Positions 1-64,000 of a stretch of DNA of 64,000 nucleotides are shown here, piece after piece. The notes under the pieces are model-generated. The model did no database searches and was not told the origin of the DNA. It worked only from the letters and a program-made list of their open reading frames with translations. Source of the stretch: Escherichia phage vB_EcoM-S1P5QW; sequence record OL956808.1; one strand, written 5' to 3'. Positions within the stretch are counted from its first letter, which is position 1. The number at the start of each line of letters is the position of its first letter. Both the position numbers and the translations under genes were made by a program.

Positions 1-1
1 T

Positions 2-370
2 AATAAATCAACATGGAATGCTAGAAATGGTGCTCCATTCACTGGTGAAACACTAGAACAATTAATTGAATGTTTGAATAATGATTATATAGAAGGATTA
101 ACTATAACCGGAGGAGACCCTCTTTATCCTGATAACAGAGACGTGATTCACTCTGTGGTTCAAACTATTAAAAATCTTTATCCCAATAAAAGCATTTGGT
201 TGTGGACAGGATATAAGTTTGAAGATATTAAACAACTAGAAATGCTTAAATATGTTGATGTTATTATTGATGGGAAGTATGAGAAAAATCTTCCGACCAA
301 AAAGCTGTGGCGAGGATCAGATAATCAGCGGCTTTGGTCAAATACCGATGGGGTGTGGAAACATGATTAA
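2..370 (+). CDS. nrdG: Anaerobic ribonucleotide reductase activating protein, 5'-truncated at window edge (frame open from position 2)
   Basis: ORF 74..370 stays open upstream to the window start; C-terminal sequence matches recalled T4 NrdG; synteny with nrdH and 55 downstream. Confidence 0.85.
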   Translation, partial: NKSTWNARNGAPFTGETLEQLIECLNNDYIEGLTITGGDPLYPDNRDVIHSVVQTIKNLYPNKSIWLWTGYKFEDIKQLEMLKYVDVIIDGKYEKNLPTKKLWRGSDNQRLWSNTDGVWKHD

Positions 371-485
371 ATTGAATTATATTATGGATACTATAAATGA
401 TATGATTTTTCATTTTGGTCCAGAATTTTATTCCCAATATAGTTTAGTGCTTATCAATGCTTGGTTAATTAATTAAGGGTAAAAT

Positions 486-698
486 ATGTATAAATTTCGT
501 AAAGGTTTAGCTGATTTTCTTACAACTGTAACATTCTTTCTGTTTATGGCAGTTGGAGCTATTTTCCTTATTCCTTTTATTGTTATATTTTTCGTAATTA
601 GTTTGATTTCTCCAGAAAAGGGCTTATCTTCTAGTGAGTTCAATGAGCGTCTGGATAAAATTACTAATAAGCTGAATGCTGCTCTTAGTAAGGAATAG
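486..698 (+). CDS. Hypothetical small membrane protein (70 aa)
   Basis: ORF with hydrophobic core FFLFMAVGAIFLIPFIVIFFVISLI; sits in intergenic slot between nrdG and nrdH. Confidence 0.5.
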   Translation: MYKFRKGLADFLTTVTFFLFMAVGAIFLIPFIVIFFVISLISPEKGLSSSEFNERLDKITNKLNAALSKE

Positions 699-700
699 TT

Positions 701-1009
701 GTGAAACAAAATAAGATTGAAGTCTATGGAATTCCAGATGAAGTAGGTCGTTGTCCTGGATGTCAATCAGTTACAAAACTCCTAAAGGAGCTCAATGCTC
801 CTTTTACTTTCTATAAAGTTCTTACAAATAATGGTAAGATTGAGTATGATCGTCCACTGATTGTATCTCTTGCTAAACGCGCTGGATTCACATCTCTTAA
901 CATTCGTTATCCGGTCATTTTCATTAATGATTCTAGACAAAAGAACATTAAACACTTCAAAGAAACTCTCATTTCACTTGGATATGATAGAGATATCATA
1001 GAAGACTAA
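701..1009 (+). CDS. nrdH: Glutaredoxin-like protein (NrdH-like), GTG start
   Basis: 102 aa with CPGC redox motif; position downstream of nrdG as in T4. Confidence 0.8.
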   Translation: MKQNKIEVYGIPDEVGRCPGCQSVTKLLKELNAPFTFYKVLTNNGKIEYDRPLIVSLAKRAGFTSLNIRYPVIFINDSRQKNIKHFKETLISLGYDRDIIED

Positions 1010-1012
1010 GAC

Positions 1013-1036
1013 GGGCCCTCTGGGCCTTTCTTTCTC
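1013..1036 (+). terminator. Short GC hairpin (GGCCC-loop-GGGCC) followed by T-rich tract
   Basis: Inverted repeat directly after nrdH stop. Confidence 0.4.
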
Positions 1037-1094
1037 ACATTCTGTATATTACCATTCTAAGCTATCGTTCCCTTCTTATCATTCCCTAAAATAA

Positions 1095-1140
1095 TTTTCA
1101 CAAAGTTGTTTACAACAAGTTCAAACCGTGGTATTATTAA
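1095..1140 (+). promoter_or_regulatory. T4-type early promoter (-35 GTTTACA, 17-bp spacer, -10 TATTAT)
   Basis: TTTCACAAAGTTGTTTACA...GTGGTATTAT matches the extended T4 early promoter pattern. Confidence 0.5.
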
Positions 1141-1167
1141 CATATGAATTACCTTTGAGGAATTGAT

Positions 1168-1344
1168 ATGGTTGATAAAGAGATTAAAATTGACCAGTAC
1201 TATCGTGTTAACGGACATATCGTTATTGTTACAGCAGTCGATGATTTAGATGTTCATTATACTGTGATTAAATGGAACAAACGTATGATTTGTGATCGTG
1301 CTGTATTTAGTTCAGTTGCTAAGGAAATTAAACTCCATGGGTAA
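1168..1344 (+). CDS. Hypothetical protein (58 aa), not in ORF track
   Basis: ATG 28 nt after promoter; stop overlaps start of next ORF (ATGGGTAA). Confidence 0.45.
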   Translation: MVDKEIKIDQYYRVNGHIVIVTAVDDLDVHYTVIKWNKRMICDRAVFSSVAKEIKLHG

Positions 1345-1630
1345 AACGTATCGTCGTAAAGACTTAAAAGTGCGTGATTATGACTATTTCGGAAAGCGTA
1401 AAGCTCCTGATGGGGTAAGTCATAAAGATATGGTTGAAAACATTTTTCGCTCAGATAAATGGCGTAGAATGAAAGGTATTGATTCAGAAGTTAAAGATGA
1501 GTTAAATCGTCAATTACGTGGTGAAGTAAGAAAGTTGAAAAAATCAGTTTACATTGACGATGATTTTGATTATAATACTTCTCAACGAGTTGCTAAACGT
1601 AAATCAAACGAGTGTTATCGTTACAGCTGA
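1337..1630 (+). CDS. Hypothetical basic protein (97 aa; internal start of track ORF 1292..1630)
   Basis: Start MGKTYRRK chosen because upstream part overlaps preceding ORF; Lys/Arg-rich. Confidence 0.55.
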   Translation: MGKTYRRKDLKVRDYDYFGKRKAPDGVSHKDMVENIFRSDKWRRMKGIDSEVKDELNRQLRGEVRKLKKSVYIDDDFDYNTSQRVAKRKSNECYRYS

Positions 1631-1637
1631 GGAAAAT

Positions 1638-1769
1638 ATGAATATCAAACGAATGCTTTTTAAGCAAGGGCTATATACTTTAAATGTTACTCCAAAAGGT
1701 GATACAACTAAGTGGTCAGTAAATGACTGGATTAAATTTATTGATGAAAACGGTAACTGGAAAATTTAA
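1638..1769 (+). CDS. Hypothetical protein (43 aa; internal start of track ORF 1554..1769)
   Basis: RBS GAGGAAAA precedes ATG at 1638. Confidence 0.4.
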   Translation: MNIKRMLFKQGLYTLNVTPKGDTTKWSVNDWIKFIDENGNWKI

Positions 1770-1970
1770 ATGAATCCTGAATCTAAATTATCACAACGAA
1801 TTGCCGAATCTCGTCGTCAGTTCTTTGAAAATATGATAGCCCAAGGTATTGATGATGAAGTTTTTCTAAACTGGTTTTGGAATCACAAATATTCGAGTTG
1901 CTCAGGAGCAATATTAATATCAGCCGCAATGATGTACGAAGGCTGGAAGGGTGCCAAAAAGTTTAGCTAA
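1770..1970 (+). CDS. Hypothetical protein (66 aa)
   Basis: ORF ending just before a UUCG hairpin. Confidence 0.5.
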   Translation: MNPESKLSQRIAESRRQFFENMIAQGIDDEVFLNWFWNHKYSSCSGAILISAAMMYEGWKGAKKFS

Positions 1971-1988
1971 GGGCTTCGGCCCTTTTTG
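1971..1988 (+). terminator. GGGC-UUCG-GCCC tetraloop hairpin plus T5
   Basis: Perfect 4-bp GC stem with UUCG loop followed by TTTTT. Confidence 0.55.
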
Positions 1989-2022
1989 GATAATAAAATT
2001 TTAACGTAATTGAGGATAATGT

Positions 2023-2349
2023 ATGACTATTCAAATTAAAAACGTCATTAATTCTTACGCATATGATAAAGTAGTTTCTTTGCTAGAAAAAGGCGATATT
2101 GTAACTCCTCAAATTTTGGATAAATGGGAAAAAGAGCTTCATCAAATGATGAAACAGAATGATCAGAAGATTGGACGCAATACTGTCCGTGAATTGTTGG
2201 TTCAATATATCTTGTCAGAATTTGATGTTAAAGCTTTTGGTGTAGAATCTAAAGCTTATCAAAAGCATGAAATTTCCGATAAAACTATTCGTCGCATGAA
2301 AAATCAACGCAAGAAAAAATTTGCAGACCTGAAAATTACTAAGGTATAA
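2023..2349 (+). CDS. Hypothetical protein (108 aa)
   Basis: ORF with RBS GAGGATAA; part of tightly packed small-gene run between nrdH and 55. Confidence 0.6.
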   Translation: MTIQIKNVINSYAYDKVVSLLEKGDIVTPQILDKWEKELHQMMKQNDQKIGRNTVRELLVQYILSEFDVKAFGVESKAYQKHEISDKTIRRMKNQRKKKFADLKITKV

Positions 2350-2351
2350 TT

Positions 2352-2567
2352 ATGAACGAAGCTCTTATTAACGATTTGCGTCTTGCCGGATATGAAGTAA
2401 ATACAAATGGCATTGGTTTAACTCAAATTGAAGGAAACGGATTCATCCTTGAGTATGAATTTAGCCAATGGTGGTTATATGCCAATTACGGCGAATTGAT
2501 TGAATATGTTGATCAATTTGATTCATTAGATGCAGCTCTTGAAGCGGCTAAGTTGATGAATGTATGA
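2352..2567 (+). CDS. Hypothetical acidic protein (71 aa)
   Basis: ORF translationally coupled to neighbours. Confidence 0.6.
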   Translation: MNEALINDLRLAGYEVNTNGIGLTQIEGNGFILEYEFSQWWLYANYGELIEYVDQFDSLDAALEAAKLMNV

Positions 2568-2833
2568 AATTTATTAATATTTCTATTACTATTGAAAATT
2601 ATGGCATTTTCTATGTTGACCAATACATGAAAATTTCATTTTTCCCAAATAAGACTGGTGTTGGATATTGGGAAAGCCATGTTTCTGAATTAAATGAAAG
2701 TGAATATGCTAGCACACATGAAAAGTTTTTAGACTTTTTATATCATGCTGATTTAACTAGTCATTATATAGATATTCATGAATTTAAAAAGATGATGGAG
2801 AAAGTATTCCAAGCATACTGCTTACTTAGATAA
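2564..2833 (+). CDS. Hypothetical protein (89 aa)
   Basis: ORF with ATGA overlap to upstream gene. Confidence 0.6.
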   Translation: MKFINISITIENYGIFYVDQYMKISFFPNKTGVGYWESHVSELNESEYASTHEKFLDFLYHADLTSHYIDIHEFKKMMEKVFQAYCLLR

Positions 2834-2911
2834 CTGATATCCTCTATGCTTTAAGATAGATCTTCAAATATTATGATATAATAGATCTATGAATTGAGCT
2901 AAGAGGTGAAA

Positions 2912-3469
2912 ATGTCAGAAACTAAGCCTAAATATAATTACGTAAACAATAAAGAGCTTTTACAAGCTATTATTGATTGGAAAACAGAATTAGCAAATAA
3001 TAAAGACCCAAATAAAGTAGTTCGTCAGAATGATACTATCGGATTGGCCATTATGCTTATCGCAGAAGGCTTATCTAAACGTTTCAACTTTTCAGGATAC
3101 ACCCAATCCTGGAAACAAGAAATGATTGCAGATGGTATAGAAGCTTCTATTAAGGGGCTTCATAATTTTGATGAAACGAAATATAAAAACCCACATGCAT
3201 ATATAACTCAAGCTTGTTTTAATGCATTCGTCCAACGTATTAAAAAAGAACGTAAGGAAGTTGCAAAGAAATACAGTTACTTCGTTCACAATGTCTATGA
3301 CAGTCGTGACGACGATATGGTTGCGTTAGTAGATGAAACTTTTATTCAAGACATCTACGATAAAATGACGCATTACGAAGAATCAACCTATAGAACACCG
3401 GGGGCTGAAAAGAAAAGTGTTGTAGACGATTCTCCTAGTTTGGATTTTTTATATGAGGCTAACGATTAA
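2912..3469 (+). CDS. 55: Late-transcription sigma factor gp55
   Basis: [20 protein letters not shown]... matches recalled T4 gp55; 185 aa; RBS AAGAGGTG before ATG at 2912. Confidence 0.95.
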
Positions 3470-3671
3470 CCTCTCCGGATTCTTGGAAGAAATACCTGAA
3501 GTTGAAGCTATTCCCTATTTGCTTAAAATGTATCTCAGGGAAGTTTTAGCTCTTGACATTGATATTGATCCAGAAAATCCGTATGATACCGCTTTTAAAT
3601 CTAATGGTGTAGAATTAAATTACAGGTATCATTTAACAGATGATGATTTTTATTTTATATTAGAGAAATAA
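3453..3671 (+). CDS. Hypothetical protein (72 aa)
   Basis: ORF overlapping 3' end of gene 55; start uncertain. Confidence 0.5.
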
Positions 3672-3672
3672 T

Positions 3673-3990
3673 ATGACTGATAAACCCGAAATTAATGATG
3701 AAGTGGAAAAGCTTATTTCTTCTATTGAAGAAAAGAACCGTCTTGAAGCAGAAAGAAAAGCAAATAAGTTATTGTCTAAAAACAAACGTGAACTGAATCG
3801 TCTTTATAAGCACGCTCAGATCGCAGCTGAAAATAATAATTTTGCTCAATACGAATATGCTATCAAGAAAAGTCGGGATATTCTAAAACAGCCATATAAC
3901 GATGAACTCATCAGTATTCTTTGGAAGACTACTAGATCGCAAATTGAGGATATGATTGATGCTTACACACGTAAAATTCAAGCGTCTTAA
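3673..3990 (+). CDS. Hypothetical protein (105 aa), charged/helical
   Basis: ORF immediately following previous stop. Confidence 0.6.
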   Translation: MTDKPEINDEVEKLISSIEEKNRLEAERKANKLLSKNKRELNRLYKHAQIAAENNNFAQYEYAIKKSRDILKQPYNDELISILWKTTRSQIEDMIDAYTRKIQAS

Positions 3991-4162
3991 AATTAATGCA
4001 GGATTTACTGAATCTTTGAATGGTCATCTTTGTGTGAAAATTTCTGAAAAAGAATACCATGATAGTTCAATTAAAGAAGTTAATCCTCCTATTGTAAGAG
4101 CAGACCCTAATATGAAAGTGTGGGTTGATTCTTATCAAGTCAAAAAATGGTGGCAGTTATGA
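3956..4162 (+). CDS. Hypothetical protein (68 aa)
   Basis: ORF overlapping upstream gene 3' end; start uncertain. Confidence 0.45.
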   Translation: MMLTHVKFKRLKINAGFTESLNGHLCVKISEKEYHDSSIKEVNPPIVRADPNMKVWVDSYQVKKWWQL

Positions 4163-4405
4163 AAGATGAACACCCAGACTTCTGAAATAGATTATAATAA
4201 AATTCGTTCCTCTAAAGAGGAAATGATGAGACTCTTTAAAGAGTCTCATGATAAAGCTAAAGCAGAAGGAACTATAAAATATAAGCGCATAAAATTTAAA
4301 AGTTCTAACGAGCCTCTGTATGGCGTATTATGTGGATAGGAGCTTCGGCTCCTATATTGCTTTATAAATTTTTGGTAAAATAAACCAAAACAAAGAGGAT
4401 ATTAA

Positions 4406-5608
4406 ATGAAAGTATGTATTTTTATGGCTCGAGGTCTTGAAGGTTGTGGTGTAACAAAATTCTCACTCGAGCAACGTGATTGGTTTATTAAAAATAGTCA
4501 TGAAGTGACTTTGGTTTATGCTAAAGATAAATCATTTACTCGTAATTGCGCGCATGATTATAAATCATTTTCAATTCCGGTTTTATTGGCAAAAGAATAT
4601 GATAAAACACTTAAGCTGGTAAATGATTGTGATATTCTAATTATCAATTCAGTTCCTGCTACTTCGGTTGAAGAAGACACGATTAATAACTATAAAAAAA
4701 TTATTGATAACATTAAACCTTCTGTTCGTGTTGTAGTTTATCAACATGACCATTCTTCTCTTTCTTTGCGTCGAAATTTGGGATTAGAAGAAACTGTTCG
4801 TCGAGCTGATGTTATTTTTAGCCATTCTGATAATGGTGATTTTAATAAAGTTCTGATGAAAGAGTGGTATCCAGAAACTGTTTCTCTGTTTGATGATATT
4901 GAAGAAGCACCGACCGTATATAACTTTCAGCCTCCTATGGATATTGCGAAGGTTCGATCAACCTACTGGAAAGATGTTTCTGAAATTAACATGAATATCA
5001 ACCGTTGGATTGGTCGTACGACTACATGGAAAGGTTTTTATCAGATGTTTGATTTTCACGAAAAACATCTTAAACCTGCAGGACTAAGTACTATTATGGA
5101 AGGTCTGGAACGTTCTCCAGCGTTCATTCCTATTAAAGAAAAAGGAATTCCATACGAGTATTATCGTCTTCATCAAGTAGACCAAATTAAAATTGCTCCT
5201 AATTTGCCAACGCAAATTCTTGACCGTTATGTAAATAGCGAAATGCTTGAACGTATGAGTAAATCCGGATTTGGTTATCAGTTGAGTAAGTTGGATAAAA
5301 AATATCTACAGCGCTCTTTAGAATATACTCATCTCGAGCTTGGTGCATGTGGAACAATTCCGGTATTTTGGAAATCTACTGGCGAAAATTTAAAATTCCG
5401 TGTTGATAATACTCCTTTGACCTCGCATGATAGCGGTATCATTTGGTTTGATGAAAATGATATGGAATCAACATTTGAACGTATTAAAGAACTGTCATCT
5501 GACCGAGCTCTTTATGACCGTGAGCGAGAAAAAGCATATGAATTTTTGTATCAGCATCAAGATTCAAGCTTCTGCTTTAAAGAACAGTTTGACATTATTA
5601 CAAAATAA
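4406..5608 (+). CDS. agt: DNA alpha-glucosyltransferase
   Basis: 400 aa; MKVCIFMARGLEGCGVTKFSLEQRDWFIKN... matches recalled T4 alpha-gt nearly throughout. Confidence 0.95.
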   Translation: MKVCIFMARGLEGCGVTKFSLEQRDWFIKNSHEVTLVYAKDKSFTRNCAHDYKSFSIPVLLAKEYDKTLKLVNDCDILIINSVPATSVEEDTINNYKKIIDNIKPSVRVVVYQHDHSSLSLRRNLGLEETVRRADVIFSHSDNGDFNKVLMKEWYPETVSLFDDIEEAPTVYNFQPPMDIAKVRSTYWKDVSEINMNINRWIGRTTTWKGFYQMFDFHEKHLKPAGLSTIMEGLERSPAFIPIKEKGIPYEYYRLHQVDQIKIAPNLPTQILDRYVNSEMLERMSKSGFGYQLSKLDKKYLQRSLEYTHLELGACGTIPVFWKSTGENLKFRVDNTPLTSHDSGIIWFDENDMESTFERIKELSSDRALYDREREKAYEFLYQHQDSSFCFKEQFDIITK

Positions 5609-5609
5609 A

Positions 5610-5625
5610 GGGCTTCGGCCCTTTA
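5610..5625 (+). terminator. GGGC-UUCG-GCCC hairpin after agt
   Basis: Tetraloop hairpin 2 nt after agt stop, followed by TTT. Confidence 0.5.
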
Positions 5626-5647
5626 GCTTTATACGGAGTTTGATATA

Positions 5648-5788
5648 ATGATATTTCTTGGATATGTGATACTTTTTCTTGCATTTTATCTATTCACTAG
5701 AGCATGCTGGATTGGGTTCTTTAGCACTCCAGATGGATTTATTTCAATAATTTTATTTTGCATTTCAATGACGGTTCTTGATATATGA
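5648..5788 (+). CDS. Small hydrophobic protein (46 aa), not in ORF track
   Basis: Stop TGA overlaps ATG of gene 47 (ATGA); predicted TM peptide. Confidence 0.45.
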   Translation: MIFLGYVILFLAFYLFTRACWIGFFSTPDGFISIILFCISMTVLDI

Positions 5789-6804
5789 AAATTTTAAATT
5801 TAGGTGATTGGCATTTAGGCGTTAAAGCCGATGATGAGTGGGTTCAATCCATTCAGTTAGATGGAATTAAACAAGCAATAGAATATTCTAAGAAAAATGG
5901 AATTACTACCTGGATTCAATATGGCGATATTTTTGATGTGCGAAAAGCAATCACGCATAAAACTATGGAGTTCGCTCGTGAAATAGTTCAAATGCTTGAT
6001 GATGCTGGTATTACCCTACATACTGTTGTAGGAAACCATGATATGCACTTTAAAAATACTTTAACTCCAAATGCCTCTACTGAGCTTTTGGCTAAATATC
6101 CTAATGTTAAAGTATATGATAAGCCTACTACAGTAGATTTTGACGGATGTTTAATTGATTTAATTCCTTGGATGTGTGAAGAAAATACTGGTGAAATTCT
6201 CGAGCACATAAAAACTTCTTCTGCTTCTTTTTGTGTTGGTCACTGGGAACTGAATGGATTTTATTTTTATAAAGGAATGAAATCTCACGGTCTTGAACCT
6301 GATTTCCTTAAGACTTATAAAGAAGTGTGGTCTGGTCACTTCCATACTATTTCTGAGGCTGCAAACGTCAAATATATTGGGACACCATGGACACTAACTG
6401 CAGGTGACGAGAATGACCCTCGTGGGTTCTGGATGTTTGATACAGAAACAGAACGAATGGAATTTATTCCAAACAACACTACCTGGCATCGTAGAATTCA
6501 TTATCCATTTAAAGGAAAAATTGACTATAAAGATTTTACAAATCTATCAGTACGTGTTATAGTAACTGAGGTAGACAAAAATCTGACGAAGTTCGAATCT
6601 GAACTAGAAAAAGTTGTGCATTCATTACGAGTTGTGTCAAAGATTGATAACTCTGTCGAGTCAGATGACAGTGAAGAAGTTGAAGTTCAATCTCTTCAGA
6701 CGTTAATGGAAGAATACATTAATGCAATTCCAGACATCACTGATTCTGATCGTGAAGCACTTATTCAATATGCAAATCAGTTATATGTAGAGGCAACACA
6801 ATGA
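5785..6804 (+). CDS. 47: Recombination endonuclease subunit gp47 (Mre11-like)
   Basis: 339 aa; phosphoesterase motifs (GDWHLG, GNHD); synteny with 46. Confidence 0.95.
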   Translation: MKILNLGDWHLGVKADDEWVQSIQLDGIKQAIEYSKKNGITTWIQYGDIFDVRKAITHKTMEFAREIVQMLDDAGITLHTVVGNHDMHFKNTLTPNASTELLAKYPNVKVYDKPTTVDFDGCLIDLIPWMCEENTGEILEHIKTSSASFCVGHWELNGFYFYKGMKSHGLEPDFLKTYKEVWSGHFHTISEAANVKYIGTPWTLTAGDENDPRGFWMFDTETERMEFIPNNTTWHRRIHYPFKGKIDYKDFTNLSVRVIVTEVDKNLTKFESELEKVVHSLRVVSKIDNSVESDDSEEVEVQSLQTLMEEYINAIPDITDSDREALIQYANQLYVEATQ

Positions 6805-7064
6805 TTTTTGATGAATTTAAAGATGTCATGATGAGTCAGCATTTTGAATGCGAAGTAAAAGATGATATTGGGCATAAAGAAATTATTGAATATTGGTTTG
6901 AACCGCTAGAAGTTGAAGATAATTGTATTAAAAAGGTTACAGTCTGCACTGACTGGGCTGTATCTTTTAACTTCAACATTTTAGATAATGACACACCTAA
7001 ATCATTACGAGATATGGCTGTATCTTGTATTAAGGATGCATACTGTGAAGTTTTCGACATTTGA
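6801..7064 (+). CDS. Hypothetical protein (87 aa)
   Basis: ORF coupled to gene 47 stop (ATGA). Confidence 0.5.
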   Translation: MIFDEFKDVMMSQHFECEVKDDIGHKEIIEYWFEPLEVEDNCIKKVTVCTDWAVSFNFNILDNDTPKSLRDMAVSCIKDAYCEVFDI

Positions 7065-7251
7065 CATTAATGATGAATTCATAGCAAATATTGATTATAC
7101 CGAAGAAGATTCTAGATATGTTGGAATAATTTATATTACATCAAAAACAGCACAAGGTGTTGTTTGCATGGCTGAATTTGATGAATACTTTTTAGATTAT
7201 GATGATATGATAGAATGGTCTAAAAGATACATTAAAAGGAATCTTTTGTGA
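7036..7251 (+). CDS. Hypothetical protein (about 71 aa; start uncertain)
   Basis: ORF 6988..7251, internal Met chosen to limit overlap. Confidence 0.45.
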   Translation: MHTVKFSTFDINDEFIANIDYTEEDSRYVGIIYITSKTAQGVVCMAEFDEYFLDYDDMIEWSKRYIKRNLL

Positions 7252-8930
7252 AGAATTTTAAACTAAACCGAGTTAGGTATCAAAATATAATGTCAGTAGG
7301 TGGAAATCCTATTGACATTCAATTAGATAAGGTTCAAAAAACTCTTATTACTGGCCGAAATGGCGGTGGTAAGTCTACTATGTTAGAAGCCATCACATTT
7401 GGGCTTTTTGGCAAGCCATTTCGTGATGTAAAGAAAGGTCAATTAATAAACAGCACAAATAAGAAAGAACTTTTAGTTGAACTGTGGATGGAATATGATG
7501 AGAAAAAGTACTATATCAAAAGAGGACAAAAACCGAACGTTTTCGAAATCACCGTTAACGGTACACGTCTTAATGAATCTGCCAGCAGTAAAGATTTCCA
7601 AGCAGAATTTGAACAGCTTATCGGAATGTCATATGCCAGTTTCAAGCAGATTGTTGTTCTTGGTACAGCAGGGTATACCCCTTTCATGGGTTTGTCGACC
7701 CCTGCGCGAAGAAAGCTTGTGGAAGACCTGCTTGAGGTAGGAACATTAGCTGAAATGGATAAGCTTAATAAAGCACTAATACGTGAATTAAATTCACAAA
7801 ACCAAGTGCTTGATGTTAAAAAAGATAGTATTATCCAACAAATTAAAATATATAATGATAACGTTGAACGCCAGAAAAAATTAACGGGTGACAACCTTAC
7901 TCGTCTTCAAAATATGTATGATGATTTGGCAAAAGAAGCTAGAACGCTAAAATCGGAAATAGAAGAAGCTAACGAAAGATTAGTTAATATTGTTTTGGAT
8001 GAAGACCCGACTGATGCATTTAATAAAATCGGTCAAGAAGCATTTTTAATTAAATCAAAAATTGATTCGTATAATAAAGTCATTAATATGTATCACGAAG
8101 GTGGATTATGTCCAACCTGTTTGTCACAATTAAGTTCCGGTGATAAAGTTGTTTCTAAAATTAAAGATAAAGTTTCTGAATGCACGCATTCATTTGAACA
8201 GCTTTCAACACATCGTGATAATTTAAAAGTTCTTGTTGATGAATACCGAGATAATATTAAAACCCAGCAGACGTTGGCAAATGATATTCGCAATAAAAAG
8301 CAATCTCTAATCACGACGGTAGATAAAGCTAAAAAAGTTAAAGCAGCTATAGAAAAAGCATCATCCGAGTTTATTGACCATGCTGATGAAATAGCACTGC
8401 TTCAAGAAGAACTTGATAAAATTGTTAAGACAAAAACTAATTTAGTAATGGAAAAATACCACAGAGGAATTTTGACTGACATGCTCAAAGATTCTGGTAT
8501 TAAAGGTGCTATTATTAAAAAGTACATTCCATTATTTAATAAGCAGATTAACCATTATCTTAAAATAATGGAAGCGGATTATGTGTTTACATTAGATGAA
8601 GAATTTAATGAGACAATTAAATCCCGTGGTCGTGAAGATTTTAGTTATGCTTCATTTAGTCAAGGTGAAAAAGCACGAATTGATATTGCTCTTTTATTTA
8701 CTTGGCGTGATATTGCTGAAAAAGTTTCAGGTGTTAAAATAAACACACTAATTCTTGATGAAGTTTTTGATTCAGCGACCGACGTTGAAGGTGTAAAAGC
8801 TATTTCAACTATTTTAGATAGTTTAAAAAATACTAATGTTTTTGTTATTTCACATAGAGACCATGACCCGCAAGCATACGGTCAGCATCTTCAAATGAAG
8901 AAAGTTGGTCGATTTACTGTAATGGTTTAA
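7248..8930 (+). CDS. 46: Recombination endonuclease subunit gp46 (Rad50/SbcC-like ATPase), GTG start
   Basis: 560 aa; Walker A GRNGGGKST, coiled coil with CPTC zinc hook, C-terminal signature/Walker B region. Confidence 0.95.
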   Translation: MKNFKLNRVRYQNIMSVGGNPIDIQLDKVQKTLITGRNGGGKSTMLEAITFGLFGKPFRDVKKGQLINSTNKKELLVELWMEYDEKKYYIKRGQKPNVFEITVNGTRLNESASSKDFQAEFEQLIGMSYASFKQIVVLGTAGYTPFMGLSTPARRKLVEDLLEVGTLAEMDKLNKALIRELNSQNQVLDVKKDSIIQQIKIYNDNVERQKKLTGDNLTRLQNMYDDLAKEARTLKSEIEEANERLVNIVLDEDPTDAFNKIGQEAFLIKSKIDSYNKVINMYHEGGLCPTCLSQLSSGDKVVSKIKDKVSECTHSFEQLSTHRDNLKVLVDEYRDNIKTQQTLANDIRNKKQSLITTVDKAKKVKAAIEKASSEFIDHADEIALLQEELDKIVKTKTNLVMEKYHRGILTDMLKDSGIKGAIIKKYIPLFNKQINHYLKIMEADYVFTLDEEFNETIKSRGREDFSYASFSQGEKARIDIALLFTWRDIAEKVSGVKINTLILDEVFDSATDVEGVKAISTILDSLKNTNVFVISHRDHDPQAYGQHLQMKKVGRFTVMV

Positions 8931-8985
8931 TTTATAAGAGATTATGCTTTAATTTATTAGAGTATAATCTCTATGGAGGAAAAAC

Positions 8986-9174
8986 ATGGAATATTCAACT
9001 GGACAGCATCTATTAACTATTCCTGAAATAAAACGATATATTCTGAGAAATAATTTTTCTAATGAAGAGCATATAGTTACTGAATATATGCTTAGGAATG
9101 CATTTAAAGCAGAATATACAAAAATAATGTCCAATAGAAATGAAGCTTGGACTGTTACTGATTATTATGACTAA
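8986..9174 (+). CDS. Hypothetical protein (62 aa), position of T4 45.2
   Basis: Small ORF between 46 and rpbA. Confidence 0.6.
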   Translation: MEYSTGQHLLTIPEIKRYILRNNFSNEEHIVTEYMLRNAFKAEYTKIMSNRNEAWTVTDYYD

Positions 9175-9183
9175 AGGTGTATT

Positions 9184-9573
9184 ATGACTAAAATTACTGT
9201 GAATTATACTGTTGATGTAAAAGATATTCAGCCAAAACACGTGCGTTCTGAATCAAATCCACAAAACCAAAATAAAATCCGTCGAGCATGGGTTTTGTCT
9301 CTTTCTGATAACGCAATGGAAGTTATTCAGAACAAAATTAAATCTGCACCTGCTCGTCATGCGTATTATGAAGCTATCGATCGTGAAGTAAGTAATAAAT
9401 GGATTGAACTAATGCGCAAACATACTACAGAATCTCTAAACGCCGGTGCTAAATTTATTATGACTTCATGTGGTGAACGCCTTGAAGATGATTATTGCGG
9501 TAATGCAGATGAACGTCTGATTGTTGCTGCACAAATTGTTGCGGAAACAATTGTGGCCGAGTTTAATAAATGA
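9184..9573 (+). CDS. rpbA: RNA polymerase binding protein RpbA
   Basis: 129 aa; position between 46 and 45 as in T4. Confidence 0.8.
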
Positions 9574-10457
9574 ATTTAGTATATCTTATTAGCTTTCCAG
9601 AGCGGGAAGCTAAAAATATTTTTCCGTGTTATTATATAGGTTCAAAAATTAACGCAATTTTCGATGGAACAAATATAATTGATTCAGCTGGAAAGATTTA
9701 TACTGGAAGCGTGTCATCGAGTTATAGCGATGAATATTTTGAACTTATTAAAACCACTAAATATACCGTCAAAATTTTAGCTGAAACTATATTAGATCCA
9801 AGAAAATTGGAGAGATTTTTTCAATTAAAAGTTAAAGCAAAGAGTAATATAAAATATTTTAATAAAGCATACGCAGATGAAAATACTTTAATTGGTGCTA
9901 AAGGATATGGAACATATAAAAATGTTTTAACTGGAAAAATTGTAAAGCTTTCGCAATCTGAAATTACGCCTGAGTATGTCGGTATTCGTAAAGGTTACAA
10001 ACATAGTTCTGAAGTAAAATACAAAATATCTAATTCAATGAAGAATCACTGGACCGATGAGAAAAAGCTTAAACTCTCAAATAAGATGAAATTGAAATAT
10101 CTTGATTGTAGTTATGCTAAAAAGTTTAGTGATATAATGAATTCAGAAAGTGTAAGATCAAAAATTTCTAAATCTCAAAAAGAATTATGGAATAATGCTG
10201 AAAGAAGACAGAGAGCTTCAATTCAAGCAACTGTTAGAAATAATTTACCGGAATTCAAATCAAAATTTAGAAAATCTAAAGCTAGAGGAACTTGGATTGA
10301 ACATGAAGATGAATTAAAATCTTTATGGCATGCTTACGGAAAACCAAGTTATAATAAATTTCGTAAAATTGCAGTAGCTAATGGGTTTAACGACGAATCT
10401 TATCAGGGTGCTGTACGGTCCTGGTCTAACTATTATGTAAATAGGAAATTGAAATGA
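9570..10457 (+). CDS. Free-standing GIY-YIG homing endonuclease (Seg-like)
   Basis: N-terminal VYLISF...YYIGS GIY-YIG motifs; C-terminal repeated NUMOD3-like units ([33 protein letters not shown]); ATGA overlaps with rpbA and 45. Confidence 0.8.
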
Positions 10458-11140
10458 AATTATCTAAAGACACACTGAATATTTTGAAAAATTTCGCTAC
10501 TATTAACTCTGGCATTATGCTTAAATCAGGTCAATTTATTATGACTCGCGCAGTTAATGGTACAACTTATGCAGAAGCAAATATTTCTGACACTATTGAT
10601 TTTGATGTAGCGATTTACGATTTGAACGGTTTTCTCGGTATTCTGTCTCTAGTTAATGATGATGCAGAAATTTCCCAGTCAGAAGATGGAAATATTAAAA
10701 TTGCTGATGCCCGCTCAACAATTTTTTGGCCAGCAGCCGATCCGAGTACAGTAGTTGCTCCTAATAAACCAATTCCATTCCCGGTAGCATCTGTTGTTAC
10801 TGAAATTAAAGCTGAAGACCTTCAACAACTGTTGCGTGTATCTCGTGGTCTGCAAATTGATACAATTGCTATCACGGTAAAAGAAGGTAAAATCGTAATT
10901 AATGGTTTTAATAAAGTAGAAGATTCTGCTCTTACCCGTGTTAAATATTCTTTGACTCTTGGTGATTATGATGGTGAAAATACATTTAATTTCATTATCA
11001 ATATGGCAAATATGAAAATGCAACCAGGAAATTATAAACTTCTGCTCTGGGCAAAAGGTAAACAAGGCGCTGCTAAATTTGAAGGTGAACACGCGAATTA
11101 TGTAGTAGCTCTTGAAGCTGATTCTACCCACGATTTTTAA
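10454..11140 (+). CDS. 45: Sliding clamp gp45
   Basis: 228 aa; [24 protein letters not shown]... matches recalled T4 gp45. Confidence 0.95.
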   Translation: MKLSKDTLNILKNFATINSGIMLKSGQFIMTRAVNGTTYAEANISDTIDFDVAIYDLNGFLGILSLVNDDAEISQSEDGNIKIADARSTIFWPAADPSTVVAPNKPIPFPVASVVTEIKAEDLQQLLRVSRGLQIDTIAITVKEGKIVINGFNKVEDSALTRVKYSLTLGDYDGENTFNFIINMANMKMQPGNYKLLLWAKGKQGAAKFEGEHANYVVALEADSTHDF

Positions 11141-11144
11141 TAGA

Positions 11145-11160
11145 GGGCTTCGGCCCTTTA
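11145..11160 (+). terminator. GGGC-UUCG-GCCC hairpin after gene 45
   Basis: Tetraloop hairpin 5 nt after stop. Confidence 0.45.
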
Positions 11161-11191
11161 TAATTTACACTAAAACTTGAATGAGGAAATT

Positions 11192-12151
11192 ATGATTACC
11201 GTAAATGAAAAAGAACACATTCTTGAACAGAAATATCGTCCATCTACTATCGATGAATGTATTCTTCCCGCCTTTGATAAAGAAACCTTTAAATCTATTA
11301 CAAGTAAAGGTAAGATTCCACATATTATTCTTCATTCTCCTTCTCCAGGAACAGGTAAAACAACTGTAGCAAAAGCATTGTGTCATGATGTAAATGCTGA
11401 TATGATGTTTGTGAATGGATCAGACTGTAAAATTGATTTCGTTCGTGGTCCTTTGACTAATTTTGCCAGCGCCGCTTCATTTGATGGTCGTCAAAAAGTA
11501 ATAGTTATTGATGAATTTGACCGCTCAGGATTAGCAGAGTCTCAGCGACATCTTCGTTCCTTTATGGAAGCTTATAGTTCAAACTGTAGTATTATTATTA
11601 CTGCTAACAATATTGATGGTATTATTAAACCGCTTCAGTCACGCTGCCGAGTTATTACGTTCGGTCAACCGACCGATGAAGATAAAATTGAAATGATGAA
11701 GCAGATGATTCGTCGATTGACTGAAATCTGCAAGCATGAAGGAATTGCTATAGCTGATATGAAAGTTGTAGCAGCTTTGGTTAAAAAGAATTTTCCTGAT
11801 TTTCGTAAAACTATTGGCGAGCTCGATAGTTATTCATCTAAAGGTGTTTTGGATGCTGGTATTTTATCACTGGTTACTAACGATCGTGGTGCTATTGATG
11901 ATGTTCTTGAGTCTCTCAAAAATAAAGATGTTAAACAACTCAGAGCTTTAGCACCAAAATATGCGGCTGATTATTCGTGGTTCGTTGGTAAACTTGCCGA
12001 AGAAATCTATACACGCGTAACTCCACAAAGTATTATTCGTATGTATGAAATTGTTGGTGAAAATAACCAGTATCACGGAATTGCGGCTAATACGGAATTA
12101 CATTTAGCATATCTTTTCATTCAATTGGCATGCGAAATGCAGTGGAAGTGA
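11192..12151 (+). CDS. 44: Clamp loader large subunit gp44 (AAA+ ATPase)
   Basis: 319 aa from ATG at 11192 ([17 protein letters not shown]...); Walker A GTGKTT; RBS GAGGAAA. Confidence 0.95.
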
Positions 12152-12152
12152 T

Positions 12153-12716
12153 ATGAGCTTATTTGAAGATGATATTCAATTAAACGAGCATCAAGTTGCT
12201 TGGTATTCAAAAGATTGGACAGCTGTCCAATCCGCTGCTGATTCTTTTAAAGAAAAAGCTGAAAATGAATTTTTTGAAATAATTGGAGCTATTAATAATA
12301 AAACTAAATGCTCTATTGCTCAAAAAGATTATTCAAAATTCATGGTCGAAAATGCATTATCACAATTTCCAGAGTGCATGCCAGCTGTATATGCTATGAA
12401 TTTAATTGGATCAGGTTTAAGTGATGAAGCCCATTTTAATTATCTGATGGCTGCAGTTCCTCGTGGTAAAAGATATGGTAAATGGGCAAAACTGGTCGAA
12501 GATTCCACCGAAGTATTGATTATTAAGTTACTTGCTAAGCGGTATCAAGTTAATACAAATGATGCAATTAACTATAAATCAATTCTTACTAAAAATGGAA
12601 AACTACCTTTAGTATTAAAAGAACTTAAAGGATTAGTCACGGATGATTTTTTAAAAGAAGTGACTAAGAACGTAAAAGAACAGAAACAACTCAAAAAACT
12701 AGCATTGGAATGGTAA
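12153..12716 (+). CDS. 62: Clamp loader small subunit gp62
   Basis: 187 aa; directly downstream of 44. Confidence 0.93.
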
Positions 12717-12717
12717 A

Positions 12718-13086
12718 ATGATTGAAATTACTCTTAAAAAACCTGAAGATTTTCTGAAAGTAAAAGAAACTTTGACTCGTATGGGAATTGCTAATAATAA
12801 AGATAAAGTTCTGTATCAGTCCTGTCATATTCTTCAGAAAAAAGGACTATACTATATCGTTCATTTTAAAGAAATGCTTCGTATGGATGGCCGGCAAGTT
12901 GAAATGACAGAAGAAGATGAAGTTCGTCGTGATTCGATTGCATGGCTGTTAGAAGATTGGGGACTGATTGAAATCGTTCCTGGACAAAGAACTTTTATGA
13001 AAGATTTAACTAATAACTTCCGAGTTATTTCTTTTAAACAAAAACATGAATGGAAACTCGTTCCTAAATATACGATTGGTAATTAA
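12718..13086 (+). CDS. regA: Translational repressor RegA
   Basis: 122 aa; synteny 62-regA-43. Confidence 0.93.
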   Translation: MIEITLKKPEDFLKVKETLTRMGIANNKDKVLYQSCHILQKKGLYYIVHFKEMLRMDGRQVEMTEEDEVRRDSIAWLLEDWGLIEIVPGQRTFMKDLTNNFRVISFKQKHEWKLVPKYTIGN

Positions 13087-13096
13087 GGTAAATTAT

Positions 13097-13333
13097 ATGA
13101 CACAATCAGAGATTCAGTTTACCGAAGCTTTTCTAATATTCGAAAATCTAAAACAAACATATGGTCTGTCTTCTACTCAACTGGTTTTTGACCTCCCGGA
13201 AGATAAACAAATAGAATTCCAAAAAGAATTCCAACGATTAGTTTACCCACGCCAACGCGCATTTCATGCGATTATCAAAACCACAAATAAAGATGGCAAG
13301 TCCGTTATATCGCGTCGTACAATAGAAATTTAA
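13097..13333 (+). CDS. Hypothetical protein (78 aa; internal start of track ORF 13046..13333)
   Basis: ORF between regA and 43, followed by UUCG hairpin at 13340..13358. Confidence 0.45.
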   Translation: MTQSEIQFTEAFLIFENLKQTYGLSSTQLVFDLPEDKQIEFQKEFQRLVYPRQRAFHAIIKTTNKDGKSVISRRTIEI

Positions 13334-13377
13334 AGCAAAGGGGCTTCGGCCCCTTATTTGGAGTATAATATATCAAG

Positions 13378-13413
13378 AGCCTAATAACTCGGGCTATAAA
13401 CTAAGGAATATCT
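13378..13413 (+). promoter_or_regulatory. gp43 translational operator: hairpin AGCCU-AAUAACUC-GGGCU plus RBS
   Basis: 5-bp stem with 8-nt loop AAUAACUC immediately 5' of AAGGA and the gene 43 ATG; matches the classical T4 DNA polymerase autoregulatory RNA site. Confidence 0.65.
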
Positions 13414-16110
13414 ATGAAAGAATTTTATATCTCTATCGAAACAGTCGGAAATAATATTGTTGAACGTTATATTGATGAAAACGGAAAGGAACGTACTCGT
13501 GAAGTAGAATATCTTCCGACTATGTTTAGGCATTGTAAGGAAGAGTCAAAATACAAAGACATCTATGGTAAAAACTGCGCTCCTCAAAAATTTCCATCAA
13601 TGAAAGATGCTCGAGATTGGATGAAGCGAATGGAAGACATCGGTCTCGAAGCTCTCGGTATGAACGATTTTAAACTCGCTTATATCAGTGATACGTATGG
13701 TTCAGAAATTGTTTATGACCGAAAATTTGTTCGTGTAGCTAACTGTGACATTGAGGTTACTGGTGATAAATTTCCTGACCCAATGAAAGCTGAATATGAA
13801 ATTGATGCTATCACTCATTACGATTCAATTGATGATCGTTTTTATGTTTTCGACCTTTTGAATTCAATGTACGGTTCAGTATCAAAATGGGATGCAAAGT
13901 TAGCTGCTAAGCTTGACTGTGAAGGTGGTGATGAAGTTCCTCAAGAAATTCTTGACCGAGTAATTTATATGCCATTCGATAATGAGCGTGATATGCTCAT
14001 GGAATATATCAATCTCTGGGAACAGAAACGACCTGCTATTTTTACTGGTTGGAATATTGAGGGATTTGACGTTCCGTATATCATGAATCGCGTTAAAATG
14101 GTTCTCGGTGAACGTAGTATGAAACGCTTCTCTCCAATCGGTCGAGTAAAATCTAAACTAATTCAAAATATGTACGGCAGCAAAGAAATTTATTCTATTG
14201 ATGGCGTATCTATTCTTGATTATTTAGATTTGTATAAGAAATTCGCATTTACTAATTTGCCGTCATTCTCTTTGGAATCAGTTGCTCAGCATGAAACCAA
14301 AAAGGGTAAATTACCATACGACGGTCCTATTAATAAACTTCGTGAGACTAATCATCAACGATACATTAGTTATAACATCATTGACGTAGAATCAGTTCAA
14401 GCAATTGATAAAATTCGCGGGTTTATCGATCTAGTTTTAAGTATGTCTTATTACGCTAAAATGCCTTTTTCCGGTGTAATGAGTCCTATTAAAACTTGGG
14501 ATGCTATTATTTTTAACTCATTGAAAAGTGAACATAAGGTTATTCCTCAACAAGGTTCGCACGTTAAACAAAGTTTTCCGGGTGCATTTGTATTTGAACC
14601 TAAACCGATTGCTCGTCGATACATTATGAGTTTTGACTTGACGTCTCTGTATCCTAGCATTATTCGTCAGGTTAACATTAGTCCTGAGACTATTCGTGGG
14701 CAGTTTAAAGTTCATCCAATTCATGAATATATCGCAGGAACAGCTCCTAAACCGAGTGATGAATATTCTTGTTCTCCGAATGGATGGATGTACGATAAGC
14801 ATCAAGAAGGTATCATTCCAAAGGAAATCGCTAAAGTATTTTTCCAGCGTAAAGATTGGAAAAAGAAAATGTTCGCTGAAGAAATGAATGCCGAAGCTAT
14901 TAAAAAGATTATTATGAAAGGCGCAGGGTCTTGTTCAACTAAACCTGAAGTTGAACGATATGTTAAGTTCAGTGATGATTTCTTAAATGAACTATCGAAT
15001 TATACTGAATCTGTTCTCAATAGTTTGATTGAAGAATGTGAAAAAGCAGCTACACTTGCTAATACAAATCAGCTGAACCGTAAAATTCTTATTAACAGCC
15101 TTTACGGTGCTCTTGGTAATATTCATTTCCGTTACTATGATTTGCGAAATGCTACTGCTATCACAATTTTTGGTCAAGTTGGTATTCAGTGGATTGCTCG
15201 TAAAATTAATGAGTATCTGAATAAAGTATGTGGAACTAATGGCGAAGATTTCATCGCAGCAGGTGATACTGATTCGGTATATGTTTGTGTAGATAAAGTT
15301 ATTGAAAAAGTAGGTCTTGACCGATTCAAAGAGCAGAACGATTTGGTTGAATTTATGAATCAGTTCGGTAAGAAAAAGATGGAACCTATGATTGATGTTG
15401 CATATCGTGAGTTATGTGATTATATGAATAACCGCGAGCATCTGATGCATATGGACCGTGAAGCTATTTCTTGCCCTCCGCTTGGTTCAAAGGGTGTTGG
15501 TGGATTTTGGAAAGCGAAAAAGCGTTATGCTCTGAACGTTTATGATATGGAAGATAAGCGTTTTGCTGAACCACATCTAAAAATCATGGGTATGGAAACT
15601 CAGCAGAGTTCAACGCCTAAAGCGGTCCAAGAAGCTCTCGAAGAAAGTATTCGTCGTATTCTTCAGGAAGGTGAAGAGTCTGTCCAAGAATATTACAAGA
15701 ACTTCGAGAAAGAATATCGTCAACTTGACTATAAAGTTATTGCTGAAGTAAAAACTGCGAACGATATAGCGAAATATGATGATAAAGGTTGGCCAGGATT
15801 TAAATGCCCGTTCCATATTCGTGGGGTGCTAACTTATCGTCGAGCTGTTAATGGTCTGGGTGTAGCTCCAATTTTGGATGGAAATAAAGTAATGGTTCTT
15901 CCATTACGTGAAGGAAATCCATTTGGTGACAAGTGTATTGCTTGGCCGTCGGGCACAGAACTTCCAAAAGAAATTCGTTCTGACGTACTGTCTTGGATTG
16001 ACTACTCAACTTTGTTCCAAAAATCGTTTGTTAAACCGCTTGCAGGCATGTGTGAATCGGCTGGTATGGACTATGAAGAAAAAGCTTCGTTAGACTTCCT
16101 GTTTGGCTGA
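13414..16110 (+). CDS. 43: DNA polymerase gp43 (family B)
   Basis: 898 aa; exo motifs and polymerase motifs (DTDS, YGDTDS-like); matches recalled T4 gp43. Confidence 0.97.
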   Translation: MKEFYISIETVGNNIVERYIDENGKERTREVEYLPTMFRHCKEESKYKDIYGKNCAPQKFPSMKDARDWMKRMEDIGLEALGMNDFKLAYISDTYGSEIVYDRKFVRVANCDIEVTGDKFPDPMKAEYEIDAITHYDSIDDRFYVFDLLNSMYGSVSKWDAKLAAKLDCEGGDEVPQEILDRVIYMPFDNERDMLMEYINLWEQKRPAIFTGWNIEGFDVPYIMNRVKMVLGERSMKRFSPIGRVKSKLIQNMYGSKEIYSIDGVSILDYLDLYKKFAFTNLPSFSLESVAQHETKKGKLPYDGPINKLRETNHQRYISYNIIDVESVQAIDKIRGFIDLVLSMSYYAKMPFSGVMSPIKTWDAIIFNSLKSEHKVIPQQGSHVKQSFPGAFVFEPKPIARRYIMSFDLTSLYPSIIRQVNISPETIRGQFKVHPIHEYIAGTAPKPSDEYSCSPNGWMYDKHQEGIIPKEIAKVFFQRKDWKKKMFAEEMNAEAIKKIIMKGAGSCSTKPEVERYVKFSDDFLNELSNYTESVLNSLIEECEKAATLANTNQLNRKILINSLYGALGNIHFRYYDLRNATAITIFGQVGIQWIARKINEYLNKVCGTNGEDFIAAGDTDSVYVCVDKVIEKVGLDRFKEQNDLVEFMNQFGKKKMEPMIDVAYRELCDYMNNREHLMHMDREAISCPPLGSKGVGGFWKAKKRYALNVYDMEDKRFAEPHLKIMGMETQQSSTPKAVQEALEESIRRILQEGEESVQEYYKNFEKEYRQLDYKVIAEVKTANDIAKYDDKGWPGFKCPFHIRGVLTYRRAVNGLGVAPILDGNKVMVLPLREGNPFGDKCIAWPSGTELPKEIRSDVLSWIDYSTLFQKSFVKPLAGMCESAGMDYEEKASLDFLFG

Positions 16111-16123
16111 TAGAATAAATCTA

Positions 16124-16145
16124 GGGACCTCCGGGTCCCTTTTTC
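16124..16145 (+). terminator. GGGACC-UCCG-GGUCCC hairpin plus T5
   Basis: Strong hairpin 14 nt after gene 43 stop. Confidence 0.6.
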
Positions 16146-16209
16146 ATACAAGTAATATAAATCTATACTTATGAAAAACAGATGATTCTGGACCTTTAGA
16201 ATTCCCTAA

Positions 16210-16262
16210 AAAAATTTCACAAAACTGTTTACAAGACTGTTCTTCCATGGTACTATACAACT
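16210..16262 (+). promoter_or_regulatory. T4-type early promoter (-35 GTTTACA, -10 TACTAT)
   Basis: TTTCACAAAACTGTTTACAAGACTGTTCTTCCATGGTACTATACAA; near-identical module recurs at 43940..44002. Confidence 0.55.
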
Positions 16263-16284
16263 ATCAACTACGGAGGAACACAAA

Positions 16285-16536
16285 ATGAAAAATATTCAAA
16301 CTAATTTTATTCAAAATTTAAAAGTTGTTAACGCAGAAAAAGCTAATAAACTCTTTAAAGTTAAAGAATTTGAAAATGAAGGTAACACTTACGGTATTAT
16401 AGAACAAAATGGAATGGTTACTGGATTAGAAATTTATAATGGTAAAGGAAAATTTCAGTCACAGCCAATTTCTGTTATGGGTGTAAGAAAAGGAATTAAA
16501 ACTGAAGATGCTTTAAAGTTATTTGTTAAGTTTTAA
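16285..16536 (+). CDS. Hypothetical protein (83 aa)
   Basis: ORF with RBS GGAGGAAC downstream of early promoter. Confidence 0.6.
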   Translation: MKNIQTNFIQNLKVVNAEKANKLFKVKEFENEGNTYGIIEQNGMVTGLEIYNGKGKFQSQPISVMGVRKGIKTEDALKLFVKF

Positions 16537-16548
16537 GAGGAAATTATT

Positions 16549-16929
16549 ATGAAAATCGCTATTTTGGTTATTGCATTAGGTCTTACTGGTTGTGTGGCTC
16601 AAGGACCGGTAGTAAATCAGTCTGATGTAGGAAAAATTGTAAACTGTTCAAGCAAGTTTTATAATCCTAATGTCAAGTGTTATAAAGAAGCTCCAAAGCA
16701 AACAGTAGAACAAATGCAGGCGAATTTTGACGAAGCTATTCGTCCAGATGAATCTGCTCAAGCATATCGTAATTCGGATGTAATTACACGCGAAGAAAAA
16801 ATTGAAAACTACTGCGCCGAGCTTTGGGCTAATTGGGCTAATAATTACCAATGGCGTACCGGTAAAAATGCTCCGATGGAGTATGTAGTGAATTCTTATA
16901 ATTCATGCGTAAAAAATTTGACTAAGTGA
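16549..16929 (+). CDS. Predicted lipoprotein (126 aa)
   Basis: Signal peptide MKIAILVIALGLTGC with lipobox LTG-C; four further Cys; adjacent to imm. Confidence 0.6.
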   Translation: MKIAILVIALGLTGCVAQGPVVNQSDVGKIVNCSSKFYNPNVKCYKEAPKQTVEQMQANFDEAIRPDESAQAYRNSDVITREEKIENYCAELWANWANNYQWRTGKNAPMEYVVNSYNSCVKNLTK

Positions 16930-16936
16930 GGAAAAC

Positions 16937-17188
16937 ATGGAAACTTTAGTAGCAGGTTCAATTTTTATGGTTTTAGTTTCAGGCGTGTTGGCTATTATTA
17001 TATACATGCTTCCATGGTTTATCGCCTTGATGCGTGGGTCAAAATCGACAGTAGGAATCTTTTTCACGTCTTTACTGTTTAACTGGTCAATTATTGGTTG
17101 GTTTATTACATTTATTTGGTCAATTGCGGGTGAAACTAAAAAGTCTGCACAGCCAAATCAGGTAATTATCATCAGAGAGAAGGAATGA
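16937..17188 (+). CDS. imm: Superinfection immunity membrane protein Imm (probable)
   Basis: 83 aa, two TM segments, position between 43 and 42 as in T4. Confidence 0.65.
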   Translation: METLVAGSIFMVLVSGVLAIIIYMLPWFIALMRGSKSTVGIFFTSLLFNWSIIGWFITFIWSIAGETKKSAQPNQVIIIREKE

Positions 17189-17334
17189 AAAGCAAAATTA
17201 TAGCAGTGTTGCTTTTAATCTTGATGATTATAATAAGTATATACTATAGTGTAACGGTTCCTCTTATGATTCCAACTATTATTTTAGGTTGGAGCTTATT
17301 ACTGTTACAAGTTAAATATGAATGTATCAATTGA
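17185..17334 (+). CDS. Small membrane protein (49 aa), not in ORF track
   Basis: ATGA overlap with imm; hydrophobic sequence MKSKIIAVLLLILMIIISIYY... Confidence 0.45.
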   Translation: MKSKIIAVLLLILMIIISIYYSVTVPLMIPTIILGWSLLLLQVKYECIN

Positions 17335-17341
17335 GGTTTAA

Positions 17342-18082
17342 ATGATTAGTGACTCTATGACAGTTGAAGAAATCCGTCTTCATTTGGGGCTTGCATTAAA
17401 GGAAAAAGATTTCGTAGTTGATAAAACTGGTGTTAAAACTGTTGAAATTATTGGCGCATCATTTGTAGCAGATGAACCCTTTATTTTTGGCGCTCTTAAT
17501 GATGAATACATTCAGCGTGAACTTGAATGGTACAAGTCTCAAAGTCTGTTTGTTAAAGATATTCCAGGTGAAACACCAAAGATTTGGCAGCAGGTAGCAT
17601 CTTCTAAAGGCGAAATTAACTCGAATTATGGTTGGGCTATTTGGTCAGAAGATAACTATGCCCAGTATGATATGTGTTTAGCTGAACTTGGTCAAAATCC
17701 TGATTCTCGACGTGGTATCATGATTTATACTCGTCCATCTATGCAGTTTGACTATAATAAAGATGGTATGTCAGATTTCATGTGCACGAATACAGTACAG
17801 TACCTGATTCGTGACAAGAAAGTCAATGCAGTAGTAAGCATGCGCTCAAATGACGTGGTCTTCGGATTCCGTAATGATTATGCATGGCAAAAATACGTAT
17901 TAGATAAATTAGTATCTGATTTGAATGCAGGCGATTCAACTCGTCAGTATAAAGCAGGTTCTATTATATGGAATGTTGGAAGTCTTCATGTATATTCTCG
18001 TCATTTTTACTTGGTTGATCATTGGTGGAATACTGGCGAAACTCATATTGTGAAAAAAGACTATAAAGGTGAGTGGAAATGA
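17342..18082 (+). CDS. 42: dCMP hydroxymethylase gp42
   Basis: 246 aa; matches recalled T4 gp42 throughout. Confidence 0.95.
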   Translation: MISDSMTVEEIRLHLGLALKEKDFVVDKTGVKTVEIIGASFVADEPFIFGALNDEYIQRELEWYKSQSLFVKDIPGETPKIWQQVASSKGEINSNYGWAIWSEDNYAQYDMCLAELGQNPDSRRGIMIYTRPSMQFDYNKDGMSDFMCTNTVQYLIRDKKVNAVVSMRSNDVVFGFRNDYAWQKYVLDKLVSDLNAGDSTRQYKAGSIIWNVGSLHVYSRHFYLVDHWWNTGETHIVKKDYKGEWK

Positions 18083-18921
18083 TTCAATTCGTAATTCCAA
18101 GTTATCAACGTGTCGGGGCAGTTTCTGCCCTTGATATGTTTCCGACTGATTATGAACCGCATATTGTAGTGCGTGAACACGAAGAAAAAGCTTATTATGA
18201 TGCTTATGGGTCTAGAGCTAAAATTATAACTATTCCTGATGATGTAAACGGAATTGCCGGTACTCGTAAAGCAATTACTGATATGTATGCAGGTCAACGA
18301 ATTTGGATGATTGACGATGATACTACTATTCGTATGAGTTCAATGCGAAAAAGAGATGACCGTCGTTGTGTGGATAAAGTCAATCAATTGACTCATGAAC
18401 AGTTCTATGAATTGATTCAATATGTTGAGGATGCCATGGATTGTGGGTATTATCATGGCCATGCTCGTCTACCTATTTTTAAAATTACTTCATCTTGGGG
18501 CAATTATCGTGAAAATTCATATGGATTCACGAATACATGGTATGACCTCGGAAAACTTACTACAGAACAAATTGGGTATGGAAAAATTGATTTATGCGAA
18601 GATATGTATGCATTTCTCAATTTAATTAGTCAAGGTTATCCGCATTTGGCCTTGTTCAAATATCTGGTTGTATCTGGAAAAGCACAAGCTCCTGGCGGGT
18701 GTAGTTCAATTCGTAGTAATTCTAAACATAATAGAGCGCTTGAGCAAATCAATAGAGAGTTTCCAGAGCAAGCTCGTTGGAAAACTTCTAATATTGAAAA
18801 ACGAAAATCGTTGGGTGAAGAAGACGAGCCATTAAAGGTTCTTCGCATGTGTGTTTCACGTAAAGAAAAATCAGAAGCATTTCATAAGTTTAATGCTATT
18901 CATCCAATAGCAGTTGATTAA
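18073..18921 (+). CDS. Glycosyltransferase with DxD motif occupying the T4 beta-gt locus; candidate beta-1,6-glucosyl-alpha-glucose transferase (T2/T6 type)
   Basis: 282 aa, WMIDDDTT DxD motif; lies between 42 and uvsX where T4 carries the unrelated 351-aa beta-gt. Confidence 0.55.
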   Translation: MEMIQFVIPSYQRVGAVSALDMFPTDYEPHIVVREHEEKAYYDAYGSRAKIITIPDDVNGIAGTRKAITDMYAGQRIWMIDDDTTIRMSSMRKRDDRRCVDKVNQLTHEQFYELIQYVEDAMDCGYYHGHARLPIFKITSSWGNYRENSYGFTNTWYDLGKLTTEQIGYGKIDLCEDMYAFLNLISQGYPHLALFKYLVVSGKAQAPGGCSSIRSNSKHNRALEQINREFPEQARWKTSNIEKRKSLGEEDEPLKVLRMCVSRKEKSEAFHKFNAIHPIAVD

Positions 18922-18945
18922 TGCCTAAATTTATTGTGTTATAAT
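18922..18945 (+). promoter_or_regulatory. Possible MotA-dependent middle promoter upstream of uvsX (MotA-like box TGCCTAA, -10 TATAAT)
   Basis: TGCNT-type box about 11 bp upstream of TATAAT. Confidence 0.35.
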
Positions 18946-18998
18946 TACTCTATCTTTAACCAGTGAGGAAAATATAATGATGCCTATGGAAAAAATGA

Positions 18999-20180
18999 AT
19001 GTCTATTGCAGATTTAAAATCCCGTTTGATTAAAGCTTCCACTTCTAAAATGACTGCTGAACTGACTACATCTAAATTCTTTAATGAAAAGGATGTAATC
19101 CGTACAAAAATCCCAATGCTTAATATTGCTATTTCTGGTGCGATTGATGGCGGCATGCAGTCTGGTTTAACTATTTTCGCAGGGCCTTCTAAACACTTTA
19201 AATCAAATATGTCTTTGACTATGGTTGCGGCATATTTGAACAAATATCCTGACGCGGTTTGTCTATTCTATGATAGCGAATTTGGTATTACTCCAGCTTA
19301 TTTACGATCCATGGGAGTTGACCCGGAACGAGTAATTCATACGCCAATTCAGTCAGTTGAACAGCTGAAAATTGATATGGTGAACCAGCTTGAAGCTATT
19401 GAGCGTGGTGAAAAGGTTATTGTATTCATCGACTCAATCGGTAATATGGCTTCTAAGAAAGAAACGGAAGATGCCTTGAATGAAAAATCTGTGGCAGATA
19501 TGACTCGTGCTAAATCACTGAAGTCATTATTCCGTATTGTTACTCCTTATTTTAGCATTAAAAATATTCCATGTGTTGCGGTTAACCATACAATTGAAAC
19601 AATTGAAATGTTTAGTAAAACCGTGATGACAGGTGGTACAGGCGTAATGTATTCGGCTGATACTGTATTCATTATCGGTAAACGCCAGATTAAAGATGGT
19701 TCTGATCTTCAGGGGTATCAATTTGTTCTAAATGTAGAAAAATCTCGTACCGTTAAAGAAAAAAGTAAATTCTTTATTGATGTTAAATTTGACGGTGGTA
19801 TCGATCCTTATTCTGGATTGTTAGATATGGCTCTAGAATTAGGATTTGTTGTAAAACCTAAGAATGGTTGGTATGCTCGTGAATTTCTTGACGAAGAAAC
19901 TGGCGAGATGATTCGCGAAGAAAAATCTTGGCGTGCAAAAGATACCAACTGCACTACATTCTGGGGTCCTTTATTTAAGCATCAACCATTCCGAGATGCT
20001 ATTAAACGTGCTTATCAGTTAGGTGCTATTGATAGTAATGAAATTGTTGAAGCTGAAGTTGATGAATTGATTAACTCAAAGGTTGAAAAATTTAAATCTC
20101 CAGAAAGTAAAAGTAAATCAGCAGCTGATTTAGAAACTGACCTCGAGCAGTTAAGTGATATGGAAGAATTTAATGAATAA
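18999..20180 (+). CDS. uvsX: RecA-like recombinase UvsX
   Basis: 393 aa; MSIADLKSRLIKAS...; Walker A GPSKHFKS; matches recalled T4 UvsX. Confidence 0.95.
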   Translation: MSIADLKSRLIKASTSKMTAELTTSKFFNEKDVIRTKIPMLNIAISGAIDGGMQSGLTIFAGPSKHFKSNMSLTMVAAYLNKYPDAVCLFYDSEFGITPAYLRSMGVDPERVIHTPIQSVEQLKIDMVNQLEAIERGEKVIVFIDSIGNMASKKETEDALNEKSVADMTRAKSLKSLFRIVTPYFSIKNIPCVAVNHTIETIEMFSKTVMTGGTGVMYSADTVFIIGKRQIKDGSDLQGYQFVLNVEKSRTVKEKSKFFIDVKFDGGIDPYSGLLDMALELGFVVKPKNGWYAREFLDEETGEMIREEKSWRAKDTNCTTFWGPLFKHQPFRDAIKRAYQLGAIDSNEIVEAEVDELINSKVEKFKSPESKSKSAADLETDLEQLSDMEEFNE

Positions 20181-20514
20181 AGATGATTTAGACTTAGATC
20201 TAGAAATTATCGATGAATCCCCCTCTTCGGAGGGGGAAGAAAGAAAAGAACGTCTTTTTAACGAGTCTCTTAAGATAATTAAATCTGCCATGGAAAATGT
20301 TATCCAGGAGATTGTCATTAAACTAGAAGATGGTTCTACACATATAGTGTATGTAACTAAACTGGATTGGGTTGATGGAAAGGTTGTAATGGACTTTGCT
20401 GTTCTTGACCAAGAAAGAAAAGCTGAGTTAGCTCCTCATGTAGAAAAATGTATTACAATGCAACTACAAGATGCATTTAATAAAAGGTCAAAGAAAAAGT
20501 TTAAATTCTTTTAA
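20155..20514 (+). CDS. 40: gp40 (head assembly/prohead initiation factor), start uncertain
   Basis: 119 aa ORF between uvsX and 41. Confidence 0.7.
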   Translation: MIWKNLMNKDDLDLDLEIIDESPSSEGEERKERLFNESLKIIKSAMENVIQEIVIKLEDGSTHIVYVTKLDWVDGKVVMDFAVLDQERKAELAPHVEKCITMQLQDAFNKRSKKKFKFF

Positions 20515-20523
20515 GGAGTAAGT

Positions 20524-21951
20524 GTGGTAGAAATTATTCTTTCTCATCTTATATTTGATCAAGCTTATTTTTCAAAAGTTTGGCCATATATGGATTCAGA
20601 ATATTTTGAAAGTGGTCCAGCTAAAAATACATTCAAATTAATTAAATCTCATGTCAATGAGTATCATAGCGTTCCATCTATTAATGCGTTAAATGTTGCA
20701 TTAGAAAATAGTTCATTTACTGAAACAGAATATTCTGGTGTAAAAACACTTATTTCAAAACTGGCTGATTCTCCAGAAGACCACAGCTGGTTAGTAAAAG
20801 AAACAGAAAAATATGTTCAGCAAAGGGCGATGTTTAATGCTACGTCTAAAATAATCGAAATTCAAACTAATGCTGAGCTTCCTCCGGAAAAACGAAATAA
20901 GAAAATGCCGGATGTTGGTGCTATTCCTGACATCATGCGGCAAGCATTATCTATTTCATTTGATAGTTACGTTGGTCATGATTGGATGGATGACTATGAA
21001 GCACGTTGGCTATCTTATATGAATAAAGCTCGTAAAGTTCCATTTAAACTCAGAATTCTAAACAAAATTACTAAAGGCGGAGCTGAGACTGGAACACTGA
21101 ACGTTTTAATGGCTGGCGTTAACGTTGGTAAATCATTAGGTCTGTGTTCATTAGCAGCAGATTATTTACAGCTCGGACATAATGTTCTTTACATTTCCAT
21201 GGAAATGGCAGAAGAAGTCTGTGCTAAGCGTATTGACGCTAACATGCTTGATGTTTCTCTTGATGACATTGATGATGGGCATATTTCTTACGCTGAGTAT
21301 AAAGGAAAAATGGAAAAATGGCGTGAGAAATCTACTCTCGGTCGTTTAATCGTTAAACAGTATCCTACTGGTGGAGCAGACGCTAACACATTCAGGTCTC
21401 TCTTGAATGAATTGAAGCTCAAGAAGAATTTTGTTCCAACAATCATTATTGTCGACTATCTAGGTATTTGTAAATCTTGCCGCATCAGAGTTTATTCAGA
21501 AAATAGTTACACAACTGTTAAAGCTATTGCAGAGGAATTGCGTGCTCTGGCTGTTGAAACCGAAACTGTTCTTTGGACTGCAGCACAGGTTGGTAAACAA
21601 GCTTGGGACTCTTCCGATGTTAACATGAGCGATATTGCAGAATCTGCTGGTCTTCCAGCAACAGCTGATTTTATGCTTGCGGTCATTGAAACCGAGGAGC
21701 TAGCAGCTGCTGAACAACAACTCATTAAGCAAATCAAATCACGATATGGCGATAAGAACAAATGGAATAAGTTTTTGATGGGTGTTCAAAAAGGAAATCA
21801 GAAATGGGTAGAAATTGAACAAGATTCTACTCCAACCGAAGTGAGTGAAGTAGCAGGTTCACAACAGATTCAGGCTGAACAGAATCGCTATCAAAGAAAC
21901 GAATCAGCTCGAGCTCAGTTAGATGCTTTGGCAAATGAATTAAAATTTTAG
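20524..21951 (+). CDS. 41: Replicative helicase gp41 (DnaB-like), GTG start
   Basis: 475 aa; Walker A GVNVGKS; matches recalled T4 gp41. Confidence 0.95.
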   Translation: MVEIILSHLIFDQAYFSKVWPYMDSEYFESGPAKNTFKLIKSHVNEYHSVPSINALNVALENSSFTETEYSGVKTLISKLADSPEDHSWLVKETEKYVQQRAMFNATSKIIEIQTNAELPPEKRNKKMPDVGAIPDIMRQALSISFDSYVGHDWMDDYEARWLSYMNKARKVPFKLRILNKITKGGAETGTLNVLMAGVNVGKSLGLCSLAADYLQLGHNVLYISMEMAEEVCAKRIDANMLDVSLDDIDDGHISYAEYKGKMEKWREKSTLGRLIVKQYPTGGADANTFRSLLNELKLKKNFVPTIIIVDYLGICKSCRIRVYSENSYTTVKAIAEELRALAVETETVLWTAAQVGKQAWDSSDVNMSDIAESAGLPATADFMLAVIETEELAAAEQQLIKQIKSRYGDKNKWNKFLMGVQKGNQKWVEIEQDSTPTEVSEVAGSQQIQAEQNRYQRNESARAQLDALANELKF

Positions 21952-21987
21952 TTTACAGGCTGACAAGACTATGGTATAGTAGTCTTG
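21951..21987 (+). promoter_or_regulatory. Early promoter (-35 GTTTACA, -10 TATAGT) embedded in an 8-bp inverted repeat
   Basis: GTTTACAGGCTGACAAGACTATGGTATAGTAGTCTTG; inverted repeat CAAGACTA/TAGTCTTG spans the -10. Confidence 0.5.
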
Positions 21988-22009
21988 TTGGTTAAATGAG
22001 GAGATTGTT

Positions 22010-22192
22010 ATGGAATTGGTAAAGGTAGTTTTTATGGGGTGGTTTAAGAATGAAAGCATGTTTACTAAAGAAACCACAATGATGAAAGATGACGTTCAAT
22101 GGGCTACTACTCAATATGCTGAAGTTAATAAAGCATTAGTTAAAGCTTTCATTGATGACAAGAAAGTATGTGAAGTAGATTGCCGAGGATAA
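22010..22192 (+). CDS. dmd: Dmd (antitoxin against host RnlA/LsoA RNases)
   Basis: 60 aa; position immediately downstream of gene 41 (T4 61.5 slot). Confidence 0.8.
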   Translation: MELVKVVFMGWFKNESMFTKETTMMKDDVQWATTQYAEVNKALVKAFIDDKKVCEVDCRG

Positions 22193-22193
22193 T

Positions 22194-22451
22194 ATGCATA
22201 TTGTTTTATTTAAACCTACTCCGTATAACGTCAGGAAAAATACTCAATTCAAAGCACTTATTGCAGATACGTGGGAATTGGTGCTAGATATTCCAGCAGA
22301 AGAAAGTCCTCCATTTGGTCGAGTGGAATTTATTAAGTTTGTTGTACGTCCTACGAAGAGGCAGATTCGTCAGTGTAAAAGGCATTTTCGTAAGATCGTT
22401 AAGCTAGAGAAACAGTTTGTAACATGTGATTATGCAGAAGTTTTAAAATAG
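22194..22451 (+). CDS. Hypothetical protein (85 aa), T4 61.4 position
   Basis: ORF coupled to dmd. Confidence 0.6.
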   Translation: MHIVLFKPTPYNVRKNTQFKALIADTWELVLDIPAEESPPFGRVEFIKFVVRPTKRQIRQCKRHFRKIVKLEKQFVTCDYAEVLK

Positions 22452-22453
22452 CT

Positions 22454-22483
22454 GTTTACTTTTGTTGGAAATTGAGATACTAT
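22454..22483 (+). promoter_or_regulatory. Early promoter upstream of sp (-35 GTTTACT, -10 TACTAT)
   Basis: Hexamers with 17-bp spacing. Confidence 0.5.
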
Positions 22484-22511
22484 ATAAACATAAACTACTG
22501 AGGAGATTATC

Positions 22512-22805
22512 ATGAAAAAATTTATTTTTGCTACAATTTTTACTTTGGCTTCTTGTGCTGCTCAGCCTGCTATGGCAGGTTATGATAAAGATTTGTGTGA
22601 ATGGTCTATGACTGCAGATCAGACTGAAGTTGAAACTCAAATTGAAGCGGATATTATGAATATCGTTGAGCGTGATCGTCCTGAAATGAAAGCTGAAGTA
22701 CAAAAACAGCTTAAGTCTGGTGGTGTAATGCAGTATAATTATGTTCTGTATTGCGATAAAAACTTTAATAACAAAAATATCATCGCTGAAGTGGTAGGTG
22801 AATAA
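22512..22805 (+). CDS. sp: Spackle (Sp) periplasmic superinfection-exclusion protein (probable)
   Basis: 97 aa with N-terminal signal peptide MKKFIFATIFTLASCAAQPAMA; T4 61.3 position. Confidence 0.75.
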   Translation: MKKFIFATIFTLASCAAQPAMAGYDKDLCEWSMTADQTEVETQIEADIMNIVERDRPEMKAEVQKQLKSGGVMQYNYVLYCDKNFNNKNIIAEVVGE

Positions 22806-23431
22806 TGCTTTATCAAATGCACAAGTGCAAAGATACATACAAATATAAAGGTGCCCAGTGTTATATCATTAATCGTGAAAACGCGGGTCCAGGTCATTCG
22901 CATCAATCACGGTTTGTATTCGTTAAAAACAATGAAATTATAGCAGTTGCTAATTACATGCTTGTGACTAATGATGTTAATCCGGTGCCTTTTACATATT
23001 ATAATCTAATGGATTTGGCGTACGATTATAATTGGTTTAATCATGACACTTTGGCTCATATCGAAGGCGTAGGATTTGACATCTCTTATTCTAGTTATTC
23101 GTTGTGTCCTATGAGCCGAGCTCATAAAGAGCCTGAATATTTTTCATTTCGTCGGCGTGTAGACTTTAAACGCAGTACAGAGTATGTCGGTGGAATCTTT
23201 GTTAAAGATAATCGAATTACTCGCATTATTTATCCTTTGGGCTGTGGTCAAAAAGATATTGATGTTGATTTAGACTTTACTGAAAACATCATTAATCATA
23301 TTGCTTCTGTATATTTTGATATTGATCACAAAATTGTAATATGTGGATATGAATTGCCATCTGAAAAACAGTCTAAAGTAAATGTTTCTATTGATGACCA
23401 AATTTTTAATGCTTTTATGAATAGAGGTTAA
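22805..23431 (+). CDS. Hypothetical protein (208 aa), T4 61.2 position
   Basis: ORF between sp and 61. Confidence 0.65.
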   Translation: MLYQMHKCKDTYKYKGAQCYIINRENAGPGHSHQSRFVFVKNNEIIAVANYMLVTNDVNPVPFTYYNLMDLAYDYNWFNHDTLAHIEGVGFDISYSSYSLCPMSRAHKEPEYFSFRRRVDFKRSTEYVGGIFVKDNRITRIIYPLGCGQKDIDVDLDFTENIINHIASVYFDIDHKIVICGYELPSEKQSKVNVSIDDQIFNAFMNRG

Positions 23432-23432
23432 T

Positions 23433-23597
23433 ATGAAAACATATAAAGAATTTATTAAAGAAGATATGGTCGCTGGAGATTCAGGCGGTAATCCTGAAAA
23501 TATCTCTACTGGAACAACGTCAGGCGCTGTAGTAAATAAAGGCCCTGAACAGATTCCTAAAAAGAAAAAAGAGGAATCTAAAGAAAAAGAAGAGTAA
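23433..23597 (+). CDS. Hypothetical small Lys/Glu-rich protein (54 aa), not in ORF track
   Basis: ATG 2 nt after previous stop; stop 2 nt before gene 61. Confidence 0.5.
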   Translation: MKTYKEFIKEDMVAGDSGGNPENISTGTTSGAVVNKGPEQIPKKKKEESKEKEE

Positions 23598-23599
23598 AA

Positions 23600-24628
23600 A
23601 TGTCATCAATACCTTGGATTGATAATGAGTTTGCATACCGTGCATTAGCTCATTTACCTAAATTCACACAAGTAAATAATAGTTCAACTTTTAAATTACG
23701 GTTTAGATGTCCTGTTTGTGGAGATTCAAAAACCGACCAGAATAAAGCTCGTGGATGGTATTATGGTGATAATAATGAAGGAAATATTCATTGTTATAAC
23801 TGTAATTATCATGCACCAATCGGAATATATTTAAAGGAGTTTGAACCTGATTTATATCGTGAGTATATCTTTGAAATAAGAAAAGAAAAAGGTAAAAGTC
23901 GTCCAATAGAAAAACCTAAAGAACTTCCTAAGCAACCTGAGAAGAAAATAATTAAATCTCTTCCGTCATGTGTTAGATTAGATAAACTGGCGGAAGACCA
24001 TCCAATTATAAAATATGTAAAAGCTCGTTGTATTCCAAAGGATAAATGGAAATATCTTTGGTTTACAACCGAATGGCCTAAATTAGTTAATAGCATAGCA
24101 CCGGGAACATACAAAAAGGAAATTTCTGAGCCTCGTCTTGTTATTCCAATTTATAATGCTAATGGAAAAGCTGAGTCTTTTCAAGGACGTGCATTAAAGA
24201 AAGATGCTCCTCAAAAATATATCACCATTAAAGCTTATCCTGAGGCAACAAAAATTTACGGTGTTGAACGAGTTAAAGATGGTGATGTATATGTTCTAGA
24301 AGGACCTATAGATTCACTTTTTATTGAAAATGGTATAGCTATTACGGGTGGTCAATTAGACCTAGAAGTTGTTCCATTTAAAGATAGACGAGTGTGGGTT
24401 TTAGATAATGAACCTCGTCACCCTGACACTATCAAACGAATGACTAAATTAGTTGATGCAGGAGAAAGGGTTATGTTTTGGGATAAATCTCCCTGGAAAT
24501 CAAAAGATGTCAATGATATGATTAGAAAGGAAGGTGCAACCCCTGAACAAATTATGGAATATATGAAAAATAATATTGCCCAGGGGTTGATGGCTAAAAT
24601 GCGGCTATCTAAATATGCTAAGATTTAA
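23600..24628 (+). CDS. 61: DNA primase gp61
   Basis: 342 aa; zinc ribbon CPVCGDS...CYNCNYH; Toprim region; matches recalled T4 gp61. Confidence 0.95.
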   Translation: MSSIPWIDNEFAYRALAHLPKFTQVNNSSTFKLRFRCPVCGDSKTDQNKARGWYYGDNNEGNIHCYNCNYHAPIGIYLKEFEPDLYREYIFEIRKEKGKSRPIEKPKELPKQPEKKIIKSLPSCVRLDKLAEDHPIIKYVKARCIPKDKWKYLWFTTEWPKLVNSIAPGTYKKEISEPRLVIPIYNANGKAESFQGRALKKDAPQKYITIKAYPEATKIYGVERVKDGDVYVLEGPIDSLFIENGIAITGGQLDLEVVPFKDRRVWVLDNEPRHPDTIKRMTKLVDAGERVMFWDKSPWKSKDVNDMIRKEGATPEQIMEYMKNNIAQGLMAKMRLSKYAKI

Positions 24629-24825
24629 ATCAACCCAACTAAAGCAAATGCTAAATCTACAAATGTATCAAGAGTAACTACTGGAATATTAATACCATGT
24701 GCAATTGCAATTGGTGATAAAATAAAGTTCCAGAGTAAAATTCCTACCATAGCAGAAATAGTAAAAGCTATACGTTTTTTATTACCTTTTATGGCATTAA
24801 CAAGTGCCATTAATTTTTGTACCAT
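24625..24825 (-). CDS. Hypothetical small membrane protein (66 aa) antisense to the early unit
   Basis: Two predicted TM segments; strong SD AAGGAGGA 4 nt before ATG; tail-to-tail stop overlap with gene 61. Confidence 0.45.
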   Translation of the reverse strand: MVQKLMALVNAIKGNKKRIAFTISAMVGILLWNFILSPIAIAHGINIPVVTLDTFVDLAFALVGLI

Positions 24826-24837
24826 ATGTCCTCCTTA

Positions 24838-24862
24838 TTGCTTTATATATTTATTGTATAAT
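24838..24862 (+). promoter_or_regulatory. Candidate MotA-dependent middle promoter for gene 56 (MotA box TTGCTTTA, 11-bp spacer, -10 TATAAT)
   Basis: TGCTT box at about -30 relative to TATAAT. Confidence 0.45.
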
Positions 24863-24896
24863 TAATCTACTAACCCATGAATTGAAAGGAAAAATA

Positions 24897-25415
24897 ATGG
24901 CTTACTTTAATGAATGTGCTCATTTGATCGAAGGTGTTGATAAAGCAAATCGTGCATATGCTGAGAATATTATGCACAATATTGACCCACTGCAGGTTAT
25001 GCTTGACATGCAGCGGCATTTACAGATTCGTTTGGCTAATGATAAACCAGAAACAAATCGTCATCCTGATTCACTTGAAACTGCAGGAGAAGTTCTTGCT
25101 TGGTTGCGAAACCAAGACGATTATATCGCAGATGAAACTCGCGAGCTATATACTTCTCTTGGTGGTATGAGTAATGGTGAAAAAGAAGCTTCTGCTGTAT
25201 GGAAACCTTGGAAGAAACGTTATTCTGAAATGCAATCCAAGAAAATTCAAGATTTATCTCCTGAAGATCAGCTTGAAATTAAATTTGAACTGATTGACCA
25301 ATTTCACTTTTTCATGAATAAATTTATTGCTCTTGGAATGTCAGCTGAAGAAATCTTTAAACTTTATTACCTGAAAAATGCTGAAAACTTCGCTCGTCAA
25401 GACCGAGGTTATTAA
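24897..25415 (+). CDS. 56: dCTPase/dUTPase gp56
   Basis: 172 aa from MAYFNECAHLIEGVDKA...; matches recalled T4 gp56. Confidence 0.9.
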   Translation: MAYFNECAHLIEGVDKANRAYAENIMHNIDPLQVMLDMQRHLQIRLANDKPETNRHPDSLETAGEVLAWLRNQDDYIADETRELYTSLGGMSNGEKEASAVWKPWKKRYSEMQSKKIQDLSPEDQLEIKFELIDQFHFFMNKFIALGMSAEEIFKLYYLKNAENFARQDRGY

Positions 25416-25615
25416 TGGCTCGTTTAAATAAGCGTCAGCTCAAGAAAGCCCATAAGAAACGTATTGACCAGCTATTTAAAGATTATAACAAGGAGCTCGT
25501 ATGTGAGCTCTTAACTAATCAACTTCGTATGGTTGATTGGGTTATAGAAGAAGGTCCTGACGAAATTTTTGTCAGCGAAGAAGCCTTAAAATTAATTATA
25601 GAGCATTCAAAATGA
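25415..25615 (+). CDS. Hypothetical protein (66 aa)
   Basis: ORF coupled to gene 56 stop. Confidence 0.55.
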   Translation: MARLNKRQLKKAHKKRIDQLFKDYNKELVCELLTNQLRMVDWVIEEGPDEIFVSEEALKLIIEHSK

Positions 25616-25821
25616 AATTTGATTTCTACGCGTGGCAAAAAGCCGGGAGACCGGCTACTCGAGCATTTGGTTCTGATGGATATAATATTAGAGCCCATTG
25701 GAAATTTAATGCTCCAGAAGATTATTCTCCGGTAATTATTAACGGCGATGTTGTTATATTAACTAAAATCGGGTATTTTAACGTTCCGCGAGAATTTATT
25801 ATAAATAATCATGTAATTTAA
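25612..25821 (+). CDS. Hypothetical protein (69 aa)
   Basis: ATGA-coupled ORF. Confidence 0.55.
   Translation: MKFDFYAWQKAGRPATRAFGSDGYNIRAHWKFNAPEDYSPVIINGDVVILTKIGYFNVPREFIINNHVI
25800..25807 (+). promoter_or_regulatory. Late promoter TATAAATA upstream of soc
   Basis: Exact TATAAATA 30 nt upstream of soc ATG. Confidence 0.55.
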
Positions 25822-25837
25822 ATAAAAGGAGAATTAC

Positions 25838-26095
25838 ATGGCTAGTACTCGCGGTTATGTTAATATTAAAACATTTGACCAAGCAGTTGATGGTGGTACA
25901 ATTCAGGGTAAAGAAATTTCTGTAGCTTTCCCTCTTTATTCTGATGTTCACAAAATTTCTGGGGCTCATTATCAGACATTTCCTTCAGAAAAAGCAGCAT
26001 ATTCAACAGTATATGAAGAAAATCAGCGTGCTGATTGGATTACTGCAAATGAAGGTCTTTGGACTGTTACGCCAACTCCAGGTATTGGTGATTAA
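25838..26095 (+). CDS. soc: Small outer capsid protein Soc
   Basis: 85 aa; MASTRGYVNIKTF...SVAFPLYSDVHKISGAHYQTFPSEKAAYSTVYEENQR matches recalled T4 Soc. Confidence 0.85.
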   Translation: MASTRGYVNIKTFDQAVDGGTIQGKEISVAFPLYSDVHKISGAHYQTFPSEKAAYSTVYEENQRADWITANEGLWTVTPTPGIGD

Positions 26096-26102
26096 AATTT
26101 AA

Positions 26103-26126
26103 GGAATCCTTCGGGGTTCCTTTTTT
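26103..26126 (+). terminator. GGAAUCC-UUCG-GGGUUCC hairpin plus T6 after soc
   Basis: 7-bp stem (one GU), UUCG loop, TTTTTT. Confidence 0.6.
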
Positions 26127-26136
26127 CGTTTTTGCA

Positions 26137-26166
26137 GTTTACTTTCCAAAATGAGTATGGTATAAT
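26137..26166 (+). promoter_or_regulatory. Early promoter (-35 GTTTAC, -10 TATAAT)
   Basis: CAGTTTACTTTCCAAAATGAGTATGGTATAAT. Confidence 0.45.
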
Positions 26167-26192
26167 AGAATTATCTTATAGAGGAGAGCACT

Positions 26193-26399
26193 ATGTTAAA
26201 TCGCTGGATTAAACCAAATGAAGATTTAGATATTATCATTTCACGGCATGTAATGAAGAAATATGAATTGCAACCATGGTCTACAGAAGTTGTTGTGCAT
26301 TCATTTATGATGTACGCAGATGGTTCTGTCGAATTTAATGCAGAGATTCGATATGATTATGGTGAAAAGCAAGTCGAATTTCAAAGAGGCTTTTTGTAA
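26193..26399 (+). CDS. Hypothetical protein (68 aa)
   Basis: ORF with RBS GAGGAGAG. Confidence 0.55.
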   Translation: MLNRWIKPNEDLDIIISRHVMKKYELQPWSTEVVVHSFMMYADGSVEFNAEIRYDYGEKQVEFQRGFL

Positions 26400-26740
26400 T
26401 GTTTATCTTTAATTGGTTTAAAAATTTCTTTACAGATTTTTTCTCTACAACTCCGGGAGAAGGTGTAGTTCCTATTTCAAATGACTATCTTCCTTTAACT
26501 GTAGTTGAATATGTTTATATGGGAGATGGAACAGTAGAAGCAGTTACTATGACTTATGAAGAAGCCCAAGAATATTATAAAAATCCTTGGCGCTGGTCAG
26601 TACCTACTACATCATCTAATGCACAGAATACACAGTCTAGTTCTGATTCATATGACACCAATGTTCCTGTTCATGTATGGGCAGGTGATTCATGTGGAAG
26701 TTCTTGTGATTCTAGTTGTTCATCTACATCTTGTGATTGA
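26399..26740 (+). CDS. Hypothetical protein (113 aa) with Ser/Cys-rich C-terminal tail
   Basis: C-terminus [18 protein letters not shown] preceded by Ser/Thr-rich linker. Confidence 0.6.
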
Positions 26741-27234
26741 GGAAAATTATGGAAGCGATTTTGTTTGAAATGTATATTAGCAGTAATAGCATGTCGTTTG
26801 CTAAAGATGTTCCAATTACTGTAGCCGTAGTGATTGATAAGGGTTATTGTAACCCTATGTATCTCGTAGAAAATTTCGTTTCAATGCCAGTTCCAGAAGA
26901 TGTTGAAATAAAACTTAAAAAGATCGGAATTATTGAAACTGTGCCAAATAGTCCGTTTAGAGCAATTGAAGCATTTACTAAATCCGAATACATTAATGTT
27001 AGCGCAGAACAATATAATGGTAATCCTTTATCTTTTTATTCGTACGATTCAGTATATGACTGGAAAATAAATGAAGGAAATAAATTTATAATTGCGAGTG
27101 AAGATGCTTTATCATACTTTATTTATTATGTATGGAATAATTTAAATCCAAAATTGCTAAAAATTCATGAATTTGACGATGCTCCTACTATTGTTTTAGG
27201 TAAAACAAATGAAAGTTCTGAAGAAGATGCTTGA
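26737..27234 (+). CDS. Hypothetical protein (165 aa)
   Basis: ORF in soc-modB interval. Confidence 0.65.
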
Positions 27235-27412
27235 ATGGTTCAATAGACCAAACTCAATGTATATTGACGATGGTTGGGTTGAACAGGCAAATAAAGAAAT
27301 GCAGAACGAATCGGAAGAATGGATGAAATCAATGATTAGTGCTGAGAAAGAAAAGAAATTAGAACGCTCAGCACTTAAATTGATGAGAGACATCTATGGG
27401 GATAAATCATGA
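27227..27412 (+). CDS. Hypothetical protein (61 aa)
   Basis: Internal start of track ORF 27209..27412 overlapping previous stop. Confidence 0.5.
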
Positions 27413-27573
27413 ACAAGAACATGACGTTAGAAGAGGCTAAAGCTAAAGCAAATGAAGCCTTAGATTTGCTTCTTAAAATCGGTAGTAAAATGATGGAAGA
27501 AAATGAGAAATACATTCAGGAAAACAAAATTCCTGACGGTCCATTAGTAGGCAAAAGGAAATCACATGATTGA
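27409..27573 (+). CDS. Hypothetical protein (54 aa), not in ORF track
   Basis: ATGA overlaps at both ends. Confidence 0.45.
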
Positions 27574-28036
27574 AGTAGCAAAATTATATTCAATAGAATT
27601 TATGTCTAAAGAAGGTAAATCAGTAAATACACTTGATAAAAAATGCTCGTTAATTATTCCTTTAGCAGAAAATCCGGATATTTTAATTAAAGATATAAAA
27701 GAAAGAAAATATCCAGAAAATGTTATTCTAATTATAAAGCATACTGAAGATATTTTGCAGAATACAGATTCACCATTTTCTTCTTCTGAAGCTTTAACTA
27801 TTAAAGGCTATAAAAGAGCTCATGAATATGGTCTTTTTGACATGTTTGAAGACGATAAAGTTAAATTAGCGAGTCAACCTTCTAAAAGTAAAACATTCAT
27901 TATTGAAGATATTAAAGATATAAACGCATTTGTTAAGATGGTCTGGGCTCATTTTGATGTTGGACTACGCTGGAGAATGTCTGAAGAAGAAAGAAAGATT
28001 GTTGAAGCTAATCGTCACTTTGGTTTTTATCGCTAG
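27566..28036 (+). CDS. Hypothetical protein (156 aa)
   Basis: ORF in soc-modB interval. Confidence 0.65.
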
Positions 28037-28044
28037 GAATTAAT

Positions 28045-28227
28045 ATGGATTTATTTGAGATGTTAGAAGATAATCATTCTACGAATATCCAGAATGATTC
28101 TAGTGATTATAAGAAAGAGTACCGTATAGTATTACAGAATTATGGAATTGAAGCCCCAGATGCTCTTCTAGAAGAACTAGCTTCATACCATCTTGACCCT
28201 CCGCCCTGGGCTCCCTGGGCAAAATAA
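28045..28227 (+). CDS. Hypothetical acidic protein (60 aa)
   Basis: ORF. Confidence 0.5.
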   Translation: MDLFEMLEDNHSTNIQNDSSDYKKEYRIVLQNYGIEAPDALLEELASYHLDPPPWAPWAK

Positions 28228-28234
28228 TTCAAAA

Positions 28235-28270
28235 AGTTGTTTACTTTCCTTTCTAACGATGATATGATAG
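28235..28270 (+). promoter_or_regulatory. Early promoter (-35 GTTTAC, -10 TATGAT) upstream of modB
   Basis: AAAAAGTTGTTTACTTTCC...GATATGATAG. Confidence 0.5.
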
Positions 28271-28294
28271 CTTCTGAAGTATACGGAGGCTATC

Positions 28295-28918
28295 ATGATT
28301 ATTAATCTTGCAGATGTTGAACAGTTATCTATAAAAGCTGAAAGCGTTGATTTTCAATATGATATGTATAAAAAGGTCTGTGAAAAATTTACTGATTTTG
28401 AGCAGTCTGTTCTTTGGCAATGTATGGAAGCTAAAAAGAATGAAGCTCTTCATCGGCAATTGAATAAAATCATTAAAAAGCATTTAACTAAATCGCCTTA
28501 TCAGTTATATCGTGGTATATCAAAATCGACAAAAGAACTTATTAAAGATTTACAAGTTGGAGAAGTGTTTTCAACGAACAGAGTAGATTCATTTACTACT
28601 AGTTTGCATACAGCGTGTTCTTTTTCTTATGCTGAATATTTCACTGAAACAATACTTCGTTTAAAAACTGATAAAGCTTTTAATTATTCTGACCATATCA
28701 GCGATATTATACTTTCTTCTCCTAACACTGAGTTTAAGTACACGTATGAAGATACTGATGGGTTAGATTCAGAAAGAACTGATAACTTAATGATGATTGT
28801 ACATGAACAAGAATGGATGATTCCAATTGGAAAGTATAAAATAACTTCTATTTCAAAAGAAAAATTACACGATTCATTTGGAACATTTAAAGTTTATGAT
28901 ATTGAGGTAGTTGAATGA
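28295..28918 (+). CDS. modB: ADP-ribosyltransferase ModB (probable)
   Basis: 207 aa; R-S-E triad-like motifs (LYRGIS, STSL, EQEWMIP); tandem with paralogue. Confidence 0.75.
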   Translation: MIINLADVEQLSIKAESVDFQYDMYKKVCEKFTDFEQSVLWQCMEAKKNEALHRQLNKIIKKHLTKSPYQLYRGISKSTKELIKDLQVGEVFSTNRVDSFTTSLHTACSFSYAEYFTETILRLKTDKAFNYSDHISDIILSSPNTEFKYTYEDTDGLDSERTDNLMMIVHEQEWMIPIGKYKITSISKEKLHDSFGTFKVYDIEVVE

Positions 28919-29517
28919 AATACTCAGTAATGCAACTAAAAGATTTTAAAATAAAATCAATGGATGCATCGGTGCGTGCTTCTATTCGTGAAGAATTACT
29001 TTCTGAAGGGTTTAATTTATCTGAAATTGAACTTTTAATTCATTGTATTACTAATAAGCCAGATGACCATACTTGGTTAAATGAAATAATCAAATCTCGT
29101 TTGGTTCCAAACGATAAACCTCTTTGGAGAGGTGTTCCAGTTGAGACTAAACAAATATTAAATCAAGGAATTGATATTATTACATTTGATAAAGTAGTAT
29201 CAGCTTCATATGATAAAAATATAGCTCTACATTTTGCTTCCGGTTTAGAGTATAACACACAAGTTATTTTTGAATTCAAAGCTCCTATGGTATTCAATTT
29301 CCAGGAGTATGCCATAAAAGCTCTACGCTGTAAAGAATACAATCCAAACTTTAAGTTTCCGGATAGCCATCGTTATCGTAATATGGAATTAGTTTCAGAT
29401 GAACAAGAAGTAATGATACCAGCTGGAAGTGTATTTAGAATTGCAGATAGATATGAGTACAAAAAGTATTCAACATACACTATCTATACTCTTGATTTTG
29501 AAGGATTTAATCTATAA
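28915..29517 (+). CDS. modA: ADP-ribosyltransferase ModA (probable)
   Basis: 200 aa; motifs LWRGV, SASY, EQEVMIP; immediately upstream of srd. Confidence 0.75.
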   Translation: MKYSVMQLKDFKIKSMDASVRASIREELLSEGFNLSEIELLIHCITNKPDDHTWLNEIIKSRLVPNDKPLWRGVPVETKQILNQGIDIITFDKVVSASYDKNIALHFASGLEYNTQVIFEFKAPMVFNFQEYAIKALRCKEYNPNFKFPDSHRYRNMELVSDEQEVMIPAGSVFRIADRYEYKKYSTYTIYTLDFEGFNL

Positions 29518-29574
29518 TGGAAGGACTTAGATTCATTATACCATGAAATTTTTAAAGCATTTTTACATAAAGTT

Positions 29575-29606
29575 GTTTACAAGTTAAAGTAAAAATGTTA
29601 TAGTAT
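29575..29606 (+). promoter_or_regulatory. Early promoter (-35 GTTTACA, -10 TATAGT) upstream of srd
   Basis: 17-bp spacing between hexamers. Confidence 0.5.
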
Positions 29607-29640
29607 AAGTAGTTAACCGTCCGTAAGATGTGAGAAAAAT

Positions 29641-30387
29641 ATGAAGCTGTCTAATAACCAAATTCGTAAAATTAAACGTCGTTTAGAGCATACTCAGGCA
29701 TCTGCAAAAAGACGTTCTAAAGATTTTAACTTAGACTTCAATTACATTAAGAACATTTTAGATCAAAAAGTTTGTGCCTATTCAGGAGAACCTTTTGATA
29801 ATCGTATTGAAGGAGAGAAATTATCATTAGAACGTTTTGATAATAACGTTGGATACATTAAAGGGAATGTTATTGCAGTAAAGAAAAAGTATAATACATT
29901 TCGTTCTGATTATACTTTAGAAGAGTTGATTGAAAAACGGGATTTATTTGCTTTGCGAATTGGTCGTTCATCTGCGAAAAAAGTTCATAAACTAAATTTA
30001 GATGAAAAGAAATGGGCTAAAATCAAAAAGACTTATAATCAAATTAAAGCTATACAGAAAAAGCGTGAAAATCGAATTGAACACATTTCTCAGCTTTCTA
30101 AATCAAAACAGACCTCTGACATTAAGCTAAGGATTATAGCACTTAAAGCTCGTATTGATGGTTCTCGCATAGCAGAAGGCGCTGAAGTTGTTAAACTGAA
30201 CGTTCTTCTTAAAGGCTCGGATTGGAAAATTGTGAAAAAGTTGTCAGAAGCAGAAATGCAATATGATATGTGTGATAAAATTATTCAAGGTGTAGAGCGG
30301 TATCAAAACTTGTCTTTTATTGATAAACTTAAACTGAAAAGAGGATACCCGCTAAATTGTTCAATTTTTAAACTTATCCGAGGATAA
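29641..30387 (+). CDS. srd: Srd-like protein (sigma-70/sigma-S decoy, RNase E activator)
   Basis: 248 aa basic protein at the T4 srd position between modA and dda. Confidence 0.7.
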   Translation: MKLSNNQIRKIKRRLEHTQASAKRRSKDFNLDFNYIKNILDQKVCAYSGEPFDNRIEGEKLSLERFDNNVGYIKGNVIAVKKKYNTFRSDYTLEELIEKRDLFALRIGRSSAKKVHKLNLDEKKWAKIKKTYNQIKAIQKKRENRIEHISQLSKSKQTSDIKLRIIALKARIDGSRIAEGAEVVKLNVLLKGSDWKIVKKLSEAEMQYDMCDKIIQGVERYQNLSFIDKLKLKRGYPLNCSIFKLIRG

Positions 30388-30388
30388 T

Positions 30389-30700
30389 ATGGTTTATGTA
30401 TATGCGATAGTTTACCGAGACAAAGACGGATTTACGGCGCCAGTTCCGCTTGATGAACATCGTCCTGCTGTATTTTTTGAATGGAATATTGCTGACAAAG
30501 TATTTACCACTCTTAAAGAGCAGTATCAACTAGCTTTAGGTAAGGGAATTCCAAGATTAGTTGAGACTCCACGTAAATTTTGGTTTAATAAAATAGAAGT
30601 TAAACATGTTAAGCCTGATGTAGATACACAAAGATTATATCAACGAATTCTAGATACTGGGCGTATTGTTAGTATTCCAATTGCAGGGACTTTCCGATGA
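30389..30700 (+). CDS. Hypothetical protein (103 aa), T4 dda.1 position
   Basis: ORF coupled to dda. Confidence 0.6.
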   Translation: MVYVYAIVYRDKDGFTAPVPLDEHRPAVFFEWNIADKVFTTLKEQYQLALGKGIPRLVETPRKFWFNKIEVKHVKPDVDTQRLYQRILDTGRIVSIPIAGTFR

Positions 30701-32016
30701 CATTTGATGATTTGACCGAAGGCCAGAAAAATGCCTTTAACATTGTTATGAGGGCTATTAAAGAAAAGAAACATCATGTAACTATTAATGGACCTGCTGG
30801 TACTGGTAAGACTACTCTTACTAAGTTCATCATTGAAGCTTTAATATCTACGGGTGAAACTGGTATTATTTTAGCAGCTCCTACTCATGCAGCTAAAAAG
30901 ATTCTTTCAAAACTGTCGGGGAAAGAAGCGAGTACTATTCACAGTATTCTTAAAATTAACCCGGTAACATATGAAGAAAACGTTCTTTTTGAACAAAAAG
31001 AAGTACCAGATTTAGCTAAATGCAGGGTATTAATCTGCGATGAAGTGTCAATGTATGATAGAAAGCTATTTAAAATTCTGCTTTCAACTATCCCGCCGTG
31101 GTGTACTATAATTGGAATAGGGGATAATAAGCAAATTAGACCTGTTGACCCAGGAGAAAATACTGCTTATATCAGTCCATTCTTTACACATAAAGATTTT
31201 TATCAGTGTGAACTCACTGAAGTTAAACGCAGTAATGCTCCTATTATTGATGTAGCTACTGACGTTCGTAACGGTAAGTGGATTTATGATAAAGTTGTTG
31301 ACGGGCATGGAGTACGTGGATTTACTGGTGATACCGCTTTACGCGATTTTATGGTAAATTATTTTTCAATTGTTAAATCATTAGATGATTTGTTTGAAAA
31401 TCGTGTGATGGCATTTACGAATAAATCTGTTGATAAGTTAAATAGCATTATTCGTAAAAAGATTTTTGAAACTGATAAAGATTTTATTGTCGGTGAAATT
31501 ATTGTAATGCAGGAACCATTAATTAAAACATATAAAATTGATGGAAAGCCTGTATCAGAAATTATTTTTAATAATGGGCAATTAGTTCGTATTATAGAAG
31601 CAGAGTATACATCGACGTTTGTTAAAGCTCGTGGTGTTCCTGGAGAATACTTAATTCGTCATTGGGATTTAACAGTAGAAACTTACGGCGATGATGAATA
31701 TTATCGTGAAAAGATTAAAATAATTTCATCTGATGAAGAGCTATATAAGTTTAACCTGTTTTTAGGTAAAACGGCAGAAACTTATAAAAATTGGAACAAA
31801 GGCGGAAAAGCTCCATGGAGTGATTTTTGGGATGCTAAATCACAGTTCAGTAAAGTGAAAGCACTTCCTGCATCAACATTCCATAAAGCTCAGGGTATGT
31901 CTGTAGACCGTGCTTTCATTTATACGCCTTGTATTCATTATGCAGATGCTGAACTAGCTCAACAACTTCTTTATGTTGGTGTCACCCGCGGTCGTTATGA
32001 TGTGTTTTATGTGTGA
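30697..32016 (+). CDS. dda: Dda DNA helicase (SF1B)
   Basis: 439 aa; Walker A GPAGTGKTT, DEVSM; matches recalled T4 Dda. Confidence 0.95.
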   Translation: MTFDDLTEGQKNAFNIVMRAIKEKKHHVTINGPAGTGKTTLTKFIIEALISTGETGIILAAPTHAAKKILSKLSGKEASTIHSILKINPVTYEENVLFEQKEVPDLAKCRVLICDEVSMYDRKLFKILLSTIPPWCTIIGIGDNKQIRPVDPGENTAYISPFFTHKDFYQCELTEVKRSNAPIIDVATDVRNGKWIYDKVVDGHGVRGFTGDTALRDFMVNYFSIVKSLDDLFENRVMAFTNKSVDKLNSIIRKKIFETDKDFIVGEIIVMQEPLIKTYKIDGKPVSEIIFNNGQLVRIIEAEYTSTFVKARGVPGEYLIRHWDLTVETYGDDEYYREKIKIISSDEELYKFNLFLGKTAETYKNWNKGGKAPWSDFWDAKSQFSKVKALPASTFHKAQGMSVDRAFIYTPCIHYADAELAQQLLYVGVTRGRYDVFYV

Positions 32017-32022
32017 GGCTAT

Positions 32023-32283
32023 ATGATTAACATCAATTCAAAATATTTAAATCGTCTAATAGATGGTATAAGGAAGCATACTAATAAGCAAGATAATCTC
32101 GATGTTATGGTAACAGGAGCTGAGCTCCTTCATAAGCTTTATCTTATAAGTGATACTATATTAGCAATTAAACGAATTGAAAAACAATCATATCACAGTA
32201 ATACAGATACGGTAATTACACTAGATGAAAGTGTCTGTAAATTACTAATTAAATTTGAGGAAGCTATTCGTGGAAATAACTAA
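32023..32283 (+). CDS. Hypothetical protein (86 aa), member of tandem paralogue trio
   Basis: C-terminal similarity to the two following ORFs. Confidence 0.6.
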   Translation: MININSKYLNRLIDGIRKHTNKQDNLDVMVTGAELLHKLYLISDTILAIKRIEKQSYHSNTDTVITLDESVCKLLIKFEEAIRGNN

Positions 32284-32515
32284 AGATCAGTTTTATCTTC
32301 TTCAGGATAAAGTTAGCGAAATTTATGAAATTGCTCATGGTAAAAATCGTGAAACTGTAAAAATTGAATCTAGTAAGTTGATGCTTCAATTAGAAGAAAT
32401 TGAACGAGATTTAATTGCGTTAGAATTCTTTTGTGGTGAAGTGAAAACTGTTACAATCAATGATTACGTTTTAGGCGAAATTAGCTATCTTTATGAGGCG
32501 ATTATTAATGATTGA
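32255..32515 (+). CDS. Hypothetical protein, tandem paralogue 2 (start uncertain; possibly GTG at 32270)
   Basis: Clear sequence similarity to ORF 32493..32750 (QF..L...V...I.E.....V.I...L....EEI..D......F..E....V.I.DY..G.I..L). Confidence 0.55.
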   Translation: MRKLFVEITKDQFYLLQDKVSEIYEIAHGKNRETVKIESSKLMLQLEEIERDLIALEFFCGEVKTVTINDYVLGEISYLYEAIIND

Positions 32516-32750
32516 ATTAAGTTGGTACCAGTTTAAATCTCTTATGGCAAATGTTAAAGCTGTCATTCAAGAAAATTCAGGACCTGATAATGTTACTATT
32601 CGCGAAAAAGCTTTAAAGATAGTATACAGTCTTGAAGAGATACAAAAAGATATTGAATCTATGGCAAAATTTATTGATGAGCCTATTAATAAAGTTTATA
32701 TTCAAGACTATACTGTAGGCCAAATTCGTGATTTAGCGAGGAAAATTTAA
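32493..32750 (+). CDS. Hypothetical protein, tandem paralogue 3 (possibly starting at ATG 32508)
   Basis: Paralogous to previous ORF; ATGA-coupled to dexA. Confidence 0.55.
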   Translation: MRRLLMIELSWYQFKSLMANVKAVIQENSGPDNVTIREKALKIVYSLEEIQKDIESMAKFIDEPINKVYIQDYTVGQIRDLARKI

Positions 32751-33433
32751 TGTTTGATTTTATTATAGATTTTGAAACAATGGGAAGCGGTGAAAAAGCA
32801 GCTGTTATTGATTTGGCTGTAATTGCTTTTGACCCTAACCCAGAAGTAGTTGAATCATTCGATGAACTAGTTTCACGTGGCATTAAAATCAAATTTGATT
32901 TAAAAAGCCAAAAAGGACATCGTCTTTTTACTAAAAGCACTATCGAATGGTGGAAAAATCAGTCTCCTGAAGCTCGAAAAAATATTGCACCATCCGATGA
33001 AGATGTAAGCACCATTGATGGTATTGCAAAATTCAACGATTACATCAATGCACATAATATCGATCCTTGGAAATCTCAAGGCTGGTGCCGTGGAATGTCG
33101 TTTGATTTTCCAATTTTAGTCGATCTCATTCGCGATATTCAACGTCTTAATGGCGTTTCCGAGAATGAGCTTGATACATTTAAGTTAGAACCATGTAAAT
33201 TCTGGAATCAGCGTGATATTCGTACCAGAATTGAAGCACTTCTGCTTGTTCGTGATATGACCACGTGTCCTCTTCCAAAGGGAACTTTAGATGGATTCGT
33301 TGCACATGATTCTATTCATGACTGTGCGAAAGACATCCTGATGATGAAGTATGCTTTGCGATACGCTATGGGTCTTGAAGATGCTCCGTCAGAGGAAGAT
33401 TGCGATCCTCTGTCTCTTCCAACAAAACGATAA
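32750..33433 (+). CDS. dexA: Exonuclease A (DnaQ-like 3'-5' exonuclease)
   Basis: 227 aa; MFDFIIDFETMG exo motif; matches recalled T4 DexA. Confidence 0.9.
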   Translation: MFDFIIDFETMGSGEKAAVIDLAVIAFDPNPEVVESFDELVSRGIKIKFDLKSQKGHRLFTKSTIEWWKNQSPEARKNIAPSDEDVSTIDGIAKFNDYINAHNIDPWKSQGWCRGMSFDFPILVDLIRDIQRLNGVSENELDTFKLEPCKFWNQRDIRTRIEALLLVRDMTTCPLPKGTLDGFVAHDSIHDCAKDILMMKYALRYAMGLEDAPSEEDCDPLSLPTKR

Positions 33434-33437
33434 AAAG

Positions 33438-33472
33438 TTGTTTACTTCCTCGGTTAGTTGTGGTATTATAAC
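33438..33472 (+). promoter_or_regulatory. Early promoter (-35 GTTTAC, -10 TATTAT)
   Basis: AAAAAGTTGTTTACTTCC...GTGGTATTATA. Confidence 0.45.
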
Positions 33473-33496
33473 ACCATAGCTACTGAGGATAATAAA

Positions 33497-34009
33497 ATGA
33501 AAATTTATCGTGTTGAATCATCGTTTAGCGCATTAAATGATGATAGTGGTATAGTCAAAATTAGGCAAGAGTTATGCGTTCAATCAACTCCTTATCGTGG
33601 ATTTGATTCTATGAAAACTCGAACTTGGCTAAAATTTTGCGGTATTAATTCATCGTCATTTCATCATCATAGCGATAATTATGAAAGCCATGAAAGTATT
33701 CCTATTCCACACGATGATAAGTTATTAGTTGAAAATGCTAATGATGTTATTAAAACTAAATGGAATAAAGATTATTCACGAATTGAAAATTATATTCCAT
33801 TGTGGTTTATTGCATTATATCATTTTGCTTTCGCTAGTGAATATGATATGATGAGATGGTTCACTCGAGAAGAGCGTGAAGACTTAAAAGAACGTGGAAT
33901 GTACATTGCGATTTATGAAGTGCCAGATGACCAAGTTATCATTGGCGGACATCAAGTAATGTTCCGCAAATCGCATGCCGAATTAAAAGGCTTTATTACT
34001 TTAGATTAA
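33497..34009 (+). CDS. Hypothetical protein (170 aa; internal start of track ORF 33458..34009)
   Basis: RBS GAGGATAA before ATG 33497. Confidence 0.55.
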   Translation: MKIYRVESSFSALNDDSGIVKIRQELCVQSTPYRGFDSMKTRTWLKFCGINSSSFHHHSDNYESHESIPIPHDDKLLVENANDVIKTKWNKDYSRIENYIPLWFIALYHFAFASEYDMMRWFTREEREDLKERGMYIAIYEVPDDQVIIGGHQVMFRKSHAELKGFITLD

Positions 34010-34019
34010 AGAGAAAATC

Positions 34020-34457
34020 ATGATTAAAAATAATGCTGTTTATCAATTGAAAAAATTTGATGAAATTAAGAATTTTTCGGTACTGTCTAATACAGCTCAT
34101 AATAAGTTTTGTGAACTTCTTGGTTTAACTGGCGGATATCCTTTTACTGTTATTAGTGTTAATAGCGGAATTCTTATCGGTATGATGTATATTGAAATTA
34201 GAAACTATTATGGAATGGTATCATCGCTTATTATTTATGAAAAAGATTTTAGTCTATTGACAGAAATTGAAAAACCTGAAGATCCAACTGATCTGCTGCG
34301 TAAGGCAGTTTATATTCGTCGTCCATTCGCGAATCCTGTTGGTGGATGGGTGACTGATCAGTGGATTGAAGATGGTGTTGAACTTCTGAACGTAGTTCAT
34401 GCTGGAGAGTACTCTGTAGTTCCTCGCAGCGCAGTGATTAATGTTCGTGTAAGCTAG
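34020..34457 (+). CDS. Hypothetical protein (145 aa), first of three tandem paralogues sharing a C-terminal domain
   Basis: C-terminus GGWVTDQWIEDGVELLNVVHAGEYSVVPRSAV similar to next two ORFs. Confidence 0.6.
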   Translation: MIKNNAVYQLKKFDEIKNFSVLSNTAHNKFCELLGLTGGYPFTVISVNSGILIGMMYIEIRNYYGMVSSLIIYEKDFSLLTEIEKPEDPTDLLRKAVYIRRPFANPVGGWVTDQWIEDGVELLNVVHAGEYSVVPRSAVINVRVS

Positions 34458-34529
34458 TTTACAAACTCTTGGGACCAGAGTATAATGGTCCTGCGGAGTA
34501 TAAATCTTAACAACAAAGAGAGAAAAATT

Positions 34530-35003
34530 ATGATTACTATCGGTGAAATTAAGCGTGTATCGTCTGCATCTCGTTCTAAAGCTGCAGGTCGTTTAGTTGA
34601 AGTGGTAGGACTTCGTACTAATGGTACTGGTCGTGTTAAAGAAGTTAAAGTTCGAATCATTCCTAGTTCTGGAAAAACTGAAACTCAGTACGCTTACGTA
34701 AGTCCTAAATTTCTGGAAACTCGTGTTAGCTCTCATTTTGCTTCTGTTGAAGAAGTTGAATCTACTGAGTCTAATACACAATTTAAATGGGCGTTGTGTA
34801 AAGGCGTTGAATTTGTAACTGATGAAGAATTCGATTATATTGATGATTTCGCTGGTCCAAGTAAAACTGATAGGATGTGTGGCTTCATCACAGACCAATG
34901 GGTTGAAGATGGTGAAAAGCTCTACAATATCGTATTCTTAGGTGACTTCCGGGTTGTTGAAGAATCTGAAATCACTCGTTATGCTTCTCCTCGTAAAGCT
35001 TAA
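34530..35003 (+). CDS. Hypothetical protein (157 aa), tandem paralogue (MotB-region family)
   Basis: N-terminus VSSASRSKAAGRLVEVVG and C-terminus GFITDQWVEDGEKLYNIVFLGDFRVV shared with 35013..35432. Confidence 0.6.
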   Translation: MITIGEIKRVSSASRSKAAGRLVEVVGLRTNGTGRVKEVKVRIIPSSGKTETQYAYVSPKFLETRVSSHFASVEEVESTESNTQFKWALCKGVEFVTDEEFDYIDDFAGPSKTDRMCGFITDQWVEDGEKLYNIVFLGDFRVVEESEITRYASPRKA

Positions 35004-35012
35004 GGAATTATT

Positions 35013-35432
35013 ATGAATATTGTAAATCTCTCTACTGGTGATTACGTATATGTATCCGTTGCTTCTCGTTCTAAAGTTGCAGGAAAGCTGGTTGAAGTTC
35101 TTTCTGTAAGTGATCCAGTTTTTGGTCGTAACGAGGTTAAAGTTCGTGACGCTGATGGTAACATTGGTTATGTCTCAAGTCAGTTCATTGAGCCAGAAGA
35201 ACGCGCATTTAAATGGAAACTTTGTTCTTCAGTTTTAGTTGTAAAAGACCATAAATTCACAATTGCGGCGGCAACAGATGGAACTCCATGGACAACGAAT
35301 CAAGTCGCTGGTTTTATTTCGGACCGTTGGGTAGAAGATGGTGTCAAGCTCTACAATATTGTTTTTGCAGGCCAGTTCATGGTAGTTCCTGAATTCCAAA
35401 TTAAAAAATGGTGCGAAGCAGCTTTAGCATAA
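35013..35432 (+). CDS. Hypothetical protein (139 aa), tandem paralogue (MotB-region family)
   Basis: VSVASRSKVAGKLVEV... and GFISDRWVEDGVKLYNIVFAGQFMVV. Confidence 0.6.
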   Translation: MNIVNLSTGDYVYVSVASRSKVAGKLVEVLSVSDPVFGRNEVKVRDADGNIGYVSSQFIEPEERAFKWKLCSSVLVVKDHKFTIAAATDGTPWTTNQVAGFISDRWVEDGVKLYNIVFAGQFMVVPEFQIKKWCEAALA

Positions 35433-35541
35433 ATTTGCATAAAGTTTAAATTTTTTTTTCATAAAACTATATACATCAGTAGTTGATTATGGTACTATAT
35501 CAATATCAACTACTGATACAGAAAACAACTTGGAGAATAAA

Positions 35542-35811
35542 ATGGAAAATTTAATTATCATCGAGCAATCTTTCAATGATTATGGTATGGCTTACGGTTA
35601 TCGTGCGATAATGGAAGATTCTCGTGGATGTGTTATCGATATTGCTGAATGTAAAGATTTACTGCAGCTTTTGAAGATTGTTCGCAAAAATTGGGATTGC
35701 GAAAATATTAAAGTTCGAGTTGTTACAGAAGAAGAAACTGTTTTTCATGATGTAAAATTCGCTAAAGGTGCTGCTACTCTTCTGAAACGCATCGCTCCAC
35801 TGTTCAATTAA
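35542..35811 (+). CDS. Hypothetical protein (89 aa)
   Basis: ATG 35542 with RBS GGAGAATAAA. Confidence 0.55.
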   Translation: MENLIIIEQSFNDYGMAYGYRAIMEDSRGCVIDIAECKDLLQLLKIVRKNWDCENIKVRVVTEEETVFHDVKFAKGAATLLKRIAPLFN

Positions 35812-35824
35812 TGAGGAAATTGTA

Positions 35825-36040
35825 ATGAAACGTAAAATTGTTCAGAATTGCACTAATGACGAATTTGAAGATGTACTATTCGATCCAGATTTGGTAGTAG
35901 TTCAAAAAGAACATACCGTTAAGTTTACTCACTTGACTTCGGTTTATGTGTATGAAAAGGTTGGTGATAAACAACCAATTTACGGTGTATTTCGTGAAAT
36001 TACTGAAGATGGCACAACTTACTGGAAGGAAACTTATTAA
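35825..36040 (+). CDS. Hypothetical protein (71 aa); cef-like by position/length (tentative)
   Basis: 71 aa ORF in the motB-39 interval. Confidence 0.45.
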
Positions 36041-36465
36041 TGGCTATTAAATTTGAAGTTAATAAATGGTATCAATTTAAAAATAAACAAGCTCAAGAAG
36101 ATTTTATCAAGGACCATACTGAAAACGGAATTTATGCACGTCGTCTTGGTATGGAACCTTTTAGAGTTACAGATATTGACTATCTTGGTCGTCCTACTAA
36201 ACTTGTGACATCTAGTGGAAAATTGGCGTTATCTTCTGGTAAAGATATTTTGGATGAAGATTTTATCTGGCTTTCAACGAGCGAAGCTGTGTTCTTTGAT
36301 GAAGTGGAAAATCCATACCAGGCAGCCGAAGAGCAAGAGCAGGAAGAGAAAGAGCAAGAACAAATAGAAGATTTCACAGAATTCCCGGTCATGAAAGTTA
36401 CTATTGAAAATAATGAACATGCATGGTCCTTGTATCAGATGTTGAAAGCACATTTTAAGGAATAA
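36040..36465 (+). CDS. Hypothetical protein (141 aa) with acidic [11 protein letters not shown] tract; goF-like by position/length (tentative)
   Basis: ORF; low-complexity acidic region. Confidence 0.5.
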
Positions 36466-36467
36466 TT

Positions 36468-36644
36468 ATGCCAATGTATGATTATAAATGCCAATCCGAA
36501 GATTGCGGGCATGAATATGAAAAAATTAAAAAGATTTCTGAACGAGAAAATGATGTTTGCCCTAAATGCCATCGTTTGTCTACTCGTCGGCCTTCTGCTC
36601 CTAAGCATGTGAATGGTGGTTTTTACGATTTACTTAAAGGGTGA
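36468..36644 (+). CDS. Zinc-ribbon protein (58 aa), FmdB-like CxnC...CPxC, not in ORF track
   Basis: MPMYDYKCQSEDCGHEYE...CPKCH; ATG 2 nt after upstream stop. Confidence 0.5.
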   Translation: MPMYDYKCQSEDCGHEYEKIKKISERENDVCPKCHRLSTRRPSAPKHVNGGFYDLLKG

Positions 36645-37018
36645 TTATGTTTAAAATCGGTAAGAAATATCGTATTCGCGAAGGCGAAGAAAAGAAATAT
36701 CTAATGTCTGCTATTTATAGGAATGGTTCTATTAATGCTGTAATATCTACAAGCGAATTTATCGTTGAAGATATGAAAGGTCATAATGTTACAATGATTA
36801 GTACAGCATCTGGAAATGATGGAAAAATTCTTCATAGTTGTCAGAGTAATGTTCTAATTTATGATGAAGAATTTGACTTCTTCAAAGAAGTTTCCGAAGA
36901 TTTTGATTTTGAATGTACTATTACTATGAAATCTGGTGACCCTCTTTCTTTTACAGTTAAAGATGAAAGAAGCCGTTTAAGAATTATTAGTCTCCTTCAA
37001 GCTATTAAATTTAAGTGA
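36641..37018 (+). CDS. Hypothetical protein (125 aa)
   Basis: ORF (GTG 36641 or ATG 36647). Confidence 0.6.
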   Translation: MIMFKIGKKYRIREGEEKKYLMSAIYRNGSINAVISTSEFIVEDMKGHNVTMISTASGNDGKILHSCQSNVLIYDEEFDFFKEVSEDFDFECTITMKSGDPLSFTVKDERSRLRIISLLQAIKFK

Positions 37019-37284
37019 AAATTATGAAATATATTAATCGTTCTATTGCAGCATTAGTATTAGCAGTATCTTTAGTAGGATGCACTGATGCTGATAATGC
37101 AACTAAAATTTTATCATCAAGTGGTTTTACGAATATTGAAATCACTGGATATAATTGGTTTGGTTGTTCTGAAAATGATTTCCAACATACTGGATTTCGT
37201 GCTATTGGACCTACTGGGCAGAAAGTAGAAGGAACAGTATGTTCTGGGCTGTTCTTTAAGGATTCAACTATTCGTTTTAAATAA
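37015..37284 (+). CDS. Predicted lipoprotein (89 aa)
   Basis: Signal peptide with lipobox LVG-C (MKYINRSIAALVLAVSLVGC). Confidence 0.55.
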   Translation: MKIMKYINRSIAALVLAVSLVGCTDADNATKILSSSGFTNIEITGYNWFGCSENDFQHTGFRAIGPTGQKVEGTVCSGLFFKDSTIRFK

Positions 37285-37285
37285 A

Positions 37286-37305
37286 AGGCCTTCGGGCCTT
37301 TAGCT
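37286..37305 (+). terminator. AGGCC-UUCG-GGCCU hairpin
   Basis: Tetraloop hairpin after lipoprotein ORF. Confidence 0.45.
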
Positions 37306-37353
37306 TTATGATTGCCGGAGTATAATATTCCCGAAACCAAACGAGGATAAGTG

Positions 37354-39171
37354 ATGATTAAGAATGAAATTAAAATTCTGAGCGATATTGAACATATCAA
37401 AAAGCGTAGCGGCATGTACATTGGCTCTTCAGCTAATGAAATGCATGAGCGCTTTCTGTTTGGTAAATGGGAAAGTGTTCAGTATGTACCTGGTCTTGTT
37501 AAGCTTATTGATGAAATTATCGATAACTCAGTAGATGAAGGTATTCGTACTAAGTTTAAATTCGCAAATAAAATTAATGTTACTATTAAAAATAATCAAG
37601 TAACAGTTGAAGATAACGGTCGTGGTATTCCACAGGCGATGGTTAAAACACCTACCGGTGAAGAAATTCCTGGTCCTGTTGCTGCGTGGACTATTCCAAA
37701 AGCAGGTGGTAACTTCGGTGATGATAAAGAACGCGTCACCGGCGGTATGAATGGTGTTGGTTCTAGTTTGACAAACATTTTTTCTGTGATGTTTGTTGGT
37801 GAAACTGGCGATGGTCAAAATAATATTGTAGTTCGTTGTTCAAACGGCATGGAAAATAAATCATGGGAAGATATTCCTGGAAAATGGAAAGGAACCCGTG
37901 TTACTTTCATTCCTGATTTTATGTCATTTGAAACTAATGAGCTGTCCCAAGTTTATCTTGACATTACATTAGATCGTCTCCAGACACTTGCTGTTGTTTA
38001 TCCTGATATTCAATTTACCTTTAATGGTAAAAAGGTTCAGGGTAATTTTAAGAAATATGCACGCCAATATGATGAGCATGCTATTGTTCAAGAACAAGAA
38101 AATTGTTCTATTGCGGTTGGTCGTTCACCGGATGGTTTTCGTCAATTAACATACGTCAATAACATTCATACTAAGAATGGTGGCCATCACATTGACTGTG
38201 TTATGGATGATATTTGTGAAGACCTTATTCCACAAATCAAACGTAAGTTCAAAATTGATGTAACTAAAGCACGTGTCAAAGAATGTTTGACTATCGTTAT
38301 GTTTGTTCGTGATATGAAAAACATGCGATTTGATTCTCAAACTAAAGAGCGTTTGACTTCTCCATTTGGCGAAATTCGTAGTCATATTCAGCTTGATGCT
38401 AAAAAGATTTCACGCGCTATTCTAAATAATGAAGCAATTCTAATGCCAATTATTGAAGCAGCATTAGCTCGTAAATTGGCAGCAGAAAAAGCAGCAGAAA
38501 CTAAAGCAGCTAAAAAGGCTTCTAAAGCTAAGGTTCATAAACATATCAAAGCGAATCTTTGCGGTAAAGATGCTGACACTACATTGTTCTTGACTGAGGG
38601 TGATTCAGCTATCGGATATCTTATTGATGTTCGCGATAAAGAACTTCATGGTGGTTATCCATTGCGCGGTAAAGTTCTTAATAGCTGGGGTATGTCATAT
38701 GCCGATATGCTTAAAAACAAAGAACTATTTGATATTTGCGCAATCACTGGTCTAGTTCTTGGTGAAAAAGCTGAAAACTTGAATTATCGCAATATTGCTA
38801 TTATGACTGATGCTGACCATGATGGTCTAGGAAGCATTTATCCTTCTCTGCTCGGATTTTTTAGTAATTGGCCAGAATTGTTTGAGCAAGGACGAATTCG
38901 CTTTGTCAAAACTCCTGTAATCATCGCTCAGGTCGGTAAAAAACAAGAATGGTTTTATACAGTCGCTGAATATGAGAGTGCCAAAGATGCTCTACCTAAA
39001 CATAGCATCCGTTATATTAAGGGACTTGGCTCTTTGGAAAAATCTGAATATCGTGAGATGATTCAAAATCCAGTATATGATGTTGTTAAACTTCCTGAGA
39101 ATTGGAAAGAGCTTTTTGAAATGCTCATGGGAGATAATGCTGACCTTCGTAAAGAATGGATGAGCCAGTAG
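37354..39171 (+). CDS. 39: DNA topoisomerase II large (ATPase) subunit, uninterrupted gp39 (equivalent to T4 gp39 plus gp60 fused)
   Basis: 605 aa; GHKL ATPase motifs; C-terminal 130 aa match recalled T4 gp60 (..IMTDADHDGLGSIYPSLLGFF..RKEWMSQ) with no coding gap. Confidence 0.93.
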   Translation: MIKNEIKILSDIEHIKKRSGMYIGSSANEMHERFLFGKWESVQYVPGLVKLIDEIIDNSVDEGIRTKFKFANKINVTIKNNQVTVEDNGRGIPQAMVKTPTGEEIPGPVAAWTIPKAGGNFGDDKERVTGGMNGVGSSLTNIFSVMFVGETGDGQNNIVVRCSNGMENKSWEDIPGKWKGTRVTFIPDFMSFETNELSQVYLDITLDRLQTLAVVYPDIQFTFNGKKVQGNFKKYARQYDEHAIVQEQENCSIAVGRSPDGFRQLTYVNNIHTKNGGHHIDCVMDDICEDLIPQIKRKFKIDVTKARVKECLTIVMFVRDMKNMRFDSQTKERLTSPFGEIRSHIQLDAKKISRAILNNEAILMPIIEAALARKLAAEKAAETKAAKKASKAKVHKHIKANLCGKDADTTLFLTEGDSAIGYLIDVRDKELHGGYPLRGKVLNSWGMSYADMLKNKELFDICAITGLVLGEKAENLNYRNIAIMTDADHDGLGSIYPSLLGFFSNWPELFEQGRIRFVKTPVIIAQVGKKQEWFYTVAEYESAKDALPKHSIRYIKGLGSLEKSEYREMIQNPVYDVVKLPENWKELFEMLMGDNADLRKEWMSQ

Positions 39172-39200
39172 TTTACTTTACCACAAGGATGTGGTATAAT
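39171..39200 (+). promoter_or_regulatory. Early promoter (-35 GTTTAC, -10 TATAAT) upstream of rIIA.1/rIIA
   Basis: GTTTACTTTACCACAAGGATGTGGTATAAT. Confidence 0.5.
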
Positions 39201-39225
39201 TAATTGGGCAAATGAGGATATTGAA

Positions 39226-39429
39226 ATGAAATCATATAGAGTAAATTTAGAACTTTTTGATAAAGCAGTTCATCGAGAATATAGAATCATTCAACGCTTT
39301 TTCGATATGGGAGAAGCCGAAGAATTTAAAAACCGCTTTAAAGATATTAGAGATAAAATTCAATCCGACACCGCAACTAAAGACGAACTACTAGAAGTTG
39401 CTGAAGTTATTAAGCGTAATATGAATTAA
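39226..39429 (+). CDS. Hypothetical protein (67 aa), T4 rIIA.1 position
   Basis: ORF immediately upstream of rIIA. Confidence 0.6.
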
Positions 39430-39439
39430 TGAGGAAATT

Positions 39440-41617
39440 ATGATTATCACCACTGAAAAAGAAACAATTCTTGGTAATGGTTCTAAATCAAAAGCATTTA
39501 GCATCACAGCATCTCCTAAAGTATTTAAAATTCTGTCGTCTGATTTGTATACAAACAAGATTCGTGCAGTAGTCCGTGAATTGATTACCAACATGATTGA
39601 TGCCCATGCTCTCAATGGAAATCCTGAAAAATTTATTATTCAAGTTCCTGGACGTTTAGATCCACGATTTGTTTGCCGAGATTTTGGTCCGGGTATGAGT
39701 GATTTTGATATTCAGGGTGATGATAATTCTCCTGGGTTGTATAATTCATATTTCAGTTCATCTAAGGCTGAATCTAACGATTTCATTGGCGGATTTGGTT
39801 TAGGTTCTAAATCTCCGTTTAGTTATACTGATACATTTAGTATTACTTCATATCATAAAGGCGAAATTCGTGGTTATGTAGCTTACATGGATGGTGACGG
39901 TCCGCAGATTAAACCTACATTCGTAAAAGAAATGGGTCCAGATGATAAAACTGGTATTGAAATCGTAGTTCCAGTTGAAGAAAAAGACTTTAGAAACTTT
40001 GCTTATGAAGTTTCTTATATCATGCGACCGTTCAAAGATTTGGCTATCATTAATGGTCTTGACCGCGAAATTGATTATTTTCCTGATTTTGATGATTATT
40101 ATGGTGTAAATCCAGAAAGATACTGGCCTGATCGTGGTGAATTATATGCTATCTATGGCGGTATTGTTTATCCTATCGATGGTGTTATTAGAGACCGTAA
40201 CTGGCTAAGCATTCGCAATGAAGTGAATTACATTAAGTTTCCAATGGGTTCACTTGATATTGCTCCATCTCGCGAGGCTCTTTCACTAGATGATCGCACT
40301 CGTAAAAATATCATTGAACGAGTTAAAGAACTCAGTGAGAAAGCATTTAATGAAGATGTAAAACGATTTAAAGAATCTACATCTCCTCGTCACACATATC
40401 GCGAATTAATGAAGATGGGGTATTCTGCTCGAGATTATATGATTAGTAATTCAGTCAAATTCACGACTAAAAATCTGTCATATAAAAAGATGCAGAGCAT
40501 GTTTGAACCTGACAGTAAGTTATGCAATGCAGGAGTTGTGTATGAAGTAAATCTTGACCCTCGACTGAAACGCATTAAGCAAAGTCATGAAACTTCAGCC
40601 GTTGCATCAAGTTATCGTCTGTTTGGTATTAATACAACAAAAATTAATATCGTTATTGATAATATTAAAAATCGTGTTAATATTGTTCGTGGATTAGCAC
40701 GTGCGTTAGATGATAGTGAATTTAATAACACTTTGAATATTCATCATAACGAACGCCTTTTGTTTATTAACCCAGAAATAGAATCGCAGATTGATTTACT
40801 TCCTGATATTATGGCGATGTTTGAAAGTGATGAAGTTAACATTCATTATTTGTCAGAAATTGAAGCTTTAGTAAAAAGTTATATTCCAAAGGTAGTTAAA
40901 AGTAAAGCTCCTCGTCCTAAAGCTGCTACAGCATTTAAGTTTGAAATTAAAGATGGGCGTTGGGAAAAAGAGGAATTATTTACACTTACGTCAGAAGCAG
41001 ATGAAATTACTGGTTATGTAGCGTATATGCATCGTTCTGATATTTTCTCTATGGATGGTACTACATCACTTTGTCATCCATCTATGAATATTTTGATTCG
41101 TATGGCTAATCTTATTGGCATTAATGAATTTTATGTTATTCGTCCGCTTTTACAGAAAAAGGTAAAAGAACTCGGTCAGTGCCAATGTATTTTTGAAGCT
41201 TTGCGTGATTTATATGTAGATGCTTTTGATGATGTAGATTATGATAAGTATGTAGGTTATTCAAGTTCAGCTCAACGATATATTGATAAAATTATCAAGT
41301 ATCCTGAACTAGATTTTATGATGAAGTACTTCAGTACAGATGAAGTTTCTGAAGAATATACACGACTTGGTAATATGGTTAGTTCATTACGCGGTGTATA
41401 TTTCAACGGTGGAAAAGATACCATCGGTCATGATATCTGGACAGTAACTAATCTCTTTGATGAATTATCACGTAATGCTTCAAAAAATAGTGATAAAATG
41501 GTTGCTGAGTTTACCAAGAAATTCCGTATTGTTTCCGACTTCATCGGTTATCGCAACTCTTTAAGTGATGATGAAGTTTCCCAAATCGCTAAAACTATGA
41601 AGGCCCTTGCGGCCTAA
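39440..41617 (+). CDS. rIIA: rIIA protein
   Basis: 725 aa; matches recalled T4 rIIA; synteny with rIIB. Confidence 0.95.
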
Positions 41618-41628
41618 TAAGGAAAATT

Positions 41629-42567
41629 ATGTACAATATTAAATGCCTGACCAAAAACGAACAAGCTGAAATTGTTAAATTGTATTCAAGCGGTAATTAC
41701 ACCCAACAGGAATTGGCTGATTGGCAAGGTGTATCGGTTGACACAATTCGTCGTGTTTTGAAAAATGCTGAAGAAGCTAAACGCTCTAAAGTTACTATTA
41801 GCGGTGATATTACAATTAAAGTTAATAGCGATGCAGTTATTGCTCCAGTTGCTAAATCTGACATTATTTGGAATGCATCTAAAAAATTCATTTCAATTAC
41901 TGTTGACGGTGTAACTTATAACGCAACTCCTAATACTCATTCAAACTTCCAGGAAATTCTTAATCTGCTTGTAGCAGATAAGTTGGAAGAAGCGGCACAA
42001 AAAATTAATGTTCGTCGCGCTGTTGAAAAATATATTTCCGGCGATGTTCGAATTGAAGGCGGAAGCTTGTTCTATCAAAATATCGAATTACGGTCTGGTT
42101 TAGTTGATCGTATTCTCGATTCGATGGAAAAAGGTGAAAACTTTGAATTTTATTTTCCGTTCTTGGAAAATCTGCTGGAAAACCCAAGCCAGAAAGCGGT
42201 ATCTCGACTCTTTGATTTCTTGGTAGCAAACGATATTGAAATTACAGAAGATGGTTACTTCTATGCTTGGAAAGTAGTTCGTGACAACTACTTTGACTGT
42301 CACTCAAACACCTTTGATAACAGTCCTGGTAAAGTAGTTAAAATGCCGCGTACTCGTGTGAATGACGATGATACACAAACTTGTTCTCGTGGTCTGCATG
42401 TATGTTCTAAATCTTATATTCGTCACTTTGGCAGTTCAACCAGCCGAGTTGTAAAAGTTAAAGTACATCCACGTGATGTAGTATCAATTCCGATTGATTA
42501 CAACGATGCTAAAATGCGTACCTGCCAATACGAAGTAGTTGAAGACGTTACTGAACAATTTAAATAA
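41629..42567 (+). CDS. rIIB: rIIB protein
   Basis: 312 aa; MYNIKCLTKNEQAEIVKLYSSGNYTQQELADW... matches recalled T4 rIIB. Confidence 0.95.
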   Translation: MYNIKCLTKNEQAEIVKLYSSGNYTQQELADWQGVSVDTIRRVLKNAEEAKRSKVTISGDITIKVNSDAVIAPVAKSDIIWNASKKFISITVDGVTYNATPNTHSNFQEILNLLVADKLEEAAQKINVRRAVEKYISGDVRIEGGSLFYQNIELRSGLVDRILDSMEKGENFEFYFPFLENLLENPSQKAVSRLFDFLVANDIEITEDGYFYAWKVVRDNYFDCHSNTFDNSPGKVVKMPRTRVNDDDTQTCSRGLHVCSKSYIRHFGSSTSRVVKVKVHPRDVVSIPIDYNDAKMRTCQYEVVEDVTEQFK

Positions 42568-42583
42568 GGGCTTCGGCCCTTAT
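42568..42583 (+). terminator. GGGC-UUCG-GCCC hairpin directly after rIIB stop
   Basis: Tetraloop hairpin. Confidence 0.5.
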
Positions 42584-42599
42584 CATATTAAGGAAAATT

Positions 42600-42794
42600 A
42601 TGTTAGGTTATCAAGCACGAGTAAAAGAAGAATACGATCAATTAATGCTCAAAATTAATGCACTGAGCAAATTTTTAGAAAGCGCAAAGTTTCTAACAGT
42701 TAACGCAGTTGAGCAAGAACTGCTACTTTCGCAGTTCATCTCAATGAAATCTTATGCTGAGTGTCTAGAGAAAAGAATCGCACAATTCAAATAA
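42600..42794 (+). CDS. Hypothetical protein (64 aa)
   Basis: ORF flanked by two UUCG hairpins. Confidence 0.55.
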   Translation: MLGYQARVKEEYDQLMLKINALSKFLESAKFLTVNAVEQELLLSQFISMKSYAECLEKRIAQFK

Positions 42795-42799
42795 AATAA

Positions 42800-42820
42800 G
42801 GGCTTCGGCCCTTTTGTTTT
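42800..42820 (+). terminator. GGGC-UUCG-GCCC hairpin plus TTTTGTTTT
   Basis: Tetraloop hairpin with T-rich tail. Confidence 0.6.
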
Positions 42821-42857
42821 AAGAGAAATTATGATTCCGACATAAAGGAAAGTTTAA

Positions 42858-43415
42858 ATGCAGAAAACGAATCCGGGTTTACAGAGACTATTTCAGATTC
42901 CGACATTTACCCTATCGAACAGTGACTTGACTAGTGAAATGAAGGTCAAAATTGCTGATACAGCAAGATACTCTTTAAAACAAAACCCGAACCAGGATAA
43001 AGCAGAAGTTATCGAAAGATGCCGTATCGCTGTGTACGCAGAGTTTTTTGTGGCAGATTGGCTAAGCGGATATGTCAATAAAGGCCAAGAAAATGTCGAT
43101 GATCCGTACACGTATGCATGGGATGTTTTAGCGCATCCAAAATATTGCGGGCTTCGTGTAGAAGTCAAAACACATCAAACTGACTCGCGTTGGATTTCGG
43201 TAACAACGGGATGCAGCGGAGAGTATCCATATGGTTCTGGAATAAATTTAGGGCCCATTCTAAATCATCAAGTCGCTGACTGTATAATTATATTCAACAC
43301 TAAAGAAATTCATCCAGGTGTCATCCAGTACACTCCGAAGTTCATCGGTGACAGAGAAGACCTTCGTAAGGTTGTAAGAAAAAGCAACTACAACGGATGG
43401 TATCTTTCCATTTAA
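42858..43415 (+). CDS. denB: Endonuclease IV DenB
   Basis: 185 aa; position downstream of rIIB; matches recalled T4 DenB. Confidence 0.88.
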   Translation: MQKTNPGLQRLFQIPTFTLSNSDLTSEMKVKIADTARYSLKQNPNQDKAEVIERCRIAVYAEFFVADWLSGYVNKGQENVDDPYTYAWDVLAHPKYCGLRVEVKTHQTDSRWISVTTGCSGEYPYGSGINLGPILNHQVADCIIIFNTKEIHPGVIQYTPKFIGDREDLRKVVRKSNYNGWYLSI

Positions 43416-43431
43416 AAATTTTCACAAAACG

Positions 43432-43461
43432 GTTTACATACCACAAGGACCGTGGTACTAT
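43432..43461 (+). promoter_or_regulatory. Early promoter (-35 GTTTACA, -10 TACTAT)
   Basis: TTTCACAAAACGGTTTACA...CGTGGTACTATACAACTATCAACTG module. Confidence 0.5.
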
Positions 43462-43495
43462 ACAACTATCAACTGATACTGATTTGGAGAGTAAA

Positions 43496-43759
43496 ATGAA
43501 ATTTAAATTTTATTATGCTAAGCATAAAATAACTGATGAGTTTGTGTCAGTTGAATATTCTAGCGATGATGAAGGCATGATTTATACTCGCTTAGGATTA
43601 TCGCATTGGGAGTCTGATCAGCCTTATTTTTCAACTCCTGAAGAAATTACACGCTTAGTTAATGGTCATATGAATGACCACTGGAATGTAATTCTTTCAG
43701 ATAGTCTTAAAGAGGCTATTAATAGTAATGAAATGAAAATCGCTGAGATTGAGCTATGA
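43496..43759 (+). CDS. Hypothetical protein (87 aa)
   Basis: ATG with RBS GGAGAG, downstream of early promoter. Confidence 0.55.
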   Translation: MKFKFYYAKHKITDEFVSVEYSSDDEGMIYTRLGLSHWESDQPYFSTPEEITRLVNGHMNDHWNVILSDSLKEAINSNEMKIAEIEL

Positions 43760-43944
43760 GTTCATTATGGTGGTGTTTTGTTTGGTTAATTAGTATTCCA
43801 GTAATTTGTTTAACATTTACTTTTGTGATGAGGTTATTATGAAAATTTTGAATTCTGTACTTATTGCTTGTGCGTGGTGGGTTGCACAGGTTTCAGCGGT
43901 AGTAGTTGGTATTCACATTTATTACGAATATTTTTAAAAAAGTT

Positions 43945-43974
43945 GTTTACAAGACTGTTCTTCCGTGGTACTAT
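43945..43974 (+). promoter_or_regulatory. Early promoter (-35 GTTTACA, -10 TACTAT); near-identical copy of module at 16210..16262
   Basis: GTTTACAAGACTGTTCTTCCGTGGTACTAT...CAACTACGGAGGAACAGAAAATG. Confidence 0.55.
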
Positions 43975-44002
43975 TACCCTATCAACTACGGAGGAACAGA
44001 AA

Positions 44003-44116
44003 ATGAAAAAGATTATTAAAGCTATATGGAATGTAGTTATAATACTAATAGTTTTGAGTATATTCCCAATCGTTTTAATGATTGATGTATTAAACGCTTA
44101 TTTTGGATTTATGTGA
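44003..44116 (+). CDS. Small hydrophobic protein (37 aa)
   Basis: ATG after RBS GGAGGAAC; single TM helix. Confidence 0.4.
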   Translation: MKKIIKAIWNVVIILIVLSIFPIVLMIDVLNAYFGFM

Positions 44117-44123
44117 GGAAAAT

Positions 44124-44321
44124 ATGAAGCGTAAACGTAGTGCTTTTACATTTATTGAATGGTTTTTCGATAATATTTTTCCGGCTTTATTCATTTTCAT
44201 GCTGATTTTTGCCTTAGGTTCAGTTGTAGTTGGAATCTATTTGATGGCGGTAGTCGGAATGGATATTCATCAAAATGGTTTAAAATCTGTGGTTGAAACA
44301 ATTTGGAATGGTGTAAAATGA
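44124..44321 (+). CDS. Hypothetical membrane protein (65 aa)
   Basis: RBS GAGGAAAA; hydrophobic segments. Confidence 0.5.
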   Translation: MKRKRSAFTFIEWFFDNIFPALFIFMLIFALGSVVVGIYLMAVVGMDIHQNGLKSVVETIWNGVK

Positions 44322-44436
44322 TGAATTTGCTGAGTGGTTGGTTTTATATTCTCATGTTTTACATTGGTGCAAATTTCCCATATTGGATGGGATGGTCAAC
44401 AACTGCATTTGGATTTTATACTCCTTGAGGTGAATT

Positions 44437-44652
44437 ATGAAAATCTTTAAAGATGTAAAAGTTGGTGAAATTTTTTGCTTAGATAATGGTGATCAGTTAA
44501 TTCGTATTTCGCCTCTTAAAAGCACTAGCGAGAAAATGACAGTTAACGCTACTTTAGCAAATAACAGCAATGAACGTTTCTGTATTGAAAATGATACTGA
44601 AACTTATACTGTAGAAGAGTTCTGGGAATTAAGCGTCGACTGCGATGATTAA
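44437..44652 (+). CDS. Hypothetical protein (71 aa)
   Basis: ORF with RBS GAGGTGAA. Confidence 0.55.
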   Translation: MKIFKDVKVGEIFCLDNGDQLIRISPLKSTSEKMTVNATLANNSNERFCIENDTETYTVEEFWELSVDCDD

Positions 44653-44712
44653 TTTAATGGCCGTGTGTATTCATGCGGCCTTGGAGTAGAAAATAATTTA
44701 GAGGAAATTAAT

Positions 44713-45171
44713 ATGAAATATATGACTGTTACTGATCTGAACAATGCAGGCGCTACCGTTATTGGTACAATCAAGAACGGTGAATGGTTTTTGGGAGTTC
44801 CACATAAAGATATTTTATCTAAACCTGGATTTTACTTTTTAGTAAGTAAATTAGATGGTCGTCTATTTAGTAATCCATGTGTGTCTGCACGATTTTATGT
44901 AGGTAATCAACGTTCTAAGCAAGGATTCAGTGCAGTTCTAAGTCATATTCGTCAGCGTCGGTCTCAGCTTGCACGTACTATTGCAAATAACAATGTTCCA
45001 TACACGGTATTTTATCTACCTGCTTCTAAGATGAAACCTCTGACGACGGGGTTTGGAAAAGGTCAGTTAGCTTTGGCGTTTACCCGTAATCATCATTCTG
45101 AGTATCAAACACTTGAAGAAATGAATCGTATGTTGGCTGATAACTTTAAATTTGTTTTGCAGGCGTATTAA
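44713..45171 (+). CDS. ndd: Nucleoid disruption protein Ndd
   Basis: 152 aa from [18 protein letters not shown]...; matches recalled T4 Ndd. Confidence 0.85.
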
Positions 45172-45251
45172 TGAGTAATTTCCATAACGAACACGTGATG
45201 CAGTTCTATCGTAACAATCTTAAAACTAAAGGCGTCTTCGGACGCCAGTGA
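45171..45251 (+). CDS. stp: 26-aa peptide, Stp-like (activator of host anticodon nuclease PrrC), not in ORF track
   Basis: [26 protein letters not shown]; 26 codons; TAATG overlap with ndd; position ndd-stp-ac-52 as in T4. Confidence 0.6.
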
Positions 45252-45258
45252 GGAAAAT

Positions 45259-45417
45259 ATGAATATTGCAAAATTATTAGGAGTTATTTCATTTATTTGT
45301 TGGATAGTAGCATGTGTTTTAACTATCTGTATTGATGCCAGCAGCGTGTTTTCACAAGCTTTAGCTCAGGGTATGTGTGCATATTTAACATTTGTGTTGT
45401 TATCTACTAATGATTAA
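45259..45417 (+). CDS. Small membrane protein (52 aa), ac-like by position (tentative)
   Basis: RBS GAGGAAAA; hydrophobic peptide. Confidence 0.45.
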   Translation: MNIAKLLGVISFICWIVACVLTICIDASSVFSQALAQGMCAYLTFVLLSTND

Positions 45418-45550
45418 GAAAATCTTGGGCTACTCAGTAGCCCTTGCTACTTTATTGGTAGCACTATATTATGGAGTAATGTTCGGATTAATTCAAGTCG
45501 TGCTTTTCATTTCTGATGTTATTATGGCACTACATTCACTAGTATGGTAA
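45410..45550 (+). CDS. Small membrane protein (46 aa), not in ORF track
   Basis: Overlaps previous stop; ends 4 nt before gene 52. Confidence 0.4.
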   Translation: MIKKILGYSVALATLLVALYYGVMFGLIQVVLFISDVIMALHSLVW

Positions 45551-45554
45551 ATTT

Positions 45555-46883
45555 ATGCAACTGAATAATCGCGATTTAAAAAGTATCATTGATAATGAAG
45601 CATTGGCTTATGCTATGTACACGGTTGAAAATCGTGCTATTCCAAATATGATTGATGGATTTAAGCCAGTTCAACGATTTGTTATTGCTCGAGCTCTTGA
45701 TTTGGCACGAGGAAATAAAGATAAGTTTCACAAACTCGCTTCTATTGCAGGTGGTGTAGCGGACCTTGGATATCACCATGGTGAAAACTCTGCACAAGAT
45801 GCAGGTGCTTTGATGGCTAATACTTGGAATAATAACTTTCCTCTGTTAGATGGTCAAGGAAACTTTGGTTCTCGTACTGTCCAAAAGGCAGCGGCAAGTC
45901 GTTATATTTTTGCTCGTGTAAGTAAAAATTTCTATAACGTATATAAAGATACTGAATATGCTCCGGTACATCAAGATAAAGAACACATTCCGCCTGCTTT
46001 CTATTTGCCTATTATTCCTACTGTTCTTCTTAATGGTGTTTCCGGTATTGCAACTGGTTATGCAACTTACATTCTTCCTCATAGTGTTTCTTCTGTTAAG
46101 AAAGCTGTACTGCAAGCTCTTCAAGGAAAGAAAGTAACTAAACCGAAGGTAGAATTCCCAGAATTTCGTGGTGAAGTCGTTGAAATTGACGGTCAATATG
46201 AAATTCGTGGAACATATAAGTTTACTTCACGAACTCAAATGCATATCACTGAGATTCCGTATAAGTATGATCGTGAAACTTATGTGAGTAAAATCTTAGA
46301 CCCGCTTGAAGATAAAGGCTTCATTACATGGGATGATGCTTGTGGTGAGCATGGTTTTGGCTTTAAAATTAAATTCCGCAAAGAATACTCTTTGAGCGAT
46401 AACGAAGAAGAACGCCATGCAAAAATCATGAAAGACTTCGGGTTGATTGAGCGTCGTTCCCAGAATATTACCGTTATTAATGAGAAAGGAAAACTACAAG
46501 TTTACGATAACGTAGTTGATTTAATTAAAGACTTCGTTGAAGTTCGTAAAACTTATGTCCAAAAGCGAATTGATAACAAAATCAAAGAAACTGAATCAGC
46601 ATTTCGTTTAGCCTTTGCCAAGGCACATTTCATTAAGAAAGTGATTTCAGGTGAAATTGTTGTACAAGGTAAAACTCGCAAAGAACTGACTGAAGAACTT
46701 TCTAAAATTGATATGTATTCTTCTTATGTTGATAAACTAGTTGGAATGAACATTTTTCATATGACTTCCGACGAAGCAAAGAAACTTGCTGAAGAAGCTA
46801 AAGCTAAAAAAGAAGAAAACGAATATTGGAAAACTACTGATGTAGTTACAGAATACACTAAAGATTTAGAGGAAATCAAATGA
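45555..46883 (+). CDS. 52: DNA topoisomerase II medium subunit gp52
   Basis: 442 aa; matches recalled T4 gp52. Confidence 0.95.
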   Translation: MQLNNRDLKSIIDNEALAYAMYTVENRAIPNMIDGFKPVQRFVIARALDLARGNKDKFHKLASIAGGVADLGYHHGENSAQDAGALMANTWNNNFPLLDGQGNFGSRTVQKAAASRYIFARVSKNFYNVYKDTEYAPVHQDKEHIPPAFYLPIIPTVLLNGVSGIATGYATYILPHSVSSVKKAVLQALQGKKVTKPKVEFPEFRGEVVEIDGQYEIRGTYKFTSRTQMHITEIPYKYDRETYVSKILDPLEDKGFITWDDACGEHGFGFKIKFRKEYSLSDNEEERHAKIMKDFGLIERRSQNITVINEKGKLQVYDNVVDLIKDFVEVRKTYVQKRIDNKIKETESAFRLAFAKAHFIKKVISGEIVVQGKTRKELTEELSKIDMYSSYVDKLVGMNIFHMTSDEAKKLAEEAKAKKEENEYWKTTDVVTEYTKDLEEIK

Positions 46884-47029
46884 GTCCATTCATAGGTATT
46901 ACAAGCGCGGCATTAGTATCTGGTAGCATTTTACTAGCGGGTTTAGGTGTTGTTCCAGCTGTAGCAGGAGGTCTTCTTGCGTTCGGCATTCAACGTGTTA
47001 TCATGACAGTTATCACAGTCATGCAGTAA
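46880..47029 (+). CDS. Small hydrophobic protein (49 aa), not in ORF track
   Basis: ATGA overlap with gene 52 stop; Gly/Ala-rich TM peptide. Confidence 0.45.
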   Translation: MSPFIGITSAALVSGSILLAGLGVVPAVAGGLLAFGIQRVIMTVITVMQ

Positions 47030-47034
47030 TTTTA

Positions 47035-47064
47035 GGGAGAGCCAAGGCTCTCCCTTTTTATTTT
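47035..47064 (+). terminator. GGGAGAGCC-AA-GGCUCUCCC hairpin plus T-run
   Basis: 9-bp stem followed by TTTTTATTTT. Confidence 0.65.
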
Positions 47065-47084
47065 AAAATTTTTTTCACAAAACG

Positions 47085-47114
47085 GTTTACAACCAAAGCA
47101 TACTGTGGTACTAT
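47085..47114 (+). promoter_or_regulatory. Early promoter upstream of motA (-35 GTTTACA, -10 TACTAT)
   Basis: TTTCACAAAACGGTTTACA...TGTGGTACTATACAACTATCAACTG. Confidence 0.5.
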
Positions 47115-47155
47115 ACAACTATCAACTGCTGATACAGAATTACGGAGATTAGAAA

Positions 47156-47791
47156 ATGTCTAAAGTAACTTACATCATCAAAGCTTCTAACGATGTTCTG
47201 AATGAAAAAACTGCTGTGATTTTAATTACCATTGCTAAGAAAGATTTCATTACAGCTGCAGAAGTTCGTGAGGTGCATCCAGATTTAGGTAATGCAGTAG
47301 TTAATAGTAATATTGGGGTATTGATTAAAAAAGGCCTGGTGGAGAAATCTGGTGATGGATTAATCATTACTGGTGAAGCTCAGGATATTATTTCAAACGC
47401 GGCAACTTTATACGCACAGGAAAATGCTCCGGAACTACTGAAAAAACGAGCAACTCGTAAAGCTCGCGAGATTACTTCTGATATGGAAGAAGATAAAGAT
47501 TTCATGTTAAAACTTTTAGATGAAAATGGATTTGTTCTTAAAAAAGTTGAAACTTATCGTAGTAACTATCTCGCTATTTTAGAAAAACGCACTCACGGAA
47601 TTCGTAATTTTGAAATTAACAACAATGGAAACATGCGAATTTTTGGATACAAAATGATGGAACATCATATTCAGAAATTTACTGACATCGGTATGTCATG
47701 CAAAATCGCTAAAAATGGTAATGTGTATCTTGACATTAAACGCTCGGCAGAAAACATTGAAGCTGTAATCACTGTAGCATCTGAACTGTGA
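47156..47791 (+). CDS. motA: Middle-transcription activator MotA
   Basis: 211 aa; matches recalled T4 MotA. Confidence 0.95.
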   Translation: MSKVTYIIKASNDVLNEKTAVILITIAKKDFITAAEVREVHPDLGNAVVNSNIGVLIKKGLVEKSGDGLIITGEAQDIISNAATLYAQENAPELLKKRATRKAREITSDMEEDKDFMLKLLDENGFVLKKVETYRSNYLAILEKRTHGIRNFEINNNGNMRIFGYKMMEHHIQKFTDIGMSCKIAKNGNVYLDIKRSAENIEAVITVASEL

Positions 47792-47801
47792 GGAATAAAT
47801 A

Positions 47802-48131
47802 ATGAACAAGTTAGAAATTGTTAATGAACTTCGTCGTTGCGCAGAACCTACTCAAGAGGGGTGGGACATCTGGTATCATGGAGCTTATCTTGGAACTATC
47901 GTAAAGATTAAGACTGGTAAATACATGATTATTCGTGAAAGTAAAGATGCTCCAGTAGGTATTCGCAATAATTTTATGGCAGCGATAAGTTCATTTACGG
48001 ATGCAGCTTACGAAATTTACCTTGCTGATTATAAAGAATTCCAGGAATCTCAACCAGTTATTCGCTCAATTGGTGTTAACAAAGCTCAACAGAAAACTTT
48101 GTGGCAACGTATTAAAGGATGGTTTAAATGA
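47802..48131 (+). CDS. Hypothetical protein (109 aa)
   Basis: ORF downstream of motA. Confidence 0.6.
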
Positions 48132-48589
48132 ATCCATTTATTAATCGTTTAAAAATGCTGAATGTTCCTTTATATCGTGAGACTCCAGAAAGTCTTGTTG
48201 AAAAATTTAAAGCACACGGTTATAAATGCACAGAAGAAGATATTCTTGCAGAAGTTCCGGAAATCTGTTGGCAGTCTGCATACTGGGATGAAAACCAAAA
48301 GTACCAACGACGAATTGTCTGTGCAGCCAACCGTTTTAAATTAAAAGATGGACGAATTCTTGTTATTCCGGGTGCTCGTCATTATTCTAAAGATATGGCA
48401 GCAGTTTTAGATGTAGTTAAACCTCAATTAGTTACTCAACAAGTTTGTGATGATGACCAAGGGTTTATTGACCAATATAGTAATTATTGGACACGTGAAG
48501 AAGCAATGATTATTGCAACTTACGCTGGACAAGTACGTATTGAACGCGGTGGTAGTGAAAAAGAACTTTACTCTGAGGACCTTTACTAA
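48128..48589 (+). CDS. Hypothetical protein (153 aa)
   Basis: ATGA-coupled ORF. Confidence 0.6.
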
Positions 48590-48885
48590 TGAATATTAAA
48601 AAGTTTCAAATTGATGGAATTATGAATCAAATCCAGGCATTGGAATATGCCAATAAAATGATGTCAACCAAATGGGGAATTTATGCCAATGAACCGGCAT
48701 TTCAGTTCTGTAATATGGAATTCACTAAAAAGCTCGTAGGAAAAGATTATGTATGTCCATTTAGTTCCCCAATAAATGGAATGCTAAAGCCTGCTTTACG
48801 CGATCTTTATATTGCGATGAACGAAGAGATGATAAAAGAACTAAAACGTCAACTGAAGGTGATTCAATTTGGCCAGGGAAATTAA
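48589..48885 (+). CDS. Hypothetical protein (98 aa)
   Basis: ORF. Confidence 0.6.
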   Translation: MNIKKFQIDGIMNQIQALEYANKMMSTKWGIYANEPAFQFCNMEFTKKLVGKDYVCPFSSPINGMLKPALRDLYIAMNEEMIKELKRQLKVIQFGQGN

Positions 48886-49087
48886 TTCAAAATCTGATTA
48901 TTTTAATTCTCTCAATGATAAAGATAAAAATCTAATACGGCATTTTATTGTTGAGATGGGATATACCGATACACGTGATTTAAGAGAACATATATTTGAA
49001 TGTGGTGTAGCTAAAAAGTTTTCATTCACATGCAAATGTTTGAGAGAGGTAATTCAGCACTATGAACAATTTAGTCGCAAAACATAA
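48869..49087 (+). CDS. Hypothetical protein (72 aa)
   Basis: ORF. Confidence 0.5.
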   Translation: MAREINSKSDYFNSLNDKDKNLIRHFIVEMGYTDTRDLREHIFECGVAKKFSFTCKCLREVIQHYEQFSRKT

Positions 49088-49170
49088 TTTTAATAAAGCT
49101 TCTGTTCATAAGGATAAGAAGAAAGCGTTTAAAGAATCTAATCGCAAACAGAAACATAAGGGGAAGGTCT

Positions 49171-49449
49171 ATGATTATTGATTCTCAATCCGTGGTTCAA
49201 TACACAATCAAAATTGATATTCTAGAAAAGCTATATAAGTTTCTACCAAATTTATACCATTCAATTGTCAATGAATTAGTTGAAGAACTACATCTCGAGA
49301 ATAATGATTTCTTGGTTGGAACTTATAAAGACCTCTCAAAAGTAGGATATTTTTACGTAATTCCAGCTCCAGGAAAAAGTATTGATGATGTATTAAAAAC
49401 TATAATGATTTACGTCCATGATTACGAAATTGAAGATTATTTCGAATGA
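49171..49449 (+). CDS. arn: Arn-like anti-restriction protein (acidic DNA mimic) (probable)
   Basis: 92 aa acidic protein one gene upstream of asiA, as in T4. Confidence 0.7.
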   Translation: MIIDSQSVVQYTIKIDILEKLYKFLPNLYHSIVNELVEELHLENNDFLVGTYKDLSKVGYFYVIPAPGKSIDDVLKTIMIYVHDYEIEDYFE

Positions 49450-49598
49450 GTCATAATCTTGAAAAGGTAATCGAGCACAATGTAGCTCAGGAACGTAAGT
49501 CGTTCAAGGAATTCGTAGAAAAAATTTTTGAAGAAAATAACACAGACCAGTTTACAAATCAAGCGTCTGATGATATTATAATAAAGTCAACTAATTGA
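49446..49598 (+). CDS. Hypothetical protein (50 aa), not in ORF track
   Basis: ATGA overlap with arn stop. Confidence 0.45.
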   Translation: MSHNLEKVIEHNVAQERKSFKEFVEKIFEENNTDQFTNQASDDIIIKSTN

Positions 49599-49610
49599 GT
49601 GGTATAGTTA

Positions 49611-49883
49611 ATGAATAAAAACATTGATACAGTTCGTGAAATTATTACTGTTGCGTCTATTTTGATTAAATTTTCCAGAGAAGATATTGTTGAGAATCGT
49701 GCTAATTTTATTGCATTTCTGAATGAGATTGGAGTAACGCATGAAGGTAGAAAATTAAATCAGAATTCATTCCGTAAAATTGTTTCTGAATTAACTCAAG
49801 AAGATAAGAAAACCCTCATCGACGAATTCAACGAGGGTTTTGAGGGTGTATATCGATATCTAGAGATGTATACGAACAAATAA
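49611..49883 (+). CDS. asiA: Anti-sigma-70 protein AsiA
   Basis: 90 aa; matches recalled T4 AsiA. Confidence 0.95.
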   Translation: MNKNIDTVREIITVASILIKFSREDIVENRANFIAFLNEIGVTHEGRKLNQNSFRKIVSELTQEDKKTLIDEFNEGFEGVYRYLEMYTNK

Positions 49884-50540
49884 TTATTTAGCCCTTCCTA
49901 ATATTCTGGCCGCCTGAGCACATATTGATTCAAGGCGGTCATTACTTATATGATCATTTCTATACCAGTACATGGTTATCGTTCCAGCATAGATATTATC
50001 CAAATTAAAATATGGACAACTGTACATGTAGTTTATTTCGGGAGTAGGCTTTTTAGTTGGTAAAAAAGCAAATTTTGAGTCAGAATAATAATGACGTCCA
50101 TTTAAATGAACTGTATATTCATCCATAGTTTTATCAACAGGATATCCTCCAAGTGATTTTTCAGTTATTGTTGAAGGTAATCTTCCTTCGTATGCTATAA
50201 TATCAACAAAATAGTTTAAGTTTTTAGGGCGGAAAGAATACACCGCACTAAAGTCTGCCTCAGATGATATATGAACTATCTGGAGTTGTTCCAGGGCGAC
50301 AGATTCAAAGCGTGCATTTCTTTCCTTTTCAATAATTTCACTGTATGTTTCATACTTTGATTGCTTATAGTACTCAAAGAAACTATCTCCCCTATACCAA
50401 ACAATCGCCATCATAAATAAAAGAATTACGACAGCTACCCGGGAAGCAAGAACTTTCCCGGTAGCGTTATCTTTGAACAAGCGATCTAGAACACCAAATA
50501 GAATATCAGAGGGCGAAAATGATATTCTAGGTGCTGCCAT
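49884..50540 (-). CDS. t: Holin T
   Basis: 218 aa; N-terminal TM then large periplasmic domain; matches recalled T4 holin. Confidence 0.95.
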   Translation of the reverse strand: MAAPRISFSPSDILFGVLDRLFKDNATGKVLASRVAVVILLFMMAIVWYRGDSFFEYYKQSKYETYSEIIEKERNARFESVALEQLQIVHISSEADFSAVYSFRPKNLNYFVDIIAYEGRLPSTITEKSLGGYPVDKTMDEYTVHLNGRHYYSDSKFAFLPTKKPTPEINYMYSCPYFNLDNIYAGTITMYWYRNDHISNDRLESICAQAARILGRAK

Positions 50541-50557
50541 AGACCCTCCTTTTAAGA

Positions 50558-50565
50558 TATTTATA
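50558..50565 (-). promoter_or_regulatory. Late promoter TATAAATA for gene t
   Basis: Exact TATAAATA on - strand 18 nt upstream of t ATG, overlapping gene 38 stop. Confidence 0.5.
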
Positions 50566-51112
50566 CGTAATGCTTGAATAAACGCTTATACCAAGGCTTC
50601 TGTTCTTTTTCAGGCCATTTAGGAAATTCACCACCTAAATGCTCATGCTTTTCTAAAAGAGCAAAGAACCGCTTAAGGTTTTTATAATAGAATTTTTCCT
50701 TTTTATTCGCGACAGAAGCTTCAATCATATTATTTAAAACTTGGAATTCTTTGTATAATTCTTCAATTTTTCTATTGCGAATTAAAACGCGTTTATATGT
50801 TTCGTCTTCTTTCCAACCATCATCAGTCCATATATCAAATTCGCCGGGTTCATCAAAAGTTATACCAACCGGGCTTCCTATGTCAGTTATTAAGATTTCT
50901 TCTTTATTAAAAGTCCAAGCCCGTTTACCGCGATGGTCTTCTTCATAAATCCAATCCTGAATACGTTCATCAAATACAACTGCGTATCCTTCTTTAGGTT
51001 CTAAAGGTTTTTTAATTGTTGAATGAGCAGGAAGACCGAGACCTTTAACAGGTTTGTAATTTTCTTCTTTGTAAAATTCTTTAGTGTCAAAATAATAATG
51101 ATAGATTTTCAT
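50561..51112 (-). CDS. 38: Tail fibre assembly chaperone gp38 (T4 type)
   Basis: 183 aa; matches recalled T4 gp38. Confidence 0.9.
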   Translation of the reverse strand: MKIYHYYFDTKEFYKEENYKPVKGLGLPAHSTIKKPLEPKEGYAVVFDERIQDWIYEEDHRGKRAWTFNKEEILITDIGSPVGITFDEPGEFDIWTDDGWKEDETYKRVLIRNRKIEELYKEFQVLNNMIEASVANKKEKFYYKNLKRFFALLEKHEHLGGEFPKWPEKEQKPWYKRLFKHYV

Positions 51113-51120
51113 ATTTAGAA

Positions 51121-51134
51121 GGGGCCGAAGCCCC
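51121..51134 (-). other. GGGGC-UUCG-GCCCC hairpin between gene 37 stop and gene 38 start
   Basis: Tetraloop hairpin on transcribed (-) strand 8 nt upstream of gene 38 ATG. Confidence 0.5.
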
Positions 51135-51139
51135 TCTCC

Positions 51140-54100
51140 TTATGCTAAACGAACAATATAGTTAAAAGCAATGTTTTTAACCGTGTTTTCTGTATTACCT
51201 GTACTATTTACAGTGATAGTATGACCATGCGAGCCAATTGCTACCGTGTGGGTATGAGCACCGATACCTACAGTATGGGTATGAGCACCAATACCAACAG
51301 TATGCGCGTGAGCGCCTGCGCTTGCAGCAGTACCAGATATAGAGTGCGAATGTGCCCCAGAAGAAGAAGTTCCAAGCGTATTACCACCACCGGCGGATCC
51401 TCTTATAGAACCAGTACCAGGAGAGTTGTTACTTCCCGCATAAAGAGCGCTTGTGTGGCTGTGCGCACCGGCGGTGTTTGTGGAACCGCTCAAACTATGC
51501 GTATGAGCACCAGTATTATTACTGGTCTTAGTACCATAATCAAAGCTTGAAGTCGTTTTGCTACCGTAATCAAAACTAGAAGTGGTCTTAGTACCCAAAT
51601 CTGTGCTTGATGCACTTGCACTATGGCTATGTGACTTAACACCGTCTGCTTCTGTACTTAATACAGCGCGCCCAGATGGTTTACCCTTGATAGTTTGACC
51701 ACGCATATCAGGCAGAGCGCCAGAAGGATACACCGCAGCTAACTTAGGATACAAGCCAGTATCAAATGTTTGGCCTTCCATTATGGCATAACCTTCAGGA
51801 GGTGTATCAGTAGGCCAAGGAATCGGAGCACCAATTGGATAACTCGATACAATATCGGTTTTAAGTGATTCAATTGTACTATTTAAGTTGGCAAAATTAC
51901 CAGAACCACCAGTAATGTTACCGTCTGTACCTAAATAAACTGAACCCCCAGCAGAAATGCGCTTAGGAGATATAAAATCACCAGAACGTGTAAATTCCCA
52001 GCCTAAATCTTTTATAACTGCGCCTGTTGAACTTCCGTCTCCACCTTCATGATAATGAACTCTAAAGTTACCACCATTAATTAAAGTGCCTAACGAATAA
52101 CAGCTGTTACCTTGAACATAACGTTGTTTTAAAATAGGAACGTAAGTACTTGTATCTGTGCGATTAATATTCATATAGAACGGAGCACGAACGTTTTCAT
52201 TATTTTGTGAAGCAAAAGACCCTGCACCAGCCGGACGTACTGTATCAGTGCATTCAGCATCAATATAAGCTGCTTGTCCTAATTGCATACGGTAATTAGG
52301 AGAAATGCGGCTATGACTAGTAACAACAACAAGTTTACTGTCATTGTCCACAGTAATCATATTACCGCCAGCGCCATCATCGCCTAACGTAACAGAATGG
52401 CGCATTTTTACCATACCATTATTAAGACTAATACTTAGCGGGCGGAGATTACTTATTCCACCACTTTCACCGGCATCTTTAGGAGTCGGGATAATATGTA
52501 ATGCTGTTTCTGAGCGACGGAAAATAGCACCGTATTCGGCATTCCAAATTCTTAATGCATCTGCCGTTCCACCGAATTTAGCCTGACCATTTACAGATAA
52601 TCCATTATTTGCAACTAAACTTGATTCAGTAACAATAGAACCAGATGATGTAATACCACCAGAAGTTAATAAACCACCATTAACTCGAAATTGAATAGGT
52701 CCGACGGTAGAACCTGATCCGGGAGCAACTCGTTGAGAATAAAAATGGTAACCTTGTCCATCTGATACTTCAAAAACTGTTTCACGAGCACGATCGCCAG
52801 ATGCATTAAAGGCATTACCCCATGCTTTGATAGATAGATAACTTTTATTCTGACCTGGGCGAGTACCGCCGGCCCACAATATAGTTTTAGTGCCATCTGT
52901 TGCTGTAGGAGCGTCAAGTTGAATACCGTCGGGTCTAGCACCAGTAAGAACTAATCCGTTATCAAATTTAATTCTTTGTATTGAAGATACTGTTCCGTCG
53001 GCATAAAACTGTACGTTATTAGAGCCAGTTACCAATTTCAAAATACCCGGATTAACTTCCATACCTTCCTGAGTATTAATATTAGTTTTGCCTTTACCAC
53101 GGAAATAGTGGTTCATTTTTCCGCCTGAGTTATAGCCAATATGCGTCTGGCCGTCTCCAGCAGTGTTTTCATCAGCCTGTGTTTGAACTGATAAAAAGGC
53201 AGCGTTCGTTCCAGGCATTGTCCAGGTTCCGCCTTGGTCTTCTGAACGTCCAAATAACGCTTTACGAGTACTACGGAAACTATCAGGAGTAATAGAAGCA
53301 ACAGAATTCCAATTACCTACTAAATCATAAACACCCTGCTTAATGTATTTTAAACCAGTGGCAGCATCGCCCAAAGCAATATATCTTTCTCCCATTGGAG
53401 TAGGAGAACCATAGTTGTTAGTATTTTCGTCAGTGGTAATTGTGCCAATAGCAAGTGAACGACGTAATACCATTGCGCCATCATTACGAAGACCCATTAA
53501 TTTAGTAGTAAGTGTATTTCCGGTCCACCAAGAAATTTCATCATTTTTACCGGTTTGAGCTGAAGCGATTTCATGGTAAATGGTTCCGCCTGATTTAGCT
53601 CGAACTTTACGAAGATAGTTTATACCATTTTCTTCACCTGTTCCAGGATAAACATATTGAACTAATGATTGCGAATCGTATTGTCCAAATGCTTTTGTAT
53701 CTAAAATAATATTTTTAGTATTAATCTGAGGCGAAGTAATATTTCCGAGAGCTGCAATATTTCCAGATGTAGTTATACTACCTCCTGATACTGCTAAACC
53801 TCCACCGTCAACAACAAATCCGCCGTCACGTCGAAACGTCCAATATTTCGAATCGCCAGATTCATTGATATAATGAATCTTCAACGAACCTTCAGAAACT
53901 AAAGTACCTAATGAAAAAGTTCCATCTTTAAAGCGCTGTTTAATTATAGGATTATATTCAGATGTGGAAGTAGCTGAGCTTAAATCTACAAAAATTGGAG
54001 CTTTTGCAGTGTGTTGACCAGACCAAGCCCCACTTCCAGTAGTACGATAATTAAACTCAATATATCCACCGCTTGCTACAATTTGCGGACCAATTAAATT

Positions 54101-54322
54101 AAATTTTCCAGTCTGTGTATAATCGCCAGTTTGAGTGATATTTCCACTAATATTACCGCCAGCGGTAATGCTTAAATCAATAATATTTCCCGAGTCATCT
54201 TTAGTAAAAAGAGTACGGTCTTTTAAGTTTATAGCCAATTCACCTTCGGCTAATACTGAAGCAGCAGGACGTTGACCTGCGGTTTTGCTTCTTTTAAATT
54301 GTATTTGTTTTAAAGTAGCCAT
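51140..54322 (-). CDS. 37: Long tail fibre distal subunit gp37
   Basis: 1060 aa; C-terminal His-box repeats ([15 protein letters not shown] x2) and ...[11 protein letters not shown] end; synteny 34-35-36-37-38. Confidence 0.9.
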
Positions 54323-54330
54323 AAGTCCTC

Positions 54331-54993
54331 TTAATAATAGCCGAAATCTTGAACAGAATCCTTAATTACGATTTGGTCAAATCGTGGAACATGTGAAGGT
54401 TGAGATGCAGGATTCTGCGAGAAAAAGTTTGGCGCTGTTAAATTACCTGTCATGGTGTCACCAGATCGTAGCACCCTAGAGTTCGCATTTGCTGTAACAG
54501 TATTTATTGCTCCATCAACATAGTCCTTTCTAGTAAGGTCATTCGCTGCTATAGGAGCAACTGCATTACTTCTTATTTGACCTACTGCTGTCATAACGCC
54601 TTTTGTACTAATATCACCATTACGTGCATTAATTACAACAGTTCGGTCTGCTGAACCTTGTGATGATTTAAAACCAATACCATTCCACGAAACGATGTCA
54701 ATATTTGCCATAGCAAAAGTAGCTGCATCACCGTTACCTGGATAAACACCGCACTGTTGACTACTACCTATAGTAGGAACATGTACTCCTCCATTAAATC
54801 GAACAGTCGCGGCGTAAGTACCACCATTAGCTTTAGAAACGAAATCGTTATCAGCAGCTTGTGGTTTATTATATTCTGAATATATTTTAAATGATTTATA
54901 GAGTACATCGTCACCGGCTGGATTCAATGGAAAATTTCCTTGATGCCAAATGACAGAGCCTCCGGTTGTTGAACCTACTTTTAAATCAGCCAT
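54331..54993 (-). CDS. 36: Long tail fibre hinge connector gp36
   Basis: 220 aa; position between 35 and 37. Confidence 0.9.
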
Positions 54994-55016
54994 TGTATGC
55001 CCCTTTATTTTAATAG

Positions 55017-55024
55017 TATTTATA
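55017..55024 (-). promoter_or_regulatory. Late promoter TATAAATA for gene 36
   Basis: Exact TATAAATA on - strand about 24 nt upstream of gene 36 ATG. Confidence 0.55.
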
Positions 55025-55032
55025 AAGAAAAA

Positions 55033-55050
55033 GGGAACCCGAAGGCTCCC
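55033..55050 (-). terminator. GGGAGCC-UUCG-GGUUCCC hairpin after gene 35
   Basis: Hairpin on - strand between gene 35 stop and gene 36 late promoter. Confidence 0.45.
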
Positions 55051-55055
55051 TCAAT

Positions 55056-56171
55056 TTAAACTTCTCTAAATTCTTGCCCAAACACTTTACCAGTTTTAGA
55101 CGATGCTTGTGTAGGAAGTACCATTATATCCGGAGGTGAAGCAGATTCACAGATATAATTAACACGAATGCCATTTACGCCAAATTCAGCAGGTTTTGAA
55201 ATACCGCCGTTTCTTGATACTTCAGAAAAGCTTAAATTTCGCATACCGCCTTGTCCCGCTTGAGCAGTTCTCTGTGCATATATCGTAAATCCTACTGCAT
55301 TTTCTGGAACAACTACATAATCTTCCTTTAATTCCCATGACCCAGCTTGCCCAGTAAATTCAGCTTGCGTCGAGGAAATATATCCATTAGATGCATTATA
55401 AAAACGGATAGATATATTTGTAGTTCCAAGCGCAAGTAAATCAGCATCGGCATATAACTGGGCTTTAAGATAAAGAACGTCACCAGGAATTAAATTATAA
55501 TCAGAGAGTTTACTTATAGCAGCTGAAGTTGGTAATCTTGCAATTTCGTTATTAGTTCCACCAACCGCTGACATAAATTGCTCAACGCTTTCATACGTTC
55601 TTCTTGGAAACCCGGTAGCTCCGACGTCTTCTAAACTGTCAAATACAACATCTAAAATAGTTTGATAATCATCTGTGCTTTTTCTATTACTCAGTTTAAC
55701 ATGCTCTAATGCAATAGCTCTTTTAGAAGAAGTATAAAAGGCAGCATATGATACGTCGAATCTTGACAATACAGAATCAGATGGAAAAGCAGACGTTCCG
55801 GCGGTTCTTAACCAAGATACTACTTCAGGAGGAAAATTAACCTTTCCGTTAGTTAATATAGCAACAAGTCTGTTATTCGTCAAAGAATTCATGAAACTAA
55901 CAAAAGCAGCTGATGTAGTATCATTTGAAGTAGAAAAAGCATATGACTTACTATCAACTAATGCTCCGGTGGAAGGGTCAAAAACTCTTAGATGAAGTCC
56001 TGCGCTAAATGTTTGATTTCCGACAGGATTATCTTGAAATTTAACATATGGTCCTGCAGTAGAAAGCGGGCAAGAACCCGCTATACTTATTTTGTATCTT
56101 ACTGAATTACTTTCCGATAAAAATGGCGTTTGGACATATCCTTGTCCAAACTCTGCCATAAATTTTTCCAT
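55056..56171 (-). CDS. 35: Long tail fibre hinge gp35
   Basis: 371 aa; synteny. Confidence 0.9.
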   Translation of the reverse strand: MEKFMAEFGQGYVQTPFLSESNSVRYKISIAGSCPLSTAGPYVKFQDNPVGNQTFSAGLHLRVFDPSTGALVDSKSYAFSTSNDTTSAAFVSFMNSLTNNRLVAILTNGKVNFPPEVVSWLRTAGTSAFPSDSVLSRFDVSYAAFYTSSKRAIALEHVKLSNRKSTDDYQTILDVVFDSLEDVGATGFPRRTYESVEQFMSAVGGTNNEIARLPTSAAISKLSDYNLIPGDVLYLKAQLYADADLLALGTTNISIRFYNASNGYISSTQAEFTGQAGSWELKEDYVVVPENAVGFTIYAQRTAQAGQGGMRNLSFSEVSRNGGISKPAEFGVNGIRVNYICESASPPDIMVLPTQASSKTGKVFGQEFREV

Positions 56172-56179
56172 AATACCTC

Positions 56180-59100
56180 TTATTCAATCCATTCAAATTT
56201 AACAGATTTATTTACTGGGTCAGGAATAATGCGAACATTACCAATTCGTAAGAAATCGCGAATAGTAAGATTCCCCATTGTAGCATTATCAGATGGTAAA
56301 GCACCGATATCAGACGGCTGAGGAGGGTTACCTCCATCAAATACCTGAACAAAACTCGACCAAGAGTTTTTGGTTTTCTGCCATGTACGGGTCCAGCGAG
56401 TGGTACGTGCTTCTGGAGTCGTTGGATAAGTAATCCAATCTTGGTAAAGCGAATCAAGTGTGTTACCAAACTGAGTCAATGTACCAGGAGATTTAACTTC
56501 TTCACCGCGTTCTAAGTATGGAAGTCCAGTCACTTCATTAGTTTTTTCAACCATTTTAAAATAACCTGGGAACTGGTTATAAGTGGCTGAATCGTTAATA
56601 TCGATTGACCAGAATCCGACTGTATCAGCAGTAGGAGCACGAGTGTATAAATCGGCAGTTTTAGAACCCTGAGAACGAATTCTCGAGTTAACAGTTAAAC
56701 CGCCTGAATTTATAGTAGCACCTTTGGCAATGATTAAGCTTTCACCAATCGTTACTTGGCCAGATGCATTATTAATAGCCAAAGGACGTAATCCATTAAA
56801 TCCACCGGTCTGATCACCGGATGCAGTAAGCATAAAATAGGTATTAGCAGCATCATTACGAATAAAGAATCCATAATCACCGCTAATTGCTCTGAAAGCA
56901 TTTGCAGACTTGCTAATGAATTCACCATTGGCTGTAACTGAACGACCAAATGTTGCAACGCCATTAACATTCATCAAACCGGAAGCATTAATGTTTATTG
57001 GCATTACAGTACCATTAATGCTAAACGCTATATTCCCAGCTTTATTGCGTTGAGAATAAAAATGATTAGACGTTTCATCACCAACTTCAAATACAGTAGA
57101 ACGTGTTGTATCTGATCCGCCACCAAACTGATTTCCCCATACTCTGATAGTCATCGTCTGTGCTGGGTTAGTTCCAGTTTGAGGTCCTTTTTCAAAAATC
57201 AGACGAGTTGCTGTTCCAGTATTAGAAATAGTTAATGTACTATTTGCCGAAACTGAACCACCAAACGTAGCAGTACTAGATGATACAAGAGGGGCACTCA
57301 GATTCGTTTGTTGGGTTAAGGTTAGTGAACCATTAACTGTCTGTGCAATATCCCTACGAATGAACTGAGATGAATCTAGACCATCTAATAAATTTGCGTC
57401 AGCAGCTTTTGCTTTTAATGGCAAATAGTTAGCAAGTACACGGTTTAATTCATATGGTGATACCGCATAGCTATTTTTCTCGTATAATTCTAACGACTGT
57501 GTAGAACCGACTGTATCATTACCAACGAATGTAATAGAACCGGATGAAGTTTTAACAAAACCTCTTATTGCAGTAGTAGCAGCCCATGTCGGTTCATTCT
57601 GGACAATCCATTTTAAATTCTTAGGAGATACAGCAGTATTAGCAGAAGTTCCTGTTACAGTTTCAGATTGAGTAGCAACCTTAATTACACCTTCAGACGT
57701 TTCAGTGGACTTAGTCCCTAAAAGCTTTTTAGGAGTTATTAAAACATTATCCAATTTTCCAGCAGCGGCTTCAACTTGTGTAGCCACACGAAGTGTACCA
57801 CGCTGTGTCTCATTTGCTTCAAGAATATTAAGGGTATAATGGTCCCAGAGAGTTCCTGATTCAACTAATCCAGATAGAGCAACAACAGAAGTACGATCAG
57901 TACTATTAAATCTAGTTTTAATTTTTAATGGTGTAGAGATACGAGTATCGTCGACGCCTGCGTCGAATTCAACTTGTGTAGCAATTTCAGCTATACCACT
58001 TAAACTTTCAGTTGCTTTACGGTCATTTAAAGTTTTAGGAGTGACTGCACGAGTATAATCAGTTCCTGTATTAACTTCACTTTGCGTAGCAATTTCAATT
58101 AAACCAATTCTTGCATCAGTTGATGTCTTTTTATGTAACGTTTCTGGCGTTACAACCGCATTTGCCCATCCTTCCTGACTTTGTCCAGCAATTACTTCAC
58201 TTTCAACTGCTAAAATTACTGCACCTTGCTGTGTTGGAGTAGCTTTATACTGATCCAAAGCTTTAGGTGAAACAACTAAGTTATTAGTGTTTTTATTATA
58301 AACATTCGTACCATTTAATTCACGGCTAGAAGCTGGAGTAGCACCTGCAGTAGATACAAAAGTTACAATACCAGATAATGATTCAGAACCTTGACGAGCT
58401 TGAAGCTTTTTAGGAGTAATGATTGTAGTATCATCAGTACCTGTATTAGTTTCTTGCTGCGTAGCAATTTCTGCGACACCTCTGCGAGTTTCTGTAGCAG
58501 TTCTTTCATTCAGCTTTTTAGGAGTGATGATAATATCATCAGCAAAAGAGAATGTGGTGTTCTGATTCACTTGAGCAGTAGTTGCTATTCTTGCAATACC
58601 TCTACGAGTTTCAGTAGCAGTACGGTTAGCTAATGTTTCTGGAGTAATTGCTAATTCTTTTTGTGGAGAATTTTCTAAATCGACATTAGCTTGAGCTTGT
58701 GTAGCTAAAGCAATTACGCCTAATCTTGCTCTAGTAGAATCATTTAAAGAGTCTACTCTTTCTACGGTTGGAACGTTTTGCTGTACAACCCAATATTTTC
58801 CATCAGAATCTTCTATGTAAGCAAGTTGCAAAACTGGAACATAATTAGTTTCACCGTTAAAAACTAATTCTTGGACTGTAACCCATTCAGCTTCAGGCGG
58901 ATATTCTGAGCGTTTTGGGAATTGCAGTAATTGAACTGAAGAAGCAATTTTATCTTCACCGGCAGCTTTGATTTTAACTGTTTGTCCTTTTCTCATGTAA
59001 TTCATGGAAATTTTAACAGTATCACCAACAGAAATATTAGTTGGAAGCTGAAGCTCAATTGTTTGGGTTGTTCCGTTATTTGCACCAAATACCATAACTT

Positions 59101-60049
59101 CTTCGTTTGGACGAATATTTGAATTAGTCGTTATGATACGTAAACGTGCTTTACTGTCCCCGTCAAACAATCTCCATAATTTCTCATTATCATCAAACAT
59201 CAAGAAACCGTCAATCGATGTACGGCCTTCAATGGAATGAGTTCCATCTTCTTGTACTGATGTTGTTTCATCATATGTCGTAACAATTGTATGATAAAGA
59301 GGGTTTAATTTATCCAAATCGACGAAATTAATAATATCGCCATGATTAGCAAATCTTGGAAGTTTAATATTTATTGGTGCAGCAGAAGTAAATCTACGTA
59401 CGATAAAATCATTTGATTGCGCTTGATAAGTATTCGCTGGTGTTACAATTACAGCTTCTCTACTATAATCAGCAACATACATTTGCCACAGACGATTACT
59501 AAAAATTAAAACTAGCTGTGACTTTGGATGAGTCATTAGTACTGAGCGTACCTGTTCACCTCTAAAGTTTACAATACTTTGCACCGGAGCTACAATTAAA
59601 ACTTGGTTAACTCCAGGTTTTCCTCCAATATCTTGGAGAACGATAGTATCACCGTCAATTGGAGTAGATGGTAAAGTAAATGTAATATCATTACCAGCTG
59701 CAGTGTTAACCGAAATAGCTTCACCGGATTTTAATTGATATGAACCAGATGAAACCGTAATCCAGTTTGCGTCCGTACGTAATGCTCTCCAGCGTCCGCT
59801 ATTAAAAGCTCCTGCTGGTTTTGGAATATCATTTATAGCAGCCCAAAAGCGGTTATCATAAATGATTACAAAATCTTTTAAATATCCACGAGTTGGATCG
59901 TATTGTTGAACTGTATTTTCTTGAATTAAGTAATCAACGTTAACACCGTCAGTTCCTACGGCACGATCAGCTAAAGCTACGTTGATTATTTTATCACCAC
60001 CTGCGTCCAGACCGTCTTCTGCTCTGAACTTTCTTTTAATCTCGGCCAT
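56180..60049 (-). CDS. 34: Long tail fibre proximal subunit gp34
   Basis: 1289 aa, identical length to T4 gp34; repeated beta-rich modules. Confidence 0.93.
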   Translation of the reverse strand: MAEIKRKFRAEDGLDAGGDKIINVALADRAVGTDGVNVDYLIQENTVQQYDPTRGYLKDFVIIYDNRFWAAINDIPKPAGAFNSGRWRALRTDANWITVSSGSYQLKSGEAISVNTAAGNDITFTLPSTPIDGDTIVLQDIGGKPGVNQVLIVAPVQSIVNFRGEQVRSVLMTHPKSQLVLIFSNRLWQMYVADYSREAVIVTPANTYQAQSNDFIVRRFTSAAPINIKLPRFANHGDIINFVDLDKLNPLYHTIVTTYDETTSVQEDGTHSIEGRTSIDGFLMFDDNEKLWRLFDGDSKARLRIITTNSNIRPNEEVMVFGANNGTTQTIELQLPTNISVGDTVKISMNYMRKGQTVKIKAAGEDKIASSVQLLQFPKRSEYPPEAEWVTVQELVFNGETNYVPVLQLAYIEDSDGKYWVVQQNVPTVERVDSLNDSTRARLGVIALATQAQANVDLENSPQKELAITPETLANRTATETRRGIARIATTAQVNQNTTFSFADDIIITPKKLNERTATETRRGVAEIATQQETNTGTDDTTIITPKKLQARQGSESLSGIVTFVSTAGATPASSRELNGTNVYNKNTNNLVVSPKALDQYKATPTQQGAVILAVESEVIAGQSQEGWANAVVTPETLHKKTSTDARIGLIEIATQSEVNTGTDYTRAVTPKTLNDRKATESLSGIAEIATQVEFDAGVDDTRISTPLKIKTRFNSTDRTSVVALSGLVESGTLWDHYTLNILEANETQRGTLRVATQVEAAAGKLDNVLITPKKLLGTKSTETSEGVIKVATQSETVTGTSANTAVSPKNLKWIVQNEPTWAATTAIRGFVKTSSGSITFVGNDTVGSTQSLELYEKNSYAVSPYELNRVLANYLPLKAKAADANLLDGLDSSQFIRRDIAQTVNGSLTLTQQTNLSAPLVSSSTATFGGSVSANSTLTISNTGTATRLIFEKGPQTGTNPAQTMTIRVWGNQFGGGSDTTRSTVFEVGDETSNHFYSQRNKAGNIAFSINGTVMPININASGLMNVNGVATFGRSVTANGEFISKSANAFRAISGDYGFFIRNDAANTYFMLTASGDQTGGFNGLRPLAINNASGQVTIGESLIIAKGATINSGGLTVNSRIRSQGSKTADLYTRAPTADTVGFWSIDINDSATYNQFPGYFKMVEKTNEVTGLPYLERGEEVKSPGTLTQFGNTLDSLYQDWITYPTTPEARTTRWTRTWQKTKNSWSSFVQVFDGGNPPQPSDIGALPSDNATMGNLTIRDFLRIGNVRIIPDPVNKSVKFEWIE

Positions 60050-60083
60050 TCTCCCGGGCTCCTATTGTGTTTTCAATAATAAG

Positions 60084-60091
60084 TATTTATA
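60084..60091 (-). promoter_or_regulatory. Late promoter TATAAATA for gene 34
   Basis: Exact TATAAATA on - strand about 35 nt upstream of gene 34 ATG. Confidence 0.55.
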
Positions 60092-60094
60092 CTT

Positions 60095-60124
60095 GTTTAC
60101 TTTAAGATTTGGATGGTATATAAT
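60095..60124 (+). promoter_or_regulatory. Promoter for rnh (-35 GTTTAC, -10 TATAAT), divergent from gene 34 late promoter
   Basis: CTTGTTTACTTTAAGATTTGGATGGTATATAAT. Confidence 0.45.
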
Positions 60125-60153
60125 AGAAATCTCACTAATTGAACGAGGTTCAT

Positions 60154-61071
60154 ATGGATTTAGAAATGATGTTGGATGAAGATTACAAAGAAGGAATTTG
60201 CTTTATTGACTTTAGTCAAATTGCGCTTTCAACTGCTTTAGTAAACTTCCCAGATAAAGAAAAAATTAATTTATCAATGGTTCGTCATTTGATATTGAAC
60301 TCAATTAAGTTTAATGTCAAAAAAGCAAAAACGCTTGGATACACTAAAATTGTACTGTGTATTGATAACGCGAAATCTGGATACTGGCGTCGTGATTTCG
60401 CGTATTATTATAAGAAAAACCGTGGAAAAGCACGAGAAGAATCGACTTGGGACTGGGAAGGTTATTTTGAATCCAGCCACAAAGTTATAGATGAATTGAA
60501 AGCTTATATGCCATACATTGTTATGGATATTGATAAGTATGAAGCAGATGACCACATTGCTGTTCTTGTTAAAAAGTTCTCTTTAGAAGGACATAAGATT
60601 TTAATCATTTCGTCGGATGGTGACTTTACTCAACTTCACAAATATCCAAATGTTAAGCAATGGTCACCGATGCATAAGAAATGGGTTAAAATTAAAAGCG
60701 GTTCTGCTGAAATTGATTGCATGACTAAAATCCTTAAAGGCGACAAAAAGGATAACGTTGCTTCAGTTAAAGTACGATCTGACTTTTGGTTTACCAAAGT
60801 TGAAGGTGAACGAACTCCTTCAATGAAAACTTCAATCGTTGAAGCTATTGCTAATGACCGTGAGCAAGCTAAGGTGCTTCTCACAGAATCTGAATATAAT
60901 CGTTATAAAGAAAATTTAGTTCTAATTGATTTTGATTATATTCCTGATAATATTGCTTCAAACATTGTGAATTACTATAATTCATATAAATTACCACCGC
61001 GTGGCAAAATTTATTCATATTTTGTAAAAGCGGGTCTTTCTAAATTAACTAATAGCATTAATGAATTTTGA
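60154..61071 (+). CDS. rnh: RNase H (5'-3' exonuclease/flap endonuclease)
   Basis: 305 aa from MDLEMMLDEDYKEGICFIDF...; matches recalled T4 RNase H. Confidence 0.93.
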   Translation: MDLEMMLDEDYKEGICFIDFSQIALSTALVNFPDKEKINLSMVRHLILNSIKFNVKKAKTLGYTKIVLCIDNAKSGYWRRDFAYYYKKNRGKAREESTWDWEGYFESSHKVIDELKAYMPYIVMDIDKYEADDHIAVLVKKFSLEGHKILIISSDGDFTQLHKYPNVKQWSPMHKKWVKIKSGSAEIDCMTKILKGDKKDNVASVKVRSDFWFTKVEGERTPSMKTSIVEAIANDREQAKVLLTESEYNRYKENLVLIDFDYIPDNIASNIVNYYNSYKLPPRGKIYSYFVKAGLSKLTNSINEF

Positions 61072-61079
61072 GGTGAATA

Positions 61080-61349
61080 ATGGCTAAAAAAGAAATGGTT
61101 GAATTTGATGAAGCTATCCATGGCGAAGACTTGGCTAAATTTATTAAAGAAGCATCTGATCATAAACTGAAAATTTCCGGTTATAATGAACTGATTAAAG
61201 ATATTCGAATTCGTGCCAAAGATGAACTTGGCGTTGATGGTAAGATGTTTAATCGTCTATTAGCTTTGTATCATAAAGATAACCGTGATGTGTTTGAAGC
61301 TGAAACTGAAGAGGTAGTTGAACTTTATGACACAGTTTTCTCTAAATGA
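61080..61349 (+). CDS. dsbA: dsDNA-binding late transcription enhancer DsbA
   Basis: 89 aa; position between rnh and 33. Confidence 0.85.
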   Translation: MAKKEMVEFDEAIHGEDLAKFIKEASDHKLKISGYNELIKDIRIRAKDELGVDGKMFNRLLALYHKDNRDVFEAETEEVVELYDTVFSK

Positions 61350-61665
61350 TATTCGTCCGGTCGATGAGACCGGTCTTTCAGAAAAAGAACTTTCAATTAA
61401 GAAAGAAAAGGATGAAATAGCAAAGCTTCTTGATCGTCAAGAAAATGGATTTATTATTGAAAAAATGGTAGAAGAGTTTGGAATGAGTTATCTTGAAGCT
61501 ACGACAGCATTCTTGGAAGAAAATTCTATTCCTGAAACTCAATTTGCTAAATTTATTCCTTCGGGTATAATTGAAAAAATTCAGTCAGAAGCCATTGACG
61601 AAAATCTTTTACGTCCTTCTGTTGTTCGTTGTGAAAAAACTAATACATTAGATTTTCTGCTATGA
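61327..61665 (+). CDS. 33: Late transcription co-activator gp33
   Basis: 112 aa from MTQFSLNDIRPVDE...; synteny. Confidence 0.9.
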   Translation: MTQFSLNDIRPVDETGLSEKELSIKKEKDEIAKLLDRQENGFIIEKMVEEFGMSYLEATTAFLEENSIPETQFAKFIPSGIIEKIQSEAIDENLLRPSVVRCEKTNTLDFLL

Positions 61666-62315
61666 TTAAACTCCGCATGCCTGCTGGTGGTGAAAGATAC
61701 ATTGATGGTAAATCAGTTTATAAATTATACTTAATGATAAAACAACATATGAATGGAAAGTATGATGTAATTAAGTATAATTGGTGCATGCGGGTGTCTG
61801 ATGCCGCTTATCAAAAGCGAAGGGATAAGTATTTTTTCCAGAAGTTATCAGAAAAATATAAATTAAAGGAACTTGCTTTAATCTTTATAAGCAATCTTGT
61901 TGCTAACCAAGATGCTTGGATTGGTGACATCTCTGACGCTGATGCACTTGTGTTTTATCGTGAATATATCGGACGCTTAAAGCAAATTAAATTTAAGTTT
62001 GAAGAAGATATTCGCAACATTTATTATTTTAGTAAAAAAGTTGAAGTTTCTGCTTTTAAAGAAATCTTTGAATATAATCCAAAGGTTCAGTCAAGTTATA
62101 TTTTTAAACTTCTGCAATCGAACATAATTTCGTTTGAAACGTTTATCTTGCTTGATTCGTTTTTAAATATAATTGATAAACATGATGAACAGACTGATAA
62201 TTTAGTCTGGAATAATTATTCTATAAAGTTAAAGGCTTATAGAAAAATTTTAAATATCGATTCACAGGAAGCTAAAAAAGTTTTTATTGAAACTGTGAAA
62301 TCTTGTAAGTATTGA
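61662..62315 (+). CDS. 59: Helicase loader gp59
   Basis: 217 aa; matches recalled T4 gp59. Confidence 0.93.
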   Translation: MIKLRMPAGGERYIDGKSVYKLYLMIKQHMNGKYDVIKYNWCMRVSDAAYQKRRDKYFFQKLSEKYKLKELALIFISNLVANQDAWIGDISDADALVFYREYIGRLKQIKFKFEEDIRNIYYFSKKVEVSAFKEIFEYNPKVQSSYIFKLLQSNIISFETFILLDSFLNIIDKHDEQTDNLVWNNYSIKLKAYRKILNIDSQEAKKVFIETVKSCKY

Positions 62316-62316
62316 T

Positions 62317-62949
62317 ATGAATATAGTATATTGGTTTACATTTGAAGACCGTGTCAAAAATAAGACTCCGCCATACTACTATATTGGTAGTAAATTAAAT
62401 TGCTCATTTGAGAACGGAATAATATATGACTCTTCCGGAAAGGAATACTGGAGCTCATGTAAACAAAAAAGATTTTTGAATGCGCTAATGCTTCAAAAAC
62501 CGAGCGTTAAAATAATTCAAATTGATGATGACTTGGATGTTATTGAAGCAGAACGAAAATACCAACTTGAAGTAAATGCCAGAGATAATCCAGACTATTT
62601 TAATCTGGTATATGCTGGTGGTGGATTTGGTGTGAGTGGTGAAACTCATCCAGCCAAAGACCCGGAAGTTAGAGAGCATATGAGATTGGCTAATTATATG
62701 AACCGTGACGATTTTAGACCTTGGAAAACATCACGAGCTAATATAGAGTCTTGGAAATTATCTCATATTGCTTATGAGAATTATGTGTTATTATTATCCT
62801 CTAATCTGTACGGTAAAACTCCTGGATGGCGAAGAGTTAAAGGTAATATAAATATAACTGATACAACTGCTAAATCGATGGTAAAGTATTTCAACTCAGG
62901 TTGGATACCTCTCGAAGACCCAGAGTATTGCAAATTATGCCAGCTATGA
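62317..62949 (+). CDS. segG: GIY-YIG homing endonuclease, SegG-like (between 59 and 32)
   Basis: 210 aa; N-terminal VYWFTF...YYYIGS GIY-YIG motifs; location matches T4 segG (32.1). Confidence 0.75.
   Translation: MNIVYWFTFEDRVKNKTPPYYYIGSKLNCSFENGIIYDSSGKEYWSSCKQKRFLNALMLQKPSVKIIQIDDDLDVIEAERKYQLEVNARDNPDYFNLVYAGGGFGVSGETHPAKDPEVREHMRLANYMNRDDFRPWKTSRANIESWKLSHIAYENYVLLLSSNLYGKTPGWRRVKGNINITDTTAKSMVKYFNSGWIPLEDPEYCKLCQL
62847..62854 (+). promoter_or_regulatory. Possible late promoter TATAAATA upstream of gene 32 (inside segG 3' end)
   Basis: Exact TATAAATA about 150 nt upstream of gene 32 ATG; could be chance in AT-rich DNA. Confidence 0.3.
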
Positions 62950-63003
62950 GGTAAAGTGTCATAGCACCAACTGTTAATTAAATTAAGTTAAAAAGGAAAT
63001 AAA
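62944..63003 (+). promoter_or_regulatory. Gene 32 translational operator (structured element plus AU-rich UUAAAUUAA repeats 5' of AUG)
   Basis: GAGGTAAAGTGTCATAGCACCAACTG followed by TTAATTAAATTAAGTTAAAAAGGAAATAAAATG; resembles the T4 gene 32 autoregulatory leader. Confidence 0.55.
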
Positions 63004-63909
63004 ATGTTTAAACGTAAATCTACTGCTGAACTTGCTGCACAAATGGCTAAACTGAATGGCAATAAAGGTTTTTCTTCTGAAGATAAAGGCGAGTGGAAAC
63101 TGAAACTCGATAATGCGGGTAACGGTCAAGCAGTAATTCGTTTTCTTCCGTCTAAAAATGATGAACAAGCACCATTCGCAATTCTTGTAAATCACGGTTT
63201 CAAGAAAAATGGTAAATGGTATATTGAAACATGTTCATCTACCCATGGTGATTACGATTCTTGCCCAGTATGTCAATACATCAGTAAAAATGATTTGTAC
63301 AACACTGACAATAAAGAGTACAGTCTTGTTAAACGTAAAACTTCTTACTGGGCTAACATTCTTGTTGTAAAAGACCCAGCTGCTCCAGAAAATGAAGGTA
63401 AAGTATTTAAATACCGTTTCGGTAAGAAAATCTGGGATAAAATCAATGCAATGATTGCAGTTGATGTTGAAATGGGTGAAACTCCGGTTGATGTAACTTG
63501 TCCGTGGGAAGGTGCTAACTTTGTACTGAAAGTTAAACAAGTTTCTGGTTTTAGTAACTACGACGAATCTAAATTCCTGAATCAATCTGCGATTCCAAAC
63601 ATTGATGATGAATCTTTCCAGAAAGAACTGTTCGAACAAATGGTTGACCTTTCTGAAATGACTTCTAAAGATAAATTCAAATCGTTTGAAGAACTGAGCA
63701 CTAAATTCGGTCAAGTTATGGGAACTGCTGTGATGGGCGGTGCCGCAGCAACTGCCGCTAAGAAAGCTGATAAAGTTGCTGATGATTTGGATGCATTCAA
63801 TGTTGATGACTTCAATACAAAAACTGAAGATGATTTTATGAGCTCAAGCTCTGGCAGTTCATCTAGTGCTGATGACACGGACCTGGATGACCTTTTGAAT
63901 GACCTTTAA
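63004..63909 (+). CDS. 32: Single-stranded DNA-binding protein gp32
   Basis: 301 aa; [23 protein letters not shown]..., zinc site C..H..C..C, acidic C-terminus; matches recalled T4 gp32. Confidence 0.97.
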
Positions 63910-63931
63910 TAGATTATATTACTAATTAATT

Positions 63932-63958
63932 GGGGACCTCTAGGGTCCCCTTTTTTAT
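63932..63958 (+). terminator. GGGGACC-loop-GGUCCCC hairpin plus T6 after gene 32
   Basis: 7-bp GC-rich stem followed by TTTTTTATTT. Confidence 0.6.
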
Positions 63959-63960
63959 TT

Positions 63961-64000
63961 CAAAAATTTTTTCACAAAACTGTTTACATCCCTGTTCTTC
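63961..64000 (+). promoter_or_regulatory. Early promoter, partial at window end (TTTTCACAAAACTGTTTACA -35 region)
   Basis: Same extended -35 module as other early promoters; -10 lies beyond window. Confidence 0.4.

Follow-up and report, generated by a model that had tools for sequence, protein, structure and literature searches.

A SegG-like free-standing homing endonuclease gene in the rpbA/45 slot of an Escherichia phage

The genome of Escherichia phage vB_EcoM-S1P5QW carries, between rpbA and gene 45, an ordinary free-standing homing endonuclease gene (HEG) of SegG-like type, which has so far not been characterised and adds to a well-known class instead of representing a new kind of element. 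The window analysed here comprises 64,000 nt from this phage (record OL956808.1), and all positions are those of the window. On the reading that we favour, with a probability of roughly 0.6, the gene product is a free-standing homing endonuclease of the T4 Seg type, built from a SegG-like GIY-YIG domain, a beta linker and a helical C-terminal part with one or two NUMOD3-like minor-groove motifs, and we infer a target at the rpbA/45 junction. The HEG resembles SegA-F and other seg-like genes in being patchily distributed among close relatives, in lying between conserved genes in the same transcriptional orientation and in its low GC content. Seg-like genes are expected to spread by intronless homing, accompanied by marker exclusion (PMC2988022; PMC2993671). 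When two phages infect together, the HEG enzyme would cut the HEG-less allele, and repair of the double-strand break on the HEG-positive template would copy the gene together with short flanks into the recipient; the outcome would be intronless homing and local marker exclusion.

The gene and its slot among T-even phages

An earlier note on this DNA had claimed a 295-aa open reading frame at 9570-10457, wedged between two conserved genes with ATGA overlaps on both sides, and the frame is found exactly so. The HEG lies on the plus strand and is assigned by its sequence and by phrog_655; the strings VYLISF and YYIGS, singled out in that note, occupy residues 4-9 and 21-25. Pfam confirms the neighbours as rpbA, encoding the RNA polymerase-binding protein (9184-9573, plus strand; Phage_RpbA, 6e-42), and gene 45, encoding the sliding clamp (10454-11140, plus strand; gp45 N-terminal domain 8e-32, C-terminal domain 1e-51), with Gp45_2 (7e-35) also matched among them. 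The 3' end of rpbA reads ...AAT AAA TGA and finishes at 9573, overlapping the HEG start codon at 9570-9572 within an ATGA at 9570-9573; the HEG stop codon at 10455-10457 and the gene 45 start codon at 10454-10456 overlap in the same fashion at 10454-10457. The GC content of the HEG is 29.1%, against 35-37% in the flanking genes.

The HEG is a real gene and no chance reading frame, since full-length homologues exist in four phage lineages and its dN/dS is as low as 0.07 across eight intact Tequatrovirus copies (0.04 for gene 45 and 0.08 for rpbA). This value indicates that the protein is maintained: the HEG is intact, and purifying selection acts on it. Eight of the nine copies sampled are intact, and the copy of ESh24 is frameshifted by a single-base insertion, which may be a sequencing error given that the ESh24 record is marked UNVERIFIED.

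In T4 (NC_000866) the slot is indeed empty, as the same note had stated. The rpbA stop at 32659 and the gene 45 start at 32603 are separated by a 55-bp spacer without a gene, and in a blastn comparison the 875 bp at 9568-10442 of the window stand in place of 51 bp of T4 (32614-32664). Comparison of the rpbA-45 junction across relatives shows the slot to be void in about 95% of these phages as well, which bears out the description of a free-standing gene at a locus unoccupied in T4. The HEG is carried by 24 of 633 related phage records found with a Tequatrovirus query, by 10 of about 154 Mosigvirus and by 3 of about 34 Gaprivervirus, and its frequency is roughly 5-9% in the three genera. Bas45 (PaulHMueller) of the BASEL collection is one of the carriers, and SHBML-50-1 is another. 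Orthologues with 51-63% identity occupy the same slot in Mosigvirus, in Gaprivervirus and in a fourth, metagenomic T-even lineage; such recurrence at one slot in four lineages sets the HEG apart from other seg-like genes. Our literature searches turned up no account of an endonuclease gene at this position.

Nucleotide diversity among the HEG-positive sequences is highest at the gene borders (0.037-0.042 at 9400-9600 and 0.039 at 10500) and ranges from 0.002 to 0.023 inside the HEG. The border peaks fit recombination end-points near a break site, and in combination with the diverse flanking backgrounds they are compatible with homing, though not proof of it. A recent selective sweep was also considered and rejected, as the diversity of the HEG (pi 0.013) is not far below the 0.018-0.029 of its flanks.

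A divergent nuclease domain and its DNA-binding extension

The N-terminal domain of the HEG protein has the GIY-YIG alpha/beta fold together with the motif residues, and constitutes a divergent catalytic domain spanning residues 1-105 (9570-9884, plus strand), with Y5 of the GIY motif, Y22-I23-G24 of the YIG motif, E81 and N98. Among 143 relatives Y5, Y22 and G24 are invariant and I23 is kept in 137; in the structure model Y5 and Y22-G24 are placed on strands 2-8 and 21-26. E81, situated within helix 78-87, is found in 142 of the 143 relatives and N98 in all of them, and the two residues are likened to E75 and N90 of I-TevI by their position in the fold. Compared with I-TevI, the domain has an insertion of about 25 residues after the YIG strand, in which Y44 and S47 are invariant across the 143 relatives, and the catalytic R27 of I-TevI has no clear equivalent, since no Arg is invariant among them. 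The basic residues that might take its place are K26 (137/143, 96%) and R12 (114/143, 80%), the best kept, and K42 (104/143).

The likeness to Seg enzymes proposed in the earlier note holds at the level of sequence, with 40% identity to T4 SegG over residues 1-102 and a best match to the PHROGs 'homing endonuclease' family phrog_655 (4e-33), followed by SegG's own phrog_7504 (5e-18). SegA and SegF share with I-TevI their best PHROG, phrog_314, to which the HEG is tied weakly (3e-4). The PF01541 search suggested in that note failed, however, to bring out a GIY-YIG domain: at E<=1 Pfam gave no match to PF01541 for the reading frame, its orthologues or T4 SegG, an NCBIfam scan of the reading frame returned nothing and a phmmer search of it against the PDB yielded no GIY-YIG match. 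Among 126 relatives PF01541 was matched in none, and SegE_GIY-YIG weakly in seven (best 3e-4). We attribute the missing PF01541 match to the divergence of the SegG-like subgroup and, given the fold result, it does not exclude GIY-YIG membership. When the family profile was aligned with I-TevI by hhalign, only the NUMOD3 region was aligned and the catalytic domain was not, so that the catalytic residues are not mappable by sequence.

SegG is among the closest known systems. Both proteins have the MN-VY...P-YYIGSK pattern, a Tyr and a Ser after the YIG strand, the ER/ERK helix and YFN, and both go undetected by the Pfam GIY-YIG model. Both genes are promoter-less cassettes in the replication-gene cluster, oriented as their neighbours, each directly upstream of an essential replication gene (gene 32 for segG, gene 45 for the HEG). 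They differ in slot (59/32 against rpbA/45), in length (210 against 295 aa), in their unrelated C-terminal two-thirds and in PHROG (phrog_7504 against phrog_655); moreover, the activity of SegG is proven, that of the HEG protein predicted. The possibility that the reading frame is a segG orthologue was rejected, as the similarity is confined to residues 1-102 and the best PHROG is 655 rather than 7504. The window also contains a genuine segG at 62317-62946 (99.5% identical), which makes the HEG a paralogue-level relative.

Downstream of the nuclease domain, the full-length model shows a small three-stranded beta module (9906-9983, plus strand; strands at residues 113-118, 124-128 and 136-138) that links it to the helical part; pLDDT is 74-94 across the region, and the module has no Pfam match. 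The first NUMOD3-like motif follows at residues 140-162 (9987-10055, plus strand). Its match to Pfam NUMOD3 is marginal, since segment 140-158 scanned alone reaches E 0.002 and 18.5 bits, under the cut-off of 20.4; NUMOD3 is matched by Pfam in 87 of 126 relatives, and the family profile matches the I-TevI DNA-binding domain 1i3j at 6.6e-5 via the I-TevI stretch NHKHSDITKSKISEKMKGK. A second, weaker copy at residues 190-211 (10137-10202, plus strand) has no Pfam match on its own, and was recognised by local alignment to the first motif with a score of 42 against a shuffle mean of 21.9 (p 0.0025). Of the three NUMOD3-like repeats that the earlier note had counted, the marginal motif and its internal copy are retained, while the third segment shows no resemblance to the first motif (shuffle p 0.35-0.73). 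The repeats were assessed by isolated-segment Pfam scans and the shuffle test, since a repeat HMM cut from the family alignment around the first motif gave no information, the variable C-terminal region being hard for MAFFT to align. The protein closes with an all-helical region, residues 227-295 (10248-10454, plus strand), which is presumed to be its DNA-binding end.

I-TevI, for which structures of the catalytic domain (PDB 1ln0) and the DNA-binding domain (1i3j) are available, has the same succession of N-terminal nuclease, linker and extended C-terminal DNA-binding region with a NUMOD3-type motif, a marginal one in the HEG protein. I-TevI is encoded in the td intron of T4, whereas the HEG is free-standing. 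The HEG protein further differs from I-TevI in having no zinc finger and no sequence-level match in the catalytic domain; many of its relatives end in a CxxC...RWHxxNC motif.

Changes linked to the insertion and the predicted target

Where would such an enzyme cut? In a junction alignment of 9 HEG-positive and 8 HEG-less Tequatrovirus sequences, the last sense codon of rpbA (9568-9570) is AAA in all of the former and CGT in all of the latter. An association scan of about 2.2 kb per side (7400-9566 and 10454-12700; 9 HEG-positive against 10 HEG-less Tequatrovirus sequences) returned 10460, 10462 and 10471 as the only HEG-linked sites. They lie in codons 3 and 6 of gene 45 and are all synonymous, and just these three changes part the Tequatrovirus alleles. 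Recoding at the start of gene 45 goes further in Mosigvirus (CTT AGC CGT GAA ACC GTA AAT with the HEG, CTG TCT AAA GAT ACT ATC GCT without it), in Gaprivervirus (TTT AGT CGT GAC ACC with, TTC TCT AAA GAC ACT without) and in the HEG-positive fourth lineage (TTT AGT CGT GAA ACT). Across the four lineages the flank differences tied to the HEG are confined to the last codon of rpbA, the replaced spacer and the recoding of gene 45 codons 3-9. A 30-nt probe searched against the phage collection detected the HEG-positive gene 45 start allele in 24 of 24 HEG-positive records; of the 27 records that differ from the probe by one mismatch at most, three have this allele without the HEG, two of them confirmed as empty. 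Exclusivity of the allele to HEG-positive phages was rejected, RPN226 and LH2 being empty yet in possession of it; their gene 45 start has the TTA...GAC form, against CTG...GAT in the empty allele of T4 or T2.

The region of gene 45 codons 3 and 6 is, on these comparisons, a candidate recognition or immunity region. As the predicted target we put forward the empty rpbA/45 junction, which consists of the highly conserved translation-initiation region of gene 45, to which the translational repressor RegA also binds, and of the opening ~26 nt of the gene, and which in T4-type phages reads TTGAAGGAAATTACATGAAACTGTCTAAAGATAC. This prediction is made because the junction is the sole place where HEG-positive phages consistently differ from their HEG-less relatives. 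A target in gene 45 or rpbA, as anticipated in the earlier note, would agree with the HEG-linked changes in the opening codons of gene 45. A detailed version of the favoured reading, which we advance tentatively and hold to be rather unlikely in its entirety, is that a Seg-type enzyme acting like an intron-encoded one would recognise the empty junction at the gene 45 start, that the gene would have survived as a polymorphism, at a low frequency of 5-9% and subject to purifying selection, in one slot of at least four T-even lineages, and that it would have taken the recoded start and a replacement middle promoter with it between genera.

The HEG-linked changes adjoin the insertion point and hint at a junction-proximal target, whereas the T4 Seg enzymes have distant sites. 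The cleavage sites of free-standing T4 endonucleases lie hundreds or thousands of bp away from the place of insertion (PMC2988022), which would make a junction-proximal target atypical. The enzyme may instead be an active Seg-type nuclease that, in the manner of SegF and SegG, has its cleavage site at a distance of hundreds of bp, in gene 45, 44, rpbA or 46. In that case the recoded codons of gene 45 could be donor sequence hitch-hiking at the edge of the cassette, and the AGY CGT recoding common to three HEG-positive lineages fits common descent with it. In the Tequatrovirus scan, however, no distant HEG-linked substitutions that would mark a protected cleavage site were found within ~2.2 kb on either side; a distant target would consequently be identical in HEG-positive and HEG-less phages, leaving the phage unprotected by sequence from its own enzyme. 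We regard a distant site as rather unlikely.

The insertion also has consequences for the expression of its neighbour. The HEG replaced a spacer bearing the middle promoter and the ribosome-binding site of gene 45, and candidate replacements are found in the 3' end of the HEG. A MotA-type middle-promoter motif, TGCTTAC-N12-TATAAT, lies inside the HEG about 100 nt upstream of gene 45 (10331-10355, plus strand). Judging from its sequence, it is a candidate to stand in for Pm45, which is known as a promoter of T4 (PMC6024815) and has been displaced here; the empty spacer has TGCTTTA-N12-TAAAAT. The Mosigvirus orthologue has TGCTTTA-N12-TATATT at the same position and the Gaprivervirus orthologue likewise has a MotA-type motif there, with differing bases between the two motif elements across these orthologues. 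The MotA-type pattern is enriched in the window, with 39 occurrences against 14.9 expected. A Shine-Dalgarno sequence for gene 45, AGGAAA (10443-10448, plus strand), is supplied by the last HEG codons, and AATAGGAAA plus 5 nt ahead of the gene 45 ATG is kept in all four HEG-positive lineages. The location of the downstream gene's promoters inside the endonuclease gene has been published for segG and gene 32 (PMC2988022); for the HEG and gene 45 the parallel is drawn at the level of motifs. The HEG itself is probably expressed at a low level and coupled to rpbA translation, as its start overlaps the rpbA stop (ATGA) and inspection by eye reveals no Shine-Dalgarno sequence ahead of its ATG. A consensus scan also picked out, 20 nt into the HEG, a terminator-like hairpin whose 10-bp stem precedes a T-rich tract (9589-9613, plus strand; fold -15.9 kcal/mol); as a regulatory element it is doubtful, being absent from the Mosigvirus orthologue and having a z of only -1.3.

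Persistence of the gene and its meaning for T-even phages

The embedded promoter motif and Shine-Dalgarno sequence of essential gene 45 make deletion of the HEG costly, which favours the view that the gene is domesticated, that is, retained for a role beneficial to the phage (such as regulation through DNA binding, or the exclusion of competitors by a nuclease) or for the promoter and ribosome-binding site of gene 45, and not through ongoing homing. Purifying selection as strong as that on the neighbouring essential genes, the lack of a recent sweep, the HEG being about as diverse as its flanks, and the precedent of I-TevI, which doubles as an autorepressor (PMC2988022), all point in the same direction. 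A beneficial gene should nevertheless exceed a frequency of 5-9% in three genera, and the carriage of a promoter alone would not keep the nuclease motif residues or a low dN/dS throughout the reading frame; we consider domestication improbable. That the HEG is an inactive relic, decaying since its spread stopped, is highly improbable: the want of a recognisable catalytic Arg and of a Pfam GIY-YIG match and the frameshift in ESh24 would suit it, but eight of nine copies are intact with dN/dS of 0.07, the motif residues are unchanged throughout 143 relatives (E81 in 142), the active enzyme SegG has the same features, including a layout without a clear catalytic Arg, and the ESh24 insertion may be no more than an error in an unverified record.

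Recombination and marker exclusion in the T-even phages are shaped by free-standing homing endonucleases, of which, to our knowledge, few have been characterised so far beyond the T4 set (SegA-G and Mob). The gene described here adjoins the sliding-clamp gene in phages that are now used in collections and therapy, and as a Seg-type endonuclease it would skew how the replication-gene cluster is inherited when phages co-infect. Comparison of the genomes provides a concrete target prediction, the empty rpbA/45 junction with the start of gene 45, and RPN226 and LH2 offer natural candidates for resistant empty alleles. The SegG-like subgroup of GIY-YIG proteins is invisible to Pfam and NCBIfam, and structure-based annotation is needed for its members. 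On the detailed version of the junction reading given above, the HEG could also alter the regulation of gene 45, since it would have carried with it a recoded gene 45 start and a putative replacement middle promoter.

Occupancy of the rpbA/45 slot

The 295-aa ORF at 9570-10457 (+), which the earlier note proposed as a free-standing homing endonuclease gene (HEG), is real, and its neighbours are the two conserved genes named there: rpbA at 9184-9573 (+; Pfam Phage_RpbA, 6e-42) and gene 45, the sliding clamp gene, at 10454-11140 (+; both gp45 domains in Pfam). The start/stop overlaps described on both sides are present as well: rpbA ends in AAT AAA TGA and the HEG in TTG AAA TGA, the ATG inside AAATGA being the start of the HEG and of gene 45, respectively. 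A small ORF at 8986-9174 matches Pfam Gp45_2, and the gene order 46, 45.2, rpbA, HEG, 45, 44, 62, regA is that of T4 except for the HEG. The slot is indeed empty in T4 (NC_000866), where a 55-bp spacer without a gene separates rpbA from 45; in blastn of the window against T4, 875 bp (9568-10442) replace 51 bp (T4 32614-32664).

The junction is likewise HEG-less in most of the 633 related records that megablast finds in our phage collection. Megablast covers the whole 8900-11200 query in only 24 of them, all with the HEG protein at at least 95% identity (tblastn), and about 62% of it in the remainder, corresponding to the flanks with no ORF between them. In Mosigvirus (AV118, AV116; 10 of ~154 records HEG-positive) and Gaprivervirus (TH15; 3 of ~34, namely TH15 and VR26, the latter entered twice), full-length orthologues with 55-60% identity adjoin the clamp gene. 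A fourth lineage, found in metagenome assemblies only (protein P0004, 58% identity), also has the HEG between rpbA and 45, with stop and start overlapping. In the three named genera the HEG keeps to this one slot and is rare, at about 5-9%. Between lineages it is less conserved (51-63% identity) than gp45, gp44 and gp46, and its values follow theirs only loosely, so that vertical persistence and old cross-genus transfer are inseparable here. Our literature search found no paper describing an HEG between rpbA and 45; the gene is uncharacterised but of a known kind, several GenBank records already giving it the generic label '(putative) homing endonuclease'. In Salmonella phage F13076 a further, distinct gene annotated as a homing endonuclease lies between 46 and 45.2 (L035, 727-1443, minus strand), which places two endonuclease genes less than 1.5 kb apart in its replication cluster.

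Other differences from T4 appear as blastn gaps. Absent from the window are the T4 mobile genes mobB (window 4391-4417 against T4 37815-38678), segA, 946 bp of other sequence standing in place of the beta-gt region (18065-19010 against 23556-25496), and segF, with a pair of small ORFs (66 and 69 aa) instead (25379-25799 against 15611-16306), as well as the mobA / gene 60 / 60.1 insertion by which the T4 topoisomerase gene is split (38772-38835 against 2794-3910). The 919-bp dam segment of T4 (16806-17724) corresponds to only 40 bp (24837-24876), and the DNA adenine methyltransferase gene dam appears to be missing from the window; gene 56, beside this segment, is just 75% identical to its T4 counterpart. 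Short insertions relative to T4 occur at 2579-2838, 13088-13332, 16275-16548 and 32017-32247. The second of these (245 bp, regA/gene 43) is associated with a small ORF of 95 aa, counted from the first ATG at 13046 and ending at 13333; the equivalent 88-aa gene of a metagenomic relative (L042) weakly matches Pfam Phage_RB18_ORF43.

A probable SegG-like nuclease with a NUMOD3-related C-terminus

A search with PF01541 (GIY-YIG), by which the earlier note proposed to check the ORF, gives no GIY-YIG match in Pfam at E<=1, nor is there an NCBIfam match or a PDB match by phmmer. These absences carry little weight, because T4 SegG, a GIY-YIG enzyme proven by experiment, lacks the same profile matches. 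The proposed affinity to the T4 Seg/I-TevI type is upheld by PHROGs, which place the protein in phrog_655 'homing endonuclease' (4e-33), with further matches to SegG's phrog_7504 (5e-18) and, weakly, to phrog_314 (3e-4), the best match of I-TevI, SegA and SegF; by 40% identity to SegG over residues 1-102; and by the motif residues. In an alignment of 143 of the 265 representatives of the wider family (exhaustive HMMER search), Y5, Y22, G24, Y44, S47 and N98 are invariant and V4, P19, I23, S25, K26, E81 and F97 nearly so. The nuclease domain has the GIY-YIG fold and carries its Tyr, Tyr-x-Gly, Glu and Asn motifs; the GIY-YIG proteins listed for it are a 5hmC-specific restriction enzyme, the UvrC N-terminal domain, T4 EndoII and R.Eco29kI. 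The catalytic Arg has no clear equivalent. After the YIG strand comes a ~25-residue insertion, in a layout common to the HEG and SegG; among basic residues, conservation is highest at K26, R12 and K42. That the HEG is segG itself can be rejected: the similarity ends at residue 102, the PHROG differs, and the genuine segG (210 aa, 62317-62946, +; 99.5% identical to T4T SegG) lies elsewhere in the window, vB_EcoM-S1P5QW carrying both SegG and the SegG-like HEG.

The structural model places a small beta module (residues 113-138) before about ten helices, the extreme C-terminal ones with generic matches only. Of the three NUMOD3-like repeats claimed for this region, one is marginal and one is found as an internal copy. 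The Pfam NUMOD3 match is limited to residues 140-158 (E 0.11 in the whole protein; E 0.002 and 18.5 bits, against a cut-off of 20.4, when scanned alone), residues 190-211 form a significant internal copy of the motif (p 0.0025), and the proposed third repeat has no significant similarity as an internal copy. NUMOD3 is matched by 87 of 126 relatives, and the family profile matches the DNA-binding domain of I-TevI (1i3j, 6.6e-5) via its NHKHSDITKSKISEKMKGK stretch; judged from these profiles, a link to NUMOD3 at the family level seems firm. A 322-aa relative (P0005), with 40% identity across some 145 N-terminal residues, has a different C-terminus with a NUMOD3 match and occurs in four environmental viral contigs (L007-L010, IMG/VR; 4001-4435).

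Recoding at the junction and the candidate target

We compared nine Tequatrovirus sequences with the HEG, the window included, with eight, later ten, empty ones. On the left, the sole fixed difference is the last codon of rpbA, AAA TGA against CGT TAA in empty genomes, other differences nearby being polymorphic inside the HEG-positive group. On the right, gene 45 starts with ATG AAA TTA TCT AAA GAC in all HEG-positive sequences against ATG AAA CTG TCT AAA GAT in the sampled empty ones, which amounts to three synonymous changes (10460, 10462, 10471). Scanned column by column, 7400-9566 and 10454-12700 contain no further HEG-associated site. The other lineages are recoded in this same stretch: Mosigvirus has CTT AGC CGT GAA ACC GTA AAT against CTG TCT AAA GAT ACT ATC GCT in its HEG-less relatives (the two states align again from 26 nt into the gene), Gaprivervirus TTT AGT CGT GAC ACC against TTC TCT AAA GAC ACT, and the fourth lineage TTT AGT CGT GAA ACT. 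HEG-less phages of several genera have a strongly conserved TTGAAAGGAAA...ATGAAAYTNTCTAAAGA in common.

Our favoured working model, built on these alignments, is that the endonuclease would recognise the conserved rpbA/45 junction, with insertion and recoding protecting the genomes that carry it, because no other protected site is present within 2 kb. Since published T4 Seg enzymes cut distant sites (PMC2988022), the junction is best regarded as a candidate target. The pattern also fits an alternative in which the opening ~20-26 nt of gene 45 simply travel with the HEG cassette. A 30-nt probe of the HEG-positive allele matches 27 records of the whole collection at <=1 mismatch: the 24 HEG-positive records and three without the full-length ORF, of which RPN226 and LH2 are confirmed as empty while ERS-1 is a candidate. 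RPN226 (L036, 2440-2530) and LH2 (L037, 2441-2530) combine a normal-spacer empty slot with the HEG-linked start ATGAAATTATCTAAAGACACG, and could represent ancestral insertion hosts, recombinants or naturally cleavage-resistant empty alleles.

Maintenance and expression of the inserted gene

Across eight intact Tequatrovirus copies the HEG has a dN/dS of 0.07; in those genomes the value is 0.04 in gene 45 and 0.08 in rpbA. Shigella phage ESh24 (L032, 2171-3059) has a one-base insertion that splits its 889-nt HEG into two annotated ORFs. The copy may be decaying, or the record, which is UNVERIFIED, may contain a sequencing error. Among HEG-positive genomes, diversity reaches its minimum towards the 3' end of the gene and its maximum right at the borders, which is compatible with recombination end-points clustered at the edges; it shows no sign of a recent sweep.

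The empty spacer contains a MotA-box motif, TGCTTTA-N12-TAAAAT, and Pm45 is a known middle promoter of T4 (PMC6024815). Insertion of the HEG removes this spacer. A MotA-type motif, TGCTTAC-N12-TATAAT (10331-10355), lies ~100 nt before the HEG stop, and TGCTTTA-N12-TATATT occupies the corresponding place in the orthologues although the 12 intervening bases differ; the window contains more such motifs than expected (39 against 14.9), mostly on the + strand. The arrangement resembles that known for segG, in which gene 32 promoters are embedded, a layout believed to help the endonuclease gene persist (PMC2988022); two MotA-type motifs in the window segG (62489, 62769) match these published promoters. 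The last HEG codons also supply the Shine-Dalgarno of gene 45 (AGGAAA, 10443-10448). None is evident by eye for the HEG itself, which, with its start overlapping the rpbA stop, suggests low, translationally coupled expression. GC content is 29.1% in the HEG against 35-37% in the flanking genes. A terminator-like hairpin 20 nt inside the HEG (9589-9613, +; 10-bp stem, 5-nt loop, then AAATATTTTT) has a fold z-score of only -1.3. The Mosigvirus orthologue lacks it, and that of Gaprivervirus has another hairpin close by (z -2.8). The hairpin in the window may reduce read-through from rpbA or may be a chance occurrence.

We consider four aspects of this locus mildly interesting: its strict fidelity to one slot in all four lineages; the recoding close to the junction, from which a precise target can be predicted; the natural alleles that are empty yet have an HEG-type gene 45 start; and the promoter motif embedded in the HEG.

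What the first reader, a model, noticed from the sequence alone, without database searches (positions are those of the whole stretch)
16549..16929. Predicted lipoprotein encoded next to imm; candidate envelope-acting exclusion factor
The 126-aa ORF begins MKIAILVIALGLTGC, a signal peptide with canonical lipobox (LTG-C), and has four additional Cys in the mature part. It lies between gene 43 and the Imm membrane protein, a region devoted to superinfection exclusion in T4. A second lipobox-containing ORF (37015..37284, LVG-C) precedes gene 39, and Sp (22512..22805) also carries a signal peptide. Phage lipoproteins commonly mask receptors or modulate envelope integrity.
Basis: partly seen in the sequence, partly recalled or inferred. 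Interest (0 to 1): 0.45.

Follow-up and report, generated by a model that had tools for sequence, protein, structure and literature searches.

The report
T4 imm.1: early periplasmic lipoprotein
The ORF is the already-annotated but uncharacterised T-even phage gene imm.1, which very probably encodes an early lipoprotein tethered in the host periplasm and almost always sits next to the superinfection-immunity gene imm, making it a reasonable but unproven candidate helper in blocking second infections.

Summary
Window 16549..16929 (+) encodes a 126-aa protein with a canonical lipoprotein signal (MKIAILVIALGLTG-C15) and four further Cys. It lies between gene 43 and imm in a Tequatrovirus genome about 99% identical to RB27.

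It is the orthologue of T4 imm.1 (124/125 identical; Pfam DUF5481, PHROG 1754), whose function is unknown.

- **Real and expressed:** pN/pS is 0.10 or less, and T4 omics class it as early RNA and early protein. A T4 CRISPRi screen found it dispensable.
- **Lipobox conserved:** 25 of 27 family members keep it, none with Asp at +2, so outer-membrane sorting is predicted. Two lineages carry a signal-peptidase-I site instead, so export is universal but the lipid anchor is not.
- **Cysteines:** mature-part Cys always number 2 or 4, which suggests disulfides.
- **Linkage to imm:** the gene adjoins imm in five Tevenvirinae genera, including Mosigvirus, where imm.1-imm sits beside sp. CC31 keeps the lipoprotein with no imm at all.
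- **Against receptor masking:** the protein is near-identical in T2, T4 and T6.
- **No fold match.**

Verdict: a known gene, a secure lipoprotein call, and a plausible but untested exclusion role.

The parts
16123..16140 (+). Terminator-like GC-rich hairpin plus T-run just after gene 43
   Evidence: Consensus scan; sequence. Function is inferred.
16228..16256 (+). Sigma-70/T4-early-like promoter (G)TTTACA - 17 nt - TGnTACTAT upstream of the ORF83-imm.1-imm-42.1-42 gene string
   Evidence: Consensus scan; sequence. This is a pattern match only. Early transcription of T4 imm.1 is shown in PMC9697503 supplementary file 4.
16285..16536 (+). 83-aa ORF (RB51ncORF048c type, PHROG 18567). It occupies a variable slot between 43 and imm.1 and is not part of the conserved unit.
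   Evidence: Only 31 of 517 matching records cover at least 80% of 16100-17400. T4 has no ORF here.
16537..16541 (+). Shine-Dalgarno GAGGA of imm.1, 7 nt before the ATG
   Evidence: Sequence.
16549..16929 (+). imm.1 CDS, 126 aa including stop; predicted prolipoprotein (Pfam DUF5481, PHROG 1754)
   Evidence: Purifying selection, pN/pS 0.10 or less.
16549..16593 (+). Signal peptide ending in the lipobox L12-T13-G14-C15. The Cys15 codon is 16591-16593. Val at +2.
   Evidence: Sequence; rule scan; conserved in 25 of 27 members with no Asp at +2.
16594..16641 (+). Predicted flexible tether (VAQGPVVNQSDVGKIV). It is shared with remote homologues and missing from the two non-lipoprotein variants.
   Evidence: Alignments; hhalign; pLDDT below 50.
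16645..16680 (+). C33...C44 segment carrying the most conserved motif, (K/L)(F/I)YNPx(V/I)K(C/Q)Y. Tyr38 is invariant family-wide. The two Cys are present together or absent together.
   Evidence: The disulfide is inferred.
16789..16923 (+). C-terminal helical hairpin (residues 81-125) holding the invariant Cys89 and Cys120
   Evidence: AlphaFold2 pLDDT 86-94 in this part only. C89 and C120 are invariant in 27 sequences. The disulfide is inferred.
16928..16932 (+). Shine-Dalgarno GAGGA of imm, overlapping the imm.1 TGA stop (7-nt intergenic gap)
   Evidence: Sequence. Translational coupling is inferred.
16937..17188 (+). imm, the superinfection-immunity inner-membrane protein and the conserved neighbour
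   Evidence: Pfam PF14373, E 7.7e-16; PHROG 1039.
17185..17334 (+). 42.1, a 49-aa hydrophobic ORF whose start overlaps the imm stop (ATGA). It is a frequent but not universal third member of the string.
   Evidence: Intact but unannotated in T4. Absent after imm in Mosigvirus and Moonvirus.

Best explanation
The ORF is the orthologue of T4 imm.1.

**Shown or strongly predicted.**
- It is a real gene under purifying selection.
- It is transcribed and translated early, from the same gene string as imm.
- It is exported by a Sec-type signal ending in a canonical lipobox. Lgt/LspA/Lnt should therefore acylate Cys15.
- With Val rather than Asp at +2, the Lol pathway should deliver it to the inner leaflet of the outer membrane, facing the periplasm.
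- The mature 111-aa protein has a roughly 15-residue flexible tether, a loop with the invariant YNPxxK.Y motif, and a helical hairpin. C33-C44 probably bridge the loop and C89-C120 probably staple the hairpin.

**Inferred.** It is an accessory envelope factor of the T-even superinfection-immunity module. It acts by protein binding in the periplasm on something common to all T-even infections. Candidates are the incoming tail-tip and DNA-delivery apparatus, or the envelope site where it operates. It would work alongside inner-membrane Imm and periplasmic Sp. The effect would be to modulate exclusion, or to protect the envelope against secondary adsorption, rather than to create exclusion on its own.

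It does not mask a specific outer-membrane receptor.
For: **Identity.** The window matches RB27 and TadeuszReichstein at 99%. The gene is annotated imm.1 in T4 and RB51. It is 124/125 identical to T4 and 125/126 to T6. It scores 239 bits on DUF5481 against a cut-off of 27 and matches PHROG 1754.

**Real and expressed.** Synonymous differences number 4-13 against 0-2 non-synonymous ones, giving pN/pS of 0.10 or less. T4 imm.1 is classed 'early-RNA_early-Protein', together with sp (PMC9697503 supplement).

**Lipoprotein.** The lipobox rule hits only 3 genuine genes in the window. The lipobox is kept in 25 of 27 members. The +2 residue is A, V, G, S or Q and never D. Mature-part Cys always number 2 or 4. 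The tether is lost exactly in the two variants that lack the lipobox.

**Structure.** The hairpin has pLDDT 86-94 and carries the invariant C89 and C120.

**Linkage to imm.**
- The imm.1 stop overlaps the imm Shine-Dalgarno.
- The gene is immediately upstream of imm in every DUF5481 lineage examined.
- In Mosigvirus the pair sits at the 41-61 locus, directly followed by sp.
- Remote homologues in Moonvirus and Gelderlandvirus are also directly upstream of imm. In Gaprivervirus the homologue follows imm-42.1.
- Homology of these remote forms is supported by hhalign probability 97.9%, 79% without the signal peptide, and full-length PHROG 1754 matches at E 1e-43 to 1e-48.

**Accessory status.** It was 'Not Fit' in the T4 CRISPRi-ART screen (PMC11879866 supplement).

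**Common target.** The protein is invariant across T2-, T4- and T6-type phages.
Against: - No experiment links Imm.1 to exclusion. No paper in the searchable library reports a function.
- CC31 (Karamvirus) has the homologue between 43 and 42 but no Imm homologue anywhere. The best six-frame HMM hit has E 0.056, against 1e-29 to 1e-42 for positive controls. The protein can therefore work without Imm.
- Imm is far more widespread (1858 phage records, including siphophages and mycobacteriophages) and usually lacks this partner.
- From memory, not verified here: Imm expressed alone from a plasmid excludes T4, and interrupting imm abolishes immunity (Lu & Henning 1989). That would leave Imm.1 neither necessary nor sufficient.
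- Adjacency in related genomes is partly inherited synteny. Only the Mosigvirus relocation and the Gaprivervirus reordering are independent events.
- Two lineages lack the lipid anchor.
- A lipobox-like match can mislead. Sp also passes the rule yet is regarded as a soluble protein.
- The N-terminal two-thirds of the model is low-confidence, and no fold match exists.
Confidence: 0.4

Rival explanations
1. It is an envelope-acting early accessory protein whose job is unrelated to superinfection exclusion. Examples would be neutralising a host or prophage envelope-associated defence or stress response, or tuning lysis or lysis inhibition. Its position next to imm would then reflect only shared early expression and inherited gene order.
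For: - CC31 keeps the gene without any imm.
- Imm mostly occurs without it.
- It is dispensable in standard laboratory infection, as many conditional counter-defence genes are.
- It diverges quickly between genera, about 33% identity against 62% for Imm between Tequatrovirus and Mosigvirus.
Against: - The imm.1-imm pair stayed together when relocated in Mosigvirus and landed beside sp.
- The gene stays in the imm cluster even when the order is permuted in Gaprivervirus.
- The imm.1 stop overlaps the imm ribosome-binding site.
- There is no match to any PADLOC or NCBIfam family.
Confidence: 0.3
2. It is a periplasmic inhibitor of a peptidoglycan hydrolase or another periplasmic enzyme. It would work like Sp, or like the lipoprotein lysozyme inhibitor MliC, by inserting the conserved disulfide-bounded YNPxxK loop into the target.
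For: - It is co-expressed early with Sp.
- It has a small disulfide-bonded, largely helical periplasmic domain, as Sp does (Sp described in PMC7677548).
- The conserved loop is flanked by covarying Cys.
- It sits next to sp in Mosigvirus.
Against: - There is no sequence or fold similarity to Sp (Pfam T4_Spackle not hit) or to any solved inhibitor.
- The loop Cys pair is missing in most lineages.
- This is purely an analogy.
Confidence: 0.1
3. It is a secreted but not lipidated protein. Signal peptidase I would cleave it, for example after C-V-A17, to give a soluble periplasmic protein.
For: - Two lineages (P0004 AHA|S, P0008 AHA|E) have clear signal-peptidase-I sites at the aligned position and no Cys.
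- Sp shows that a lipobox-like string can occur in a T4 signal peptide regarded as cleaved by signal peptidase I.
Against: - L-T-G-C is a textbook lipobox, and T4 has L-A-G-C.
- The Cys is kept in 25 of 27 members, always with G, A or S at -1.
- A tether follows the Cys only in the lipobox-bearing forms.
- UniProt and genome annotators already name homologues 'Lipoprotein'.
Confidence: 0.1
4. It is a receptor-masking lipoprotein of the T5 Llp / Cor type. It would bind a specific outer-membrane receptor from the periplasmic side and block adsorption.
For: - It is a small periplasm-facing outer-membrane lipoprotein with probable disulfide(s), expressed early. That is the same general architecture as Llp (PMC9586334).
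Against: - The protein is 99% identical in T4 and T6, and 98.4% in T2-type records, although those phages use different receptors by established knowledge.
- The gene is next to imm, not next to a receptor-binding protein gene.
- By established knowledge, T-even exclusion does not block adsorption.
- No Pfam hit other than DUF5481.
Confidence: 0.05

Closest known systems
T4 Imm.1 (NP_049661, UniProt P18057; Pfam DUF5481 / PHROG 1754)
   Same: It is the orthologue: 124/125 identical, in the same position between 43 and imm, with the same lipobox apart from Thr13 in place of Ala13. The T4 protein is early at both RNA and protein level and dispensable.
   Different: Nothing substantive. In this window an extra 83-aa ORF separates it from gene 43. 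The database names 'iduronate sulfatase' and 'immunity protein' are not backed by any evidence found here.
T5 Llp and the Cor lipoproteins (superinfection-exclusion outer-membrane lipoproteins)
   Same: All are small phage-encoded lipoproteins that face the periplasm from the outer membrane, contain an intramolecular disulfide and act on the envelope early in infection (PMC9586334).
   Different: Llp and Cor bind one receptor (FhuA), and the llp gene is adjacent to the receptor-binding protein gene. Imm.1 is invariant across phages with different receptors and sits next to imm. No sequence or fold similarity was detected.
T4 Spackle (Sp, gp61.3)
   Same: Both are early, exported, small, helical and disulfide-bonded periplasmic proteins of T-even phages. 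Sp is encoded directly after imm.1-imm in Mosigvirus.
   Different: There is no homology, since Pfam T4_Spackle does not hit Imm.1. Sp has a defined target, the gp5 lysozyme, whereas Imm.1 has none known. Sp is treated as soluble, whereas Imm.1 is predicted to be lipid-anchored.
Ltp of Streptococcus thermophilus phage TP-J34 (from memory, not checked here)
   Same: It is a lipoprotein that blocks DNA injection rather than adsorption, reportedly by engaging the tape-measure protein. This is the closest mechanistic precedent for what is proposed here.
   Different: It comes from a Gram-positive host, is anchored to the cytoplasmic membrane, and is encoded by a prophage. No sequence relationship was tested.
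PHROG 1754 lipoproteins of Moonvirus, Gelderlandvirus, Karamvirus and Gaprivervirus (e.g. Merlin, S16/Melville 'putative conserved lipoprotein', CC31p042, VR26 gp045)
   Same: They share the same architecture: lipobox, tether, an aromatic motif, and a helical hairpin with two invariant Cys. They occupy the same 43/imm/42 neighbourhood.
   Different: They are 20-40 residues longer and only 15-22% identical. They do not reach the DUF5481 Pfam model. In CC31 there is no imm in the genome.

Membership tests
Bacterial lipoprotein (Lgt/LspA substrate; PROSITE PS51257 rule) | Positively charged n-region (K/R within the first 7 residues) followed by an uncharged hydrophobic core | tested here: met
   Lys2 is present. 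Residues 3-11 (IAILVIALG) carry no charge, and mean Kyte-Doolittle hydropathy is 2.43.
Bacterial lipoprotein (Lgt/LspA substrate; PROSITE PS51257 rule) | Lipobox [LVI][ASTVI][GAS]-C with the Cys at position 15-35 | tested here: met
   The lipobox is L12-T13-G14-C15. The Cys sits at the lower limit of the allowed range.
Bacterial lipoprotein (Lgt/LspA substrate; PROSITE PS51257 rule) | Lipobox Cys conserved in homologues | tested here: met
   25 of 27 members keep it (LTGC 9, LSGC 8, LAGC 5, LVGC 1, TTGC 1, LTAC 1). The two exceptions have signal-peptidase-I sites.
Bacterial lipoprotein (Lgt/LspA substrate; PROSITE PS51257 rule) | Actual diacylglyceryl modification and globomycin-sensitive cleavage | not testable with these tools
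   This needs labelling or inhibitor experiments. SignalP and LipoP were not available.
Outer-membrane-sorted lipoprotein (Lol pathway, E. coli +2 rule) | No Asp at position +2 after the lipidated Cys | tested here: met
   The window protein has Val at +2. Across the 25 lipobox-bearing members the residue is A 14, V 8, G 1, S 1, Q 1 and never D. The localisation itself was not tested.
Pfam DUF5481 (PF17578) / PHROG 1754 | HMM match above the curated threshold over the full domain | tested here: met
   PF17578 scores 239.2 bits against a cut-off of 27, covering profile positions 1-103 of 103. PHROG 1754 matches at E 5e-44.
Imm superinfection-immunity protein (PF14373) | Imm_superinfect domain with two transmembrane segments | tested here: not met
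   Imm.1 has no PF14373 hit. The neighbouring ORF 16937..17188 is the Imm family member.
T4 Spackle (PF25676) | T4_Spackle HMM match | tested here: not met
   No hit at E of 1 or less for Imm.1. Sp itself hits at 2e-44.
Llp/Cor receptor-blocking lipoproteins | Specificity for one outer-membrane receptor, with the gene linked to the receptor-binding protein gene | tested here: not met
   The protein is 99% identical in T4 and T6, and 98.4% in T2-type records. The gene lies between 43 and imm. That these phages use different receptors is established knowledge, not tested here.
Llp/Cor receptor-blocking lipoproteins | Sequence or fold similarity to Llp or Cor | tested here: inconclusive
Outer-membrane spanin subunit (Rz1 / T4 PseT.2 type) | Late-expressed lipoprotein encoded within or next to an inner-membrane spanin gene in the lysis cassette | tested here: not met
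   The T4 orthologue is early at RNA and protein level. Its neighbours are 43, imm and 42, not lysis genes. In CC31, pseT.2 and pseT.3 lie elsewhere in the genome.

The most novel reading that the evidence does not exclude
Imm.1 is the missing outer component of a trans-envelope T-even immunity device. It would be an outer-membrane-tethered periplasmic protein that recognises a genus-specific part of the incoming tail tip or DNA-delivery complex. Working with inner-membrane Imm, and with Sp where present, it would divert superinfecting DNA into the periplasm. That would explain three observations: the imm.1-imm pair moves as a unit, Imm.1 diverges much faster between genera than Imm, and it is invariant within a genus. 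It would also give a handle on the still-unknown mechanism of Imm and on the periplasmic signal for lysis inhibition.
Probability: 0.2. Interest if true: 0.7.

Novelty: new member of a known kind. Interest (0 to 1): 0.4.

Why it matters
How Imm stops DNA entry, and what periplasmic signal from superinfecting phage triggers lysis inhibition, are old open questions in T4 biology. No answer to either turned up in the literature searched here.

Imm.1 is conserved, made early and faces the periplasm. It is tied to imm across several genera and has never been tested. It is therefore a cheap and specific candidate to knock out and to use in pull-downs.

If it turns out to have a different role, it is still one of the few predicted outer-membrane lipoproteins of a model lytic phage. 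It is near-universal in the 656 Tequatrovirus and Mosigvirus records that match it, a group that includes many isolates from pathogenic E. coli and Shigella hosts.

As it stands, the result is mostly a clarification. The gene is known, the lipoprotein call is sound, and the function is unproven.

Tried and rejected
- **Family libraries added nothing.** NCBIfam and PADLOC gave only sub-threshold matches, all below the curated NCBIfam cut-offs.
- **Literature was empty on function.** Searches for DUF5481, imm.1, P18057, phrog_1754 and T4p046 found no functional study. The classic Lu & Henning papers and the T4 genome review are not held, so statements about them are from memory. The transposon-mutagenesis preprint does not mention the gene.
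- **A supposed third genomic location was dropped.** I first took the P0004 contig to be a third location because of an upstream frd.3-like gene. Translating its first ORF showed the gp43 C-terminus, so it is the ordinary 43-imm.1 locus with a different filler gene.
- **The obligate Imm partnership was dropped** after the whole-genome CC31 scan.
- **Receptor masking and a spanin role were rejected.** See the membership tests.
- **Very few homologues outside Tevenvirinae-like contexts.** There are only 6 representatives at 50% identity among 1.84 billion proteins, and 26 clusters with the widened profile. Two hits carry bacterial names. The Enterobacter kobei hit lies on a 346-kb contig, about twice a Karamvirus genome, and is probably a phage assembly. 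That was not checked.
Full report
**What is there**

The window is a Tequatrovirus genome segment. The 16100-17400 stretch is 99.1-99.3% identical to phages RB27 and TadeuszReichstein, and 96.8% identical to T2.

The gene order on the + strand is:
- gene 43, DNA polymerase (13414..16110);
- an 83-aa ORF (16285..16536);
- the ORF in question (16549..16929);
- imm (16937..17188);
- a 49-aa hydrophobic ORF, 42.1 (17185..17334);
- gene 42 (17342..18082).

The flagged ORF is annotated imm.1 in T4 (NP_049661) and RB51. Its product is 124/125 identical to T4 Imm.1 and 125/126 identical to the T6 protein. It matches Pfam DUF5481 at 239 bits against a cut-off of 27, and PHROG 1754, which has no assigned function.

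Database names such as 'iduronate sulfatase' and 'immunity protein' appear in many records. I found nothing to support them.

**Checking the observation**

The protein begins MKIAILVIALGLTG-C15. It has a Lys n-region, an uncharged hydrophobic core, the lipobox L-T-G-C and Val at +2. Four more Cys lie at positions 33, 44, 89 and 120. A GAGGA Shine-Dalgarno lies 7 nt upstream.

I applied a PROSITE PS51257-style rule to every ORF of at least 60 aa in all six frames (165 ORFs, 767 candidate starts). Only three real genes pass: this one, the ORF at 37015/37024..37284, and Sp. One non-canonical hit falls in a spurious minus-strand ORF. The signal is therefore rare in this sequence.

The side remarks are also correct. 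The second lipobox ORF is gene 39.1 (PHROG 902, found in 1070 phage records). The 22512..22805 ORF is Sp.

**Is it a real, expressed gene?**

I compared the window gene with six Tequatrovirus orthologues of equal length. There are 4-13 synonymous differences but only 0-2 non-synonymous ones, so pN/pS is 0.10 or less.

Published T4 time-course omics class imm.1 as early at both RNA and protein level. That is the same class as sp, dmd and 61.4 (PMC9697503, supplementary files 4 and 6).

A promoter-like element, (G)TTTACA-17-TGnTACTAT at 16228-16256, follows a terminator-like hairpin at 16123-16140. These are pattern matches only.

In the genome-wide T4 CRISPRi-ART screen, knock-down of imm.1 was 'Not Fit' (score -0.77, p 0.98). 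The gene is therefore dispensable for growth under those conditions (PMC11879866, supplementary file 15).

**The family and its lipobox**

The family is very narrow. A full HMMER scan of 1.84 billion representative proteins gave six hits. In GenBank phages the protein occurs in 656 records: 501 at more than 95% identity (Tequatrovirus) and 155 at about 33% (Mosigvirus).

More distant relatives exist in Moonvirus (Merlin, Moon), Gelderlandvirus (S16, Melville), Karamvirus (CC31, PG7) and Gaprivervirus (VR26, SP18). Their homology is supported in three ways:
- profile-profile alignment over the full length, probability 97.9%, E 3.6e-13;
- the same alignment with the signal peptide removed, probability 79%, E 1.5e-5, in the same register with both C-terminal Cys aligned;
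- full-length matches of all four types to PHROG 1754, E 1e-43 to 1e-48.

I aligned 27 non-fragment members. Of these, 25 carry a lipobox (LTGC, LSGC, LAGC, LVGC, TTGC or LTAC). The +2 residue is A, V, G, S or Q and never Asp, which by the E. coli rule predicts Lol-dependent sorting to the outer membrane. The number of Cys in the mature part is always 2 or 4.

Tyr38, Cys89 and Cys120 are invariant. Cys33 and Cys44 are present together or absent together. These patterns fit an oxidised periplasmic protein with one or two disulfides. The disulfides themselves are inferred.

Two lineages (P0004, P0008) have no lipobox Cys. They have classic signal-peptidase-I sites instead (AHA|S, AHA|E), and they lack the 'QGPVVNQSDVGK' segment that follows the Cys in the others. 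That segment is therefore best read as the flexible tether of the lipidated forms.

What it shows is that export is universal and the lipid anchor is dispensable for the family. It does not show that the window protein is unsecreted.

One caution applies. Sp also passes the lipobox rule although it is treated as a soluble 75-aa protein. A pattern match alone is not proof.

**Structure**

AlphaFold2 gave mean pLDDT of 66 with 7 sequences and 68 with 27. Only a C-terminal helical hairpin (residues 81-125, pLDDT 86-94) is confident, and it carries Cys89 and Cys120.

**Genomic association with imm**

In the window, the imm.1 stop codon lies inside the imm Shine-Dalgarno, leaving a 7-nt gap.

- In every DUF5481 lineage I could place on a contig, the gene is immediately upstream of an Imm_superinfect gene.
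- In Mosigvirus the pair is not between 43 and 42. It lies in the 41-61 region, in the order dmd, a 61.4-like ORF, imm.1, imm, sp. The two genes therefore sit together at a different locus, next to the other known exclusion gene. Each record holds a single copy.
- In Moonvirus and Gelderlandvirus the remote homologue is again directly upstream of imm.
- In Gaprivervirus the order is 43, imm, 42.1, lipoprotein.

This is the main evidence for a functional tie. There are real counter-points:
- In Karamvirus CC31 the homologue lies between 43 and 42 with no imm beside it. A six-frame HMM scan of the whole 165.5-kb genome finds no Imm homologue. The best E-value is 0.056, against 1e-29 to 1e-42 for positive controls.
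- Conversely, Imm homologues occur in 1858 phage records, including siphophages and mycobacteriophages that lack this protein.
- Much of the adjacency among related genera is inherited synteny rather than independent evidence.
- From memory only, since the papers are not held: Lu and Henning showed that plasmid-borne Imm alone excludes T4 and that interrupting imm abolishes immunity. If so, Imm.1 would be neither sufficient nor strictly necessary.

**Mechanism**

The most likely picture runs as follows. The protein is made in the first minutes of infection. It is exported, acylated at Cys15 and carried to the periplasmic face of the outer membrane. There its small disulfide-stabilised domain hangs on a roughly 15-residue tether and binds a partner. 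The invariant aromatic motif and the helical hairpin are the likely binding surfaces.

The protein is almost identical in T2-type, T4 and T6 phages, which by established knowledge use different receptors. T-even exclusion is also known not to block adsorption. A receptor-masking mechanism of the T5 Llp type (PMC9586334) is therefore unlikely.

A target common to T-even infections fits better. That could be a part of the incoming tail tip or DNA-delivery machinery, or the envelope site it uses. This would also fit the much faster divergence of Imm.1 than Imm between genera, about 33% against 62% identity.

I put the lipoprotein and periplasmic part at about 0.85, outer-membrane location at about 0.7, and the role in superinfection immunity or protection against secondary adsorption at about 0.35-0.4. 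The rivals are an unrelated envelope role, a hydrolase inhibitor, a soluble periplasmic protein, and receptor masking. They are listed with their evidence in the rival-explanations section.

**Comparison with known systems and novelty**

The gene itself is already known and annotated. Homologues are already labelled 'Lipoprotein' or 'putative conserved lipoprotein' by UniProt and by genome annotators. The lipoprotein call is therefore not new.

No functional study was found.

What this analysis adds:
- the family-wide lipobox and +2 statistics;
- the two anchor-less variants;
- the link between DUF5481 and the longer lipoproteins of four other genera;
- the Mosigvirus arrangement in which imm.1-imm sits beside sp;
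- the CC31 exception.

If the exclusion role is real, Imm.1 would be a new member of the known class of phage lipoproteins that act in superinfection exclusion. It would work more like an injection blocker than a receptor blocker.

**Verdict**

Interest is moderate. A specialist would not be surprised that T4 encodes another small envelope protein. Even so, this one is a specific and cheap candidate for probing how Imm works.

Noticed in passing
window 22512..22805 (Sp); L004 3237..3530; L086 18342..18623 (minus strand): The Sp signal peptide contains a lipobox-like string with a Cys at position 15 (T4-type LASC). The Cys is kept in the Mosigvirus ST0 Sp (AVSC) and in the CC31 Sp-like protein (ISSC). 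In each case an AxA signal-peptidase-I site follows 7 residues later. Sp is treated in the literature as a soluble 75-aa periplasmic protein. Whether it is in fact lipid-anchored looks untested.
   Followed up: partly
window 17185..17334; L001 (T4) between imm and gene 42: The 49-aa hydrophobic ORF 42.1 overlaps the imm stop (ATGA). It is intact in T4 but not annotated in NC_000866. It also follows imm in Gaprivervirus and in the P0004 contig, but not in Mosigvirus or Moonvirus.
   Followed up: partly
window 16285..16536: An 83-aa ORF (PHROG 18567, unknown function) fills a variable slot between gene 43 and imm.1. Only 31 of 517 matching phage records cover at least 80% of 16100-17400. T4 has nothing there, Sf22 has a different small ORF, and one metagenomic relative has a frd.3-like gene.
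   Followed up: partly
window 37015..37284 (probable start 37024): The second lipobox ORF is gene 39.1 (PHROG 902, unknown function). It is much more widespread than imm.1, with 1070 phage records including Klebsiella, Enterobacter, Serratia and even a Rhizobium phage. Lipobox conservation across these was not checked.
   Followed up: partly
P0002, P0003 (relatives of window 16549..16929): Public assemblies contain a frameshifted 112-aa form and an 86-aa form lacking the signal peptide. These are either occasional pseudogenes or assembly errors.
   Followed up: no
P0013 (homologue named Enterobacter kobei, contig 346,245 bp): One homologue is filed under a bacterial name. The contig is about twice the length of a Karamvirus genome, so it may be a phage assembly rather than a chromosomal gene.
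   Followed up: no
window 18073..18921: The gene after 42 is a 282-aa T2/T6-type beta-glucosyl-HMC-alpha-glucosyltransferase-like protein, not the T4 beta-glucosyltransferase. The T4 segA gene is also absent from this stretch.
   Followed up: no

Follow-up and report, generated by a model that had tools for sequence, protein, structure and literature searches.

The gene between gene 42 and uvsX in the 64-kb stretch of phage DNA analysed here (the window) is the orthologue of ba-gt (ggt) of phages T2 and T6. We consider it very likely that it encodes a T2/T6-type beta-alpha-glucosyltransferase, and that the phage DNA contains hmC, alpha-glucosyl-hmC and gentiobiosyl-hmC and no beta-glucosyl-hmC. 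The basis for this is the identity of the gene, the synteny, the fold class, a conserved motif, the presence of alpha-gt and the finding of no beta-gt in the window. What reaction takes place, and with what phenotype, is taken from the literature on the T6 orthologue, which is 99% identical. The absence of beta-gt covers the 64-kb window, where the canonical beta-gt locus is occupied by ba-gt.

The first-pass annotation had placed a glycosyltransferase different from that of T4 between gene 42 and uvsX, and had proposed a BLASTP comparison with the beta-alpha-glucosyltransferases of T2 and T6. The protein is identical to that of T6 (NC_054907.1) at 276 of 280 positions and 99% identical to that of T2 (MH751506.1), and it is encoded at the same locus, which identifies it as ba-gt. 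Entries for the T6 and T2 enzymes include YP_010067197.1 and AYD82639.1. It matches phrog_842 in PHROGs, 'beta-glucosyl-HMC-alpha-glucosyltransferase', with an E-value of 1.3e-88. It also matches the Pfam family PF20691, TAGT (TET-associated glycosyltransferase), with 39.4 bits, above the gathering threshold of 27.5, and the match is full-length, residues 3-207 of the protein against 2-205 of the 205 profile positions. Since the score of 39 bits is modest, the T-even enzymes form a divergent branch of TAGT. As in PF20691 and the GT2-like GT-A enzymes, the protein has an N-terminal IPSY, a DDD motif and GT-A topology. The rest of the family, for the most part uncharacterised, has links to TET/JBP-type thymine or cytosine oxygenases or to other sugars (PMC13216743). 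The gene order imm.1, imm, 42, ba-gt, uvsX, 40, 41 is common to the window, T6 and T2, and so is the partner gene alpha-gt, found on the plus strand at 4406..5608, where it had been placed before, with a full-length match to Pfam PF11440 AGT (E 1.4e-236). The ba-gt orthology, the synteny and the presence of alpha-gt argue for the T2/T6-style modification suggested earlier.

The gene is widespread. A tblastn search of 50,697 phage records found homologues in 688, near full length in 684. At least 95% identity was seen in 471 of the 688, chiefly Tequatrovirus phages of Escherichia and Shigella, and about 200 records, from Klebsiella, Enterobacter and Citrobacter phages, have homologues with 60-80% identity. 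The 5-kb neighbourhood of the gene is 97.4-98.6% identical at the DNA level to many T2/T6-like phages, and the initial 25 kb of the window are alike, so the window is an ordinary segment of a T2/T6-like Tequatrovirus. The gene, its locus, fold and product, its non-relation to T4 beta-gt and its role against host defences are already published. As the gene, locus, fold and phenotype have been described and the gene is present in hundreds of sequenced phages, this is not new biology. The original cloning from T2 and T6 is reportedly that of Winkler and Rueger in Nucleic Acids Res, 1993. The naming of ba-gt in GenBank and RefSeq varies, from 'b-gt', 'glucosyl transferase' and 'hypothetical protein' to 'RB32ORF041c' and 'glycosyltransferase like family 2', and RefSeq labels the dCMP hydroxymethylase gp42 'thymidylate synthase'. 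Such inconsistent names for ba-gt and gp42 could mislead the automated prediction of modification type.

On the plus strand, positions 18073..18921 form one ORF, 282 aa when counted from a GTG codon, with the dCMP hydroxymethylase gene (17342..18082) before it and uvsX (18999..20180) after it. The true start is almost certainly the ATG at 18079. A GGTGA sequence, read directly from the plus strand at 18068..18072 and conserved in T2 and T6, is 6 nt upstream of this ATG, and from its complementarity to the 3' end of 16S rRNA it would work as a Shine-Dalgarno sequence. The GTG at 18073 abuts the GGTGA with zero spacer. The ATG also overlaps the stop codon of gene 42 (18080-18082) in an ATGA start/stop arrangement, as it does in T2 and T6, and it is the annotated start in the T2 record and in one of two T6 records. 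The product is 280 aa in the T2 record and 279 aa in the T6 record with the ATG start, the latter because of a one-codon deletion. The spacing of the ribosome-binding site, the ATGA overlap and the starts annotated in T2 and T6 thus give a gene at 18079..18921, 280 codons plus the stop codon; the GTG start was dropped, the spacing and the homologue annotations being against it. The ORF earlier assigned to 18073-18921 therefore stands, and its start, its length of 282 aa and its 10-nt overlap with gene 42 are replaced by ATG 18079, 280 aa and 4 nt. The ATGA overlap points to a probable translational coupling of ba-gt with gene 42.

A scan of 16900-19200 for sigma-70 promoters and terminators found such sites to be no more frequent than in shuffled sequence. 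The single terminator-like site of the scan, against a chance expectation of 1.1, is a 7-bp G+C-rich hairpin at 18115-18131, GGGGCAGTTTCTGCCCT, followed by a T-rich stretch, 36 nt into the ba-gt ORF. The hairpin is also kept in T2 and T6, and it is probably not meaningful. The minus-strand ORFs that overlap ba-gt are short (78, 70 and 40 aa), and the related records inspected have no minus-strand annotation beneath the match.

At the same place in T4 the order is 42, b-gt, segA, uvsX. The T4 record has b-gt with 351 aa and then segA, in agreement with the length given in the first-pass annotation. T4 b-gt (NP_049658.1) has the same location downstream of gene 42 as ba-gt in the window, and TAGT has been described as syntenic with the T4 beta-GT position by the authors of PMC13390438. 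Like ba-gt, the T4 enzyme glucosylates the hmC DNA of the phage, in beta linkage and from UDP-glucose (PMC13216743). The two differ in fold, GT-B (PF09198) for T4 b-gt and GT-A for ba-gt (PMC13216743; predicted for the window protein), and in acceptor, which is hmC itself for T4 b-gt and alpha-glucosyl-hmC for ba-gt. The lack of resemblance between the two proteins, stated earlier, was borne out by the searches. T4 b-gt and the window protein have no detectable similarity by BLASTP, the best match having an E-value of 0.28 over 10 residues, and a Pfam search gave no match of the window protein to PF09198, the T4 beta-gt family. The PDB holds structures of T4 beta-gt (PMC13216743), and when all PDB chain sequences were searched with the window protein by phmmer, the hits were chance ones only, with E above 1. 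Homologues of T4 b-gt and segA were not found by tblastn anywhere in the 64-kb window. Kinship to T4 beta-gt was accordingly rejected, BLASTP, phmmer and tblastn all being without a real match.

T4 and the window cease to be similar in DNA near 18066, about 15 nt short of the stop codon of gene 42, and are similar again from 18999, the start codon of uvsX. These break points imply an exchanged cassette that runs from the 3' end of gene 42 up to the start of uvsX. The G+C content of ba-gt is 0.36-0.38 in the composition profile, like that of its neighbours, and as there is no anomaly over the gene there is no compositional sign of a recent foreign origin. Downstream, the replaced cassette ends at the uvsX recombinase gene (18999..20180, plus strand; Pfam T4_UVSX_C and RecA). 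Its product is 393 aa in the window, compared to 391 aa in T4 (a 1176-bp CDS), and has two added codons (Ile-Ala) after Met-Ser, exactly where the similarity to T4 DNA restarts. The spacer between ba-gt and uvsX (18922-18998) is 77 nt and lacks the homing endonuclease gene segA, which is present there in T4, adjoining b-gt. Within the spacer, at 18922-18945, TGCCTAA is followed by 11 nt and TATAAT, a stretch that is identical in T2 and that may be a middle promoter for uvsX, as it resembles the consensus of the MotA-dependent middle promoters of T4.

The predicted structure is a single Rossmann-like alpha/beta/alpha domain that matches GT-A/GT2-like glycosyltransferases. The AlphaFold2 model, made from a shallow alignment, has a mean pLDDT of 70 and a pTM of 0.71, and is consistent with the GT-A fold for which a structural prediction had been proposed as a check. 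In residues 1-120, blocks of 10 residues average 70-95 in pLDDT, and values below 50 are seen at 126-151, 205-212 and 261-280, the C-terminal half being of low confidence. The WMIDDDTT sequence, pointed out earlier as a DxD motif, occupies residues 76-83 in the 280-aa numbering, with the codons of D79-D80-D81 at 18313..18321 on the plus strand. The three aspartates are in the loop directly after a predicted strand (74-77), and the loop after such a strand is the usual position of the DxD in GT-A enzymes. Among 5.8 billion proteins 11 homologues were found, down to 28% identity, and ten sequences were aligned. The DDD does not vary in 10 homologues with identities down to 28-32%, and I6-P7-S8-Y9, R11, G58-I59, T62-R63, D175 and G206-G207 are likewise invariant in the ten-sequence alignment. 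The N-terminal IPxY resembles the IPxYN signature of GT2 enzymes. By analogy, the DDD would be the site that binds the divalent metal and the diphosphate of UDP-glucose. E174-D175 in a CED sequence (codons 18598..18603, plus strand) is a candidate for the catalytic base that an inverting GT-A enzyme would use, on the analogy of GT2 enzymes, where the acidic base comes after the DxD; D175 is invariant and E174 nearly so in the alignment of ten sequences. As the C-terminal half of the model has low confidence, this placement of the base is without structural support. For the TAGT of T6, the GT-A fold and a position as sister to GT2 have already been published (PMC13216743).

The window contains genes for the steps that would precede the action of ba-gt. 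The dCMP hydroxymethylase gene 42 (17342..18082, plus strand; Pfam Thymidylat_synt, E 1.6e-15, and so annotated in T2 and T6 records) makes hm-dCMP, which then goes into the phage DNA. The dCTPase/dUTPase gene 56 (24897..25415, plus strand; 69% identical to T4 gp56 over 172 aa by tblastn, and assigned to phrog_173, nucleoside triphosphate pyrophosphohydrolase) removes dCTP and so keeps unmodified C out of the DNA. The DNA alpha-glucosyltransferase puts an alpha-linked glucose on hmC, forming the acceptor for ba-gt, which in turn would move a second glucose from UDP-glucose to the 6-OH of the first in a beta-1,6 linkage, giving gentiobiosyl-hmC. Going from UDP-alpha-glucose as donor to a beta linkage in the product would invert the anomeric configuration, as expected of a GT2-like GT-A fold. 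With this mechanism the DDD would bind the metal and the diphosphate of UDP, while the acceptor hydroxyl would be deprotonated by an acidic residue, possibly E174 or D175. When ba-gt is deleted in T6, only alpha-glucosyl-hmC remains and the sensitivity to the DNA glycosylase Brig1 increases (PMC11078745), and the DNA of T6 delta-g-gt becomes a substrate of the glucosidase BapA (bioRxiv 10.64898/2026.02.25.707755). In ten Tequatrovirus phages with alpha-GT and TAGT, HPLC/MS detected hmC, alpha-glucosyl-hmC and gentiobiosyl-hmC, and no beta-glucosyl-hmC (PMC13390438).

TAGT is a broad family, with homologues that occur beside a beta-GT or without any other GT (PMC13216743), a co-occurrence that suggests varied specificities, and the homologues in Klebsiella and Enterobacter phages are 64-65% identical to the window protein. 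The protein could then be a member with another sugar or acceptor, for example free hmC or another nucleotide sugar. We find this scarcely credible here, where just 4 differences, all outside the invariant positions, set the protein apart from the T6 enzyme, which has been characterised genetically, and where the alpha-gt context is identical to that of T6.

It is also very improbable that ba-gt in the window is an inactive remnant. Laboratory stocks can acquire damage in the gene, as two public T6 records with lesions in it show. In NC_054907.1 (3001-3840) an in-frame 3-nt deletion has removed one Asp of the DDD, and in MH550421.1 (2138-2980, minus strand) codon 10 has changed from CAG to TAG (amber); because of this nonsense codon, the annotated CDS (786 bp) begins at an ATG further downstream. 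Both lesions are absent from the window copy, which is full length, retains Q10, DDD79-81 and every residue invariant in the family, and has a good ribosome-binding site. A search of IMG/VR found no allele with the one-codon deletion of T6 and the full DDD allele in 4 contigs, so the deletion looks particular to the NC_054907.1 record. Since high gentiobiosylation is known above all from T6 as the reference phage, the two lesions may be mutations of particular stocks or errors of sequencing.

With an active ba-gt as the favoured reading, there is the matter of how much gentiobiosyl-hmC is made. It amounts to about 5% in T2 as compared to about 72% in T6 (PMC13390438), and as the T2 copy is 99% identical, having ba-gt does not settle how much of the modification is made. 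The same enzyme could thus work at a low, T2-like level in this phage, leaving alpha-glucosyl-hmC and free hmC with a few percent of gentiobiosyl-hmC and a T2-like response to defences. We regard this as a serious, if rather unlikely, alternative, for which the example of T2 itself speaks, together with Y40 and D55, shared by the window and T2 where the T6 RefSeq record has N40 and G55. On the other hand, the window has the T6 residues R11, H106 and P251 at three T2-specific positions (H11, R106 and S251 in T2), and all ten Durham Tequatrovirus phages with alpha-GT and TAGT have roughly 40-67% gentiobiosyl-hmC, the values lying at about 40% or about 67% (PMC13390438). There are four substitutions or indels relative to T2 and four relative to T6, the complete DDD being counted among those against the T6 record.

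The window is also without dam, like T6 and the Durham group with high gentiobiosylation, although this is a correlation only. Neither dam nor segF was found anywhere in the 64-kb window. The region at 24629-24896, between the primase gene 61 (23600..24628) and gene 56, has no dam; T4 has dam there, and segF next to gene 56. The gp61 of the window is 99.7% identical to that of T4, compared to just 69% for gp56. The absence of dam matches the Durham group with about two-thirds gentiobiosyl-hmC (PMC13390438). The T6 residues at the T2-specific positions, and the lack of dam as in T6 and in that group, weakly suggest a high, T6-like gentiobiosyl fraction in this phage; the argument is correlative and drawn from sequence. 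The substitution N184S occurs in the window alone among the window, T2 and T6, at a variable position. It is conceivable, though quite unlikely, that N184S and the T2/T6 mosaic at positions 11, 40, 55, 106 and 251 give an intermediate or unusual gentiobiosylation. If so, a natural variant would help to map the residues or loci (dam, alpha-gt alleles) behind the unexplained difference between T2 and T6.

Apart from the modification genes, two ORFs at 26737..27234 (165 aa) and 27566..28036 (156 aa), about 330 nt apart, both match phrog_1234, the Mrh transcription modulator (E 1e-61 and 5e-53), and may be paralogues. The stretch 14,500-19,000 of the T4 record has one annotated mrh, cut at the edge of the stretch. 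No tRNA genes were found in the 64-kb window.

The gentiobiosyl-hmC of T6 protects the DNA from the Brig1 glycosylase and the BapA glucosidase (PMC11078745; bioRxiv 10.64898/2026.02.25.707755), and GmrSD-type enzymes still cut gentiobiosyl-hmC DNA (PMC13216743). The presence of ba-gt predicts the modification type of this phage, namely hmC, alpha-glucosyl-hmC and gentiobiosyl-hmC without beta-glucosyl-hmC. The modification type in turn sets the response to the defences that act on modified DNA, and the identification of the gene would be of use in annotation and in the prediction of host range and defence sensitivity.

Follow-up and report, generated by a model that had tools for sequence, protein, structure and literature searches.

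The window analysed here is the whole 64,000-nucleotide stretch of Escherichia phage vB_EcoM-S1P5QW (sequence record OL956808.1), and positions refer to it unless another record is named. Its + strand runs in the direction of T4 early and middle transcription, and positions 23600-25420 are 99% identical to many Tequatrovirus (T4-like) genomes. This part of the window includes the genes for DNA primase (gene 61) and dCTPase/dUTPase (gene 56), with a small gene on the opposite strand between them (Table 1). An initial annotation, made from the sequence without database searches, had placed a 66-amino acid antisense ORF with an ATG start in an interval of about 270 bp. This ORF is present, and the distance from the gene 61 stop to the gene 56 ATG (24897) is 268 bp.

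Table 1. Features of the gene 61-gene 56 interval and its borders in the window
Feature	Positions	Strand	Basis or remark
dam.1-family gene, small inner-membrane protein of 66 amino acids (predicted)	24625..24825	-	ATG start; phrog_2024 match
Shine-Dalgarno sequence AAGGAGGA	24829..24836	-	3 nt from ATG (4 nt counted from GGAGG core); read from sequence
Late-promoter-like element AATAAATA	24848..24855	-	Predicted transcription start ~24842
Predicted MotA-dependent middle promoter of gene 56	24836..24862	+	MotA box 24836-24845; -10 TATAAT 24857-24862
Gene 61, DNA primase	23600..24628	+	phrog_47, E 2e-106; annotated relatives
Gene 56, dCTPase/dUTPase	24897..25415	+	phrog_173, E 2.4e-44; annotated relatives
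Terminator-like 8-bp hairpin, then TAATTTTTGT	24791..24810	+	Terminator scan; within dam.1 codons 6-12

The gene 61 stop codon (TAA) occupies 24626-24628 and that of the ORF is the complement of 24625-24627. Both lie within ATTTAAAT (24623-24630), the palindrome-like sequence in which the overlap had first been noticed, and the two genes overlap tail to tail by 4 nt. The strong Shine-Dalgarno (SD) sequence had been placed 4 nt from the ATG, which is correct when the distance is counted from the GGAGG core. Among the family ORFs examined, an SD of the AGGAGG type is usual, and a weaker one (GGAG or GGTGGA) is found in a few.

The ORF runs against early and middle transcription and had been described as the only reverse-oriented coding candidate in that transcription unit. 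The annotation of a 99%-identical relative (G4507) agrees with this: of its first 78 genes (41 kb), gp032, which is the homologue, alone lies on the opposite strand. To judge from the sequence, the only gene directed against this 41-kb early/middle block in G4507 probably encodes a late inner-membrane protein.

The hairpin (fold -8.9 kcal/mol, z = -2.2) is oriented as a terminator for transcripts leaving gene 61. Its function is uncertain because the palindrome is not evident, when read by eye, in the Mosigvirus and Gaprivervirus sequences. A terminator scan of 23400-25600 found no - strand terminator 3' of the ORF, and a search of the interval between genes 61 and 56 with Rfam gave no match other than a single chance miRNA match far below threshold.

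Identity of the ORF and evidence for a protein-coding gene

Residues 2-66 of the predicted protein match phrog_2024 along the whole profile (positions 1-65 of 65; E 1.4e-31), and the protein clusters with one entitled 'Uncharacterized protein dam.1' in UniProt. In the T4T record (GenBank HM137666 T4Tp032, ADJ39749.1) the gene is named dam.1 and its product is identical to the window protein at 64 of 66 residues. In the T4 reference NC_000866, instead, 309 bp without annotation separate the stop of gene 61 from the start of dam. The same ORF lies in this gap at 17738-17938 (+), with 63/66 identical residues. Nothing is annotated at this site in the original 1984 T4 sequence record, the homologues are labelled 'hypothetical protein' in hundreds of genomes, and phrog_2024 is listed as being of unknown function. 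We found no mention of 'dam.1' together with bacteriophage T4 in searchable papers and nothing relevant to it in the literature on T4 ribosome profiling and small proteins; the phage transposon-mutagenesis literature we found does not cover T4.

By sequence comparison, the antisense ORF is thus a dam.1-family gene, catalogued but uncharacterised. It is genuine yet not new, because it has already been deposited and named, and this is a lesson for genome scanning in general. Nor is it peculiar to this window or to phages that lack dam: T4 itself carries dam.1 beside dam.

A tblastn search with the window protein matched 692 phage records, some 502 of them with at least 80% identity and 190 with less than 60% (~43-57% among the matches listed). 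When a family profile of 65 positions was used to search 1.84 billion cluster representatives, only 16 clusters were returned, all of 57-70 amino acids except for two short fragments (33 and 45 amino acids). Those inspected all have a basic N-terminus, followed by the core WN[FLY]x4Px5Gx3PxV, and the window protein agrees with them in both and falls within the length range. In an alignment of the family, no variation is seen at W32, N33, P38, G44 and G64 and almost none at P48 and V50; the WN..P..G..P core is also present in the distant members.

The pattern of substitution is that of a coding sequence. Nei-Gojobori dN/dS values are 0.1-0.25 among Tequatrovirus and 0.07-0.13 among Mosigvirus; between genera, dS is saturated and dN is ~0.4. 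Variable sites are distributed over codon positions 1, 2 and 3 as 32/6/44 (p = 1e-6), and the ORF, with its SD, remains intact across lineages that are saturated at synonymous sites. Judged by these patterns, dam.1 does encode a protein and is maintained by purifying selection; it is represented in ~800 phage records. Together with the transmembrane (TM) segment described below, purifying selection bears out the proposal that the ORF is genuine and specifies a small membrane protein.

Position, neighbours and the absence of dam

At least nine annotated T4-like genera carry dam.1, in each case in the interval bounded by genes 56 and 61 and in convergent orientation to the primase gene. Every T4-like case examined shows this convergence, usually with overlap of the primase stop codon. 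Several layouts occur. The gene stands alone in the window, G4507, IME339, SF5 and Mosigvirus G2469; it is accompanied by dam in T4 and PD112, and by an ORF of ~181-186 amino acids and dam in T2 and FJ1. Two tandem paralogues are found in the Gaprivervirus phages VR26 and P479, and one paralogue with the remnant of a second and a homing endonuclease gene in RZ. T4-like metagenomic contigs show the same dam.1 layout. Comparison with T4 and T2, which had been proposed as a check, places dam.1 in both, in an interval that also contains dam.

A second group of family members (subfamily B, starting MGT[IL]FYQIWKL) occupies the same position in JS98, Marfa, ZX14, PM2, CGG4-1, PEi20 and other Klebsiella phages. 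Its holders include Dhakavirus JS98, Marfavirus, Kanagawavirus, Mosugukvirus, Gelderlandvirus and related Klebsiella phages, as well as the second Gaprivervirus copy, so that in Gaprivervirus both types stand in tandem under one promoter. Subfamily B shares with the window protein its length, the WN..P..G..P.V core, the site, the orientation and an upstream nATAAATA, but is only ~20-23% identical to it, and its C-terminal segment is too little hydrophobic for a TM helix.

On the gene 56 side, the neighbours differ from genus to genus and are mutually unrelated (for example, dam, the 181-amino acid ORF, a MazG-like ORF of 93 amino acids and homing endonuclease genes). The gene thus keeps one place across many Tevenvirinae genera, whatever else has been inserted alongside. 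T4 dam.1 (T4T) is the same gene in the same position and orientation beside gene 61, but in T4 dam and promoters (~900 bp in all) lie between dam.1 and gene 56, where the window has ~20 bp.

Three distant family members are found outside the T4-like phages, with weak homology and no primase gene nearby. One (L033) lies between a tail-tip gene, which it follows, and an integrase gene, one (L032) at the extreme end of an enterobacterial prophage, where it adjoins yegD-alkA, and one (L037) directly upstream of a gene with a RelA_SpoT domain. These are accessory-gene positions and give no mechanistic hint; none of the gene 56-side neighbours recurs in the non-T4 contexts. A single-protein genome scan found no further prophage contexts, tblastn of two prophage members against isolated phages gave no match, and the family HMM found no paralogue in the whole window.

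The absence of a methyltransferase gene, noted at the outset, is borne out. The best tblastn match of T4 Dam to the window has E 0.92, and the DPPY motif is absent in all frames, there being only one DPPF and one SPPF, in ORFs that measure no more than 68 and 90 codons from stop to stop; on both grounds dam is absent from the window. The initial statement that T4 carries dam near genes 56 and 61 is also correct, since dam lies between genes 61 and 56 there. What does not hold is the treatment of its absence as an anomaly: this is a common indel polymorphism. A T4-type Dam (at least 90% identity) is found in ~182 phage records compared with the ~502 that have dam.1 (at least 80%). By these counts it is commoner to lack dam than to have it; as the layout of the majority of T4 relatives, the dam-less one needs no explanation.

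Predicted promoters and timing

On the + strand, TATTGCTTTA is followed, after an 11-nt spacer, by the -10 sequence. The MotA middle-promoter consensus is (a/t)3TGCTTtA at 12 +/- 1 bp from a -10 of the form TAtaaT (PMC2988021), and the box, the spacing and the -10 all agree with it. The proposed middle promoter for gene 56 is thus a good match in sequence and spacing. Its architecture and position also match the mot-box promoter P(M)16.53 annotated in the T4 record X01416, and its T4 counterpart is the oriA primer promoter. The predicted promoter overlaps both the dam.1 SD and the late-promoter-like element on the other strand. Since the ~20 bp at 24837-24856 take the place of the ~900 bp of T4, the putative dam.1 late promoter falls within the spacer of the gene 56 middle promoter.

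The late-promoter-like element recurs throughout the family. An nATAAATA sequence lies on the ORF strand 4-22 nt upstream of the picked start codon in 15 of the 17 family ORFs examined, the distance being ~13-22 nt in all except ZX14. The variant AATAAATA occurs in the window, SF5, Mosigvirus and JS98, GATAAATA in T4, T2, PD112 and PM2, CATAAATA in Gaprivervirus and PEi20, and the canonical TATAAATA in Marfa and ZX14. Two ORFs depart from this pattern: the downstream Gaprivervirus tandem copy, for which there is no separate promoter, and that of CGG4-1, where only ATTAAATA is present. The sequences around nATAAATA cannot be aligned between genera, and the window and T4 cease to be homologous precisely at the junction of the SD with this motif. 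It has therefore been kept independently of its context.

Late genes dependent on gp55 are marked by a TATAAATA-type element at -13 to -6 and need no -35 element; the element in the window agrees with TATAAATA at 7 of 8 positions. In the compilation by Geiduschek and Kassavetis, 32 of the 50 T4 late promoters listed have a perfect TATAAATA, the commonest variant is A at -13 (9/50), and most of the others have other single deviations. Nolan et al. found little conservation at -13 among T4-like phages. The motif of T4 itself, GATAAATA, is a single deviation of a reported kind. A T4 dRNA-seq preprint (bioRxiv 10.1101/2024.04.04.588121) reports 22 antisense transcription start sites.

The T4 late gene soc, which lies in the early region, provides a comparison within the same window, where TATAAATA stands 30 nt upstream of its ATG. 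Both soc and dam.1 combine a strong SD with a short leader, and in both an element of the TATAAATA type lies ~20-30 nt upstream of the ATG, but soc runs with the early genes, whereas dam.1 runs against them from a putative promoter variant with one mismatch. A further TATAAATA at 36712-36719 (-) was considered as the possible start of a second hidden antisense gene and was rejected: the sole downstream ORF lies wholly within a + strand gene and looks spurious.

Because early and middle T4 transcripts all run the opposite way and a late-promoter-like element is conserved upstream, we infer that dam.1 transcription is late and gp55-dependent, with a start near 24842. The late timing suggested at first is, to this extent, reasonable. 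As a single clockwise gene beside the primase gene and oriA, dam.1 may have its expression coupled to replication-dependent late transcription.

Membrane topology and possible functions

Two TM helices had been predicted initially, and only the first of these is robust. This segment (residues ~19-42) has a sum of ~0 kcal/mol on the Hessa scale, with scale values entered by hand, and a Kyte-Doolittle mean of ~2. The Hessa sum of the 18-19 C-terminal residues (including D53 and D57) is +4 to +8 kcal/mol for members of subfamily A and +7 to +11 kcal/mol for those of subfamily B and for PEi20. The second segment is thus marginal in the window protein and does not resemble a TM helix in subfamily B. 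Members of the family have 4-6 K/R residues N-terminal of the TM segment and 0-1 C-terminal of it (five and none, respectively, in the window protein), and this distribution indicates an N-in orientation. An AlphaFold2 model from a 16-sequence alignment has helices at 2-12, 16-42 and 52-63, with a mean pLDDT of 78.5; the C-terminal helix is thus only 12 residues long. We interpret the predictions as one robust TM helix followed by a marginal acidic C-terminal helix, probably amphipathic or re-entrant; a two-TM topology is not clear.

These observations can be assembled into an account that we consider highly probable as a whole, in which dam.1 is a late gene for an inner-membrane protein and its part in the envelope is conjectured. 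RNA polymerase with gp55 would transcribe the gene late in infection from the variant promoter AATAAATA (24855-24848), which in this dam-less phage would lie within the spacer of the divergent MotA-dependent gene 56 promoter, and translation would start from the strong SD. The 66-amino acid product would enter the inner membrane, leaving a basic, amphipathic N-terminal helix in the cytoplasm. The single TM helix (~19-42) would bear the conserved W32-N33...P38 motif and lead into the conserved G44-x3-P48-x-V50 turn, after which the acidic amphipathic helix 52-63 would lie at, or dip into, the periplasmic face. The protein would then have an accessory function at the envelope late in infection, such as timing or inhibiting lysis or protecting the envelope. 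An envelope accessory role late in infection is a conjecture, and the more specific lysis, exclusion and toxin roles offered in the initial annotation are pure conjecture.

Database comparisons returned little beyond the family itself. Scans of 4-6 family members with Pfam, NCBIfam and PADLOC gave no match even at E <= 1-10, a profile search of the PDB gave noise only (E > 1), and Foldseek comparison of the AlphaFold2 model with viral structures recovered the family alone, others having E > 0.1. In a comparison with type I toxins, the strand opposite dam.1 carries read-through mRNA and no defined sRNA, in keeping with the Rfam result. The protein is probably neither a holin nor a toxin.

We would only tentatively go further and see in the family an unrecognised, deeply conserved late component of the T-even envelope (for example, a holin/antiholin partner in lysis inhibition or a factor for membrane protection), which its omission from the T4 reference annotation would have hidden from classical genetics and from genome-wide screens.

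A different accessory role is that of a moron-like membrane factor for superinfection exclusion or anti-defence, not a component of lysis. The three non-T4 members lie at positions typical of accessory genes, and the interval between genes 61 and 56 is a hot spot for cargo (dam, homing endonucleases, MazG-like ORFs). These contexts are only three, linked by weak homology, and PADLOC has no match to the family. The T4 exclusion proteins Imm and Sp are, like dam.1, small accessory proteins directed to the envelope, but they are early proteins encoded in the usual orientation, whereas dam.1 looks late. The gene for Sp lies 2 kb from dam.1 in the window (22512-22805), and no similarity was found between the two, the family profile having no paralogue in the window, sp included. 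We consider such a role unlikely.

It is also improbable that the locus acts primarily at the RNA level, with the peptide secondary. A late clockwise transcript would run antisense into gene 61 and could affect early and middle transcripts, or oriA priming from the gene 56 promoter. The constant convergence with gene 61, the overlapping stop codons and the lack of a - strand terminator after the ORF within 23400-25600 would suit such a transcript, as would the overlap of the late promoter with a middle promoter that in T4 is the oriA primer promoter. The constraint is, however, at the amino-acid level: codon position 2 is near invariant, dN/dS is low and the motif is kept at 20-25% identity. 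The protein itself is therefore selected. In addition, the family members outside the T4-like phages have no primase gene nearby to act upon. An RNA role could exist in addition to that of the protein.

We are more doubtful still of a lysis function of the holin or pinholin kind, a label that one homologue bears in a UniProt/BFVD entry. In its favour, the product is a small membrane protein that is probably made late, the homologue in phage OE5505 is named 'Holin' by its source, and one distant member (P0118) weakly matches the holin family phrog_3427 (E 5e-4, 21 bits). Class II holins and pinholins (for example, S21 of phage 21) resemble dam.1 in size (~65-70 amino acids), membrane location and presumed late expression. 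They have, however, two clear TM domains and a charged C-terminal tail, whereas dam.1 has one robust TM helix, the second being marginal or, in subfamily B, absent, and its charge is N-terminal. A charged cytoplasmic C-terminal tail is lacking because the protein ends in hydrophobic residues (...FALVGLI), the C-terminal part having no K/R and two D residues. In none of the T4-like genomes examined does dam.1 adjoin an endolysin or spanin gene, the holin families of Pfam give no match even at E <= 10, and the name 'Holin' is an unreviewed label. The holin of T4 is T, and t mutants do not lyse.

That the ORF is not a gene at all, and is incidental to conserved + strand signals (a terminator, promoter or origin elements), is hardly credible: the terminator-like hairpin does lie inside it and no gene is listed here in the T4 reference, JS98 and PEi20 annotations or in the 1984 record, but substitution is frame-specific with low dN/dS, the ORF and its SD persist across lineages with saturated synonymous sites, the hairpin is not evident outside Tequatrovirus, and the interval has no Rfam match.

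T4 is among the best-studied viruses, yet dam.1 is missing from NC_000866 and from work that relies on this record. A transcriptome-wide CRISPRi-ART fitness screen of T4, for example, took its guides from NC_000866; it has no target between dam and gene 61 and consequently skipped dam.1. Including the gene in the reference and in such tests would be cheap and could reveal an accessory step late in infection.

Annotation of the dam.1 family in public records

In some records, members of the dam.1 family of small membrane proteins (phrog_2024) carry product names that are obviously wrong (hits H96, H99 and H122; proteins P0100 and P0025). These misnomers are 'dCTP pyrophosphatase' in CGG4-1, 'DNA packaging ATPase' in UPEC01, MY02 and SAKp28, and 'Holin' in OE5505. 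Although conserved, the gene is also present without annotation in three RefSeq genomes: the T4 reference, JS98 and PEi20. The product has Thr at residue 25 in NC_000866, whereas Ala is found in T4T (GenBank HM137666, a T4 record that names dam.1) and in other T4 records. Outside NC_000866, the Thr25 version was found only in run assemblies.

Coordinates of the features discussed; L numbers are loci extracted for comparison
Feature	Sequence	Coordinates	Strand
Unannotated dam.1	T4, L003 (NC_000866.4)	3739-3939 (17738-17938)	+
Unannotated dam.1	JS98, L027 (NC_010105)	1501-1701	
Unannotated dam.1	PEi20, L031 (NC_028683)	1423-1608	
8-bp hairpin, then TAATTTTTGT	window	24791-24810	+ (early)
Region of mosaic boundary	window	24837-25420	
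Small ORFs between gene 56 and soc	window	25415-25615; 25612-25821	
Canonical TATAAATA	window	25800-25807	+
soc	window	25838-26095	
Tandem A and B	VR26, L006	1995-2401	
Tandem A and B	P479, L007		
B copy, start apparently lost	RZ, L008	about 2250-2400	
B copy, start apparently lost	L018		
181-186-aa ORF	T2, L024	565-1110	
181-186-aa ORF	FJ1, L022	550-1110	
Distant dam.1 member	L037	129-308	
RelA_SpoT-domain gene	L037	325-1383	
dam.1 member with 179-/196-aa pair	L032	2980-4213	
dam.1 member with 179-/196-aa pair	L033	4001-5082	

The interval from gene 61 to soc

The early-strand hairpin (-8.9 kcal/mol, z = -2.2) lies within dam.1 codons 6-12, about 165 nt past the stop of gene 61 (primase), and may terminate gene 61 transcripts ahead of the promoter of gene 56 (dCTPase). 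None was seen in Mosigvirus or Gaprivervirus sequences checked by eye.

Comparison with T4 reveals a mosaic boundary in this interval; identity is 97% across gene 61 and dam.1 but 74% from the gene 56 promoter onward, and segF of T4 is absent here. Homologues of the two small ORFs preceding soc are named 'virion structural protein' and 'head protein' by RefSeq in G4507 (an annotated relative, 99% identical), names that look doubtful. The TATAAATA situated 30 nt upstream of soc is the expected late promoter of this gene and provides a useful internal yardstick for judging the dam.1 motif.

Neighbourhoods of dam.1 in other genomes

Gaprivervirus genomes carry two family paralogues in tandem, A (65 aa) then B (66 aa), separated by 8 nt, with the late-promoter-like nATAAATA upstream of A only. 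RZ and L018 have B copies whose start has apparently been lost; in RZ, a homing-endonuclease gene is inserted between B and the primase gene. T2-type genomes include an additional ORF of 181-186 aa between dam.1 and dam, with no function assigned and no similarity to the other neighbours compared.

Distant members occur in non-T4-like contexts. On a 2.2-kb metagenomic contig (L037), a 59-aa member, with a weak holin PHROG match (E 5e-4), lies 17 nt upstream of a RelA_SpoT-domain gene (352 aa). In two prophage-like elements (L032 and L033), no more than about 0.5 kb separates the family member from a homologous pair, proteins of 179 and 196 aa that share 29% identity; the 179-aa protein weakly matches phrog_1924 ('minor tail protein'). 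Together with these homologues, the dam.1 member may form a small conserved module beyond T4-like phages.
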